A stretch of 63,970 bases of DNA, counting the filler, from Folioceros fuciformis (taxonomy: Eukaryota), in assembly GCA_049999805.1 (NCBI GenBank). It is 11 parts of 10 records of this genome, joined end to end, with 100 filler letters (N's around TTAATTAATTAA, not from the genome) between each part and the next. Parts side by side here need not be neighbours in the genome. Positions count along the whole stretch, not along the records: positions 1 to 9,933 come from JBNGIO010004214.1; 10 more parts are not named here. One strand, 5' to 3'. How positions within the stretch are numbered: position 1 is the stretch's first letter; each line of letters opens with the position of its first letter. A program made the position numbers and the translations under genes. Positions 1 through 63,970 of this stretch are shown in pieces. The notes below the pieces were generated by a model. The model was not told the origin of the DNA and did not search any database. It worked only from the letters and a program-made list of their open reading frames with translations.

Positions 1-1364
1 CTGAGTCCCGGTCCAGTCGGGATCTAGGCCAAATTTTGACGAACTTAGGCCCGCCGTGTCGGCCTAAATTGTGGACAGACGAATCAGAACGAGGGTAACA
101 AATCTACATTTCATTTCGACCATTTTCTAACTAGCCTTTTCGTTTATTTGCATCGATTTTGAAACATGGCATCCTCAGAAAACGTCATGTTCAATATCAA
201 GAAGTTAGATGGTACGAACTTCCCGTTCTGGAAAGAACAAGTGTATAATGTTCTAGTACTGAAGAAGCCGATCAAGCCCATAAAGTTGCTAGGAGTGAAA
301 CCTATTAGCATGACTCACGATGAGTGGCAAGATCTAGATGAGCTTGCTAGATCTACCATCATGTTAACATTGTCGAAGTCGGTCTACTTCAACGTGAAAA
401 GCAAGACCACAAGTTACGAGTTATGGCAGAAGTTGTATGACTTGTATGAGAAGCAAAGTGCGACTTCTCAGATGTACTGGTTGAAACAGCTGGTGAACTT
501 GAAGATGAAGGAAGGGATGAGGATGTCCGATCATCTGAATGAGTTCAATACCATTTCCAGCCAGCTCTCATCTCAAGGTCTCTTGTTCCCAGATTCCGTG
601 AGAGCTATGTTTCTGTTTGTCATATTACCAGAGAGCTGGGACACCTTTCGTACAACTCTGAGTAATTCCGCTTCTGCTAGTGCTCTTACCGTTGTAAATG
701 TAGAAGGTAGTCTGTTAACAGAGGAGGTGAACAGGAAGAATATGGAACCTTCAAAAGGTTCCAATGCCCTCATGGTTAGAGGAAGGTCCACTTCAAGAGG
801 AAGTACACGAAGCGAAGTCGTTCCCGTAGTAAGCCTCGTGGTCGTGACAATGTTGAGTGTTATCATTGTCACAAGAAGGGTCACTTCAAAAGGGACTGCG
901 AAGGCAAGTCCGAGTGTCAAGCTTGACAAGGTGAACTCTGTTGATGATGGAGATGTTCTTACCTCTTCTTCCTTCGATTCTGCACAACTGACAGCCGTGG
1001 AGAGTCACTTATTCTCTAATTGGATAATTGACTCTAGAGCATCTTTCCATGTTACTCCGCATAGGGAGTGGTTTAGCACTTATGATGCTACTAGGAAAGG
1101 ATGGGTTCGACTTGGAAATAACTACGCATGCGAGATTGCAGGAGTTGGTGATGTGCAGCTGAAGTTCGAAAATAGATCTTCATTCGTACTAAAGAATGTT
1201 AGGCATGTTTCGAAGTTGACCAAAAGCATGATTAGCGCAGGGTAGTTGGATGACGCTGGCTACCATTGTTGATTTGGAGATCGTTCTTGGAAGATCTCCA
1301 AAGGTTCTCTTATGTTAGCTCGTGGATCGAAGTGTGGCACTTTGTACTCACTTCAGGTAACCAC

Positions 1365-1517
1365 TGTTAAACCCCATAGTTTATTATAGTAACCCATGGT
1401 CACTGGGTTACCTAGACTAAGATTAAATATATTACTTAGGGTTTAGTATTTAAGACCAACTCTTTGTAATCATAAATAATTATTCAAGTTTGTTGTTCTC
1501 TCCAAGCAATATTGTCA
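1365..1517 (+). repeat. 5' LTR of element B (153 bp)
   Basis: Direct repeat of 8398-8549 with about 9 substitutions and 1 indel by manual count; followed by a Met-tRNAi PBS. Confidence 0.95.
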
Positions 1518-1528
1518 TGGTATCAGAG
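1518..1528 (+). promoter_or_regulatory. Primer-binding site (initiator Met-tRNA) of element B
   Basis: TGGTATCAGAG immediately after the LTR-terminal CA. Confidence 0.92.
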
Positions 1529-1593
1529 AGTGATATTATCTATCTTCCGCTGCATTGCTAAGAGAGACATGCATACATTTCCTACGCTGGAAA

Positions 1594-2118
1594 ATGCCTC
1601 GCCGCAATAGGAACCGTGTGCCTACAAACAGGAGTTTCTTCAATTTAATCACTAATAGATATATCAGAGAGAGGGATCGTCTAAGGCGCACAAGCCGACT
1701 ATCACGATCAACTTCATTAAATAGAACTCCTGCTCAGCCACAGGCTCCGTGGCGTAATCGGCCTTCTACACCTCCAAATTACCCTGCAATACTGAATAGG
1801 TTTAGGGTATCACAGGATAGAAGGAATTCACAAAGAACACAGGGCGGTGAGCAACCTTGCAGCCAAGGCAATCAAATAGAGAAAGCCTCACGGCGATTTC
1901 TACTTAGTGAAATCTATGACGAACCCATTGTTACCTTAGGAGATTTGCAAGTGTTGCTGTTTAGACACACAACTCGTAGTCAGGCAATTATGGGACAGAT
2001 TTTCCTGGAAATCAACGCCATTAAACAGCAATTGGATGCCCTGGTGAAGCAATTCAGCGAGAATCTAGAATTGAGCGACAGCCCCATATTTGATGGGCAT
2101 CGCCACACGATCTTGTGA
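1594..2118 (+). CDS. ORF0 of element B: 174-aa Arg-rich protein with C-terminal coiled-coil-like helix, unknown function
   Basis: Uninterrupted ORF from ATG 1594 (MPRRNRNRVPT...), between PBS and gag; positional and sequence counterpart at 22467-23036. Confidence 0.7.
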   Translation: MPRRNRNRVPTNRSFFNLITNRYIRERDRLRRTSRLSRSTSLNRTPAQPQAPWRNRPSTPPNYPAILNRFRVSQDRRNSQRTQGGEQPCSQGNQIEKASRRFLLSEIYDEPIVTLGDLQVLLFRHTTRSQAIMGQIFLEINAIKQQLDALVKQFSENLELSDSPIFDGHRHTIL

Positions 2119-2708
2119 ACTTTAGTGGGCATTGCCCGGCCTCCCTACCCAGCAATTTCTGATAAATTTGCCAAAAAAGAAGAAAAGGATGGGAGATTCC
2201 AAGTGTCGTGAGCTAGAAATTGAAAGGACACCAATCAAGTTGAAGGGGCACGGTGAACAGAAGGTTTAATTAATTATTAATTATCAATAATTGTTTAATT
2301 AAGCAAGGCCCGAAGTTCACGCGTTGCTCCCTATTGCCACTCAACCGTCAACTAGTGGCCACCCTTTCACCTTCCCGCGATCGTCAGGCAAACAAGGTTT
2401 CTTCTCCAACTTGCTTGAGGCAAGGCTCGATCTGTGCATCCAGAAGTACTAGAATTCCAGACTGGAGAGTTTCCGGACAGGGTCCAATTTGCGCACCAGG
2501 CCAGGCTTAGATCTTTGCACCAAGGTTTCGCGTCTCTATGCGCACCTAGGAACGGGATTGCACGCAGGATNNNNNNNNNNNNNNNNNNNNNNNNNNNNNN
2601 NNNNNNNNNNNNNNNNNNNNNNNNNNNNNNNNNNNNNNNNNNNNNNNNNNNNNNNNNNNNNNNNNNNNNNGGACCAGGTTTAGTTCACCTTGAACATTTG
2701 CATAAGGA

Positions 2709-3095
2709 GCACGGCCTCACGGCAGGATCCCTGCCTCCTGGCCGCACGGCCTCACGGCAGGATCCCTGCCTCCTGGCCGCACGGCCTCACGGCCTCACGT
2801 ACAAATGATCTGCCGCACTGCTTCTGGATCGGGATCAGCACCCGGCGCACGGAGCGATCAGGATCTGCCGCACGGCCCTTGGTTACACATCTGGTGCCCA
2901 TCACACAGCCCGTAGCCACAGCCTGTACCACATAGGGTTCTCGATCAGCCACAGCCAGCGCGCCCAGGATCAGCCAGCCTCGTACTCACAGGATCAGGCT
3001 CACGGCGCATCCAGGATCAGCCGCCTTAGCCGCACGGCCCAGGATCTGCCGCATAGCCCAGGATCAGCCGCACGGAGTGGAGGATCAGCCCAGAT
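2709..3095 (+). repeat. Tandem and degenerate repeats in the leader of element B
   Basis: 35-bp unit GCACGGCCTCACGGCAGGATCCCTGCCTCCTGGCC x2 plus a partial copy (2709-2798), then recurring CAGGATCAGCC/GCCGCACGG motifs. Confidence 0.8.
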
Positions 3096-3249
3096 ATCTC
3101 TTGCACGTCGCAGCCCACTGAGTGCGCTTGGAAATTTTCTGCACACACCATTCCACACACACTTCTCGTGGATTCTCGTGCGACAGTTAACTTCAAATTG
3201 CTGGAAATTCAGGCAGCCAAGGCTCGGATGGCGAGGACGGCAACGCTGA

Positions 3250-6200
3250 TCCCGAATTCCCGGCAGGAGGCCATGCTACGGATGCGGGCGCCGCCTCCGG
3301 AGTTGCTGGGTCGGCCCCGACTCTTCCGCACAGCCCGTTTTTGGCCAGACAGCATTTGGCTCCCTCCTATCACAAGGAAACTCAACAACATCAACATCAG
3401 GCTGGACCTCCGCTGGAAATTTTTCTAATTTTGCACCTGGACCCTTCTCAACAGGGTCAGGAGGAGGCACAGGATCAAACTTTACTTTCACTGGGGCTGG
3501 AGCAGGATTTTCTTCAGCACAAGCATCAGGTTCAACCCACCCAGGTTTCCCTCAAGCACGGTATTACAACCCACTGCCAAGCTACGGAGCTGGACTTGGG
3601 AATCCACTGCCTACCACAGGAGCTGGACTTGGGAATCCACTGCCTACCTCAGGAGCTGGATTCGCCAACCCACTGCCGACGTTTGGAGCTGGATTTGGGA
3701 ATCCCTTGAGTGGATACGGAACTGGTCTTGGACAAGGAACCGGGCTCATGCAAGGATCCTTGCAGTCACAGCAGCTTGCATGAGCCCTTGCAGTCACAGC
3801 AGCCTGGTCTGGGTACAGTGCTCACAAATCCTGTACATGCACTGCCAATAGCCTATCAGCCTTCTTACACGATTGAGTTCAAGGAGCGGGATAGGTTTAA
3901 CGGGACTACATATCCCGTTTGGAGTGTCCGCATGCGTGCTGCACTAGATGCACGGCATGTGTGGGGTGTTGTTAGTGGACAGATTCAGCCACCTGCAGCT
4001 ACTGCTCCACAAATTGATCAGGAGAGATGGGAGAATGCCAACAACGTAGCCCGAGCCCTCCTCATTAGTGGGCTTGATGAAGTGTTAGTGCCAAACGTCG
4101 CTTTCCTTACCAAGGCCAAGGACATATGGACACAACTTGCACAAACATACGATGTGAAGAATGTACTCACCTTATGTGCTGTCAGAAGTGAGCTGTTTAC
4201 TCTTCGCATGCGTGATGGTGATAAAGTTGCTGCCTTTGTTGGAAAGTTCAGGCAACTCAGAGCTACTTTGATTTCACTTGGTTTTCCCATACCTGAGCTT
4301 GATGCTATAGTATAGCTTTTGACCAGCCTTCCCACAAGCTATCAGTCTTTTGTCACTAGCTATGGTGCCACACTTCGTGATGCTGGTAGGGCTGCAGCAG
4401 TCGGTCAGCCCGTGATGATTAGCTTTGCGGGTGTAGTTGGAGCCCTCCTTCAGGAAGAGCAGTCTCGCAACACATCGCACTTTAATTCTGGTAGGACCAA
4501 AACTGACAAGGTTCTCTCTACATCCAAGTTCCGCCCCAAAGGCCGCGGCAAGCTTACTACAGCTGGCCCTTCTAAGGATTCCAAGTCAGGACAAGTCAAG
4601 AGGACAGGTGCCTGTAATTGGTGCGGGATCCCTTGGTCATTGGGAACGAGAATGTAGAAAGAAAAAGGCTGGAGAATCTAAGAAAGCCGAGAAGACTCCT
4701 CAAGCTCATTCAGTCTCCAAGCCTTTTAAGGCCAGCACCTCGAGCAAGCCTCCCGTTGTTATGACAGTTTGTCTTTCCACTGCTTCCAGGGTGGATGACT
4801 TTTGGTATTTGCATTCCGGAGCAACGACACACATCTGTCACAACCGAACTTTGATGAGCAATTTTGTTCGTTGCACACTGCTGAACGGGTACTTTTGGGA
4901 GATGAGCTTATCAGAACAGGACTCAAGGTTCTTGGACGCGGCTCCTGCTATCTTCAATCATCTGATGGAGAACTCCTTCGACTTGACAACGTCCTCTATG
5001 TGCTTGATATGGCCAAGCACCTTCTGTCAGTGAGCCAGCTTATGCAGCTTAAACATTTTCAACTAACTTTTACTTCTAACGGCTGCATGCTCACCACCTT
5101 TGGTCCTTCACCTTCCCTGGTTGCTAAGGGCTTGCTAGAGCATGATTTATATAGGCTAGATGTGTTTTGTGTACCTTCCAAGAGTGCCCGTGTGGCTGAG
5201 AGGTCTCAGACAGCTTTAGCTCAGTTGTGGCATGCCCGTTTGGGCCATGCTAACAAGGATAAACTCATAAAAATGTCCAACTTAGAATGTTATAGAGAAC
5301 CACTACCTAAGTGTTTTAAGGACCTTCCCATATGTGATTCCTGCATATTAGCCAAGCAGAAAGAACTCCCGTTCCCAACCACTGTAGCTACATGGACCAC
5401 ATCAGTCCTATACCTAGTTCATCTGGGAAAATACATGTTCCTTCTTTAGGTGGTTCCCTCTATTATCTCACACTTACGGATGACTTTAGCCGTTATTCGT
5501 GGACCTTTCCCATGAAGAAGAAGTCAGACACTTTTGTCTATTTTCAAGAATGGCTTACCACAGTTTTGAGACAGACAGGCTGCTTTCTCAAATGTTTGAG
5601 GTCGGACAATGGTACTGAGTTTGTGAATGGCCCTTTTGATGAGTACTTAACTTGACAAGGGATCATTCGGCAACTGAGCATTCCGTACACTCAGCAACAA
5701 AACGGTGTTGCTGAGCGCCGAAACCAAACCTTGCTTAGCATGACTCGGAGTATGCTGGCTTGGTCTGGCTTGAGTAAGGCGTATTGGGCGGAGGTAGTTG
5801 TGACTGCCACCTACATACTCAATAGGTTGCTTACCACAACTGTTCATGATTGTACACCTTTTGAACGGATCTGGAAATGCAAGCCTAGCTTGCTCCATCT
5901 CCGTGTGTTTGGCTCCCCTGCATATGCCTATATCCGTGAGGAACAAAGGAAGAAGCTGGAAGATCGAGCTCGACCCCTTATTTTTGTTGGATATGGTGAG
6001 GAGACGAAGGCCTACAAGTTGTATGACCCCTCCACCAGATCCTCAATCTTTGCTCGGAGCGTCACTTTCAAGGAGCTCACTCAACCAGCTACGACATCTT
6101 CTCTTGCTTCTACCCCTGCTCCTCACTTCGATGATGCGGATTTTGATGCCCCTCCCACAGAGTATCCTCAATATGCTGCTTACGAACCGCCACCTCTCCC

Positions 6201-8254
6201 TCGTTTTGATCAATAGGCAGCTAGCAGTTCAGGGGGTGGAATTCCCGCATATGTGCAGGTTCCCGTGCAAGCACTTGCACCACCAACTCCTGCACCCACA
6301 GCTACAGTTGGTGCTGATCCTGTTGTGGATTTTCCTGAGTAGCAGGATGCAGAACTTGAGCAGGATGCTGATCAAGAATTTGACACACAACATGTGGACA
6401 TCCATCCTGATGCTCCTGACCAGCCAGAAGATGAACTTGAGCTAGCAGTCCTTCCAGAGTCTGAGATACAACTAGTCGAGAAGACACTTCCTGAATCTGC
6501 AGTCAAGGAACGGAGGTACCCTACAAGATCTCATCCTGCACGAGACAACTGGAACACAAGACCATATGAACCAAAGGAAGTTCCAAGACCATATGAACCA
6601 GAGGATTTTCGTCTTCCTCGATCTGCAAGGCTATGTGAAGCCTTCTCTACAAGCACTGCTCATCCAGCAGAACCTCGCACATACAGAGAAGCTATCACCG
6701 CTCAGGATAAGGCTCATTGGATTCCATCCATTCGGGATGAGTACGACTCACTAATGAAGAATGAAACATGGGAGCTTTGCCCCCTACCTGCTAGAAGGAG
6801 AATGGTAAGTTGCAAGTGGGTTTTCAAACACAAACTCAACGCCAAAGGTGAAATAGCACGTTATAAATCACGACTTATGCTCGTGGATTTTCTCAATTAG
6901 CAGGTGTTGATTTTAACGAAACTTTTAGCCCGATTGTGAAGACTCAATCTATCCGGATGCTGTTAGCCTTAGCTGCAGCCAGGGATTGGGATCTGGAACA
7001 AATGGATGTCTCCACAACTTTCCTCTATGGTGATTTGGAGGAAGATATTTATATGGATTAGCTCGAGGGCTTCGTGGATCCTGAGCACCCAAATTGGGTA
7101 TGTAAGCTTAAGAAGGCCTTATATGGGCTCAAACAGAGTGCCCGTGAGTGGTATAAATGCATAGACAAGTATCTTCGCTCTATAGGCTTCCTGCAAAACC
7201 CAGCAGATTCTAATGTGTATGTCTACCCCAAGGGTGGTAATATAGTTGTTTTAGCTCTTTATGTAGTTGATGCCATCTTGGCGTCAAATAATTGAGAGCT
7301 GTTAGATTGGGCTAAGGGCATGCTTCATAAATAGTATGATATGAAAGATATTGGCCCTCTCACTTTTGTTCTAGGCGTACAGCTTCTTAGGAACAGGGAA
7401 ACACGTACTTTGGTTCTTCATCAAACCAAGTTCATCAAAGAGACACTTCGACGTTTTAATCTTCAGGATGCTAAGCCAGTTAGTACTCCTGGATGTGTTG
7501 GTGTTAAGCTTGCTACTCTTCAATGTCCTCAGGATAATTATGATCAAGAAGCCATGAGCCAGATTCCTTATCGGCATGCTATGGGCTGCCTCAACTATAT
7601 CAGCTGCTGGACACGACCTGACATCCAACATTCTGTGAGTGCAGTCTCACAATATCTTGAGAATCCTGGCCAAGAACACTAGACAGCCGTTAAACGGATT
7701 TTAAGATATCTAAAAGGGACTTCTACCTACCTTTGGACTTTGTTTTCAAGGGCAAGACAATGACGTCACCTTGGCGGGATATGCTGATGCGGATTGGGCG
7801 ACTGACCCGGATCAACGTAAAAGCATCTCTGCATATTGCTTCCTTCTATATGGTGTAGCCGTCAATTGGAGTTTGAAGAAGCAAACATCCATCGCTCTTT
7901 CATCCACCGAGGCCGAATATAAGGCCCTTACGGATTCAGCCAAGGAGGCCGAATAGGAGCGGACTTTCCTTGCTGGTTTGAATCTTCCACAGGCTATTCC
8001 TACAACCATTTTTCTGTGACAAGATGTCAGCTATAGCGTTGGTAGGGAATCCTCGGTTTCACGTGCGCACCAAACACATAGAAATTCACCATCATTTTGT
8101 TCGACATTCTGTGGAGCGCAAGGTGATCAAGATCGAGTATATATCAATAGAGTTAAACATAGCTGATATGCTTACAAAGAGCTTACCAACAAACAAGCAT
8201 GTCTTCCACATGGAGGCAATGGGCCTGGTAGAGTATTCTTCCTATTTGCCTTGA
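3250..8254 (+). pseudogene. gag-pol of element B (low-complexity N-terminal extension, Gag, CCHC knuckle, PR, INT, RT, RH), multiply disrupted
   Basis: [92 protein letters not shown]; many TAG/TGA stops and frameshifts. Confidence 0.92.
3568..3732 (+). repeat. 33-bp coding minisatellite x5 (NPLPxxGAGLG-type 11-aa unit)
   Basis: Units start at 3568, 3601, 3634, 3667, 3700; frame 1 reads NPLPSYGAGLG/NPLPTTGAGLG/NPLPTSGAGFA/NPLPTFGAGFG/NPLSGYGTGLG. Confidence 0.88.
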
Positions 8255-8397
8255 GTTGCAGGTGGAGGCGTTGGATGCTGGATGGATGAAGCTTACTGCA
8301 CACCTAATCATCCAACACTCAGCTTGTTTTCTACTTCGGCCATCTTTGTTTTTTTGTCTATGCCCTTGGTGTAACCAGCGTCGTGGTTAAGGGGGTG

Positions 8398-8549
8398 TGT
8401 TAAACCCCATAGTTTATTATAGTAACCACGGTCACTAGGTTACCTAGTCTAGGGTTAAATATATTACTTAGGGTTTAGTGTTTAAGACCAACTCTCTGTA
8501 ATCATTAATAATTATTCAAGTTTGTTGTTCTCTCCAAGCAATATTATCA
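8398..8549 (+). repeat. 3' LTR of element B (152 bp)
   Basis: Follows the PPT; matches 1365-1517; followed by TSD ACCAC. Confidence 0.95.
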
Positions 8550-9933
8550 ACCACTGTCAAGGATCATGTGATTTGTGTGACGGAATAGCCAAGTGTTTCC
8601 TTGTGGCATAGTCGGATAGGACATATGTCTCAAAAAGGAATGAAGATCCTATCTTGTTTTGGTTACGTCCGTGCTTTTGACTTCTCTGATTTCTCCGTGT
8701 GTGAGCACTGTTTGAATGGGAAACAGACAAAGTCACCGCATGGAGCAAGAGGTAAACACAAAAGTATACCTCTTGAATTAGTGGGTTTATCCTTTGAGGA
8801 AAAAGGATGATCGTGTGACAGTGTTTCAGAAATTCGTCACCCTTGTGGAGAATCAGTCTGGCCTCCGACTCAAGTGTTTGAGGACAGACAATGGGGGAGA
8901 GTACGTTTCGAAGGCTTTCCAATCATTTTATGATTCCAAGGGAATCAAGAGAGAATTGATTACGCCTTATACTCCTCCCCAGAATGGTGTGGCTGAACGG
9001 ATGAACAAGACCATTCAGGAGAGGATGCGTAGTTTGTTGTCAAACTCTGGATTGCCTAACGGATTTTGGGCAGAAGCAGTGGTTACTGCAGTGCATCTTA
9101 TTAACAGATCTCCTAATAGGGCTGTGGATGAACAGGTTCCAGAGGAGATGTGGTCTGGAAAGAAGCCGTCATACAAGCATCTATGAGTGTTTGACTGAGA
9201 GGCTTACTACCATGTTCCGAAGGAGTTTCGGGACAAGTTGGCTCCTAAGTCAAGAAAATGTATTTTTCTTAGATATGGTGAATCTGGTGAGATGGGATAC
9301 CATTTGTGGGATCCAGAGACCAAGAGGATGGTTCGCAGCAATGACGTGTTCTTCAATGAGACCAAGATGCACAAGAAGCCTATTCCAATTGTGGAGGTGC
9401 GACAGGTGGTCTTCCAAGAAGATGGATTTGACCGTCTTGCGCAGGTTGAACGTCATGATGTCCAGGAACAAGTTCCTCCACTTATAGAAGAGGAGAGAGT
9501 GCAACCAGCTCCGGTCGAGGCGCCAATGCTTCGTAGGTCAAGAAGGATCTCACGTCCTCCTGACAAGTATCAGGTATGTTGCATCTCTTGATTATGTCAT
9601 GCTGACGGATTGTGGGCAGCTCTCTTGTTACCAAGAGGCCATGTCAGTGACTGACAAGGACAAGTGGGAGAAGGCGATGCAGTCGCAAATGGATTCGCTC
9701 CACAAGAACCAAACTTGGGAGTTGGTTCGGTTGCCTAGGGGCAAGAAGGCGTTGCCGTGCAAATGGGTGTATAAGATGAAGGACATACCCCATTATGGCA
9801 AACCCAAGTACAAGGCACAATTAGTTGCTAAGGGTTTTAAGCAACAGCAAGGTATTGACTTTGATGAGATTTTCTCACCAGTTGTCAAAATGACCACCTT
9901 GCGATGTGTTCTTGGTCTGGTTGCGAGGCACGA

Positions 9934-10033
9934 NNNNNNNNNNNNNNNNNNNNNNNNNNNNNNNNNNNNNNNNNNNNTTAATTAATTAANNNNNNNNNNN
10001 NNNNNNNNNNNNNNNNNNNNNNNNNNNNNNNNN
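9934..10033. other. Artificial scaffold linker N44-TTAATTAATTAA-N44 (also 25551-25650, 39261-39360, 44680-44779, 51721-51820, 55873-55972, 57787-57886, 59339-59438, 60789-60888, 62735-62834)
   Basis: Identical 100-nt structure at ten places; the core gives stops in all six frames; flanking sequences are unrelated. Confidence 0.97.
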
Positions 10034-10474
10034 TGTGTTCCCTTCTTTCTCTTCTTTGGGGTTAGTCTAGTGACTCTTGCTGGGTAGGAGGAGTCAATAG
10101 GGAAGTGTAGAAGGTAGTGGTGTCGTTGTTAGTTGCTGGTGTTGGTGCTGGAGTGAGAGAGCGAGTGAAGTGAGTGAGGGAAGTCGCAGATCTGAGAGGT
10201 TAGGGTCGTTGTAGTGACTGGAGTGAGTTTGTGGGCACCAAGAGAGGTGCAGTTGACTGCTGGATAGCGAGGCTTGTCCTACGCCTGATCGGAGCTGGAG
10301 GGGAGCCCTCGAATCCATCATCGAGTCGATTAAGTCCGACCCTCCATCCACAGCAGCAAGGAACCCCATCGCTCCTTCGTGGGAACGGAACCCAATGTCT
10401 CAACGACAGTGGGGTAATGTGGCCACTAAAGGTGGAACCCGTCGGCAATCAGTGCCCGGGGTTTTGCCTCCACA
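10034..10474 (-). mobile_element. LTR-like end of element family F inserted in gag of element E
   Basis: Begins TGTGGAGGCAAAACCCCGGG on the minus strand exactly where the E Gag frame breaks (QSSK|CGGK); a second copy begins at 51081 on +. Confidence 0.8.
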
Positions 10475-12365
10475 CTTGGATGACTGCCTGGTCATCTCCT
10501 CTTGCAGCAGAGCTCCAACCAATGCGTTGAACTCCAGTGCAGGCACTTGATCTTCATCGATGTTTGCTACCAAGGCCAGCTGCCTGGCCATCCGCAACAC
10601 CGCATTCTGGCTAGACACAAAGTGTGAATAGCTCGGGGGTAAGGCTGACAGAAATCTTACACAGGCATCCTGCTCATTCACTCATGCACCAGTCTACTCC
10701 AGCTTGAGTCTTGCACTCCTAAACTGCGTGACAAACTGGTCAATCGGTTCTCCTTCCCGCATTTTGAGTGAATGGTATTTGGTTTGAGCAGCCATCCTCG
10801 TCATCATATCCTTGGCATGATAGACCATGGCCAAGTGATCCCACATTTCCTTAGCTGTTTGGGCATCAATCACGCTCATAGCCATTTGCTCACTCAAGCC
10901 AATGCGAATAATGCCTTGTGCTCTCTCATCTAGCTGATCCCAACGCTGCTGTCCAGGTGAAGTGCTTCGGAAACTAAGGATGTCAACATCCGGCCTTGGA
11001 GTTTCTCCTGTGACATGTCCCCACAAGCTAGCTTCCCTCAAGAAACCACGCATGCGCATCACCCACACATCGTAGTTGGCTCCGCTGGTAAGGCAGTCCT
11101 TTTCCTTGAAATCAACCTTCACAAACGGGAGTCTCTCATGGTTAAGTCTTTCCTCACGTTCCTTCTCCTCCCTTTCTCTTCTTTCCACTTCTCTATCTGC
11201 TCTCAGTTTTTCTAACCTCTCATGTTCCTTCCTTGCACGCTCACGGTCGGCTTCCTCGTCCATTTCTGACTGTTCAACACCCTCTTGGAACAAGCCCCTA
11301 ATGCTCGCTAGAACTTGGTACTCAAGTGCTTAATCGAAGCCTTCATCTGAGCCGTACTCCAGGATTTAAGATGAGGTATCCTGAGTTGCACCCGAAGCAG
11401 GTGCATCAACTGTACACCAGGGGGTCACAGGGCTGGTAGCGCCCTCTTCTCCTGGATTCGCAAGGATCGAAGTGTGCTGGCCTCCTCTCTTGACGCCGAT
11501 TAGCAAACCACCAATGCCGAGATTGCTCCATGGTCACCCGATGCACGTCAGCATCAGCAGCAGTGCTATCGCTGCTCTCCCCATCCTGGACCATCCAAAA
11601 CTCTCAAGAAACCACCAATCTCCAGAGCTTCCAGCACCCACTTGATCGACGGAGCACAAGCCTTGCACGCTTGCGCACAGGGAAAGCACCAGTGCTTGGG
11701 ATGCAGGGACAAAGTCTCCTCTCTTGCCAACATGGCTTCAACTGCCCATTCGATCAGTAGTGCTAGGTCTTGATCTACGAACTGTGCCAGGTAGTTCATC
11801 CACCAGATTGTGTGCTCCAAGTCTGGCTGCAACGTTGCCTTCGTTGCCTCACGCTGGGCTGCCTACTGCTGCACGTACACTGCTGGCTACAACAACCCAG
11901 CAATGTCGCCAGCACCTAGCTGCACTCCACCAGGCCCGGCAGCCCCTCAAGCAAGTGCGCAACTAGGTTGCCGCCCACCTGCGCCTCTGCCACACGCCAC
12001 CGCGCTACATCCAGCAATCCATCTCAGTCGTGCTGCCTGCATAGACAAATTCTGGTTGCTCTCAAGTGTGTGCGCCGCGCGGATTAGCGGCCGCCAGGTC
12101 AAGCAATCAGCACATCCAAGTGCGCCATCTCCACCTGCTCTGATACCATATAGCAATTTATCGCGATTGCTAGGTAGGATCGATCATAGCACGCTTGAGC
12201 AAGGGAGCAGCGATCGTGCATGAGCAAAACTTGAGGCAAGAACAATAAAAACGGGTATTGGAGTTTGCGCGACTTGGCGCATATGAAGTTTGATGAAAAC
12301 AGTTATTAACTGCCTCCTTAATAAGTCCTAATTAATATGAGTTGCTAATCTAAACACTTCCAACA
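10475..12365 (-). mobile_element. 5' part of Ty1/copia element E (same lineage as B/D): LTR 12149-12365, PBS 12137-12148, leader, gag; inserted in the leader of C
   Basis: Minus-strand TGTTGGAAG start at 12365; PBS TGGTATCAGAGC; Gag DFKEKDCLTSGANYDVW...LPPSYSHFV...VGALLQEE; C leader resumes at 12366 (GTAAC, compare 49546-49550). Confidence 0.85.
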
Positions 12366-15300
12366 GTAACTACCAAAATCTACATTACATTGCGACAGTT
12401 TCTAACTAGCCTTTTGCTTGATGTGCATCGATTTTGAATCATGACATCCTCAGAAAACGTCATGTTCAATATTGAGAAGTTAGATGGTACTAACTTTCCG
12501 TTATAGAGAGAATAAGTGTATAATGTTCTAGTGCAGAAGAAGTAGATCAAACCCATAAAGTTGTTAGGAGTGAAACTTGTTAGCATGACTCAGGATGAGT
12601 GGCAAGATCTAGATGAGCTTGCTAGGTCTACCATCATGCTAACATTCTCGAAGTCGGACTACTTCAATGTGAAAGACAAGACCACAAGTTACAAGCTATG
12701 GCAGAACATGACTTGTATGAGAAGCAAAGTGGGCTTCTCAGGTGTACTGGTTGAAACAGCTGGTGGACTTGAAGATGAAGGAAGGGACGAGGATGTCCAA
12801 TCATGTGAATGAGTTCAATACCATTTTCAGCCAGCTCTCATCTCAAGGTATGTCATTCCCATATTCCATGAGAGCTATGTTTCCACTGGTCACATTACTA
12901 GAGAGTTGGGACACTTTTCGTACAACTCTAAGTAATTCTGCTCCTGCCAATGGTCTTACCATTGTAAATATAGAAGGTAGCCTGTTAACAAAAGAGGGGA
13001 ACAGGAAGAATATGGAACCTTCGAAAGGTTTCAAAGACCTCATTGTGAGAGGAAGGTCCACTTCAAAGGGGAAGTACAAGGAGCGAAGTCTTTCCCGTAG
13101 CAAATCTTGTAGTCGTAACAATGTTGAGTGTTACCATTGTCACAAAAAGGGTCACATCAGAAGGGACTGCGAGCAGTTCAAGAAGGACAAAGGAAAGGAG
13201 AAGAAGCACAGCGACAAAAAGGCAAGTCTGAGTATCAAGCATGACGAGGTGAATTCTATTGGTAATGGAGATGTTCTTATCTCTTCTTCCTTCAATTCTA
13301 TGCAATTGACTGCCATGGATAGTCACTTATTCTCTAATTGGATAATTGACTCTAGAGCATTTTTCCATGTTACTCCGCATAGGGAGTGGTTTAGCACCTA
13401 TGATGCTATTAGGAAAGGATGTGTTCGGCTTGGAAATAACTACGCATGCAAGATTGTAGGCGTTGGTGATGTGCAGCTGAAGTTTGACAACGGATCTTCA
13501 TTCGTACTGAAGGATGTTAGGCATGTTCTGAAGTTGACAAAAAGCATGATTAGCGTAGGGCAATTGGATGATGTTGGCTACCATTGTTGGTTTGGGGATA
13601 ATTCTTGGAAGATCTCCAAAGGTTCTCTTCTATTAGCTCGTGGATCAAAGTGTGGCACTTTGTACTCACTTCAGGAAACCTCTGTCAAGGATCATGCGAT
13701 TTGTGTAACGGAATAGCCAAGTGTTTCCTTGTGGCATTGTCGGTCAGGACATATGTCTCAAAAAGGAATGAAGATCTTATCTCATTTTAGTTACGTCCCT
13801 TCTTTTGACTTCTCCAATTTCTCCGTGTGTGAGCACTGTTTGTATGGGAATCAGACGAAGTCACCACATGGAGCAAGAGGTAAACACAAAAGTAAACCTC
13901 TTGAATTGGTTCACAGTGACGTTTGTGGATCTATGCCCACTGTATCGTTAGGCGGTGCATTCTATTTTGTCACTTTTATAGATGATTTCTCACGCAAGGT
14001 GTGGGTTTATCCCTTGAGGAAAAAGGATGATGTTCTGATAGTGTTTTAGAAATTCGTCACCCTTGTGGAGGATCAGTCTGGCCTTTGACTTGAAGTGTCT
14101 AAGGACAGACAATGGGACAAAGTATGTTTCGAAGGCTTTCCAGTCATTCTGTGATTCCAAGGGAATCAAGAGAGGATTGACTGCCCCGTATACTCCTCCT
14201 CAGAATGGCGTGGTTGAACAGATGAATAGGACCATCTAGGAGGGGATGCATAGTTTGTTATCAAACTCTGGATTGCTTAACAAATTTTGGGCAGAAGTAG
14301 TGGTTACTATAATGAATCTTATTAACATATCTCCTAATAAGGCTATGGATGAGCAGGTTCCATAGGAGATGTGGTCTCGAAAGAAGCCGTCATACAAGCA
14401 TCTACGAGTGTTTGGCTGCAAGGCATACTACCATGTTCCAAAGGAGTTTCGGGACAAGTTGGCTCCCAAGTCAAGAAAATGTATTTTTCTTGGTTGTGGT
14501 GAGTTTGGTGAGATGGGATACCGTCTATGGGATCCAGAGGCCAAGAGGGTTGTTCGCAGCAATGACGTGTTCTTAAATGAGACCAAGATGCACAAGAAGC
14601 CTACTCCAACCGTGGAGGTGCGACGGGTGGTCTTCCAAGAAGATGGTCTTAACCGTCCATCGCAGGTTGAACATCATGATGTGCAGGAACCAGTTCCTTC
14701 ACTTGTAGAAGAGGAGAGAGTGCAACCAGCTCCGGTTGAGGTGTGTATGCTTCGTAGGTCATGAAGGATTTTACGTCCTCCTGTCAGGTATGTTGCATCT
14801 CTTGATTATGTCATGTTGACGGATTGTGGAGAGCCCTCTTGTTACCAAGAGGCCATGTCAGTGACTGACAAGGACAAGTGGGAGAAGGCGATGCAGTCGC
14901 AGATAGCTTCGCTCCATAAAAACCAAACTTAGGAGTTGGTTTGGTTGCCTAGGGGTAAGAAGGCATTGCCATGCAAATGGGTGTATAAGATGAAGGACAT
15001 ACCCTATTATGGCAAACCCAAGTACAAGGCATGGTTGGTTGCTAAGGGTTTTAAGCAACAGCAAGGTATTGACTTTGATAAGATTTTCTCACCAGTTGTC
15101 AAAATGACCACCTTGCGATGTGTTCTTGCTCTGGTTGCGAGGAATGATACGGAACTTGTCCAGATGGATGTGAAGTCGGCCTTTCTACATGGTGATCTCC
15201 AGGAAGAGGTATACATGCAACCAGAGGGTTTCATTGAGAAGGACAAAGAGAATATGGTGTGCAGGTTAAAGAAGAGTCTTTATGGTTTGAAACAGGCACC

Positions 15301-16627
15301 CAAAGAGTGGTATTACAAGTTCCAGTCATTTATGCTTTCTCAAGGCTACAAACGTAGCGAGGAGGATTATGGCCTCTATACAAAGCAAGCCAAGGATGGA
15401 AGCTTGCTCATTCTGGTCCTCTATGTGGATGATATGCTAATTGCTGGGAATAGCAGTGATGAGATTTCAGCATTGAAGTCAAAGTTGAATGCTCGATTTG
15501 ATATGATAGACTTGGGAGAGGCAAGCCATATTCTTGGCATGCGTATTCGTCGAGACAAACAAAAGCATTTGCTTTATTTGTCTCAAACTGAATACATTAA
15601 CAGGGTGCTTCAACGTTTCAATATGAAGAAGGGGAAGGTATTGAGTACTCCGTTGCGTCCATATGTGAAACTTTCGAGCAAGGATTGCCCAAGGTCTATG
15701 GAGGACAAAGCTGAAATGGAGAAGGTTTCATACTCATCAGCTGTGGGGAGTTTGATGTATGCAATGATTGCTACACGTCCTGACATTGCTTTTGCAGTGG
15801 GAGTGGTTAGCAGGTTTATGTCAAACCCTGGCAGAAAGCATTGGGAGGCAGTGAAAGGAGTTATGAGGTACTTAAATGGTACCAAAACTTTGTGCTTATG
15901 TTTTGGTAGTGAAGATGCATCTGTCATGGGATATATGGATGTTGATTATGCAGGGAATATAGACAAAAGGAGGTCCACATCATATTATGTCTTCATGTGC
16001 ACTGGAGGGGCAGTCTCATGGCAATCTCGTTTGCAATCGTGCATAACGCTATCTACCACAAAGACCGAGTATGTTACAGCGACTAAGGCGTGCAAGGAAG
16101 CCATGTGGCTTGCTCATTTAGTGGGAGATTTTGGGATCAAGGTTGAGCTGCCAATGTTGCATTGTGATAGCCAGAGTGCTATCCAATTGGCAAAGAATCC
16201 AGTGTTTCATGCAAAGACAAAACATGTGGAAGTGAAGTATCACTTTATTCGAGAGGTGTTGGAAGACAAGAGGGTATAGCTTATCAAAGTTCACACTAGT
16301 CAGAACCCTACAGATATCCTTACCAAGGGGCTCTCTACGAAGCAATTCGCAGAAGCTCAGACACTCATGGGCATGAGGTAGACCACTCTCCTATGAAGGT
16401 AAATTGGCCTTTAAGTGGGAGGTTGTAGGGTTATTCAAGCCCAATGTGCTTAGACTATTGTGTTTAGTCTAAGATTAGTGTTTAGTTAAATATCATTTGT
16501 TTAGATTAGCTTAAGCTAATTTGTAGGAAGCTTCTTGCGCAACTTCCTTGGGAGCTCTTCTAGATGGTATAAATACCCCCTTGAGCTCCCTTACAATTGA
16601 GACATTGTGAGAGTGTGACCTCTCTTT

Positions 16628-16813
16628 TGTTATTTTATGCATTTTGTTCAAGGATTATTTAGACAACGAATACTTGTGACAATGCAGCAAAAGAACTTAA
16701 TTTAATTAATACAAAATTGTAGCTTTTATAGTGTCAAGTTTGTTAAACCCAAAAGACTTGTGTTTAATCGAGTTAGGTTAATCTAACCCATGGTTATCTA
16801 AATAACCTTAACA
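16628..16813 (-). repeat. 3' LTR of element D
   Basis: Direct repeat of 23182-23367; TG...CA ends; adjacent PPT. Confidence 0.95.
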
Positions 16814-17095
16814 CCCCCTCTTAACCTGACGAGGTTAAAGTAAATATTTAAACCCTAACGGGCCATAAACCCTGTCACCCCCTCATGATGAAGCAGACGT
16901 GCAAAGTTGTTGTGTAGCACAAGCGGGAAAATCATGCAGGGAGCATGACGGACGATCCAACTTCAGACAAGGACAGATGTGAATGCTCAGGGCAAGCTGA
17001 AGATGGATCTAGGCGCCTTGCTCTCACGGTACCAGGGCTAAGAACAACCACTGCAGAGGGAGTTCTCGGTCTCCCGTGTTCTATTGCAGGAAGGA

Positions 17096-17470
17096 ATGGC
17101 ACGCAAGAAGGGTGGCGGCTTGAGTTGTCAGCAACATCCAAGGAAGGAGTCGTCACAGCAGCATAGTAACTCAGTTGAGCCTAGCGAGACTCAAGTATCG
17201 AAGAAGCCTATGGAGTGGCCTACACAGTCAGATAGGAACTTGGTGTGTCATCTGCTTCAGACTGCTCAGAAGTGCGAGGAGGTCGAAGAAGCAATCAAGG
17301 CCGCAAAGTGTCGGGTCTTGGAGCTTCGAGACTTGGTCGCCAAGTTCCCACCACGGGATCCGACCATGTTTCCACTATTAGAGTGTGAAATACAACACCT
17401 TGTGAAGGAACTGAGCACGCTGGGATATACTGGAGCAGTCGGCGGTGTGCCTGAAGCTGGTGATGACTAA
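17096..17470 (+). CDS. Antisense ORF in the 3' non-pol region of element D (124 aa from ATG 17096; possibly ~178 aa ancestrally from ATG 16934), unknown function
   Basis: Lies between the pol stop and PPT with no overlap of pol; amphipathic helical composition; same frame extends to 16934 through two stops explicable as C>T changes. Confidence 0.45.
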   Translation: MARKKGGGLSCQQHPRKESSQQHSNSVEPSETQVSKKPMEWPTQSDRNLVCHLLQTAQKCEEVEEAIKAAKCRVLELRDLVAKFPPRDPTMFPLLECEIQHLVKELSTLGYTGAVGGVPEAGDD

Positions 17471-17644
17471 GTCCCTTGCCTGCCTAAAAGAGGTAAATCA
17501 CCGCTGTGAAGCTTTACTTTCCTTTGCTTTTCGTTGATGTAGAGAATAGTTCACGACTGAATATGTAGGTTGCTGCAGCCACTGAGCTGTCCTCATATCT
17601 TGTGTGCTAGATAGGAAGGTCAGGCTTATAGTAAACCGTTTAAG

Positions 17645-20600
17645 TCACTTCCTGTCAGTAGAGCACACACTATCTTGTACTCTCCCGTTCAGCATAGCAA
17701 ACACCCTTAAGTCCATAGAGGCAAGATGCTTGTAGTGCTTGGCCTTAGAAAGCCCTCTGGTCAATAGGTCTACTATATTTTCATTTGTGCTTACATACTC
17801 CACCTTAGCCACACCTCTCTCCACCACATCTCTAATGTAGTGGTGATAAAGCTCTATGTGCTTTGTCCTTGCGTGGAATCATGGATTAGCCACGAGGGCT
17901 ATAGCATACATATTATCACATAGTAGTTGAGTTGCAAAGGTTTGTGTCATAAAGAGGGATTCTAAAAATTGTCTTTCCCATTCAAGTTCCTTGTAGGCAT
18001 CTGTTAGGGCCTTGTATTCAGCCTCAGTAGACGATAGTGCTAATGAAGATTGCTTTTTACATGACCAATTGACAACACCAGAAGCTAGTAAACATACATA
18101 GGCAGATAGACTCTTACGAGTGTTTGAATCTGATGCCCAGTCAGCATCAGCTAGGGCAGTCAGCACAAAACTCTTCTTGCCACTAGCAGTGTAATGCAGG
18201 CCTAAATTAATTGTTCCCTTTAGGTAGCGATAGATACGTTTGACTGCAGCCCAGTGGACTCGACCTGGAGTCTTGATAAATTGAGCTACCATACTAATAG
18301 AGAAGCTTATATCTGGTCTAGTCCAGTTTGCCAGGAAAATGAGACAACCAACTGCCTCAGGATAAGGGACACCAGCCATATCCTTTTCTTCATCTGCAGA
18401 ATGAGGGGACATGTCAATTGACAGCTTTTCACCTACAATGGAAGGGGTAGTTACAGGACGAGCTTCATCCAGGTGAAATCGTTTAAGTATTTCCTTGAGA
18501 TATTTTGACTGATGAAGGAAAATTGTTCCGTCCTACATGTTTCTAAGTATTTGAATACCCAAGCACAACTGAAGAGCACCTTGGTCTGTCATCTCAAATT
18601 CGCTCCTCAGAAGATCCTTAACCTTGTTCATCTGTGACATGCTGTTGTTCAATAGAATTGCATCGTCGACATACAAGGCCAGGATGACAAAAAGCTCAGA
18701 CTCAAATAAGTAAAACACATTTGAGTCTACTGATGATTGTGAGAAGCCTGCCTTACACAAGAACTTCATAATTCGTTTATACCAGGCTCTGGGGCATTTT
18801 TTCAAACCATAGATAGTCTTCAAAAGTTTGCAGACTTTACCCGGCCATTTCTTACTAATAAATCCTTCTGGTTGGTTCATGTAGAGAACCTCTTCCAGTT
18901 CTCGATGTAGGAAGGCCGTGCAGACATCCATCTGATGGAGTTCAAGATCAAACTCAGCGGCAAGTGCAAGCAGGATTCTGACAGATGGGGGCTTCACTAC
19001 GGGGGAGAAAGTATCTCCGTAATCTATCCCAGGAATCTGTGAGAACCCTCTTGCCACCAGTCTGCTTTTATATCTTGCTATAGTTCCATCTGACTTTAGT
19101 TTAGTTTTAAATACCCATTTACAGGTAATAGGTTTTTTGCCTGGTGGCAGATCAGCTAGCTCCCACGTCTGGTTTTTGAGGAGACTATTGCACTCATCAT
19201 TCACTGACACTTGCCAATGGGCCCCATCAGAACCATTCAGTCCTTCATCAAGTGTTCGAGGATCAGGTCTAACATCAGGTACATACAAGTCTGTTACATT
19301 GGCTGTAGTATACCTCCTGAAATCTTCAGATTGATAAGGTGGCTCATCCCATAACTCTCGTGGTCTTCTCATCCTTACAGGATAGCGAGAAGGAGGATCA
19401 GCACCAGCAGCCTCATCATGATCCGACAGTACAACATCAATGTGAGCTTCACTGTTATCCGAGTCTTCAAAAACACCTGGCTGCTCATCATTATATTGGT
19501 GATCCCCCTCATAGTCCTCAGCATCAATAGGATTTGGATCTACAGGAGGTGTACCAACAGCAGGTACCAAAGGCAGGTCAATCTGTTCATTTTGTGGCTG
19601 TAAGAGAGCATCAACTGCTACATGGTCTAAGAGAGTAGGAACATCTCCGTCTGACTGTGGGTATTCTTGTATGGACTCTATATCAACAAGTGTATTCTCA
19701 AGAGTGGTAGACAAGGAATCTGTTTGAGGAGTCAAAAGTTCCTTGAAGGTAATGCTACGTGCTAGTGTAATCTTAGAGGTCTTAGGGTCATACAACTTAT
19801 AGGCTTTGGATTCCTCTGAATAGCCAACAAAGCTGGAGGGTTTAGACCTATCATCTAACTTCCCCCTCTTGGCTTCAGGGACAAAAGCAAAAGCAGGTGA
19901 CCCAAAGACCCGCAAGTGCAGCAGGCTAGGCTTGCGACCCCAGATAGCTTCATAAGGGGTGCGACCAGGCAGAGCCGAAGTAATAAGTCGATTCAGAATG
20001 TAAGTAGCTATCACCACAGCTTCTACCCAGAATGTTTTTGGTAAGTTAGCCCATGAGAGCATGCTGTGTGTCATGCCCATCAAAGTTTGATTTTTGCGCT
20101 CAGCAACACCGTTCTGTTGTTGTGTATAGGGCACAGACAATTGGCGAAGTATACCATATGCTTGGAAAAGATCATCAAACCGATGGCCAATGAATTCCCC
20201 TCCATTATTAGTCTGGAAGCATCTGACAAGCCGTCCAATCTGTCTTTGGACCATCAGGATCCAGGTTGAGATGTGTTCGAACACATCACTCTTCAACTTG
20301 ATAGGGAAGGTCCAAGTATGGCGGGAAAAATCGTCATTCAGTGATAGATAGTACTTTGCTCCACCAAGAGACTTCACAAGCAGCTTTCCAGCAATGTCAG
20401 CATGCACAAGTTCAAGGACAACAGTTGCCATGGTAGGTTGTTTATTCTTGAAAGGCAATTCTTTTTGTTTAGACAGTATGCAGGATGTGCAGGCTGGCAG
20501 ATGCTTGAAACAGCTGGGGAGCTTTTCTCTGTAGCAGGTGGAGTTCAACATAAAATCCAGCTTTGACTTGTTCACATGGCCCAACCTCGCATGCCACAGG

Positions 20601-22131
20601 TTAGCCTTTCCATTGTACGAAGCAAGATAGACTCTAGTGCGTGACTTAGACACCTGGACCAATTGATAAAGATCATGTACTAAGACAGCCTTAGCAAGAG
20701 TCTTCTCTGGACATGTAAGGGAATACAAGTTGCACATACTACTTTCAAAACAAAAACCATATAGGTTCATTCTAGAAATGGCTCTAACAGACAATAAGTT
20801 TCTACTCATTCTGGAACAAACAGAACTTCCTGAAGATGCGGGGTTGAACCATCAAGAAGTGGTATGTCTACTGTACCTTTCCCTTTTACCTCAATGCCTC
20901 GTGCATCACCCACAAAGATTGACTGAGGGGTTTGCAGTTTGTGAAAGGAAGAAAACATATGTCGATTGTTGCAGACGTGAGCAGTCGCTCCCAAATCAAC
21001 GAACCAACACTAAGTGTTCTCTGTAGTCGAAGTCAGACAAACTGTAAGTACAAAACTGCTGCTTCGAGGTTGTTGATGGCCATTCGGAGATTTTGCCTCC
21101 TTAGATGAAACATGAGCCTTTGATCTAACAATCTTTTTGGGCTCTCTAGCTCTCTTCTTTCTGTAGTCACGTTCCTAGTGCCCAGGTATCTGGCACCAGT
21201 TGCAACTACATGTGCGCTTAGTGGTGGAGGAAGAGGTACCAAAAGTGTTTGAAGAATTCTTCTTACTTTTGTCCTTTCCTTTCCATTGATTCTTGCCTTT
21301 TTCAGCAAAAAGCACTTTCTCACCACGCAGCCTTGAACCAGAGCGAGAACGTTGGCGGCTCTGCTCCTCTTGCAGGAGGGCCCCAACTATCTCATTTAGA
21401 TTAAGTGTAGAAGGTTGACCACTTGCTACCGCTGAGTAGGCATCACGCAAAGTGGCATTTTGGCTGGAAATAAAAGATTGATAGGATGAAGGCAGGCTGG
21501 TCAGCAGCTATGCTATCATCTCCACTTCAGTGATCTTGGTACCTAACGCAGCAAGCTGTGCTCGTAGGTGCCTCAACTTGGTGACATGAGCACCAACTGG
21601 TTCCCCCTCCCTCCACCTCAAACTATGAAAGTCGTTTCTTGCGTTGATCATGGTACATATGTTTCTGACCTGATAAGTGTCATGAAGTTGTTTCCACACA
21701 GCTTCTGCTGACTCAAGCGAATCAACCTCAGTGACTGTAGTCTCATCCAGGCCTGACAGGAGAATGGCAAATGCAACCTTGTTGCACTTCTTCCACTTTG
21801 CCTTGTCATCAGGCGTGGGCTGAACTGCAGTTGTAGCTGGTACAAGGAAAGGGTTCGGAATAGTGCCATCAACATACTCCAAAACGTCGCGAGCATCAAG
21901 GTTAGCTCTCATTCGTACTTTCCAGCTTTCAAAACGTAATGCTTTTCCATCAAACCTGTCTTTTTCCTTAAACTCACCGTAGTATGATGATCCTACAGAT
22001 ATAGACAAGGGTCCTTGACCTGTAGTCATGTTGACACCAACAGAGAGTGGAGGAGTTGAAGGATTCGAGAAAAGCCAGGAGAGTTGATCAGTATCACTAT
22101 CAGAGTCAGTATCTGCAACAAATAGGGACAT
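17645..22131 (-). pseudogene. gag-pol of element D, lightly disrupted (758-aa PR C-terminus/INT/RT stretch open)
   Basis: FKEKDRFDG; CNWCQIPGH; LWHARLGH; QTNNGGEF; QQNGVAERKNQTL; TCKWVFK; LYVDDAIL; ADADWA; SSTEAEY. Confidence 0.94.
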
Positions 22132-22466
22132 GCTCTATTGAATGTTGAGAAAACAGACAGACGCCATAAGAGACTTGAAACGGTAAGTCCTAAAACTTAA
22201 ATGCCCCTTCAAGTTTTTTTTTTTTTTTTTTAAGTGAATAACTTTTCAACAAACCCTAAGCATGTCACACAACATCTAACTTATAACCGTTTGTGCCTGC
22301 AGACATTCTCAAAATGCAAGGGACGCAACCCAAGCATAAATTAGGAAGACAGCAAGGACATCTTCAACACCTAGACACTCCAACCAACAGGCGCAATCAT
22401 CAGTAGCGCCTGTTGAGAGCTCCAAGGCAGCGTATTGTAAATTCACAAGCTGTCTCTCACACCCGT

Positions 22467-23036
22467 TCAGATCTGAGGGGTCATCTCTGTTTGATCCTCA
22501 GTGCATGCTCCATCTCTCATGGGAACAAGAGATTCCAGGTACATCGCTGCAATTGGTTGCACTGCAGAGGTAGGAGCATGTGATTGTTGAACTCTAAATT
22601 GAGTAAGCTGAGTAACAAGTTCTGTAACTTCGGATTGCAGAGACTCCACACTTCTGATCAATTCACCAAGTCTTGGAATTGTGAAGGCAAAGGTATGATC
22701 AACAAGTAATTCGATACTGTTCAACTTGAGGATGAGTCGGTCAATTGAACAAGGACTTGTTGTAACATCCAATTGCTCAAGTAGGACTCCATCTTCTAGA
22801 ACTTCTCCTAACCAATTTTCTCGTTCAATCCTTGATTGCAGAAGCTCAAGACGCCTGGAAACCACTCGATTAGAGTAGCTATGGGGAGAGGCAGAGAATT
22901 CTCTCACCCTGTCCTTCTTCCTAGCATCTGAGAGCAGATCATTGAGTAGTCTACGAATGTAATCTACCCTGGCAGCCCAAGAAGATGAAGAGATAGGCTG
23001 GTTACGCCTACCACTCCTTCTAGGAATTTTAAGCAT
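22467..23036 (-). CDS. ORF0 of element D: 189-aa Arg-rich protein with C-terminal coiled-coil-like helix, unknown function
   Basis: Uninterrupted ATG ORF between PBS and gag, sense to the element; C-terminal 43 aa align without gaps to ORF0 of B. Confidence 0.72.
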   Translation of the reverse strand: MLKIPRRSGRRNQPISSSSWAARVDYIRRLLNDLLSDARKKDRVREFSASPHSYSNRVVSRRLELLQSRIERENWLGEVLEDGVLLEQLDVTTSPCSIDRLILKLNSIELLVDHTFAFTIPRLGELIRSVESLQSEVTELVTQLTQFRVQQSHAPTSAVQPIAAMYLESLVPMRDGACTEDQTEMTPQI

Positions 23037-23181
23037 AGAAACAAGAGTCTAATATGTCTATCATCGAGATTGCTAGGACTTCAGAGTAGACACACTAGAC
23101 TCGACATATTTGCAATCACATGGCAAAGAACATAAGTAATAGTATAGCAGAAGTCTCAGAGCATCGAGAGCTCTGATACCA

Positions 23182-23367
23182 TGTTATTTTATGCATTTTG
23201 TTCAAGGATTATTTAGACAAAGAATACTTGTGACAATGCAGCAAAAGAACTTAATTTAATTAATACAAAATTATAGCTTTTATAGTGTCAAGTTTCTTAA
23301 ACCCAAAAGACATGTGTTTAACCGAGTTAGGTTAATCTAACCTATGGTGATCTAAATAACCTTAACA
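23182..23367 (-). repeat. 5' LTR of element D
   Basis: Matches 16628-16813; PBS adjacent at 23171-23181. Confidence 0.95.
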
Positions 23368-23809
23368 TCTTTCTCCTCTCCTGCTTGCTTCCTCTTCTCC
23401 TTCTTCACCATGTGGCTCCTCTAACGATACTTTAGAGGATTCTTAAACCAAGTACCCAATGTTTATGCAATGGAATTAGTGTACTTGTTGATCAACGGAA
23501 CTCTAACCTTGTGGTGTAGGCGGTGAGACCTTGCTAGGCATAGAGTTCAGGGGCCATTAAAAGGATGGCTACTGGGTCCTGAGTTTAGTTAAAGGTCTCG
23601 CCACTAGCATATATAAGAAAGAGAAAGGTAGCATAGACTAGTAGGATGAGAAACTTGGTAGCTATAATACCATGACAACATTTGTTGGCACTAGCTCTGA
23701 AAGCAAAAGAAAGCTATTCATATTTAATAATAATAAAACTATATTCAATAATAATAAAACTATCTAATATACAAAAATAAGTCAGTGTCCATTTGTTCTA
23801 GGGTTATTG

Positions 23810-24620
23810 CCATACTCATCTAAGTTGTAATTGAAGATCTATATCTATCCCAAGTGACATGGTTAAAATAACCCAATCTGCTAGGGTTTCAACATTGGGG
23901 TCATACATTCCTTGCATCGAAGCACTACTCAACTTCATCCCAAAGTATTCAAATGTTGCTTGACATCCAGCATCCCACTTCTAAGCTTTTAACATCTTCA
24001 GGAGGTTAGTAATGGGGGCTACTATCTTAGCAAAGATATGTACAAATCTTTTGTACAGAAAAGCCAAACTTATGAAGCTGAATACCTAATGAATGTTCTC
24101 AAAGGATTGCCAATTCTAAATGGCCTTGATGTTTACAATGGACAAAAACCCTTGCATTAGTAAGTTTAGATGGTATGACTAAGCACTCAAAAGATCCATA
24201 CCTTGTCTTACAAACTATTTTGTACTTATTCCCTTGTGTAATCATGATTTAATAGCATTGTATTATCAAATCATCAAATCTAGCTTGGTGAAATACTTAG
24301 AACTCTTCAACTTGTTAAACATGTACTCCATTCTCAATAAGGAATTTTCATTCTTTAAGGTAATTTAATTTTGAACTCTATAATCCATACCCACTATCAA
24401 TTCTCCATTCATTTTGCATGTAAATAACATCGACTCATCAAAAGGTCACTTCTAGATTTTGATATATTCCTTTGCTAGCAGGTTGGATAGTTGTTTAAGT
24501 TCTAATAACTCATCATTTGAAATCTATAAAGTGCTCTTGATACAATTCTTATGTGAAATCTTCAAGACCATTTTTCAATCCTTAGAACACAACTAAATGC
24601 ATATTCTTCTTTTGTCTTAT
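23810..24620 (-). pseudogene. Highly degenerate Ty3/gypsy RT fragment
   Basis: Minus-strand remnant MFNKLKSSKYFTKLDL near 24270-24325, resembling the + strand gypsy RT at ~35250; many stops, AT-shifted; limits approximate. Confidence 0.65.
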
Positions 24621-25650
24621 GTCCTACTTTAGCTCTTTTCTTAAAATAAACTATATTAAGGGCATCTCAAGCTCTTGCCGAAGACTAGTATGAACCACCT
24701 TATATTTTCTATTTTTTTAAATCTCTATGACAAGGACTTCATATCGATAATTATTTTCTATTATTGAAAAAGACATAAAAAGTCCCCATGTATTCCAAAG
24801 ATTGGAGGAACAACCCATATCTAGGTGTGGATTTTATTCACTATAGAACCAAATTTATTTCATGATTTATACTCAGGAAGCTCGTAATGTCTTCTCACTC
24901 CTCTACTATTGAATTTACATCATGAAACTCTATTAAATTGCTAAGTCCCCTTAACTTGCTTACTTCCATCTAGCAAGTTCCTGCCCACTCTAGATAATAA
25001 ATTGGTGTGCACTATAAGATAATGTGTGCAAAATATTCTAACGTATTCTTGTAATGAAGGGTGTTTTAACAGATGGCTAAATTGAACGATTGTTAAGATT
25101 TTCATATAATCCTCAATTCTTTGTAATACCCTCGACTTAGGACTTCAAAAGAATTCATGCTTATATATTTGACCTCTTATTTGGATAAGTTAATCTAATG
25201 AATATTGAGCAGGTATCAATAAATCATGAAAAATAATAGATCAGGGACACCAAGTAAAGACCATCATCAGAAGTAATTGATTCGCCATTTCTCTTCTGCA
25301 TCGCGCTATGGTGTCATCTCGTAGACTATGGTTCATATCATCTCTTTACCGTCGCCAACGACTATGGTGTCGTATTTTCTCTCTTTCACGTTGTAGTAGA
25401 CTATGGTGTCTTTTTGCATCGTAGTGGACCATGTACATGTCACGTTGATCCCTTTCGCGTCGCAATGGACTCCAGTCTTGTGTTTTGTGTCGACCACCCT
25501 TACGTCGCAGTAGACTCCAGTGTCTTGTGGTAACTTTACTTGGCTTTAACNNNNNNNNNNNNNNNNNNNNNNNNNNNNNNNNNNNNNNNNNNNNTTAATT
25601 AATTAANNNNNNNNNNNNNNNNNNNNNNNNNNNNNNNNNNNNNNNNNNNN

Positions 25651-25880
25651 GAACTGCAGTCGCCTGCGGTGCCGTATCCAACCGCTCTCGCATCGCAGGT
25701 TATGGTAACTCTACTGGGCTTTAACAACTCTGGGAATTGAACTGCAGTAGCCTGCGGTTCCGTGTCCGACCGCTCTCGCATCGCAGGCTACTGCTCTCGC
25801 ATCGCAGGCTACTGCTCTCGCATCGCAGTACAGTAGCCTGCGGTGCCGTGTCCGACCGCTCTCGCATCGCAGTAGCCTGC
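25651..25880. repeat. GC-rich minisatellite (GCTCTCGCATCGCAG core, 21-bp inner units plus longer units)
   Basis: Core recurs five times between 25684 and 25872, with repeated GCCTGCGGTGCCGTGTCCGACC-type blocks. Confidence 0.8.
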
Positions 25881-26073
25881 GAGTCTCCAAGCTTGTCTCC
25901 AAGCTCAAGATTCGGTTTGCCCTTCCATCGAGTCTCTACCCATCTGAACCCAAACACTCCATCACCAGAGAGGGTAGCAGGTGCATGAACTTGTAATTCC
26001 AAAGCGGTTACCTTAATGATCCCATTTTTCAAGCAACTCTGGTTAAGCTATAGGGTGATGGGACATTATCCTG

Positions 26074-29000
26074 TTAATCATATGATGCCAGAATGGACTG
26101 CACAGACACCTGCTGATGAGGTTGCAGGGAGCTTGATGCAGATGTATGCTGCAGCTGCCTCAACAGTTCTTCTATGCGAACAGCTGTTTCAATGTTGACA
26201 AGCTCTGTGCCAGCACACAAGATCTGCAACCAAGAACCACACCATATTATACATTACGAAGACAAACCACAAAGTAGTCCTTAAACTGTGGCAGAGACCA
26301 ACCTCTATAAAGATTGACATGATTCTGGGTATGTTGCAATTGCTTGGCCCCAGAACAACCACATCTGACCTGTAATACATCGAGTAAACACAGCGGCGTA
26401 CCAAGATATTTCAAGAAAAGTGCAAACACAGTACCTCTCCACCATTGAACAGAGCTGCTCATGCACAATCTTAGCCTCTACGAGGTCTCCTCTCAACGGC
26501 AGACAATTAAGCCAGGCTGATACCACCTGAAAGACATGCTCCCGTCACACAACTCAGAACCAAGTGAAATCGAAAAACAAGATCCATATCATCAGAACTA
26601 CCCACTAACTAGAAAACTCGTACTTGAGATATTTCCATTCCTTCACTCTGATGTTCACAAATCTTCCCAAGCGCAGACACAGCATTGTCAGTTGCCATGA
26701 TGCTGTCTGGATGGTAGGCTGACGGATCCGTAATTACACCAGTAAGTCTCTGCAGTGCCTCTGCGAGTGCACAAGGGAGACGTTGTCACAAATTACACCA
26801 GAAAGACATACACAAGCATCAAAGGCCCAGAAAGGTACCAGACAAAGCAGGTTGAAACCAGTGACCACCAAACTCTGCGCACACCCCAATACCATACACT
26901 GCAGCCTGCAACATCTATTTCCTTAAGTGATAAAATTACAGATTTAGGGCGTGGAGGAAAATCACTGCATAATTGCCACGCACCTGCCGAACATCGTGGC
27001 TCACATCTGTACTTGCTTCCAACAGAGCAGGCAGAAACGTACCATAGTATCTGTCATCACAGTCTGAGTTCTAACATCACAGAAGGAACCAACACAACAA
27101 CTCACATGCAAGAAGCTTACTTCACAGCTAGGTTGCGGGTTTGCTCTGCAATATCATCAAACAAACAAATGACCACCCTCCTTTCTTTTGGTGAGCGTTC
27201 CTTGTCCTGTCACACAAACTGCACCTTCACGTCTGTGTTTCCAAGATGATAGCAATATTGATGTAATCAGCGACGGTATATTGCACAAGGTATTGTGTCA
27301 GCTAACTAATTCACTGTACCTGAGGAGGCGCCACGTTTGAGCCTCTGGGCCATCAGGAAACGGAAATCAAATGCAGCACTCACCAACATTGGTACGAGAT
27401 ATGGTAGGAGCTCTTCGAAATAGGGCAAGAACGCTCCCTTGAAAGTCCTGATCAGAGTACCAAGGCACGCTCCAACCTGTGACCTCCAACAACAGAGTAT
27501 GTCAGTTACACAGCCCAGACATAATCGATCAGAATAAACCACTCACATCATGGTCCGGCTTCTGTAGCAACTACTACCTACCCGCTCGAATACTTCCTCT
27601 TCCTGTTGATTTTCTTCCTCCAGTAATTCCCCTTCTTCATCATCGAAGTCTTCAGTTCTCTCGATATCAGCTCTTTTTTTCTTCCGCACGTCAATAGCTA
27701 TGATGACCTGTTTAAATTCCTCAACGAGGGATGTAATTTGAACAGAGTCTAGCTCAGCTTCTGACATCTGCTTCACGGATTAAGGTAGATAAGCAACTTC
27801 TATCTTGCAGAAGCGAGAGAATTCTACAATATACGCCTGAAGGTGAGGCAAGCAGCTTCACATGTCTAATAGGCAGCCATACTTCCATCTCATCAAGTAG
27901 GGGGATGGACGATTACAACCGAAAGAAGTTGGATTATGAAAGTACCTGAAGGCACTCATTTAGAGACTCCAAAATACTTGCACAGATCTCTGTTTCTGGT
28001 TCCTGCAACAATCCAATAGCACGTCTGACATTTTCACAGGAAAAAAAGAAGAGAACGGCTCAAATGATCACCTGCACGGGGCATGGTATCTTCAGAGACA
28101 TTACACTACCCTACCTTATGAAGATCCTGTATGAGTGGAGACACTATATAGTCCAGCAACTCTTTCAGATACGATTGGTCACGACCTTGAGCGTGACCTT
28201 TCTCAACGGCAAGTTTACCAGACCGGAGGATCACTGGCATGGCTGCAATGAAAAGCACTGACTGTCAGCAAATACTCTCATAACATACGATATGATACTT
28301 ATATCCCACTGCGGAATTTGAGAAAGGATTGCCTCACCAGACACGGCAGCCTTCCGCACCTCTTCATGGAAATAGAACTTCAGAAGTGGGACAAGGATTG
28401 TTGCCACCTACTAATGCACAACTGGATAAATTCATCTGAATCATACGGAAGCCAGGTTTGCACCAACAGGCTGAACGAAGATACTACCTGGTCAATCCAT
28501 GGGTAGAAACCTTCCTTCAGCTCATCTGCATAACAGCAAAGCATATTGCAAGCTGTAGCCTTTTCCTCCAACACACTAGTCCGTATACTGATCTTCTTGT
28601 CACCAACAGTGATGGTCTCCATACTTCACATAAAACGATGGGAATAGTTGCAGTACACACTACCATAACATCAACGTGCTGAAAAGCTTAAGGTACCGTC
28701 CTGACTACCCTCCATTGCTCACAAAACTCCCTTCCTGAGCACTAAGAGACACTGCACCTTCCATCAGACTCGTTGCCGTCATCCTCAGAGTCAGCATCCA
28801 TGACCGTAACATCAGGTTTCAGTTGGGCCGATCTAAGAAGCGGTGGCATGACAACGCTCATGTATGGTAAGAACTCATGTCCTAGGCATTTGCACAACCT
28901 CGCCCATGCCTTAGCAGCCATCCATGAAAAGAGAAATTATCAGTAGTAAGGAGAAAAAGGTATTCACCCGTCCTTGTTATAAAACCCACGGTCTAAACCC

Positions 29001-31915
29001 CACCTCCCCCAAAAAAACGAACACACACATAAGGGTGAGGTGAAAAACACCTGTAGCATGTAGCTGATTGTAGGGTCGTCATCTTCCATGTGTCCTTGTT
29101 GCAAATCTATGAGCACCTCCATGACCTGGATGCACAGTAGTGAGCTTAGTGAGAAGACACACCACAAATCCGAGTCCACATGGCTGTGACTCATCCTCGC
29201 AATAGAAATTTCCACTTCCAGGTTACATAAACCTGTCAAAGAACGTGCTGTGGCTCAAACATAATAGCTTACTTGCATGGCATCAGCTCGAAACTTCTCT
29301 TTGCCAACTGCCATGCCCACGAGACTGATACATTCCATGGACTTGGCTCGCAACATTCGGTTAGCTCTATCATTAGCGTTTAACAAAATAGCCTTGAGAT
29401 ACGGCATAACAGTGTCATAATATTTCTCGAAGAATCCCTGCCAAGGAACCCCAAAATTCATGCCATGAAATCACTTGACATGAAACTTGGATGACACGCA
29501 AAAACTGGCAGTACTTGTGATGTGTCGGCAACTGATGCAAGCGCAGTTACTGCACCCTCCTGCACCATTCTATTCCCATTCTGCACTAAAAAGTGTTCAG
29601 TTCGACCAGTATACAAATCTCAACACAACGATAGGTGCAATTCTTCAAAAAGAGAATCGTAGTCAACTGCAGCACAACACAAATAAATTAAAACGAATAA
29701 GTAAAATTTGGAGATGGTGATAAATACCTGTAAAAGCAGAAGGAGCTTACTGACAATGCTATCAAGATACAAGGCCAGAATATCAGGAGCACATGTCTCA
29801 CTGAAATTCAAGATGGCAACTGCTGCATGAGCCTGTCCAGTAACACGTATTCTGAATGTGAGAAGTATCTAGACAAGCAAATCGTATGCTACAAGATAAT
29901 TGCTATGAACACAAATACGCACAACTACGTACAAAATTACTCCGCACAGTCGAGAGGCCTAACCTGTATTCTTGGATTTCGAGAGTCATCCATGGCCCCA
30001 ACGAGGGCCAGAACCACATGCCGATGATAGCCTTGTTGCAAATCCGGACCAAGATCAGTAGACAGCTGACCAACAGCATTTATCGCTGCCCAGCGTACAC
30101 GAGGGTGTGGATCTTGAAAGGCTGATAGGACCGTCGTCAATACAGGGTCCAAATTCTTGATCATCTCCTGCACATGGTTTGAACTGTTCAGTTGATACGG
30201 CCAGAATCCTACAGGAGACAGCTAAGCTCCTCAACACAAACCCGCGAGCTTTCCAGTAAATCACACGAGCTGGAGATAAACCCGAAACAAATGCAAAAGT
30301 GACCACACATGAAATCTTCAAATTGGCATCTGCTGCACTGCCCTTGATGTGTGCTAAGTTTACATGCTTGCAATTGTGCTGGACATGACTCAATCTGGCA
30401 TTATGTTGCACTAAAATCAGGTTTTTCAAGTTCTCTCCAGGTGCTAATCAGACGGCTAGCCAAGCGTTTTGAGATTACATGAGGCTGCTCCTGGGTGGGA
30501 AAGAGTTTGGATGTCCGTACACAAAAAGTTCACCCTATTTGTATGTCCGTACATATGAAAATTCAGATGAGCCAACATTAGAACTGTTTGGCCACCAACT
30601 CAAATTTCTACACTAAGAAAGTTCAGACAAACGTCGGAAGGAGATTAGTTCCTGCTAAAACGGAAGCGAGCCCAGATGCCAAGAATCTCACCTTTGCACA
30701 ACCTTCAGCGATTTGAGCCAAGGTTATTAGAGCAGCATGACGCTTCTTCCAATCCTCGTTAGCACCAAAAGAAGGAAGCAGTTGCGATGCTAAGGGCAAA
30801 ATTGTATTCCCGCCCAGAGAAATAGCAAGCCGGTCGAGGCACTCCTGTCCGACTTCGAAGTTGCTAGAGTATCCCACATCCTCGTCTTCCGTTGCAGCAG
30901 CGTGCCAACCAACCTCATCCTCAATATCCAAAAGCATATTCATCAGATAGGCAAGTAGCCTCACGATGATCTGCGGCAGCTTCCTCATCATGCCGGGAGC
31001 ACGCTCTCTTGCCTCAGCTAATGTGATAAGAAATTCCACTGCCAAGTGCCGAGTGCCTTCTTCTAAGTAACATGATTCGGCTACCTGCAACATGACGGAA
31101 ACAACGTCCACAAGCTGCTGACGAAGAAAAGCCGGCTCTGTGCCAGCAACCTCAATGAACATTTTCAGAACATCTTGGGCAGTTGCCTCCTCGTTGCTGT
31201 TGAGTGCCAAAGCCAACGTTCGCAACATTCCGGGTAAAAGATCCTGAAATTGCTCCAACTCCTCGGAATTCCCTATTGACTGCACGAAGTTGGTCGTCGC
31301 TTGCAAAGCAGCCATACGGACGTCACCAGAAGTTGAGGCCAGACACTGTTGCAAGACGCTGTGCAGAGTGGAAAGGCGAGACCGTAGCTGAGGGCCCACA
31401 TGCTGAGAAAGTTGTGCAAACATGTGTAAAGCACTTCCTTGGAGACGATCGGAACCTGAACTAACACACTGAAACATAAATGGCAGCAATTCGGGCCACA
31501 ACCCATCATCCATGATTCCAACTGCCAGCTCTACTACGGTATCACTCAACTTCTTCAATATGCTCTTGTCATCCTCCTGCTGCACGCACAACAAAAGCTG
31601 AGATTTGACGAGCACCTGGGTAGCGGAAGTGAGCTGCGACCAGAGATTTACGTCGTCCTTAGTAATCTTCCTCAAAAGCACGGCGCTCATGGCACGAACT
31701 TCAAGGTGTAGTGAGGTCTGTAGAGTGAACACTAACTTCGACACCAGCCGATCTGGGAAGCCCACCTTGCACTGGTTAAAAATACGTTCCGCTTCCCCAC
31801 GCTCCTCGTTGCTAGCACTCATCAGGTGACCTATGAGGTATTCGAAGGCCTCTGCGTCCGACCCCAGTACCGCCATCACCTGCATCTGCTGCTGCTCACC
31901 TACAGCAGCAACCAT
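26074..31915 (-). CDS. IMB3: Importin-5 / importin beta-3 (karyopherin, KETCH1/IMB3-like), 20 exons, ~1108 aa
   Basis: Manually assembled GT-AG exons: 30692-31915, 29964-30167, 29728-29832, 29515-29580, 29273-29437, 29051-29125, 28758-28909, 28488-28623, 28338-28407, 28115-28242, 27946-28002, 27582-27767, 27384-27476, 27121-27206, 26984-27050, 26839-26905, 26624-26760, 26435-26526, 26303-26369, 26074-26223. Total 3327 nt, phases consistent, no internal stop seen. Motifs [77 protein letters not shown]. Confidence 0.95.
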
Positions 31916-32372
31916 GTTTCCACTTTCCGCAAAGCGCCAAGACTCTGCCTCTCCTGCGTGTAATTAGCACGTAGTCACCCGCACCGTGTTGGTCAACAGG
32001 AGAACCACAAGACCTAGGGCAGTGATCCTCCCTCCTACATTCCAACCATCAGAGGTAGATCGCTTATGGTTGCGAAATGTGACCAAGGCATCTGTCCAAG
32101 TCGAGACGTGCGCTCCCCGCTGCGGAAAAGTTGCTCGAGCGCTAGGCCGCCGAGGCCCGACGAGTAGGGCCTGCGGCTGCAAGGAAGCACCGATGAACAG
32201 CGGCGTCCGGAGCCTATATATCGGACGTTACATGTTTCGTGGGTAGGTTGAGGGCAGACCCCGGCCAATCATTTTTAGCTAAAGGCGTAAAACTAAACTT
32301 TTTACTCCTCAATATATTTTATACTTCAGAAAAGTGTCAAACACTAACAAAGCTGGTTTGAGTGCCAAGCAA

Positions 32373-32715
32373 GAAAGCTCCATGCATAAGCATATTTAGC
32401 ATAACAGTTTATTAAGAGTATGAAAGCTCCATGCATAAGCATATTTAGCATAACAGTTTATTAAGAGTATGATAAGCGTACAGTCCCAGGAAAGTGAAGT
32501 GCGTGGTAGTGAATAATGGTTTAAAGCTTAAGTAAGTAGTTGCTAAGGAAAGTGAAGTGTGTGGTAGTGAATAATGGTTTAAAGCTTAAGTAAGTAGTTG
32601 CTAAGTTAGTGACTAGAGCTTGTGTACAATAGGGGACCTAGCCAAGGTCTAACGACAGTTGAGTTGAGTTGAGTGGGGACCTAGCCAAGGACTAACGAAA
32701 GTTGAGTTGAGTTCA
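32373..32715 (+). repeat. Three successive tandem duplications (49, 58 and ~43 bp) inside the gypsy LTR
   Basis: Repeat starts at 32373/32422, 32488/32546 and 32632/~32675. Confidence 0.85.
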
Positions 32716-33615
32716 GTATCTCTTCAAAGCTTTGAGAGCATGTGTTGCTTGGGCTGTGAGCACATTAGAGATGTGCTATGAAGGAGCTTGTGGAGGAGGT
32801 CAAGAGGTGAACTAAGCTCCTAGCTTAGACAAAGATGGGGAGTTCTCTCTAACCCTCCAGCTTTGTACGTTTTTCTTGACTCGTGGTTTTGAAATAAAGA
32901 GCAATAGCAAGGGTGCTAGTTGCGAGTCCTCCTAGAAGAGGAGGGCGAGCTACTTGGAGGCCTAGTGTTGTGTCTGGTGTTTTAATTACTAACTCTTGCT
33001 TTTGCTTCTAACTGCGTGACTTTGTCTCACCCCGCCAAAGGGACTGTTACTTGTTGGTATCATAGCATAGGTTGAAGCATCCTTGATTAGTACGCTAGTG
33101 ACTAGTCCTTGGCAGATTCTACTGCGTCAAGTAGAGCAAACAACATGCGCCACCAGAAAGATAAAGCCCCACTTTTTGAAGCCATTATGGAAGAGCCAAA
33201 GGCGGATCCTCAAGTTGTGAGAACGATAGAGGAAGGAACTTCGGAGTAGAGGACCGACACCACCATAGAAGACCAGCTCCAGAAAATCATGAAGAGACTA
33301 CATACCTTTGATCAAGAGCTTAAAGGCAAATGAAGGCTTGTTGAAGAAGAGCGAAAAGAAGTGGAGCCCGAGCCTGAGATAAGTGCCACTAAGAAATCCA
33401 AGAAGTTGAGGCTAAGTGTTCAAGCCCCGAAGAATAACAAGGGCAAGCGTGCCATAGAAAAAAATCAGTTCTTGGTTTTTCTCTTTAGAAGCGTACTTGG
33501 AATCATGTAGAGTGTCGCAAGATGAGTGCTTGAAGCACATCACGAATTTCTTGGACGATTATGCTCTTATTGGTGGAGGACTTATATAAAGAGTGTAAGG
33601 CAATGCAATCACATA

Positions 33616-33729
33616 GCAACAATCTTCACAAGGGCAGTTGCAACAATCTTCACATGAGCAATAGCAACAATCTTCACATGGCAGTAGCAACAATCTTCAC
33701 ATGGGCAGTAGCAACAATCTTCACATGGG
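33616..33729 (+). repeat. ~24-bp tandem repeat x5 expanded inside gypsy gag
   Basis: GCAACAATCTTCACA core five times. Confidence 0.85.
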
Positions 33730-35472
33730 TAGACTTGAAGGAAGCGCTGCAACTCCGTTTCCAACCTGCTAATGCTGCAAAGGATGCTCGACAATGTCAA
33801 GCATACTGGAAATGTGCGGGAGTATGTGAGTGAATTCAGCTCTTATGTCTTGCAATGTTCTAAGATGCATGAACAAGACAAACTCCACAAGGCCTTCAGA
33901 GGTGGGCTTAGAACCTGATTGCGTTGACTAATCCTTAGACGCTGCAAGAGGCTATGGCAGCAGCAGATGCTATACCAGACATATTCGTTCAGGAAGCTCA
34001 AGTCTCGAGAGGAAGATATTCCAGATCTCGGGGTAGTTCTAGAGGCAGAGGAAGAGCCACCATTACTAGGAACAATGGCACTAATGAGAATACTGGTAGA
34101 GGCCGTGGTAGAGGCAATAATGGAGGTCGTGGAAGACGACAAGTAGTGCCTACCTCAGGTGTATGCTATAGTTGTGGAGAGCAAGGACACTTTGCTAGGA
34201 ATTGTCCGCATGCAAGAGCTCCTAACTTAAATTTAGTTGCCGCAAATCTAGCTGTCCCAAAAGCTAAGATCAAAGAACTCCCTAAAGAGTCTAAGTGACG
34301 CCATGGGCCACATGTTGTCAAGACATGTGGTGGGTCATTGAGTGTCAAGGATGACACTATTTTCAAAGAAGGTGGAGACCTTATGTATATATGTGGCAAG
34401 ATGAATGGCTTTGATGTAGTGTTGGATTCTGTAGCCACCCATAATTTTGTAACCCTACATAAAGCAAGAGAGCTTGGTCTTGAATGGACTAAAACTTCCA
34501 CACCATATGGAATCAAGCAAGCTAAAGGGACTCTACAATTTCTAGGTGAATTACATAGAGTAAAGCTGCAAGTTGAGGCATGGCAAGGAAGTGTGAGTTT
34601 TACAGCTGTGGAGATGGATGACCATAATATCATCTTAGGTCTAGAGTGGATAAAATCTAATAAAGTGCACATGGATATTAAGTCATGCACCATTGAGATA
34701 TCCAAGAAGCACAAGGTGAGTTGTGTTAGTGTTAGCCAGAGGCTTGAGAGTGCATTGGTAAAGTTGATTTCAAAAAGAGAGTACATTTGATTTCAAAAAG
34801 AGAGCTCAAGAAAGACCTCATAAAAAAGGTGTTATACTTGGTTGTACTCCAAGGACTATAGGATGGTCTGGAGGAAGATTCCATAGAGGAGAAGGACATC
34901 TCAAAATAAGTACAAGCTGTACTAGATGAGTTCAAGGACTTGATGCCAGATGAGTTGCCACCATTGTTGTCTCGAAGTGTAGTAGATTATGAGATTGAGT
35001 TGAAGCCAACGAGTGCACTTCCTTCGAGAGCACCATATAGATTGTCACAGGATGAGTTGTAAGAAGTCAAGCGATAACTATCCAATCTATTAGCAAAGGG
35101 ATATGACAGAGTTTCTAAGTTTCCTTTTGGTGCGCTTGTACTATTCACACGCGAAAAGAATGGAGGACTCACATTTGTTTGGATTACAAAGCTTTGAACA
35201 AGATCACAATCAAGAATGCATATCCTTGGCTGAGAATGGATGACATGTTTGATAGATTGAAGGGTGCCAAGTATTTCACCAAGTTGGACTTGATGGTAGG
35301 GTACTATCAAATCAGGATTGCTGAGGGGCATTAGTATAAAACAGCATGTAGGACAAGATATAGATCTTTTGAGTTTCTTATCATGCCATTTGGACTTACT
35401 AATAAACCTGCCATATTTCAGACTCTTATGAATACTTTATTCATAGATCTAGTGGACAAGTTTTTTTTTAAT

Positions 35473-36120
35473 TGTGGAATGCGGGTTTTTGGCAAGTACC
35501 CGCAGTAGGTAGGGAGCGCCTAATAACATTTTCAGTTTCATTAAGTCTTGGTTAAGTAGGTTAGATGAGTGGCAATAATAAGGGGTAGTTACCCTCTTTG
35601 GGATGGCTACCTATAGGGAAGTAGGTCTATGTAGGGAGGACATCTATGTGGGAGGTAGTACCTAAATAAGAAATATGTTGTGAAGGGCAAGCTACCTATA
35701 GAAAAGGGGACACCTATGTAGGGTATCTATTAAGGGCAGTTAGTACATATAGAAGTATACCTACGACAAGAGGGTATTTAAAAGGGATCCCTACCTTAGG
35801 TGTCCCATCAACAAAGAGTGTTTACCTCCACGTAATGAACTACATCTACCTACATAGCAGAGAATAAGGAAGTAGCAGTGCGACAAGACACCTACACCGG
35901 GAACCTACTTGTTGTGACCAAGCGGGCTCAAAGTGAGAGAAAGGACTTTGTTGTGGTGAGAGCCATCGGGAGGAATGGTGTAGGGGGCATGAAATAAGTT
36001 GCACAAAGATTCACAAGCTGGGAGCACTTGCCCACGAAGGTAGGGGTATAAATTTGTGTAAAGGAGTGCAATCGACGTTCCTGGGTTTTGTTTAATCAGC
36101 GATGGCGCGGACCTCCAACA
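35473..36120 (+). mobile_element. LTR-like repeat family H (right end uncertain) interrupting the gypsy RT
   Basis: Starts TGTGGAATGCGGGTTTTTGGCAA; the first ~325 bp recur inverted at 57887-58225; candidate CA ends at 35813 or 36120; no TSD found. Confidence 0.65.
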
Positions 36121-36599
36121 ACACTCAGGTGGGTTCCAATAGTAGGGGACGACCGATGAGGGCAACCAACTCTCCCAGACCCATTGTTCCAACCTTTTCT
36201 TGCTTTGGGGGCCAACTGAACTCAAGGGATTTCACAGACCTATGGACTTGGGCATGTGACGCAAAAATCCAGCTTGACTGGATATATGGCTATCGTGGTA
36301 AACAACATCAGCCTGATCAGTTGGCTGACAATCTGCAGGATTGTGTGAAAGAGAAAGATTATGAGCACTCACTTTCTAGCTAGCCTAATGGTCATAAATG
36401 TGACTGTAAGACAAATTGGAAACCAATCAAACAAAGTGTTAGCCCTTGCAAGTCCTGATCCCCCCCCCCCCCAAGCGTGGTGATACATGGCACCAAAACT
36501 GCAGGCAGGCCTCCCAAAGAAGTGAATCGGACCCATTGAGTTTACCTGATCAGTTATCACTATGGTCCCTAGCTGAATTCAGCCCCCTGGTCAGTCAAA

Positions 36600-38056
36600 C
36601 ACTCGGTGTTGCTCCCAAACCAACTAAGCACATTGTGTAAGAATGCTTGAGCTGTGCTGTGTGATGCCTTGTCTGGCAGCGCCACCAGCTCCACCCACTT
36701 TGAAAAGTGTTCAATCATGACCATGATATAAACATTCCACGTGGTGTGCGTGGGAATTCCCCAGCCAAGTCACAGGACCACCTGAAGAATAGTCCCATGA
36801 TGGGCAGTGGTTGTAACTCAGAGTGAGGGTTGCTGAAGGAAGCCTTGACTTTGTCACATTGAGCACACTTGGCTACTTCCCCACGCACCTGTGTGAACAT
36901 GCCATGCCAGTGGAAATGGGGAAGAAGCAAGCTGTAAGTGCGCTTCACACCAAAGTGACCTTGTCTTCATGTACTCTGTGAATCAGTCCTGCACGTTCCT
37001 GTGGTGGTGGCACCGGTCGTTCAGTCCTGTTGGCCAATCTTCTCAGCAAATAACCATCCCTCCACTCATAGTGAGCTGCTCTCTACTGCACCCTCTCTTG
37101 TTGATGTGCATCCAAGCTAGCATCCATGTGTCCAGTCTTCACATACTATAGTGTGACTTCATTGCTCCACACATCCTTGTGTGCTTGGAAACGAATGTTA
37201 GTGCAACCCTGTGCCACACACAGCATAGTCACCAAAGCTGCAGCATTAGGTGCCTCTTCCATGTCACTGTCCTAGCGAGCGTCAGTGTTGTCCTCACTAC
37301 TCTGCCTAGGATGACGTGACAACACATCTACATTCTGGTGCTTAGTTCTAGGCCTGTGAACCACCTCAAACTCATAGTCTTGGAGTATCATGGCCCACCT
37401 TGCAAGCTTTCCGCTAAGCTTGGTGTTGGACATTAGCCACTTCAAGGGCTGATGATCTGTCACCAATGCGAACTTTCGCCCATAGGTAAGGCTGAAAATG
37501 ACAGATTGCCCACACAGCTGCAAGCAACTCCCCTTCATAGCTGGAGTAGTTTGCTTCTGCTCTGTTGTTGCTTCTTGAGGCGTAGGCAATGACCCTCTTC
37601 TGACCTTCAACATCCACTTGTGCTAGCACAGCTCCCAACCCCAAAGCGCTCCAGTTTGTATGGAGAACAAATGGCTTGGCAAAGTCAGGCCTGGCCATAA
37701 CTGGCATTTGCATCAGTTTGATTTTCAAACTTTCAAATGCAGCTTGACAATTGTCTGTCCAATCCCAAGCTGTCTCCTTGCGCAATAGATCATTCAGAGG
37801 CTTAGCAATGCTGCTAAAGGCCTGTACATAGACCTTGTAGTAGTTGCATGGTCCTAGGAATGAAATAAGAGTAGACACATTGGTTGAAGCCTGGATCTGC
37901 TGGATTGCTTGAACTTTGGCAGCATGTGGTGTTATACCATCTGGTAGGATCCTATGACCTAGGTAGGCCACTGTATCCATGGCGAATTCACACTTGGCTG
38001 GGTGGAACATTAGCTGAGCCTTTTGCAGCCTTCGAAAGAGGTCCTCCTAAAAGCTA
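36600..38056 (-). pseudogene. Ty3/gypsy pol fragment (RT C-terminus, RNase H, integrase), non-chromovirus-like
   Basis: FHPAKCEF..VAYLGH; FLGPCNYY; GLGAVLAQ; VIAYASR; NYSSYEGELLA; VTDHQPLKWL; KLARWAMILQDY; integrase HF..KRTY...CAQC...LQPLP...WSCDLAG; order RT-RH-INT. Confidence 0.9.
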
Positions 38057-39260
38057 TGAAGCTAGCTATGGCAGGATCAAGGGGAGAAGGCTAGGCGACG
38101 GATGTTCTTGGGAGCCATGGAAGGAAAGCATCCTCTGGAGTGTCAAGCAAAAAGGATGTTGTTTATTGCTAAAACGAACTATCTTATACAAAATATTAAG
38201 CAGTTATTAAACCGTCTAAACTGGAAATGCGAAACTACCTGAACTGTTTGTTCCTTAACTTAACATAACGGCTCCTACTTTTCTAATACTCCCACTTAGT
38301 TGAAGCATGTTTCAGTTCTAAGGGGAAATTAAGTCTTGTAAAAGTACTAATGATGAATGCACGGTTGCATGCATATCGTGACACTGCTACACATGTCTGA
38401 GTTACTCTCCACAATTACTCTCAAACGCTTGCTATAACTAGAGCTATGGTAGTCTTGAGTCCTCTAAAGCTAGCGTCTTGGTGCTCACTGTCTTGTGTCT
38501 TGCTTTCTTCTATAGATCTCTATCTTCTTCTTTCAACAGCTGTGCTTTGCGTCGACTTGTGTGATCAACCATGGGTGATGTCATACAAGGCCTGAAGTGC
38601 TTAGGTTGTGATAGGATTTGGACTCCTGTCAAAAAGTTCTCTGAGAGACCCTCATGTATGCATGCAATGCACTGCCTTGATTCTAACATAATCTCCTTCG
38701 AGTCTCCAGCTGGTGCTCCACTTCCTTCATATAGCTCAAAAGGAAAAATGGCGAGAAGGGCACAAAACTTCGACGATAAGGGCGTTCCTCGAAAGGTGTT
38801 CGTAGCTCCAGCAACCGACTTCCACAAGATGACCTGCAAGGAAACTGAAGAGAAGAGCAAGGCAGGCATAGCATGGGTGGCTCTCATGCCCAACCCTGAA
38901 GAGGTTAAGGCCTGCTTGAAGGTCCCCTTCTTGTGGATTCTGACGATGAGACCTACATGGAGAAGGAGTGGGGATACAAGCTTGCTAGGACTATCAAGAA
39001 CATGAAGAAGAAAGGTAACAAAGAAACCTAGCGACATGTGTTCAAGTGCTAGCAGCTAATGACTTGTGGTGCCAAAACTTATCATCACTATGGGTTTCTA
39101 GCTTTGACAGAAGAGTTTGTCAAAAACGGGTGATGCTAGAAAAGGTCTGATGAAGACACTCAGGAAACACAACAAGCTCCCACTGGATGATTAGCAACAC
39201 AAATCTAGCTAATGGGCAGTGCCCTTAGTGTCAGCGATAGGAATCTCACAAATGCCAGCA
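38057..39260 (-). mobile_element. Probable 3' end of an LTR retrotransposon (putative LTR 38057-38288, PPT 38289-38297) inserted in the gypsy RT
   Basis: Minus-strand AAGTGGGAG (same PPT core as the copia family here) followed by TATTAG (TG>TA?); gypsy RT homology stops near 38050. No second LTR in the scaffold. Confidence 0.45.
38571..39040 (+). pseudogene. ORF with degenerate RING-H2-like Cys/His pattern, antisense to the putative element
   Basis: CLGC-x15-C-x-H-x2-H; later ligands missing (PAGAPL resembles CPxCxAPL); a likely frameshift near 38930 continues DSDDETYMEKEW, and a second gives KNMKKKGNK. Confidence 0.35.
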
Positions 39261-39535
39261 NNNNNNNNNNNNNNNNNNNNNNNNNNNNNNNNNNNNNNNN
39301 NNNNTTAATTAATTAANNNNNNNNNNNNNNNNNNNNNNNNNNNNNNNNNNNNNNNNNNNNCCAACTATTTCCTGGTCAATTAACCTAATTAGCACAAAGA
39401 AAAATAGGAAAAATGACCAGAAAATCAAGAAAAAATAGGAAAAATAAGTTGAAAAAGAAAACCAAACCATACCACTATTAACCCCTTTTTCAACCAAAAC
39501 AAACTACTACCCCAAACTTTGGAGGTTCACAGGGT

Positions 39536-39727
39536 GGCATGCTTAGACTTACCATGGCCTTGCCCAGGTGCGCCGGGGGGCTGAGGATCCTGAGAGCAGG
39601 CAGCTGGATAGGCCAAGAATAGGGCCAGGCTTGGCCGGATCCTGGTCGGCAAGCGGGCCGACCTGCTGTTGTGGGGCTCCCGACAGGCCGGCTGATCGGT
39701 GGCTACAAGCCTCGGCTGGATTCAACA
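39536..39727 (+). repeat. Dispersed repeat, second copy at ~42797-42988
   Basis: GCTTAGACTT.CCATGGCCTTGCCCAGGTG...CAAGCCTCGGCTGGAT.CAAC shared. Confidence 0.8.
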
Positions 39728-40419
39728 GGAAGCAGGAAACCCTTCACTTAGCCCCTGGTGTTCTTACCAGCGGGTTTACCGCTGCTCACTATGCTTACCC
39801 ACTACTCGGCCACTCGCTCCTCCCCTTTCTCACACACGCGCACCCCCGCACTCTCCTTTCTTCAGTTCTTCAGTCTTCTTTCTCAGCGATGCCCCTCCTG
39901 GGCTCCTATTAATGTTGAGGAATGGTGAGGTACCGGGGCTAAGGGAAGAGGAGTCCCTTCCACTCCGAACTCGCGGATTCGGCTCCGACACCTGCACTAC
40001 CCCACGTGACCACCTCGAGGATAGCTGGGGAGCTTCTCTCCCACTCGGCGAGGCTCCTCCTCCCGATTCATCCCCGGGCTTGATCACGGAGTGCCCACCA
40101 CCTACACCCGCACCCCAGGTTGCTACGTGCGCTCGCTTGCCTGGACCTCTTGTCCAGCAACGGCCATCGCTAGGTCCCTGCAAGGTCGACTGTTCGGCTG
40201 GTTCTTGCTGATTTCTTAGGCCTTCAAAGCAACCTCTTGTACACGGTGATGGCGGTTTTTTCCGCCATAAAGTCTGTNNNNNNNNNNNNNNNNNNNNNNN
40301 NNNNNNNNNNNNNNNNNNNNNNNNNNNNNNNNNNNNNNNNNNNNNNNNNNNNNNNNNNNNNNNNNNNNNNNNNNNNNAAAAATCCTATTCTAGCCTGCAT
40401 TTACTATCGCCCTTTCCCA

Positions 40420-40810
40420 CGCCGCTGGCGGCTTCCTCCTGGCCTTCGCGTGTCACCCCTTGCTGCCCCTCCTCTCGCTCTTCTGCCCCTTTGTTGGTAC
40501 GGTAGATCCTCCTAGAGGATCTCCACATCACTGCTGCTGCTGCTGGACCTAGCTGGCGACGCAGGTGAGTCTTGCCGCTGTGGTCCACCACTCCTCCTCC
40601 TTCTCTGGTTGCTAAGGACAACCACAGGCCCCCGTTCTACCTAGCGCTGGGCCTCCTCTTCCGTCAGTTCCTCCAGAACTGCCTCCGCATAGCAGTGGGG
40701 CAGTCCTGTCACCCACCAGCTGTAGTGGTAGAGTCCTAGGCGCCTCCTCAACTGTAGGCTGTAGCCCCGCGTCCCTCCCCGTCCTCCCTTGGGCTACCTC
40801 GGGTTACCTC
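40420..40810 (-). repeat. Copy (with internal deletion) of the repeat at 60889-61806; probable retrotransposon-borne ORF remnant
   Basis: CCGCTGGCGGCTTCCTCCTGGCCTTCGC...GTAGCCCCGCGTCCCTCC shared with 60889-61245, then jumps to the 61375-61400 equivalent. Confidence 0.8.
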
Positions 40811-41199
40811 CAACTATGGGCTCCTAAAAACCAGCTCTACCAATGCCATTACTGTAAGAAAACCCATCATGGAATAACCTAGTTCCTACACAGTTTCTCC
40901 CATTGTGCCAAGTCTTGCAGGTTGGGGTTTCCCTGCCAACCAAACCAAGCAGCTCCGACAGGTCTCCCAGCACCTGTGATTGCCTGGACAAAGAGCCGGC
41001 CACAACCACCCCACTCAAGAGGAATATGCACCGACGTTAAAACCCTATGGTTCTTCTCACTATCTGATTCCACAGGCACAGCAACATGGGAATCTCTAGC
41101 CCCCGCCACCTCGAGGTAGTGACCTGCAACCTGTTTGTCCCCATCAATATGAGAGTTGTCTTTTGCAATGTGAAGGCGCGAGGGCAGCATTGACGTGTC

Positions 41200-43900
41200 A
41201 GGCAAGTCGCCCTTCTCCTTCTGCTTCGCCAGCCAACCCCCTACTAGCCTGCTTCCGGCTAGCCCGCTGGCTGCCTGCGCCACTAGGGCGCCTGCCTACC
41301 CCTTTGGATCTGGCCAGGCAGCCAGCCCGCAGGGCTGCCTGCTGCAGCCCCTAGCCAGCCCCCCTCGCGATCCTGGCCAGCCACCCATGGCTACCTGGAT
41401 CTCGACGCCTTGCCTGCCCGCAGCCGGGTGTCCGTGCTGCTGACCTAGCCACCATTCAGTCCGCCTGCCATCGGCCACCTGCCCAGATCCAGCGCCGCCG
41501 CTCACTTGGATCCAACCCGGATCTTGCCGAGGCCCGCCTGGCCTCGATCCGCTTGTAAGGCCGCCATCAGCCGGCCCGGGCTGGCCTGCCGGCTAGGCCC
41601 TTCAACAGCCCGCCACCCCCCAGCAAGTATGGCCAATCGCCCCGACAGTCGGCCTCCCTACCAACCTGCCGCTAGCCTGAGCCTCGCTTGCTGGCCAACA
41701 CGGCCTGCCTAGCGATCCAGCCAGGTCGCCGCAATCCTCCCCCGGCCAGGCGGCTGTCTGGCTGCCTGCGCTGCTGGGGCGCCTGCCTGGATCCGTCTCC
41801 TGCAACCACCGCTTGGTTGCCAGCCTGGCCTCCTTGCCAACCAGTCCGCCTGCTACTAGCCAACTAGCCAAACCATCGGCGTGGATCCTGGCTCCAGCCT
41901 AGCCCAGATCCACCCTGGCCAGCCACCGATCTGCCCGCCGCTTGTCGAGCCCGGAGCACCCTCCTACTAGCCCCCGATTTAGCCATCTTGCCTATTGTCG
42001 GCCTGCTGCCGCTGCTTGGCTACCTAGCCGCGGTTTAGCCAGCCCACCGACTAGCCACGATCTAGCCAGCTTGCCTGGATCCGGCAAGTGCCTGGATCTG
42101 CCGCCCCTCGGCCTGCCTGGATCCCAGCAGCCGGGCCTCCGCGCTGTTGGGTTGCCTGCCTGCCCTCAGCAGCTGGGCCGCTCACCAGCCGTTGCGAACT
42201 GCCTGGCTAGCCTGCTGGCTGGCTAGATCCGGCTAGGAAGCTAGCCGGATCTGGCAAGCCTCCCCTGCCAACCTTCCCGCTTGCCCGATTCCCCTGGCCG
42301 TTGCCTGCTTGCCCAGGCCGACTGGCCAGAGGCCGCTAGCTAGCCTTCGGCCTCCAGATCTAGCCAGGCAGCCAGCTTGCTAGACTGATCCTAGCACCCA
42401 CTTGTTTGGAGCGTCGATCACCTGGCTCCCACTGATCCGCGCAGCCAACTGAATCCGGCCCCAGCCTGGATGGCTGCGGAGACCACATGGTAGATAGACC
42501 TCTTAGAAAATGGGTGGTATTTGTTTTTTTCTTGGTGTTTTGATAGAATTCCTTGGAGAGGTAATTAGGAAACTATGTTAGATAAGGCTAGATTAAATAG
42601 GATGATCAGGAGATACTGGTGGTGCAGTTTAGAAAGTCAACAATCGTCTAACTAACTCGTGGATGTGGAAAATGTGAAGTAGGGGGTAGGGTGTGCCGGA
42701 GAGGGACGCCGGCGTGTGTGGAGCCCTACGTCGGGCGTGTGAGGGCAAGTTGTGGCCCCGGGAGCTGCAAAAGGGGTTGGGCATAGACATGGGTGTGGGG
42801 TGCTTAGACTTGCCATGGCCTTGCCCAGGTGCACTGAGGGTTGAGGATTCTGAGAGCAGGCAGCTGGACAGGCCAGGATCAGGGCCAGGCTTGGCCGGAT
42901 CCTGGTTGGCAGGTGGGACGACCTGCTACTATGGTGGATTCCAACAGGCCGGCTGATCGGCGGCTGCAAGCCTCGGCTGGATCCAACTAGCCGGGGTGCA
43001 GGCGGCCTGGCAGGGGAAAGCCTAGCCGAATCAGCGAGGTGGCCACCAGGAGGCTAGTAGGCTAGCCGGGTTGGCTGATTGGTTGCGGTTGGAGGCGGCT
43101 TGGCAGGGCCTTGGAGGACAGCTGGGCCAGCAGCAGCCCGACTACAGGTGGGCAGCCGGTAGGAGACCTGCTGGCTGGCAGGCGAACCTGGCAGGCTGGT
43201 CGGATCCTGAAGCCAGGCAGCAGCCTGGTTGGCAGCCGGGGCAGATCCAGGCTGGTCGGGACTGGGGCAGGATCCAGAGGTTACCAGGCAGGCCGGCAGC
43301 GCAGGCAAGCTAGGGGCGGCGCCGAATCCTGGCGGGCTGTGGCTGGCCGATCCTGCAGCCAGGCTGCAAGACGGCTAGGCAGGCTGCCCCGCAGCGGTGG
43401 AGGTAGGCCAGATGGGGGCAAGGCGCTCCGAGGGGCTGTGTAGAGGCCGTGTAGAGTAGGCCGGCTTGCGGGCAGCCTGGCTGGTTGACGAGTAGACCGG
43501 CTGCAGGAAAATTCAGCTAGATAGCCATCCGGCTGGCTGGCAGGCGAATCCAAGCCCGGCCGGATCGCTAAGGCTGGACGGGGCCGGGATGGCAGGATCC
43601 AAGCAACCATGCCAGGCTGGCCAGGATCGCATTTGGCAGGTTGGCTGGCTAGAAGGCACCGAGACGCCAGGATCGGGATCTACGCAGGCGGCTGCTAAGC
43701 GGGCGGACTAGATCTAAGTGGTTGCCTAGACTAAGTAGATGGCAAGGCGGTGGCGGCGCAACCAGGCTGCAGGACGGCTAGGCAGCCGGGCAAGGTTGCC
43801 GGGTCCTGGGAGGCGGAGCTAGAAGTTGGGGATTCAGGGACAAGGTGGAGGGGAAGCAGCTCGAGTCTGGCTCCGGTTCGAGTCATGCTTCGAGCAGGGA
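41200..43900. repeat. Two GC-rich degenerate repeat blocks of opposite strand bias (41200-42480 C-rich; 42990-43900 G-rich), probably TE internal/leader sequence
   Basis: Dense CTAGCC/GCCAGCC/GGATC motifs in the first block and their complements in the second; no credible protein. Confidence 0.55.
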
Positions 43901-44320
43901 GGCTACGGTGGTGTGGACAAAGGTCGGGGGTCCAGCCCGCCAGGTGAATGTGTGTAGACAAAGCTGAGGGACCTGCGAACTGCCCCATCCAGGCAGAAAG
44001 CCTAGTACAGGCATGTTGCTAGCGGGTGGGAAGCCCAGTGATAGTTATGTTGGCAAAGATGGTGGATTGTCGCTTCGAGTGCCAAGCTTACAAGGTGCCC
44101 ACTCAGGGGCACTAGATGAGTACCTCTGCTGGGTCATGGGCCTTGGCCAGCAGAATGGAGGGAAGGATCTGAAGACGGTGGGGTCTCTGAAGGATTGTAG
44201 ATGATCTAAGGGAAAGGAGAGGATCAGAGAGGGGAAGAGAGTGTCGAGAGGCACTCACGATTTTTGGTAGTTTTGAGAGGTTGATTATTTTTTATAAGAG
44301 CAACCATGGGCATAAGTCAG

Positions 44321-44345
44321 GGTTAGGGTTTAGGGTTTAGGGTTT
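44321..44345 (+). repeat. Short interstitial plant telomere-type repeat (TTTAGGG ~x3)
   Basis: GGTTAGGGTTTAGGGTTTAGGGTTT. Confidence 0.7.
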
Positions 44346-45475
44346 TGATGAGTGGAAGGTTCTGTCTGAGGCGTGCTGACTTGGTCAGGCAGTGACAGGG
44401 GGTTCCTTGCCAAGGGAGTATAAGAGGCCAGGCTTGTCATTGAGGGGTTTAGGGTGTTTTTGGTGAAGAGTTCCCTTGACCCTGTGTTGCAGGCTGCTGG
44501 GTTAAAGGGTTAATCCAATGTGCCGATGCACCTCGACCTTGATTCCCCATGCCACTAGGGGAACGTGGCGGCTCCCAAAATTGCTGAGATCTGGGTGGCC
44601 AGATCCGCAAGGGCTGACCTCTCTTGCATGCTGGTTGGGTGGTTGGGGTACCTTGATGTCCCTAAGGGGTTTCCAAGGCNNNNNNNNNNNNNNNNNNNNN
44701 NNNNNNNNNNNNNNNNNNNNNNNTTAATTAATTAANNNNNNNNNNNNNNNNNNNNNNNNNNNNNNNNNNNNNNNNNNNNGCACTGACACTTTGTATTCTT
44801 TGGCATAGCTCCTTGAACTAATTGCAGCAGGGCTGAAAGAGAGTCATGGCTGCCCTGAGTACGGGCATTCATTGTAGTTGAACTCAGGCTGCCACAAATT
44901 GTAGGTGAGATCAAAGTGCGTCATGGCCACCTGCATTAAGTGCAGAGACTTTGTGTCCTATGGCATAGCTCCTTCAACTAACGACATCGCTCTTCACTCC
45001 TTTTCCAATCCGGAATTAGCCTTCCTGCTCATACAGAAGGAAATTGGATTACTTCAAATGAGAAAAACCTTTGAGGGAAGGTTCGAGACAGACTGGCAGA
45101 AGGACTCTAAATGGGGCCACGAATAGGAGTTGCATTCAACATGGATCAGCTATGGAGCGGAGGATTGTCACCCTTCTTGGGCAGAGAAAGGGTAAGGTCA
45201 GGGAGCCTCATGAGAGGTTGAGGAAAGCGAATGGGGAGCCTATGGGACATGGCCAGGGGACATCCGACATCATACCATCAACAACTGCACCTAGCAGGCA
45301 CCAAGGCGAAGTGGTGAAATAGATGGTTGTGGTAGACTCTAGAGGCAGGTTGTGTTGTACTTGCCATGCTGTAGATTCTCAAGCTTCTCCGTATTCTTAC
45401 AAGTAGCAAGTGGTGCAGAAGGGAGGCCTCCAACACCCACACGGTGATTGGCAGCTACATGAAGAGGATGAAGAG

Positions 45476-48400
45476 TTACTCGGTTAACCCTAGCATCTTG
45501 CTAAACTTCGTATGCTGCTCTAAAGCTAAGCCTTTAAGAAGAACATCAGCGGGCATGTCCTCAATAGGACAATAAATTAAAGCTATTTCCTTGGACTATA
45601 CTTTCTCCCTGATGAAGTGATGCCTAACTTCGATGTGCTTAGTCCTTGCGTGGAAAATAGCGCTCTTACATAAATAAATATAGCCCTGATTGTCGTTGAA
45701 GATGGGTGTTGCACCTTATTGCTTGAACCCTATTTCTTCAAGCAATCGCCTGAGCCATATAGCTTCCACAGTTGCGGCTGAGGTTGCTATATACTCAGCC
45801 TCTATAGAGGATAGTACCACTAGAGGTTGGCACCAACTACTCCATAAAATGGCTCCCTCAAATAGCATGAAAGCATACCTTGTCGTAGACGTGCGAGTGT
45901 CGACATTTCCGGCCCAATCTGCGTCGCAAAATCCCACAATACGGGCTTCTTCGTCCTCCTTCTTCTGGTAGGTCAATGTCCAATGTTTTTGCCTTGCAAG
46001 TACCTGCGTAATCTCTTGACGGCTTGATAATGCTGAGGTTGGGGGTTGACCAGGAATTGGCTCACAACTCCCACTACCTCTTCGATGTCTGACCTAGTGC
46101 TTGTTGCCACGTAAGTAAGGCAGCCAACAGCACACTTGTAGAGATTCTTATCTTCTTGTTTCTTCACATTGGAATCCGCCTCCTATGATAACTTCTCATT
46201 GCGGATCATTGGCATCTACGTTGGTTTGCAATCCTACATCCCAAAACACTCTAGTATAGTCCGCACATATGTTTGTTGACTTAGAGAGATTGCCTTGTTG
46301 GTCCTATCTTTGTCGACTTTTATTCCTAGGAAATAATTTAGCTCCCCAAGGTCTCATACAATGAAGCTTTCACTAAGGCCTCACTTTGCTAAGGTCAAAA
46401 GCTCCTGATCATTGCTAACGATGATTAATGACGCTGTGTATATAAAGTTGCATTAAAAAAAAAAAAAGATAGCGCACATAGTTCTTGTAGGTTCGTGTAT
46501 ACGAGCGTAGGTTACACACGACCGTTATTTGTGTAACTACCTTCTAACCCTAACTACTTATTTTAGGTTAGAAGTTTGACATTATTATATGCTAAATAAG
46601 ATGGACCAAATATGTCAACAATTAAATCATCCACATATACAGCAATGATGATGACAAAAGCTCCCAATCGCTTCACGTAAATATTCTAATCAACATTGGT
46701 CTTCTTGAAACCTCTAGACTGGAAATGATCATCAAGTTTACAATACAAGGTAAGGGCAGATTGCTTAAGACCGTAAATGGCCTTTTGCAGCTTGCATACC
46801 TCAGCCTCACATCCAGGTACCACGTAGCCTTCGGGTTGCTCCATGTAGATCTCTTCGTTCAGATCTCCATTTAGAAAAGCAATTTGGACATCCATATGGT
46901 GTATCTCTATATCCAAAGCAGCGGCAATAGCAAGGAGTGCTCGGATAGAGGCTATCTTTGCAACAGGAGAGAAGCTATCTATGTAGTCCACACATGGAAT
47001 CTGCGTATACCCTTTCCCCACCAGCCTTGCCTGGTAGCGCTCTATGCTGCCGTCGGCCTTCCGCTTGATCTTGAAAGTCCACTTCAATCCTATGCACTTT
47101 CTTCTAGGAGGTAAAGGAGTAATAATCCACGTTTTGTTGGCAATGAGGGAGTTATACTCACTGTCGACAGCTTCTCTCCATTATTTCCCTTTGGGCTTGT
47201 GAATGCCTCCGTCAAGCTGTGAGGTTCTCCAACATTTGCAAAACACACCTTCTCATTGATAGATCCATTAAGAGATTCTATGAGCTTCTGTGATGGCTTT
47301 TGCAACTTGGTAGATTTGCGTAAGGCCGGTTGCGGTTCTGTAACTCGATAGTCTTCTTCTACTTCTTCAGTAACATGAGGAGCTTCTCTCTCTCCTTTCT
47401 CGATGTCCCATTCTACACCTGTGGCTGGGGGTAAGACTCCAACTACATCTTCAACCATAGTGACATCAAAAGTGTCTCTCCCTCCCCCCCCTATGTCGCA
47501 AGGTTGAGAACAGTCGATAGGCATCAGAGCGGAAATCACACCGTAGTCTTCGGCAGACCTGAAGGGAGCCAGCAAGGGAGGAGATGAAGCTCCCACTTCA
47601 GTTGTAGCCTCGACAACCTCTTGAAAAACAACATCCCTGTGAAAAATGACCTTCTTCGTAGTAAGATCGTATAACCGATAACCTTTCACTACATCGGAAT
47701 AGCCAAGCATGAGACACTTCGTACCATTAGGATCCCATTTGCTCCGGCTCGCCTTCGGAACACGAGCATAAACCACGGAACCAAAAACCGGAAAATGTCG
47801 AACATCGGGTTTGATACAAGACCATGCTTCCTCTGGCGTCATACTGAGTACGGCCTTCGTCAGAACTCTGTTCAACACGTAGGTTGGTGTCACGACAGCC
47901 TCTCCCCAAAAATTGACCTGCAAGCCACTATGAAACAACATGCACTTGGCTGCTTCTACAAGGCTTCATATCTTCCGCTCTGCAACTCCATTTTGCTGCA
48001 GAGTGTGCGGAATTGTGAGTTGCCGTTGAATGTTGTTCTTCTTACAAACAACCTGGAATTGAGAAGAAACATATTCCCCTCCATTATCACTCCTAAGCAT
48101 CTTAAGGTGTTCACCACGCTCGGTCTCGACTAAAGTCTTCCAATCCTTGAAAGCCTGGAACACCTGAGATTTCTCCTTCAAAAGGTAAGTCCACGTCTTC
48201 CGCGTAAAATTGTTGACAAAGATGAGCATGTAGCGGTTCCCACCTTGGGTAGGGTTCCTCATCGGCCCGCTCACATCAGTGTGGACTAATTCCAACACCG
48301 TCTGCGCCCGATGTGTCGCGATTTTAGGGAACTTCATGCGATGTAGCTTCCCCATCTGACATCCTAGACATAACCGTGTCGTAGTGGTCTCCTTCAAATC

Positions 48401-48697
48401 CAAGCCGGTCACCATGTCGTGAGTCTTCATCAACTTGAGTTTGTCTGCTCCGATGTGGCCCAAAAGGGTGAACTACTCAGGAACGTACAAGCTTGCTGTC
48501 CCAAGGAAGCACAAAGTTTGTACAGACTACCCACACGAACACCCCAAGCAACCACGTGTGATGGCTCAGGCTGTATAGGTTGGATGCAACAGCCTGCAAA
48601 GTTGAATACCACTTCATGACTTGTATCTTCAATCCGCACGACAAAAAGAAGATTCCTCGCAAGATTGGGTACATGATGCACATCCTCAATACGTGAG
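45476..48697 (-). pseudogene. pol of a third Ty1/copia element I (PR C-terminus, INT, RT, RH), truncated by insertion of J
   Basis: HVPNLARNLL; CLGCQMGK; VHTDVSGP; RSDNGGEY; KWTFKIK; HMDVQIAFLNG; YVDDL; FCDADWAG; RTKHIEVRHHFIRE; possible 3' LTR start TGTTGGAGG at 45435. Confidence 0.92.
46429..46620. mobile_element. 192-bp solo LTR inserted right after the YVDD motif of element I RT
   Basis: TG...CA ends; perfect 5-bp TSD ATTAA at 46424-46428 and 46621-46625; RT continues on both sides. Confidence 0.88.
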
Positions 48698-51080
48698 TGT
48701 AGGGTTATTAAAGCCCAATGTGCTTAGACTAATGTGATTAGTCTAATTAAACTAATGTGATAAGTTTAATTAGACTAATGTAATTAGTCTAAGATTAGTA
48801 TTTAATTAAGTATCATTAGCTTAAGCTAATCTTTAGGAAGCTTCCTGCATAGCTTCCTGTGAGCTCTTGTGAAGCTTCCTTGGGAGCTTTTCTAGAGGGT
48901 ATAAACACCCTCTTGAGCTCCCTTTGCAATAGAGTTGTGAGAGACACTGTGAGACCTCTCTTTCTCCTGTCCTCTCCTCCTCCCTTCTTCTCTCCTCTCC
49001 TTCACCATGCTCCTCTAATGACCCTTTCAAGTGGTATCAGAGCAAAGGTTGTGGAGCAAGATGGTTGTGCCTATTGTAGGTACAATGAGCGGAGGCACAA
49101 GGCAAGAAGATGGAGCTAGGAGGGTTAGGGCGCCAGTAGGGCGCAAGCCGAGCGCCAACTAAGCGCCACTGGGCTGCCAGCAAGGCGCCAATGCAGCGCT
49201 ATTTGGCCGTCACGCGGGCGCCAACAAGGGGCCACTTGGCGCCACCCGGGCACCAAGGTGCCACTTGGCCGCCAGCAGGGCGCCAACTGGGCACCAATGG
49301 AAGGGTTACCTGGACGGTAGTCGTTCGCCAGTGGAGCGCTACCGAGGCAAGCATCTTGCCAGGCACCGAGCGCGCAAGACGGATGCAAGAAAGCGAACAA
49401 ATTGCGGTCGTCGAGTGCGAGGGTGGGGGCGCCGAACTGACCTTGACCGTGGAAGTCAAGATCTCGATCGGACGATGGGAGACATTCCAGTTGTGAGCGA
49501 TCGAAGCCCAAGTTGTGGACATCCAATTTGGAACAAGTTATGAGGGTAACTTTGAGAATCTACATTACATTCCGACTGTTTACTAACTAGCCTTTTAGTT
49601 GATTTGCATTGGTTTTTTGAATCATGACGTCCTTCGAAAACGTCATTTTCAATATCGAGAAGTTAGATGGTACTAACTTTCCGTTCTGGAAAGAACAAGT
49701 GTACAATGTTCTAGTGCAGAAGAAGCANNNNNNNNNNNNNNNNNNNNNNNNNNNNNNNNNNNNNNNNNNNNNNNNNNNNNNNNNNNNNNNNNNNNNNNNN
49801 NNNNNNNNNNNNNNNNNNNNNNNNNNNAGCTATGGCAGAAGTTGTGTGACCTGTACGAGAAGCAAAGTGCGGCTTCTCAGGTGTACTGGTTGAAACAACT
49901 GGTGGACTTGAAGATGAAGGAAGGGACGAGGATGTCCGATCATCTAAACGAGTTCAATACAATTTTCAGCCAGCTCTCATCTCAAGGTATCTCGTTTCCA
50001 GATTCCATGAGAGCTATGTTTCTATTGGTCACATTACCAGAGAGCTGGGACACCTTTCATATAGCTCTGAGTAATTCGGCTCCTGCTAGTGATCTTATCG
50101 TTGTAAATGTAGAGGGTAGTCTATTAACAAAGGAGGTGAACAGGCAGAATATGGAACCTTCGAAAGGTTCCAATGCCCTCATAGTGAGAGAAAGGTCCAC
50201 TTCAAAGGGGAAGTACAAGGAGCGAAGTTCTTCCTGTAGTAAATCTCGTAGTCGTAACAATGTTGAGTGTTACCATTGACACAAGAAGAGTCACATCAAG
50301 AGGGACTGCGAGAAGTTCAAGAAGGACATAGGAAAGGAGAAGAAGCAAACCGACACCAAGGCAAGTCCGAGTACCAAGCCTAACGAGGTGAATTATGTTG
50401 ACGATGGAGATGTTTTTATCTCTTCTTCCTTCGATTCTGCACAACTGACAGCCGTGGATAGTCATTTATTGTCTAATTGGATAATTGACTCTGGAGCATC
50501 TTTCCATGTTACTCCGCATAGGGAGTGGTTTAGCACTTATGATACTACTAGGAAGGGATGTGTTCGGCTTGGAAATAACTACGCGAGCGAGATTGCAGGC
50601 GTTGGTGATGTGCAACTGAAGTTCCACAACGGATCTTCATTCACATTGAAGGATGTTAGGCATGTTCCGAAGTTGACAAAAAGCATGATTAGCGCAGGGC
50701 AATTGGATGACGCTGGCTACCACTATTGGTTTGGAGATAATTCTTGGAATGTCTCCAAAGGTTCTCTTGTGTTAGCTCGTGGAACGAAGTGTGGCACTTT
50801 GTACTCACTTTAGGTAACCACTGTTAAGGATCATGTGATTTGTGTAACGGAGCAGCCAAGTGTTTCCTTGTGGCATAGTCGGTTAGGACATATGTCTCAA
50901 AAAGGAATGAAGATTTTATCTCGTTTTGGTTACGTCCCTGCTTTTGACTTCTCCGATTTCTCCGTGTGTGAGCACTGTTTGTATGGGAAACAGACGAAGT
51001 CACCACATGGAGCAAGAGGTAAACACAAAAGTAAACCTCTTGAGTTGGTTCACAGTGACGTTTGTGGACCTATGCCCACT
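48698..51080 (+). mobile_element. 5' half of Tnt1/Tork-like copia J: LTR 48698-49029, PBS 49032-49043, gag ATG 49624, PR, INT start; inserted in I
   Basis: TGTAGGG...CTTTCA LTR matching C/K; TGGTATCAGAGC; near-identical proteins to A/C; broken at VHSDVCGPMPT by family F. Confidence 0.94.
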
Positions 51081-51313
51081 TGTGGAGGCAAAACCCCGGG
51101 CATTGATTGCCAACGGGTTCCACCTTTAGTGGCCACACTTACCCCACTATCGTTGAGAACTTGGGTTTCGTTCCCATGAAGGAGCGATGGGGTTCCTTGC
51201 TGATGTGGATGGAGGGTCGGACTTGATCGACTCGAAGATGGATTCGAGGGCTCCCCTCCAGCTCCGATCAGGCGTAGAACAGGCCTCGCTGTCCGGCGGT
51301 CAGCTGCACCTCT
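51081..51313 (+). mobile_element. Family F LTR-like start, inserted in J and itself interrupted by K
   Basis: Reverse complement of ~10243-10474. Confidence 0.85.
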
Positions 51314-51720
51314 TGTAGGATCACTAGAGGAGCATGGTGGAGGAGAGGAGAAGAGGAGGCAGAGAGGAGAGGAGAAAAAGAGGTCACATTTAGAGTAGTT
51401 GGCAAGGGAGCTCAAGGGGGTATTTATACCCTCTAGAAGAGCTCCCTAGGAAGCTTCACAAGAAGCTCACAGAAAGCTGCGCAAGAAGCTTCCTACAGAT
51501 TAGCTTAAGCTAATCTAAACTAATGATACTTAACTAGGCACTAATCTTAGACTAAACACATTAGTCTAAGCACATTAACTAGACACTAATCTTAGACTAA
51601 ACACATTAGCCTAAGCACATTGGGCTTTAATAACCCTACAACCTCCCACTTAAAGGCCAATTTACCTTCATAAGAGAGTGGTCTAGCTCATGCCCATGAG
51701 TGTCCGAGCTTGTGCGAATT
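51314..51720 (-). mobile_element. 3' end of Tnt1/Tork-like copia K: 3' LTR 51314-51640, PPT 51641-51651, pol tail
   Basis: Reverse complement of C 16345-16627 and of the J LTR; internal tandem duplication at 51540-51620. Confidence 0.92.
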
Positions 51721-52453
51721 NNNNNNNNNNNNNNNNNNNNNNNNNNNNNNNNNNNNNNNNNNNNTTAATTAATTAANNNNNNNNNNNNNNNNNNNNNNNN
51801 NNNNNNNNNNNNNNNNNNNNAACTAGGGTTAGGGCACGTTTCATAATTTAATTATTATATAGGTGCACCTATTGATGATAGTTATAGCCCTAATTTGATA
51901 GTTACTATTTAAGACATATTTTTCTTTTATTATTCTTGTACTTCATGAATCATTCAATAGAATGCATATATTTTACAATTGACTCAATGCTTTGATTATA
52001 GTAAAATCAAAATGATATCAAAGCAAATTGCAATGATCTGCATTTGGGTTAATGCAAATTAGATTGAATTTGTTTCAAAAACATACATTTCTAATATTAC
52101 ATTACTTTTAGAAATGCTTTCTATTTTGTAAGAAATAGATTGCAAATCATTTCCTATATCTTTTCTTCTAGATTAGAATGTGTATAAATCTTATGGTCTA
52201 GAGCATAATAAATTTAATTTAATATCTGGATTTGAAATCCAGATAATCATTTTACGTAAAATGTTTGATTCCTGTAATTAAATAATTTTAGATAAGTTTT
52301 TTTTACAAATAGATTTTGTGTATTTATTTAGGATTTACCCTAAACAAAAATGGAAGAATTAATTGCAATTGTCTTTCTGCAAAAATTTTCAATTATACAT
52401 ACACAATTTATTGAAGATGAGAATTTCCTCACTAATTCTTGTAATCTAATTTA

Positions 52454-55400
52454 ATGGATGAAATTGACGAAGCTGACAATTATTGGAACCCTTCTCTTTC
52501 TTGCCTTCCTCACACCTTAACTAGAAGATTATCTAGTCCTCCTGTGATGTTGGAGCCAACAAATCTGGCTGGTGATGGTTTTAAGGAGAAGGATTGTTTC
52601 AATGGAACTGACTACGATATCTGGGTATAAGGATGTAAGGAGCACTCCAAAACCGGCAACTTTGGAAAATCACAAAGGGTGATGAGGAGCAGCCGAATGA
52701 TGATCCTGAAGCAGCTGAAGCATGGTCAATCAAAAATGATGCGGCCATGTACCTTATTCGTAGTGGCCTAACATCAAATATGTTACGGTAGACTAGAGGG
52801 GCTAAGTCAGCAGCAGAAATTTGGATTCGCTTAGAGGACCTGTATTCAGCTAGAAATGTGGTGAGCGTTATGTTAGCTTTGCGCAATTTTNNNNNNNNNN
52901 NNNNNNNNNNNNNNNNNNNNNNNNNNNNNNNNNNNNNNNNNNNNNNNNNNNNNNNNNNNNNNNNNNNNNNNNNNNNNNNNNNNNNNNNNNTTGATTAGAA
53001 GAGTATCTAGTCCTCCTACGATATCAGAGCCAACAAATCTGGCTGACGATGGTTTTAAGGAGAAGGATCGTTTCAATGGAGCTGACTACGATATCTGGGT
53101 ATTAAGGTTGCAAGAAGCACTCCAAAACCGACAACTCTAGAAAATCACAAAGGGTGATGAGGAGCTACTAGATGATGGTGATCAAGAAGCAGCTGAAGCA
53201 TGGTCAATAAAAAATGATGCGGCCATGTACCTTATTCGCAGTGGCCTAACATCCAACATGTTACGGCAGACTAGAGGGGCTAAGTCAGCAGTAGAAATTT
53301 GGACTCGCTTGGAGGACTTGTATTCAGCCATAAATGTAATGAGCGTTATGTCAGCTATGCGCAATTTTCAAAACTACAAGATGAAAGAGGGAGATTCAAT
53401 TGAGAAACATGTTGGTGTGTTTGGAGCATTGGCTGCCAAGTGTGAAAGTGCTTTTGGAGAGGTGATGGATGATCAGGACCTTTGTATGGCCCTCATGTTA
53501 TCTCTACCCGAATCATGGTCTCATTTTGTGACATCACACACAGCTGCTCAAACCCAAGCTGCTAGGCTAGTGAGACTCTTGGGGGTAGTTTTACCTTCAA
53601 TGTCATTTGCTGAGCTAGTGAGAGCCCTTATGCAAGAGGAGGCAAGTAGGGGCCAACATCGACGTGCAGGGAAGCAACAAGCACTATACACGTCTAATTA
53701 CAACAAAAAGGGCGCAAGGCCAAGCTTTCATGGTTCAAGTTATGTAAATAAGGGAACTTCAAAATTTGGAAGTTCGCAGCAGAAGCCAAATAACCAGAAT
53801 AATCAGAAAGCAAAGAGACCAGGTAATTGCAACTATTGTGGAATACCTGGTCATTGGGCACGTGACTGTAGGAAGAAGCAAGCCGTTGAGAATCGAAAGA
53901 ACTCTTCAGCTGGTGCATCCAAACAAGTGGTGGTGAAAAAACAGCCTACTCCTTCTGTTCTCATAGTTTTGACAAGGAAGAATGTTGTTGTCTCACTAGT
54001 CCAGCCCATTAGCCAGTCAGCACATGCATTCACCCATCGTTCTAGTGAATGGTATTTAGATACAAGCGCTACAGCACATGTGTGTTTTGATGAAAGTGCA
54101 TTCACAACATAGTGGTCAGTTTCAGATGAGTATGTTTTACCTTGGAGATGATAGGTCTCTTGTCACACATGGAAAAGGCACAATCACATTGTCATTACCT
54201 TCTGGGGCTGTTTTGCTTCTCAATGAAGTTTATCATGTGCCTGACATGACTAAGAATTTGATCTCTTAAGAAGTTAAGTTTGCAGATAAGTTAAGTCATG
54301 TTTTGTTTACACAAGCAAAATGCCAGTTGATAGATGCACTTGATTATAAGAAAATAATTGGTTTTGGATCCTCTGCAGAAGGTTTGTACCTTTTACATAT
54401 AGAACAAGCTCCTAAAGAGTCTAATTTAACATAAGATGTCTTGTCGATTTCTGACCAGCAAATAGAAAAGTCAAAGTTATGACATGCTAGATTGGGACAC
54501 CCACATAACACTAAATTGCAAAAATTAGCTATTAGTGATTTGTATCAAAATGGAAAAATTGTACCCAGCTTGCCACTTTGTGAATCTTGTGTTCTTTCCA
54601 AGCGATATCAAGCTGCTTTCAAAAAATTGACTCCCCATAGAGCACATGAAATATTGGAGCTTGTACATACAGATCTACGTGGGCCTCTTTCTCAAGAGTC
54701 CATAGGTGGTGGAAAATATTTCTCAACTTTACAGATGATAAAACCAGATTTGTCACTTCATATATTTTGAAAAATAAAAGTAAGTGTTTTCTTATTTTAA
54801 GGATTATGTAAAACAATCTGAAAGGTGGACTGGAAAGCAATTGAAGACATTAAGATCAGATAATGGTGAAGAATTCACCTCCCATGCTTTCCAGGATTAT
54901 TGTATAGACGTTGGTATTGGGAGACAGTTGACAGTGGTTTACACTCCTCAACAAATGGAGTTGCAAAGCGCTTGAATTTAACTCTACAAGAAATGACAGC
55001 ATGTTTGCTTCATCAAGCTCAGCTTCCTTTACCATATTAGGCAAAAGCATTAATGACAGCCACTTACCTCAAAAATAGGTTGCTACAAATTCTATTGAAA
55101 ATATGACACCTTATGAAGCTTTCACACGACGAAAGCCATCAATTCAACACCTAAGGGTTTTTGGCTCTGTTGCCTATGCTGTTATACCCAAAGAGAACCG
55201 TAAAAAGTTTTCAGATAAGTCAAGGAAACTCCTCATGTTAGGTTATACAGAATGCATCAAGGCCTATAAATTATATGATGTTAATAATAAATTTTCTTAT
55301 GCAAGAAGTGTTACTTTTGATGAGAGTACCTTTGGATTAGAAGGATCAGTTGAGACTGAAAATTCAGCTCAAGGTGAGAGTGCTGATGATTCAGCCCTTC

Positions 55401-55872
55401 CTCTAATTTCTCATTTTGATCAGATAGATTATGGTACTCCCATTTTGAGTTGTGAATCCCAACAACATTATGTGGTTGAACCAATGCATGAATCGGTTAT
55501 ATAGTTACCTATTCCTTTAGAGGAAATTCAAGATGAAAATATTAATCTTACAGGGGAGGACATTGTCAATAATGATGCTGATGTTTTTGAAGAGCACTCT
55601 ATCTTACCTCCACAAGTGACTCCTGAGCAAGAGCCTCCACCTCATCGCTATCCAACCCATGAGCCGCATGCTCCTGATTATTATCAAGCTCCTTATTTTA
55701 GAGCAGGTAGAGTAGGAGTGTCTTATGCAGAAGTTCTGGCTGCCACCTCCCTGTCAAAACTGCTTTCCTTTATGGCAACTTGACATTGATATACATATAC
55801 AGCAGCCTCCTGGTTATGAAGTAAAGGGAAATGAGAAGTTAGTTTGTAAACTTATTAAAACAATTTATGGAC
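52454..55872 (+). pseudogene. Decayed gag-pol of Ty1/copia G (B/D/E lineage); gag start present twice, non-identically, across the 100-N gap
   Basis: GFKEKDRFNGADYDIW; LPESWSHFV...LVRALMQEE; CNYCGIPGHWARDC; WYLDTSATAH; RSDNGEEF; HLRVFGS; deletion into RT (QPPGY...LVCKLIKTIYG). Confidence 0.9.
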
Positions 55873-55972
55873 NNNNNNNNNNNNNNNNNNNNNNNNNNNN
55901 NNNNNNNNNNNNNNNNTTAATTAATTAANNNNNNNNNNNNNNNNNNNNNNNNNNNNNNNNNNNNNNNNNNNN

Positions 55973-57786
55973 GTTTAGATACGTATTTAATACGTACTGA
56001 TATGTATACCATATACATATCCCCGTATTTCTTTTCTTTTTATTTTCCTAATTTCCTCTTTTTTTATTTTCATCCCTATTTTTCTGGATTTAATTCCAGA
56101 AATTCCAATTCAACTCTGTTTCACCTGCTTTCTTCTCCTCCTAGTTCGGGGCCTCCCCCAGCACCCCAGGGTCAGTCTTTCATGGCTGAGGAACCATTTC
56201 GGCTGGAAGCTGATCCCGTTGAATAAGCTACTGTTTTCACGCCAGGTTCCGGCTGCTAATCCCACTCCTTCCCACCTCCTCTCTATCTTTCCCACTTCTC
56301 ATACTCCTCCCCTGGACGCTGGCTCAGCCACCAAGGGTGAATAGTTGCAGGGGAACAATTAGCGGGCGGCCATCCAGCAAGGAAGAGGCGGCGTCCGCAT
56401 ATCTTTGAAGATCAGACATCCTCCGAAGTCTCAGGATAGTCTAAGAGGTGGTAGATCCTTGTGGTGGTAGGGCCAGGAACTCATTGGTGGCAGGATGTGC
56501 TAGAAGTCTAAATAAGTGGCTGGTGATAGCCGGCTAGGCTAGTGGTTCTATTAAAATAATATTTCTCAAGTTAGAGAGAGGTGAAGTCAGAGAGAGAGAG
56601 AGGCTCCTACAAGATCAGGTGAGCCTGTAGGAGGAGGGAGTCATTCACTTTGGGAGTCAGTCTATCCCTTTGTGAGCTCTTAGAGGTCCTCTCTTCACGA
56701 GCTCTTATAGTCTGTCCCTGCTTAGTCTAGGACCTGCAGTGTGTTGTCGGCTGTGCAACGTCTGGTAGGATCGCAAGCCGCGTGTTGCCGGCTGTACAGT
56801 GTCTGGTAGGATTGCGGGCAGCGTGTTGTCGGTTGTATAGTGTCTGGTAGGATCACAAGGTGTAATGACCAGGGNNNNNNNNNNGTTTAGATACGTATTT
56901 AATACGTACTGATATGTATACCATATACATATCCCCGTATTTCTTTTCTTTTTATTTTCCTAATTTCCTCTTTTTTTATTTTCATCCCTATTTTTCTGGA
57001 TTTAATTCCAGAAATTCCAATTCAACTCTGTTTCACCTGCTTTCTTCTCCTCCTAGTTCGGGGCCTCCCCCAGCACCCCAGGGTCAGTCTTTCATGGCTG
57101 AGGAACCATTTCGGCTGGAAGCTGATCCCGTTGAATAAGCTACTGTTTTCACGCCAGGTTCCGGCTGCTAATCCCACTCCTTCCCACCTCCTCTCTATCT
57201 TTCCCACTTCTCATACTCCTCCCCTGGACGCTGGCTCAGCCACCAAGGGTGAATAGTTGCAGGGGAACAATTAGCGGGCGGCCATCCAGCAAGGAAGAGG
57301 CGGCGTCCGCATATCTTTGAAGATCAGACATCCTCCGAAGTCTCAGGATAGTCTAAGAGGTGGTAGATCCTTGTGGTGGTAGGGCCAGGAACTCATTGGT
57401 GGCAGGATGTGCTAGAAGTCTAAATAAGTGGCTGGTGATAGCCGGCTAGGCTAGTGGTTCTATTAAAATAATATTTCTCAAGTTAGAGAGAGGTGAAGTC
57501 AGAGAGAGAGAGAGGCTCCTACAAGATCAGGTGAGCCTGTAGGAGGAGGGAGTCATTCACTTTGGGAGTCAGTCTATCCCTTTGTGAGCTCTTAGAGGTC
57601 CTCTCTTCACGAGCTCTTATAGTCTGTCCCTGCTTAGTCTAGGACCTGCAGTGTGTTGTCGGCTGTGCAACGTCTGGTAGGATCGCAAGCCGCGTGTTGC
57701 CGGCTGTACAGTGTCTGGTAGGATTGCGGGCAGCGTGTTGTCGGTTGTATAGTGTCTGGTAGGATCACAAGGTGTAATGACCAGGG
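55973..57786. repeat. 902-bp TE-like fragment duplicated exactly across a 10-N gap; same family as 59439-60788
   Basis: 55973-56874 equals 56885-57786; contains three ~39-bp GTGTTGTCGG...GTCTGGTAGGAT units. Confidence 0.9.
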
Positions 57787-57886
57787 NNNNNNNNNNNNNN
57801 NNNNNNNNNNNNNNNNNNNNNNNNNNNNNNTTAATTAATTAANNNNNNNNNNNNNNNNNNNNNNNNNNNNNNNNNNNNNNNNNNNN

Positions 57887-59338
57887 CCTTAGGTAGGGAC
57901 CCCTTTAAATACCCTCTTGTCGTAGGTATACTTCTATATGTAGTAACTGCCCTTAATAGATTCCCTACATAGGTGTCCCCTTTTCTGTAGGTAGCGCCCT
58001 TCACAATTATATTTCTTATTTGGGTACTACCTCCCAAAGAGATATCCTCCCTACGTAGGCATACCTCCCTATAGGTAGCCATCCCAAAGAAGATAACTTC
58101 TTTATAATACTACCCCTTATTATCGCCACTCATCTAACCTACCGAACCAAGACCAAACAAAACTGAAAATGTTATTAGCCGCTCCCTACCTACTGCGGGT
58201 ATTTGCCAAAAACCCGCATTCCACACCCGCGCCCTGGCCAGGAGCCCTTGGTTAGGCTGGCAGTACCCTCCTGGTGCCACCGCGGCGCCTTGCGGGCTTG
58301 CTGTGCCTGCACCCAGTGGCAGGAAGTGCCCTGCGGCCGGGATCATCCGCCTTTCGGTGCTCCACGGCCTGGGCTTCGTGTCGCCCCCTCCTAGGTAGGA
58401 CCCCGGGCTCCCACTTCACTCCGATATTGCCTTCATTCCTAGGCCTTGTGCACCATCACCCTTCTTACTCCAAACCTGCTCTGATACCACTTGAATAAAC
58501 GCTCTAGGAGCTACATGGTGAAGGAGAAGAGAGGAGGAGGCAAGGAGGAGAGGAGAAAGAGAGGTCACACTCTCACAATAGAGTCACACAATACAAGGGA
58601 GCTCAAGNNNNNNNNNNCCTTAGGTAGGGACCCCTTTAAATACCCTCTTGTCGTAGGTATACTTCTATATGTAGTAACTGCCCTTAATAGATTCCCTACA
58701 TAGGTGTCCCCTTTTCTGTAGGTAGCGCCCTTCACAATTATATTTCTTATTTGGGTACTACCTCCCAAAGAGATATCCTCCCTACGTAGGCATACCTCCC
58801 TATAGGTAGCCATCCCAAAGAAGATAACTTCTTTATAATACTACCCCTTATTATCGCCACTCATCTAACCTACCGAACCAAGACCAAACAAAACTGAAAA
58901 TGTTATTAGCCGCTCCCTACCTACTGCGGGTATTTGCCAAAAACCCGCATTCCACACCCGCGCCCTGGCCAGGAGCCCTTGGTTAGGCTGGCAGTACCCT
59001 CCTGGTGCCACCGCGGCGCCTTGCGGGCTTGCTGTGCCTGCACCCAGTGGCAGGAAGTGCCCTGCGGCCGGGATCATCCGCCTTTCGGTGCTCCACGGCC
59101 TGGGCTTCGTGTCGCCCCCTCCTAGGTAGGACCCCGGGCTCCCACTTCACTCCGATATTGCCTTCATTCCTAGGCCTTGTGCACCATCACCCTTCTTACT
59201 CCAAACCTGCTCTGATACCACTTGAATAAACGCTCTAGGAGCTACATGGTGAAGGAGAAGAGAGGAGGAGGCAAGGAGGAGAGGAGAAAGAGAGGTCACA
59301 CTCTCACAATAGAGTCACACAATACAAGGGAGCTCAAG
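57887..59338 (-). mobile_element. Tnt1-like copia LTR 3' end + PBS (58478-58489) + leader with family H LTR inserted at 58225; whole 721 bp duplicated exactly
   Basis: Minus strand ...TTATTCA AG TGGTATCAGAGC; LTR matches 48911-49029; 57887-58607 equals 58618-59338. Confidence 0.85.
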
Positions 59339-59438
59339 NNNNNNNNNNNNNNNNNNNNNNNNNNNNNNNNNNNNNNNNNNNNTTAATTAATTAANNNNNN
59401 NNNNNNNNNNNNNNNNNNNNNNNNNNNNNNNNNNNNNN

Positions 59439-60788
59439 GGTGTTTTTTAGAGACCGTATACGGTCCGTATACGTATATCCCCCCTCTCTTGTATTTTATA
59501 CGGTTTAGATATGTATTTAATACGTACTGATACGTATACCCATATTTCTTCTTTTTATTTTCCTAATTTCCCCTTTTCTATTTTCACCCCTATTTTTCTG
59601 GATTTAATTCTAGAAATTCCAATTCAACTCTATTTCACCTGCTTTCTTTTCCTCCTAGTTCAAGGCCTATTCCAGCACCTCGGGGTCAGTCTTCCATGGC
59701 CGAGGAACCATTTTGGCTGGAAGCTAATCCCGCTGAATAAGCTACCGTTTTCAGGCCAGGTTCCGGCTGCTGATCCCATTGCCTCCCACCTCCTCTCTAT
59801 CTTTCTCACTTCTCATACTCCTCCCCTGGAAGCTGGCTCAGCCACCAAGGGTGAACAGTTGCAAGGGAAGACTTAGCGGGCGGCCATCCAGCAAGGAAGA
59901 GGTGGCGTCCGCATATCTTTGAAGATCAGACATCCTCCGAAGTCTCATGATAGTCTAAGAGGTGGTAGATCCTTGTGGTGGTAGGGCCGGGAGCTCATTG
60001 GTGGCAGGATGTGCTAGAAGTCTAAATAAGTGGCTCGTGATAGCCAGCTAGACTAGTGGTCCTATTAAAATAATATTTCTCAAGTTAGAGAGAGGTGAAG
60101 TCAGAGAGNNNNNNNNNNGGTGTTTTTTAGAGACCGTATACGGTCCGTATACGTATATCCCCCCTCTCTTGTATTTTATACGGTTTAGATATGTATTTAA
60201 TACGTACTGATACGTATACCCATATTTCTTCTTTTTATTTTCCTAATTTCCCCTTTTCTATTTTCACCCCTATTTTTCTGGATTTAATTCTAGAAATTCC
60301 AATTCAACTCTATTTCACCTGCTTTCTTTTCCTCCTAGTTCAAGGCCTATTCCAGCACCTCGGGGTCAGTCTTCCATGGCCGAGGAACCATTTTGGCTGG
60401 AAGCTAATCCCGCTGAATAAGCTACCGTTTTCAGGCCAGGTTCCGGCTGCTGATCCCATTGCCTCCCACCTCCTCTCTATCTTTCTCACTTCTCATACTC
60501 CTCCCCTGGAAGCTGGCTCAGCCACCAAGGGTGAACAGTTGCAAGGGAAGACTTAGCGGGCGGCCATCCAGCAAGGAAGAGGTGGCGTCCGCATATCTTT
60601 GAAGATCAGACATCCTCCGAAGTCTCATGATAGTCTAAGAGGTGGTAGATCCTTGTGGTGGTAGGGCCGGGAGCTCATTGGTGGCAGGATGTGCTAGAAG
60701 TCTAAATAAGTGGCTCGTGATAGCCAGCTAGACTAGTGGTCCTATTAAAATAATATTTCTCAAGTTAGAGAGAGGTGAAGTCAGAGAG
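59439..60788. repeat. 670-bp fragment duplicated exactly across a 10-N gap
   Basis: 59439-60108 equals 60119-60788; similar to 55973-56600. Confidence 0.9.
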
Positions 60789-60888
60789 NNNNNNNNNNNN
60801 NNNNNNNNNNNNNNNNNNNNNNNNNNNNNNNNTTAATTAATTAANNNNNNNNNNNNNNNNNNNNNNNNNNNNNNNNNNNNNNNNNNNN

Positions 60889-62734
60889 CCGCTGGCGGCT
60901 TCCTCCTGGCCTTCGCACGTCACCCCTCGCTGCTCCTCCTCTCGCTTTTCTGCCCCTCCATTGATCCGGCAGGTCCTCCCAGAGGATCTCCACATCACTG
61001 CTGCTGCTGCTGGGCCTGGCTGGCGGTGCAAGTGGGTCCTGCCGCTGTGGTCCATCACCCCTCCTCCTTCTCTAGTTGCTGAGGACAGCCACAGGCCCCC
61101 ATTCTACCCAGCGCTGGGCCTCCTCTTCCGTCAGTTCCTCCAGAACTGCCTCCGCATAGCAATGGGGTAGTCCTGTCACCCACCATTTGTAGTGGTAGAG
61201 TCCCAGGCGCGTCCTCAACTGCAGGACGTAGCCCCGCGTCCCTCCTGTGCCCATACGTACATACAAAAACAGCTTCAGAACCCTGGCCCCTTCTACATAC
61301 AGTCCTGGCACATAGGAGGCCTCCTCCTCATACTGCAGCACAATCCGACCTTCTGTCATCACAGAGGTGCTTACCCCGTCCTCCTTTGGGCTACCTCGGG
61401 TTGCTTGCTCCCCCTCCTGCTAGGGTACCTGAAGGTTCTCTACCTGCCCAGCTGGTGTCTCCTCCGGTTCTGTTCTCCTGGTACGGGTCACCCTCCTGGA
61501 GCGCCTAGGGGCAGGCGCCCCTACTGCTTCCTCCTTTTCTAGGGTTGGTTCTTCAGCTATCCTGGGCCTTGCAGGGCCACCGGTAGCCCCGTCGGCTACC
61601 CGACTACTGGTAGTCCCGTGGACTATCGGACTACCGGTAGCCCCCTCGACTACCGTTCCCCTGGTTCAGCTACCGGTAGCCCCGTCGGCTACCGGGGTCG
61701 TCGTTTGACTCGGGCGCCCAGCCTTGCTCTTCCCCTTCACTCTCTCTCTGGCCTCATCCCGCTCCCGCTTGTATCTGTCAGCTAACTTCTGAGCCCGCTC
61801 CACAGCNNNNNNNNNNCCGCTGGCGGCTTCCTCCTGGCCTTCGCACGTCACCCCTCGCTGCTCCTCCTCTCGCTTTTCTGCCCCTCCATTGATCCGGCAG
61901 GTCCTCCCAGAGGATCTCCACATCACTGCTGCTGCTGCTGGGCCTGGCTGGCGGTGCAAGTGGGTCCTGCCGCTGTGGTCCATCACCCCTCCTCCTTCTC
62001 TAGTTGCTGAGGACAGCCACAGGCCCCCATTCTACCCAGCGCTGGGCCTCCTCTTCCGTCAGTTCCTCCAGAACTGCCTCCGCATAGCAATGGGGTAGTC
62101 CTGTCACCCACCATTTGTAGTGGTAGAGTCCCAGGCGCGTCCTCAACTGCAGGACGTAGCCCCGCGTCCCTCCTGTGCCCATACGTACATACAAAAACAG
62201 CTTCAGAACCCTGGCCCCTTCTACATACAGTCCTGGCACATAGGAGGCCTCCTCCTCATACTGCAGCACAATCCGACCTTCTGTCATCACAGAGGTGCTT
62301 ACCCCGTCCTCCTTTGGGCTACCTCGGGTTGCTTGCTCCCCCTCCTGCTAGGGTACCTGAAGGTTCTCTACCTGCCCAGCTGGTGTCTCCTCCGGTTCTG
62401 TTCTCCTGGTACGGGTCACCCTCCTGGAGCGCCTAGGGGCAGGCGCCCCTACTGCTTCCTCCTTTTCTAGGGTTGGTTCTTCAGCTATCCTGGGCCTTGC
62501 AGGGCCACCGGTAGCCCCGTCGGCTACCCGACTACTGGTAGTCCCGTGGACTATCGGACTACCGGTAGCCCCCTCGACTACCGTTCCCCTGGTTCAGCTA
62601 CCGGTAGCCCCGTCGGCTACCGGGGTCGTCGTTTGACTCGGGCGCCCAGCCTTGCTCTTCCCCTTCACTCTCTCTCTGGCCTCATCCCGCTCCCGCTTGT
62701 ATCTGTCAGCTAACTTCTGAGCCCGCTCCACAGC
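60889..62734 (-). repeat. 918-bp repeat fragment with minus-strand coding-like content, duplicated exactly
   Basis: 60889-61806 equals 61817-62734; related copy at 40420-40810. Confidence 0.85.
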
Positions 62735-62834
62735 NNNNNNNNNNNNNNNNNNNNNNNNNNNNNNNNNNNNNNNNNNNNTTAATTAATTAANNNNNNNNNN
62801 NNNNNNNNNNNNNNNNNNNNNNNNNNNNNNNNNN

Positions 62835-63970
62835 GGAGGTCTGTGGCGCGTGGAGCGGCGCAGGGGGTCAAGCCCAGGCGCAGGCTTGGCAACCTGAGTT
62901 GGAGGCTGAGGGGGGTCAGCTGGCTCAGCTGCATCGTTGGCCATCCTCAGGTTAGTTGTCCCAATTCCCCCTCTGCGTCCAATACAGGTTGATGCGGGGC
63001 TGCGTCAGGGGCTAAGACAGTGGGATCGGCAGGGGTGTCATCAGGTGGTGTTATAACAGGAGGTGGTGCTGCCTGTGCAGGTTCATCATCATCAGTGGGG
63101 AAGGTGGAGGGTTACCCGATGGAACTACGACTAGGCACCTTATATTAATGTTCGCTTTACTCAGAAAACAGAAGTGTGTAAATTCACATAGCAATAGCCG
63201 TCGGCTTTCTCAAACCCTTAGCCTGCATTAGATGGCATTTTTGGAGGGTGGTGTGATGCCATATATCTAGAGCGAAAGGCAAAAGAAGGGTTTTAGGACA
63301 AAACTGATTTATTTCAGACGCCGTTGACCCTCATAATGGATTTGCCACGAGGAGTCAACAAGGGTGTTTGGGACATGTGAATGGAATAGTCTCAATTNNN
63401 NNNNNNNGGAGGTCTGTGGCGCGTGGAGCGGCGCAGGGGGTCAAGCCCAGGCGCAGGCTTGGCAACCTGAGTTGGAGGCTGAGGGGGGTCAGCTGGCTCA
63501 GCTGCATCGTTGGCCATCCTCAGGTTAGTTGTCCCAATTCCCCCTCTGCGTCCAATACAGGTTGATGCGGGGCTGCGTCAGGGGCTAAGACAGTGGGATC
63601 GGCAGGGGTGTCATCAGGTGGTGTTATAACAGGAGGTGGTGCTGCCTGTGCAGGTTCATCATCATCAGTGGGGAAGGTGGAGGGTTACCCGATGGAACTA
63701 CGACTAGGCACCTTATATTAATGTTCGCTTTACTCAGAAAACAGAAGTGTGTAAATTCACATAGCAATAGCCGTCGGCTTTCTCAAACCCTTAGCCTGCA
63801 TTAGATGGCATTTTTGGAGGGTGGTGTGATGCCATATATCTAGAGCGAAAGGCAAAAGAAGGGTTTTAGGACAAAACTGATTTATTTCAGACGCCGTTGA
63901 CCCTCATAATGGATTTGCCACGAGGAGTCAACAAGGGTGTTTGGGACATGTGAATGGAATAGTCTCAATT
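62835..63970. repeat. 563-bp fragment duplicated exactly across a 10-N gap
   Basis: 62835-63397 equals 63408-63970. Confidence 0.9.

Follow-up and report, generated by a model that had tools for sequence, protein, structure and literature searches.

The stretch of DNA analysed here (63,970 nt from Folioceros fuciformis, GCA_049999805.1; referred to below as the window) consists of small scaffolds strung together with N44-12nt-N44 spacers, and it carries two retrotransposons, designated B and D, each with a long sense open reading frame (ORF0-B and ORF0-D, respectively) in its 5' leader. Both elements were found to be complete Ty1/copia insertions with paired TG..CA LTRs, a PBS, a PPT and a 5-bp TSD, their class being indicated by a copia-type gag and by the position of the integrase before the reverse transcriptase. 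Retrotran_gag_2 was recognised by Pfam in the gags of both, and tblastx analysis revealed that the two are collinear throughout, gag to RNase H, with an amino acid identity of 44–59%; the elements are thus related, and B is the closest relative of D within the window. Since the window is a concatenation of scaffolds and such spacers lie between the two elements, B and D are located on different scaffolds, while a blastn comparison of the two elements identified no match between their LTRs; both of these features had been claimed in the original prediction and both were borne out. In each element the 5' LTR is directly followed by the 11-mer TGGTATCAGAG, which we take to be complementary to initiator tRNA-Met (i.e. 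an iMet-type PBS), and which matches the window seven times with at most one mismatch (1.21 matches expected).

Element B lies on the plus strand and is flanked by the TSD ACCAC (1360–1364, with the second copy at 8550–8554, as read from the sequence). Its 5' LTR (1365–1517; 153 nt, TG...CA) is approximately 93% identical to the 3' LTR (8398–8549) over a 124-nt ungapped core and is followed by the PBS at 1518–1528. The leader contains an assembly gap of 100 N (2571–2670), downstream of which it continues as a GC-rich part with short tandem repeats and low DNA-run depth (2671–3249), the depth across B being lowest on 2307–3246. The gag region (3250–4315) consists of a Gly-rich N-terminal extension followed by Retrotran_gag_2 (3932–4312), with the frame being broken near 3781 and gag homology beginning near 3809. 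This Gly-rich extension (3250–3783) includes a 33-nt repeat present in 4.1 copies (3571–3704), and the gag of D is without such an extension. The pol region (4415–8254) comprises gag_pre-integrs, SH3_retrovirus, RT and RNase H regions in many broken frames, and only about 130 nt separate its end from the PPT (8385–8397). Element B was itself observed to be nested, with a clean duplication of 5 bp, within a copia element to which it is unrelated (element A; 121–1364 and 8550–9869, based on repeat-family comparison), a second copy of which occupies 12396–16279 of the next scaffold at 87–93% identity.

Element D lies on the minus strand between two copies of the TSD AAAGA (23368–23372 and 16623–16627). 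Its 5' LTR (23182–23367; 186 nt) is 96% identical to the 3' LTR (16628–16813), and the PBS, the PPT and the gag gene (Retrotran_gag_2) are positioned at 23181–23171, 16814–16826 and 21508–22131, respectively, the latter starting with an ATG at 22131 and ending at a premature in-frame stop. The pol region (17650–20809) consists of a 758-aa ORF with the domain order gag_pre-integrs, rve, SH3_retrovirus and RVT_2, followed by the RNase H region. The copies of both elements are therefore dead, as gag-pol of B is split over many frames while gag of D is stopped early. Between pol and the PPT of D, a 124-aa ORF is located in antisense orientation (17096–17470, plus strand); it is weakly longer than expected by chance (p = 0.028, 2000 shuffles), has no Pfam match above threshold and has no counterpart in B.

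A third and more distant relative (element C; 10694–12148, minus strand) is represented by a PBS (12148–12138, an 11-mer match), a leader and a gag gene (11263–10694), the product of which exhibits 29% identity to the gag of D. This gag was also seen to begin with a strongly charged Glu/Arg-rich stretch. The leader of element C extends over 874 nt from PBS to gag and is GC-rich, yet it lacks an ORF0, its longest sense ORF being 77 aa (p = 0.31 in the shuffle test), which indicates that a long leader is a general property of the group, whereas possession of ORF0 is not.

ORF0-B (1594–2118, plus strand; ATG at 1594) encodes a protein of 174 aa with a pI of 11.5, and ORF0-D (23036–22467, minus strand; ATG at 23036) encodes one of 189 aa with a pI of 6.3, their start codons being located 64 and 133 nt, respectively, 3' of the PBS. 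Intact sense ORFs of 174–189 aa, positioned after the PBS and apart from gag, had been predicted, and both were confirmed to be open at these coordinates, with stop-filled spacing to gag of 335 nt in D and of more than 1.1 kb plus the assembly gap in B. The lengths of the two ORFs were compared with those obtained in 2000 dinucleotide-preserving shuffles of each leader of approximately 1.05 kb: the 174 codons of ORF0-B were rarely attained (p = 0.002), and the 189 codons of ORF0-D were reached in none of the 2000 shuffles. The lengths of both ORFs are thus non-random. Neither ORF contains tandem repeats, and the remaining five frames at each locus carry 5–17 stops apiece, from which it follows that neither ORF0 is a mere shadow of some gene lying in a different frame or on the other strand. 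Furthermore, 18 ORFs of at least 150 aa were identified in the window. Of these, 13 were recognised as coding (gag or pol of copia or gypsy elements, plus one importin-like host exon) and three coincide in part with sequence that is coding, or likely to be so, in a different frame or on the opposite strand, leaving ORF0-B and ORF0-D as the only two that are unexplained.

Codon usage was scored as a log-ratio trained on the TE ORFs of the window, using sense codons only. In frame, ORF0-B and ORF0-D scored 0.025 and 0.049, respectively, each above its own off-frames. For comparison, coding controls scored 0.017–0.215, and the 95th percentile for windows without coding sequence was 0.045. The codon usage of the two ORFs is only borderline coding-like. 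The antisense ORF of D had the highest score of the three orphan ORFs (0.085).

The start codons of both ORFs are overlapped by a uORF. In B, a single ATG is present between the PBS and ORF0, and a uORF of 13 codons plus stop (1569–1610, plus strand) overlaps the start of ORF0-B; in D, five ATGs form four short uORFs upstream of ORF0-D, the last of which (approximately 23067–23029, minus strand) overlaps the start of ORF0-D, and the start context of ORF0-D is weak. On the other side, a purine/A-rich tract (2173–2196, plus strand) lies 55 nt past the ORF0-B stop, and an A18 tract (22214–22231, minus strand) lies 236 nt past that of ORF0-D. Such tracts could be what is left of a poly(A) tail that was captured or, alternatively, internal polypurine tracts. 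An 11-mer common to both post-ORF0 regions, TTGAAGGGGCA, was dismissed as a chance occurrence, at least two matches (with no more than one mismatch) being obtained in 54 of 100 shuffles.

At the protein level, the N-termini of both products are basic (14 R+K against 2 D+E within the first 50 aa of ORF0-B, and 13 against 5 in ORF0-D), while their C-terminal parts are acidic. ORF0-B exhibits an Arg-rich N-terminus followed by a middle region that is predicted to be disordered. Low-confidence models place helices at residues 12–35 and 128–159 of ORF0-B, and at residues 20–46, 53–81, 96–116 and 121–152 of ORF0-D. Both proteins would therefore possess one helix near the N-terminus and a second, long one in the C-terminal part, the latter with hydrophobic residues spaced 4-3-4-3, this spacing being read from the sequence while the helices derive from the low-confidence models. 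The single-sequence AlphaFold2 models of ORF0-B and ORF0-D reached a mean pLDDT of 52 and 57, respectively, values that would not allow a search by fold to be meaningful, and prediction of a two-copy complex for residues 105–174 of ORF0-B returned no usable answer, with a score of 0.02 against a mark of 0.32.

Direct comparison of the two proteins by BLASTP yielded no significant match (E = 13). The original prediction had aligned a 43-aa segment of each without gaps (B114–156 with D104–146); the heptad positions of these segments do coincide, but with six identities in 43 positions (score 30) the similarity is non-significant, the p-value of the pair, taken as the best ungapped 43-mer, being no lower than 0.025 (1000 shuffles). 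The best local alignment pairs B53–148 with D10–113 in a different register (p = 0.014–0.023), and a semi-global alignment gave a p-value of approximately 0.19–0.21 (300 shuffles). Similarly, the motifs PRR, YIR and [RK]DR[LV]R..S are present in both, as had been claimed, but the spacing from YIR to RDR is one residue in B and 12 in D. The B/D sequence alignments consequently do not display the significant similarity that would mark one homologous ORF0 family. What remains of the proposed common layout is a non-random sense ORF of similar size and place with a basic N-terminus and a heptad helix, but no significant similarity of sequence; likewise, the description of the gene as conserved and under selection found no support, given that no significant B/D similarity was detected and that codon usage is borderline.

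Relatives of the two ORFs were sought in several databases. No Pfam domain was recognised in either, PDB sequences returned nothing below E = 0.05 for either, and no homologue of either was identified in the ESM Atlas, where look-alikes with scores of 0.76 and 0.83 and low recognition serve as leads only. A word index of 5.8 billion protein clusters, searched near the query length, contained no match to ORF0-B or ORF0-D. At the scale of billions of proteins ORF0-B was covered by this word index only, while ORF0-D was also covered by a full HMMER search of 1.84 billion representatives; the two hits obtained in the latter (E = 3e-5 and 3.4e-4) are long repetitive proteins and were rejected. A control search of the same 1.84 billion representatives with the gag of D retrieved a single relative (61% identity), indicating that this lineage is hardly sampled and that the lack of ORF0 homologues in these databases is a weak result. 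Furthermore, neither metagenome contigs nor viral contigs produced an ORF0 match, and when the window was searched by tblastn with ORF0-B, ORF0-D and the antisense ORF of D, only self hits were obtained below E = 0.1.

Other copies of the B region were assessed in four sequencing runs, which were compared with 1367–8398 at a likeness of at least 80% (505, 510, 260 and 11 records). Two DNA runs of one sample contain 50% and 43% of the words of 1367–2570, and at the listed sites three to five diverged contigs per run (X1 and X2) indicate that several copies of the ORF0-B region exist. Contigs 352 and 374 nt long align with 1596–1971/1990 at approximately 88%; they show 44–46 differences, and their length is changed by a net 24 nt. 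Among the best-supported listed changes, five fall inside ORF0-B (two synonymous, two jointly causing Leu>Ile, and one Thr>Ala), while the best-supported listed indels are situated in the LTR and just past the ORF0-B stop (5 and 4 nt) and none is inside the ORF; beyond those listed, the compared interval 1367–8398 holds a further 1590 changes and 75 indels. The deletions of 5 and 4 nt in other copies of B fall at places 2172 and 2183, at the purine/A-rich tract. These copy variants point towards constraint on ORF0-B, if only anecdotally. In run X4, which is RNA by guess, four contigs were observed to be identical to 2729–3866 (B leader and gag N-terminus), and these could reflect an internal transcript start or the presence of DNA in that run; the same run is without a contig on 1367–2541, a lack of cover that carries no evidential weight. 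In run X3, C>T (291) and G>A (252) predominate among the differences, a pattern like that of a bisulfite-converted library, and a run of this type could report cytosine methylation over element B.

The novelty that the original prediction attached to a 5' extra gene was overstated, as 5' sense extra ORFs constitute an established class in LTR retrotransposons, exemplified by ORF0 of Retrosat2 and the 5'aORF of Tekay in the available portions of two reports (PMC3485330, PMC11728184). The 5' sense ORFs of the Retrosat2/Tekay gypsy elements are described in the former as keeping their position while diverging in sequence, with pol conserved (PMC3485330), and the excerpted text of the latter ascribes to the sunflower Tekay 5'aORF protein an NLS, few alpha-helices and long disordered regions (PMC11728184). 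Like the ORFs described here, Retrosat2/FRetro3 ORF0 and the Tekay 5'aORF are, in these portions, sense ORFs situated between the 5' LTR/PBS and gag-pol to which no function has been assigned, and the Tekay protein has the general look of ORF0-B. They differ, in a comparison made by description and from partial texts, in belonging to Ty3/gypsy, in their large LTRs (more than 3 kb in Retrosat2) and in the size of the protein (approximately 400 aa), whereas B and D are Ty1/copia elements with LTRs of 153–186 nt and ORFs of 174–189 aa. A different superfamily also separates B and D from Ogre, a Ty3/gypsy element in which the extra ORF is located 5' of gag. In the part of the study of Neumann et al. 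that was consulted (PMC6317226), extra ORFs are a lineage feature of the Ogre/OTA clade beside long non-coding regions, a point of resemblance to B and D; in contrast, a plant mobile domain occurs in 57% of the Ogre extra ORFs (PMC6317226), while the ORF0s are without a Pfam domain.

With regard to Ty1/copia itself, the same portions of Neumann et al. (2019) report extra ORFs of at least 250 codons in 582 elements, which fall into four position classes, including 5' forward, and form 45 dissimilar groups, the SIRE 3' forward ORF being the only one named there as characteristic of a copia clade (PMC6317226). ORF0-B and ORF0-D lie upstream of and outside the polyprotein frame and outside tandem repeats, as is the case for the eORF-5'F class, but at 174 and 189 codons they fall short of the length of at least 250 codons that defines it; ORFs of this size would therefore be missed by that survey. 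The env-like eORF-3'F of SIRE is likewise a copia extra ORF and varies strongly from family to family, with 19 mutually dissimilar groups in the consulted text (PMC6317226), but it is located 3' of pol, whereas the 3' ORF of D is antisense and B offers only the short interval between pol and PPT, such that neither element has a sense ORF between pol and the 3' LTR. Extra ORFs 3' of pol are the commonest in plant LTR retrotransposons according to the accessible part of a review by Vicient and Casacuberta (PMC7264820), and those common-bean copia families that possess extra ORFs are described, in a source similarly available in part, as having them in this location (PMC4093653). The former review reserves the term conserved aORF for one shared by the majority, or the whole, of a family's copies (PMC7264820, excerpted text). 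In the literature searched, no paper was found in which a sense ORF in the 5' position characterises a lineage of Ty1/copia, although the per-lineage supplements and Figure 4 of PMC6317226 may list such ORFs.

The explanation we favour is that both ORF0s are true, lineage-specific 5' aORFs, encoded by the elements of two Ty1/copia families that are related to each other, analogous to those of the Tekay and Ogre gypsy elements and open in the active parents of the present copies, and we consider the case for it to be evenly poised. The five upstream ATGs and the weak start context of ORF0-D count against it. It is somewhat doubtful that the two ORFs are non-functional relics, i.e. captured or duplicated leftovers, or lucky open stretches in long and fast-evolving leaders, from which no useful protein is made. 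Two ORFs in the same place, neither of which is likely to have arisen by chance (p = 0.002 and < 0.0005) and which alone among the long ORFs of the 64 kb lack an explanation, are difficult to reconcile with such an origin; a relic shared since the split of B and D, whose pol is approximately 50% identical, would be expected to have acquired stops, and the net length change in the diverged copies of the B region is in frame. The absence of detectable B/D conservation and of homologues, the borderline codon usage and the long leader of element C without a significant ORF (p = 0.31) would nevertheless all be compatible with relics, and the available text of Neumann et al. expresses doubt about the function of such divergent extra ORFs (PMC6317226). 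The present intactness of the ORFs is silent on this question in so far as selection after insertion is concerned, as an intact ORF of approximately 550 nt would survive by luck in some 40–60% of cases at the gag-pol break rate, which was estimated from the dead copies of B and D.

The lack of significant similarity between ORF0-B and ORF0-D is also what would be seen had two unrelated sequences been acquired 3' of the PBS (e.g. from host mRNA via template switching), in which case the ORFs might both be real genes but would be non-homologous, and an 'ORF0 lineage' would not exist. The A18 tract of D and the A/purine tract of B do resemble retained poly(A) tails, and independent gain from many sources is inferred by Neumann et al. 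in the portion consulted (PMC6317226). We consider such a double acquisition unlikely, since the two ORFs share a similar size, charge polarity and helix layout as well as a start codon overlapped by a uORF, and since no host paralogue was found, albeit in databases that barely cover this lineage. It is very unlikely that ORF0 is a long regulatory uORF whose translation throttles or times gag-pol, or marks the RNA for packaging, with the peptide itself being unimportant: such a device has no need for 174–189 open codons and would tolerate stops, while the excess length of the ORFs argues that the frame itself was kept. The 5'-proximal location of ORF0 on the genomic RNA, with 7–18 more ATGs before gag, and the very fast evolution of the peptide would suit this role, and the copia-type element BARE is reported, in the available part of the source, to keep the RNA pool that is translated apart from the one that is packaged (PMC3735527).

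If ORF0-B and ORF0-D are indeed accessory genes of their elements, they would work like a Tekay-type 5' aORF, but their hosts are copia elements whose LTRs are very short, and they are smaller than the threshold usually applied. ORF0 would then be the first long ORF on the LTR-to-LTR transcript, preceded by very short uORFs only, and its product would begin with an arm rich in Arg and Lys, continue through a variable middle and end in an acidic part that contains an amphipathic helix of three to four heptads. Judged by its sequence, this product is probably an RNA-associated protein with a basic N-terminal and a helical C-terminal part, RNA binding being suggested by the Arg-rich arm and oligomerisation by the heptad pattern. 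It could act as an accessory factor on the element's own RNA, whether as a chaperone, as an aid to nuclear export or packaging, or as an anti-silencing factor. Because gag-pol lies behind ORF0 and the 7–18 ATGs that separate ORF0 from gag, its expression would need a bypass, for which splicing, internal initiation or entry, and an internal promoter are candidates.

Rev-type accessory proteins of complex retroviruses are small and combine an Arg-rich N-terminal arm with an oligomerising helical region. The ORF0 products resemble them in size, in the Arg-rich arm and in a potentially oligomerising helix, a likeness of composition only, as the R+K and D+E counts given above demonstrate for the arm. 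Rev is made from spliced 3' exons and not from a 5'-proximal ORF, and no sequence or fold match to the ORF0s was obtained for it. A Rev-like or anti-silencing function of ORF0 would be purely speculative. The boldest interpretation, that a single ancestral and fast-evolving 5' accessory gene, encoding an Arg-rich oligomeric RNA-binding protein, defines a 'complex' short-LTR clade of Ty1/copia, appears improbable at present; under it, ORF0 would be translated from the genomic RNA ahead of gag and would be needed for RNA handling or for escape from silencing, and the 'complex' copia lineage would parallel the complex retroviruses and the Tekay/Ogre gypsy elements.

Should ORF0-B and ORF0-D prove to be real genes, accessory genes in the 5' leader would not be confined to Ty3/gypsy, and survey thresholds of at least 250 codons would miss small accessory genes in copia. 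Furthermore, the ORF0 proteins would become candidates for element-encoded RNA chaperones or silencing suppressors, and their existence would raise the concrete matter of how the elements express gag-pol when a gene located ahead of it is translated. Should they not be real, they would represent another case of orphan ORFs in fast-evolving retrotransposon leaders.

Elsewhere in the window, an Rfam search of positions 1–25550 returned no match. Two further ORFs on the minus strand are without a Pfam match: one of 206 aa (34166–34786), which lies antisense both to an ORF for a gag zinc knuckle and to the next ORF and adjoins a gypsy-type RT-RNase H ORF, and one of 175 aa (38510–39037), which overlaps a 144-aa ORF on the opposite strand; both are probably shadow ORFs. 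Additionally, an open frame of 430 aa (30623–31915, minus strand) encodes importin-5-like TPR/HEAT repeats (PF25780, E = 1e-38) and represents the exon of a host gene amid the transposons.
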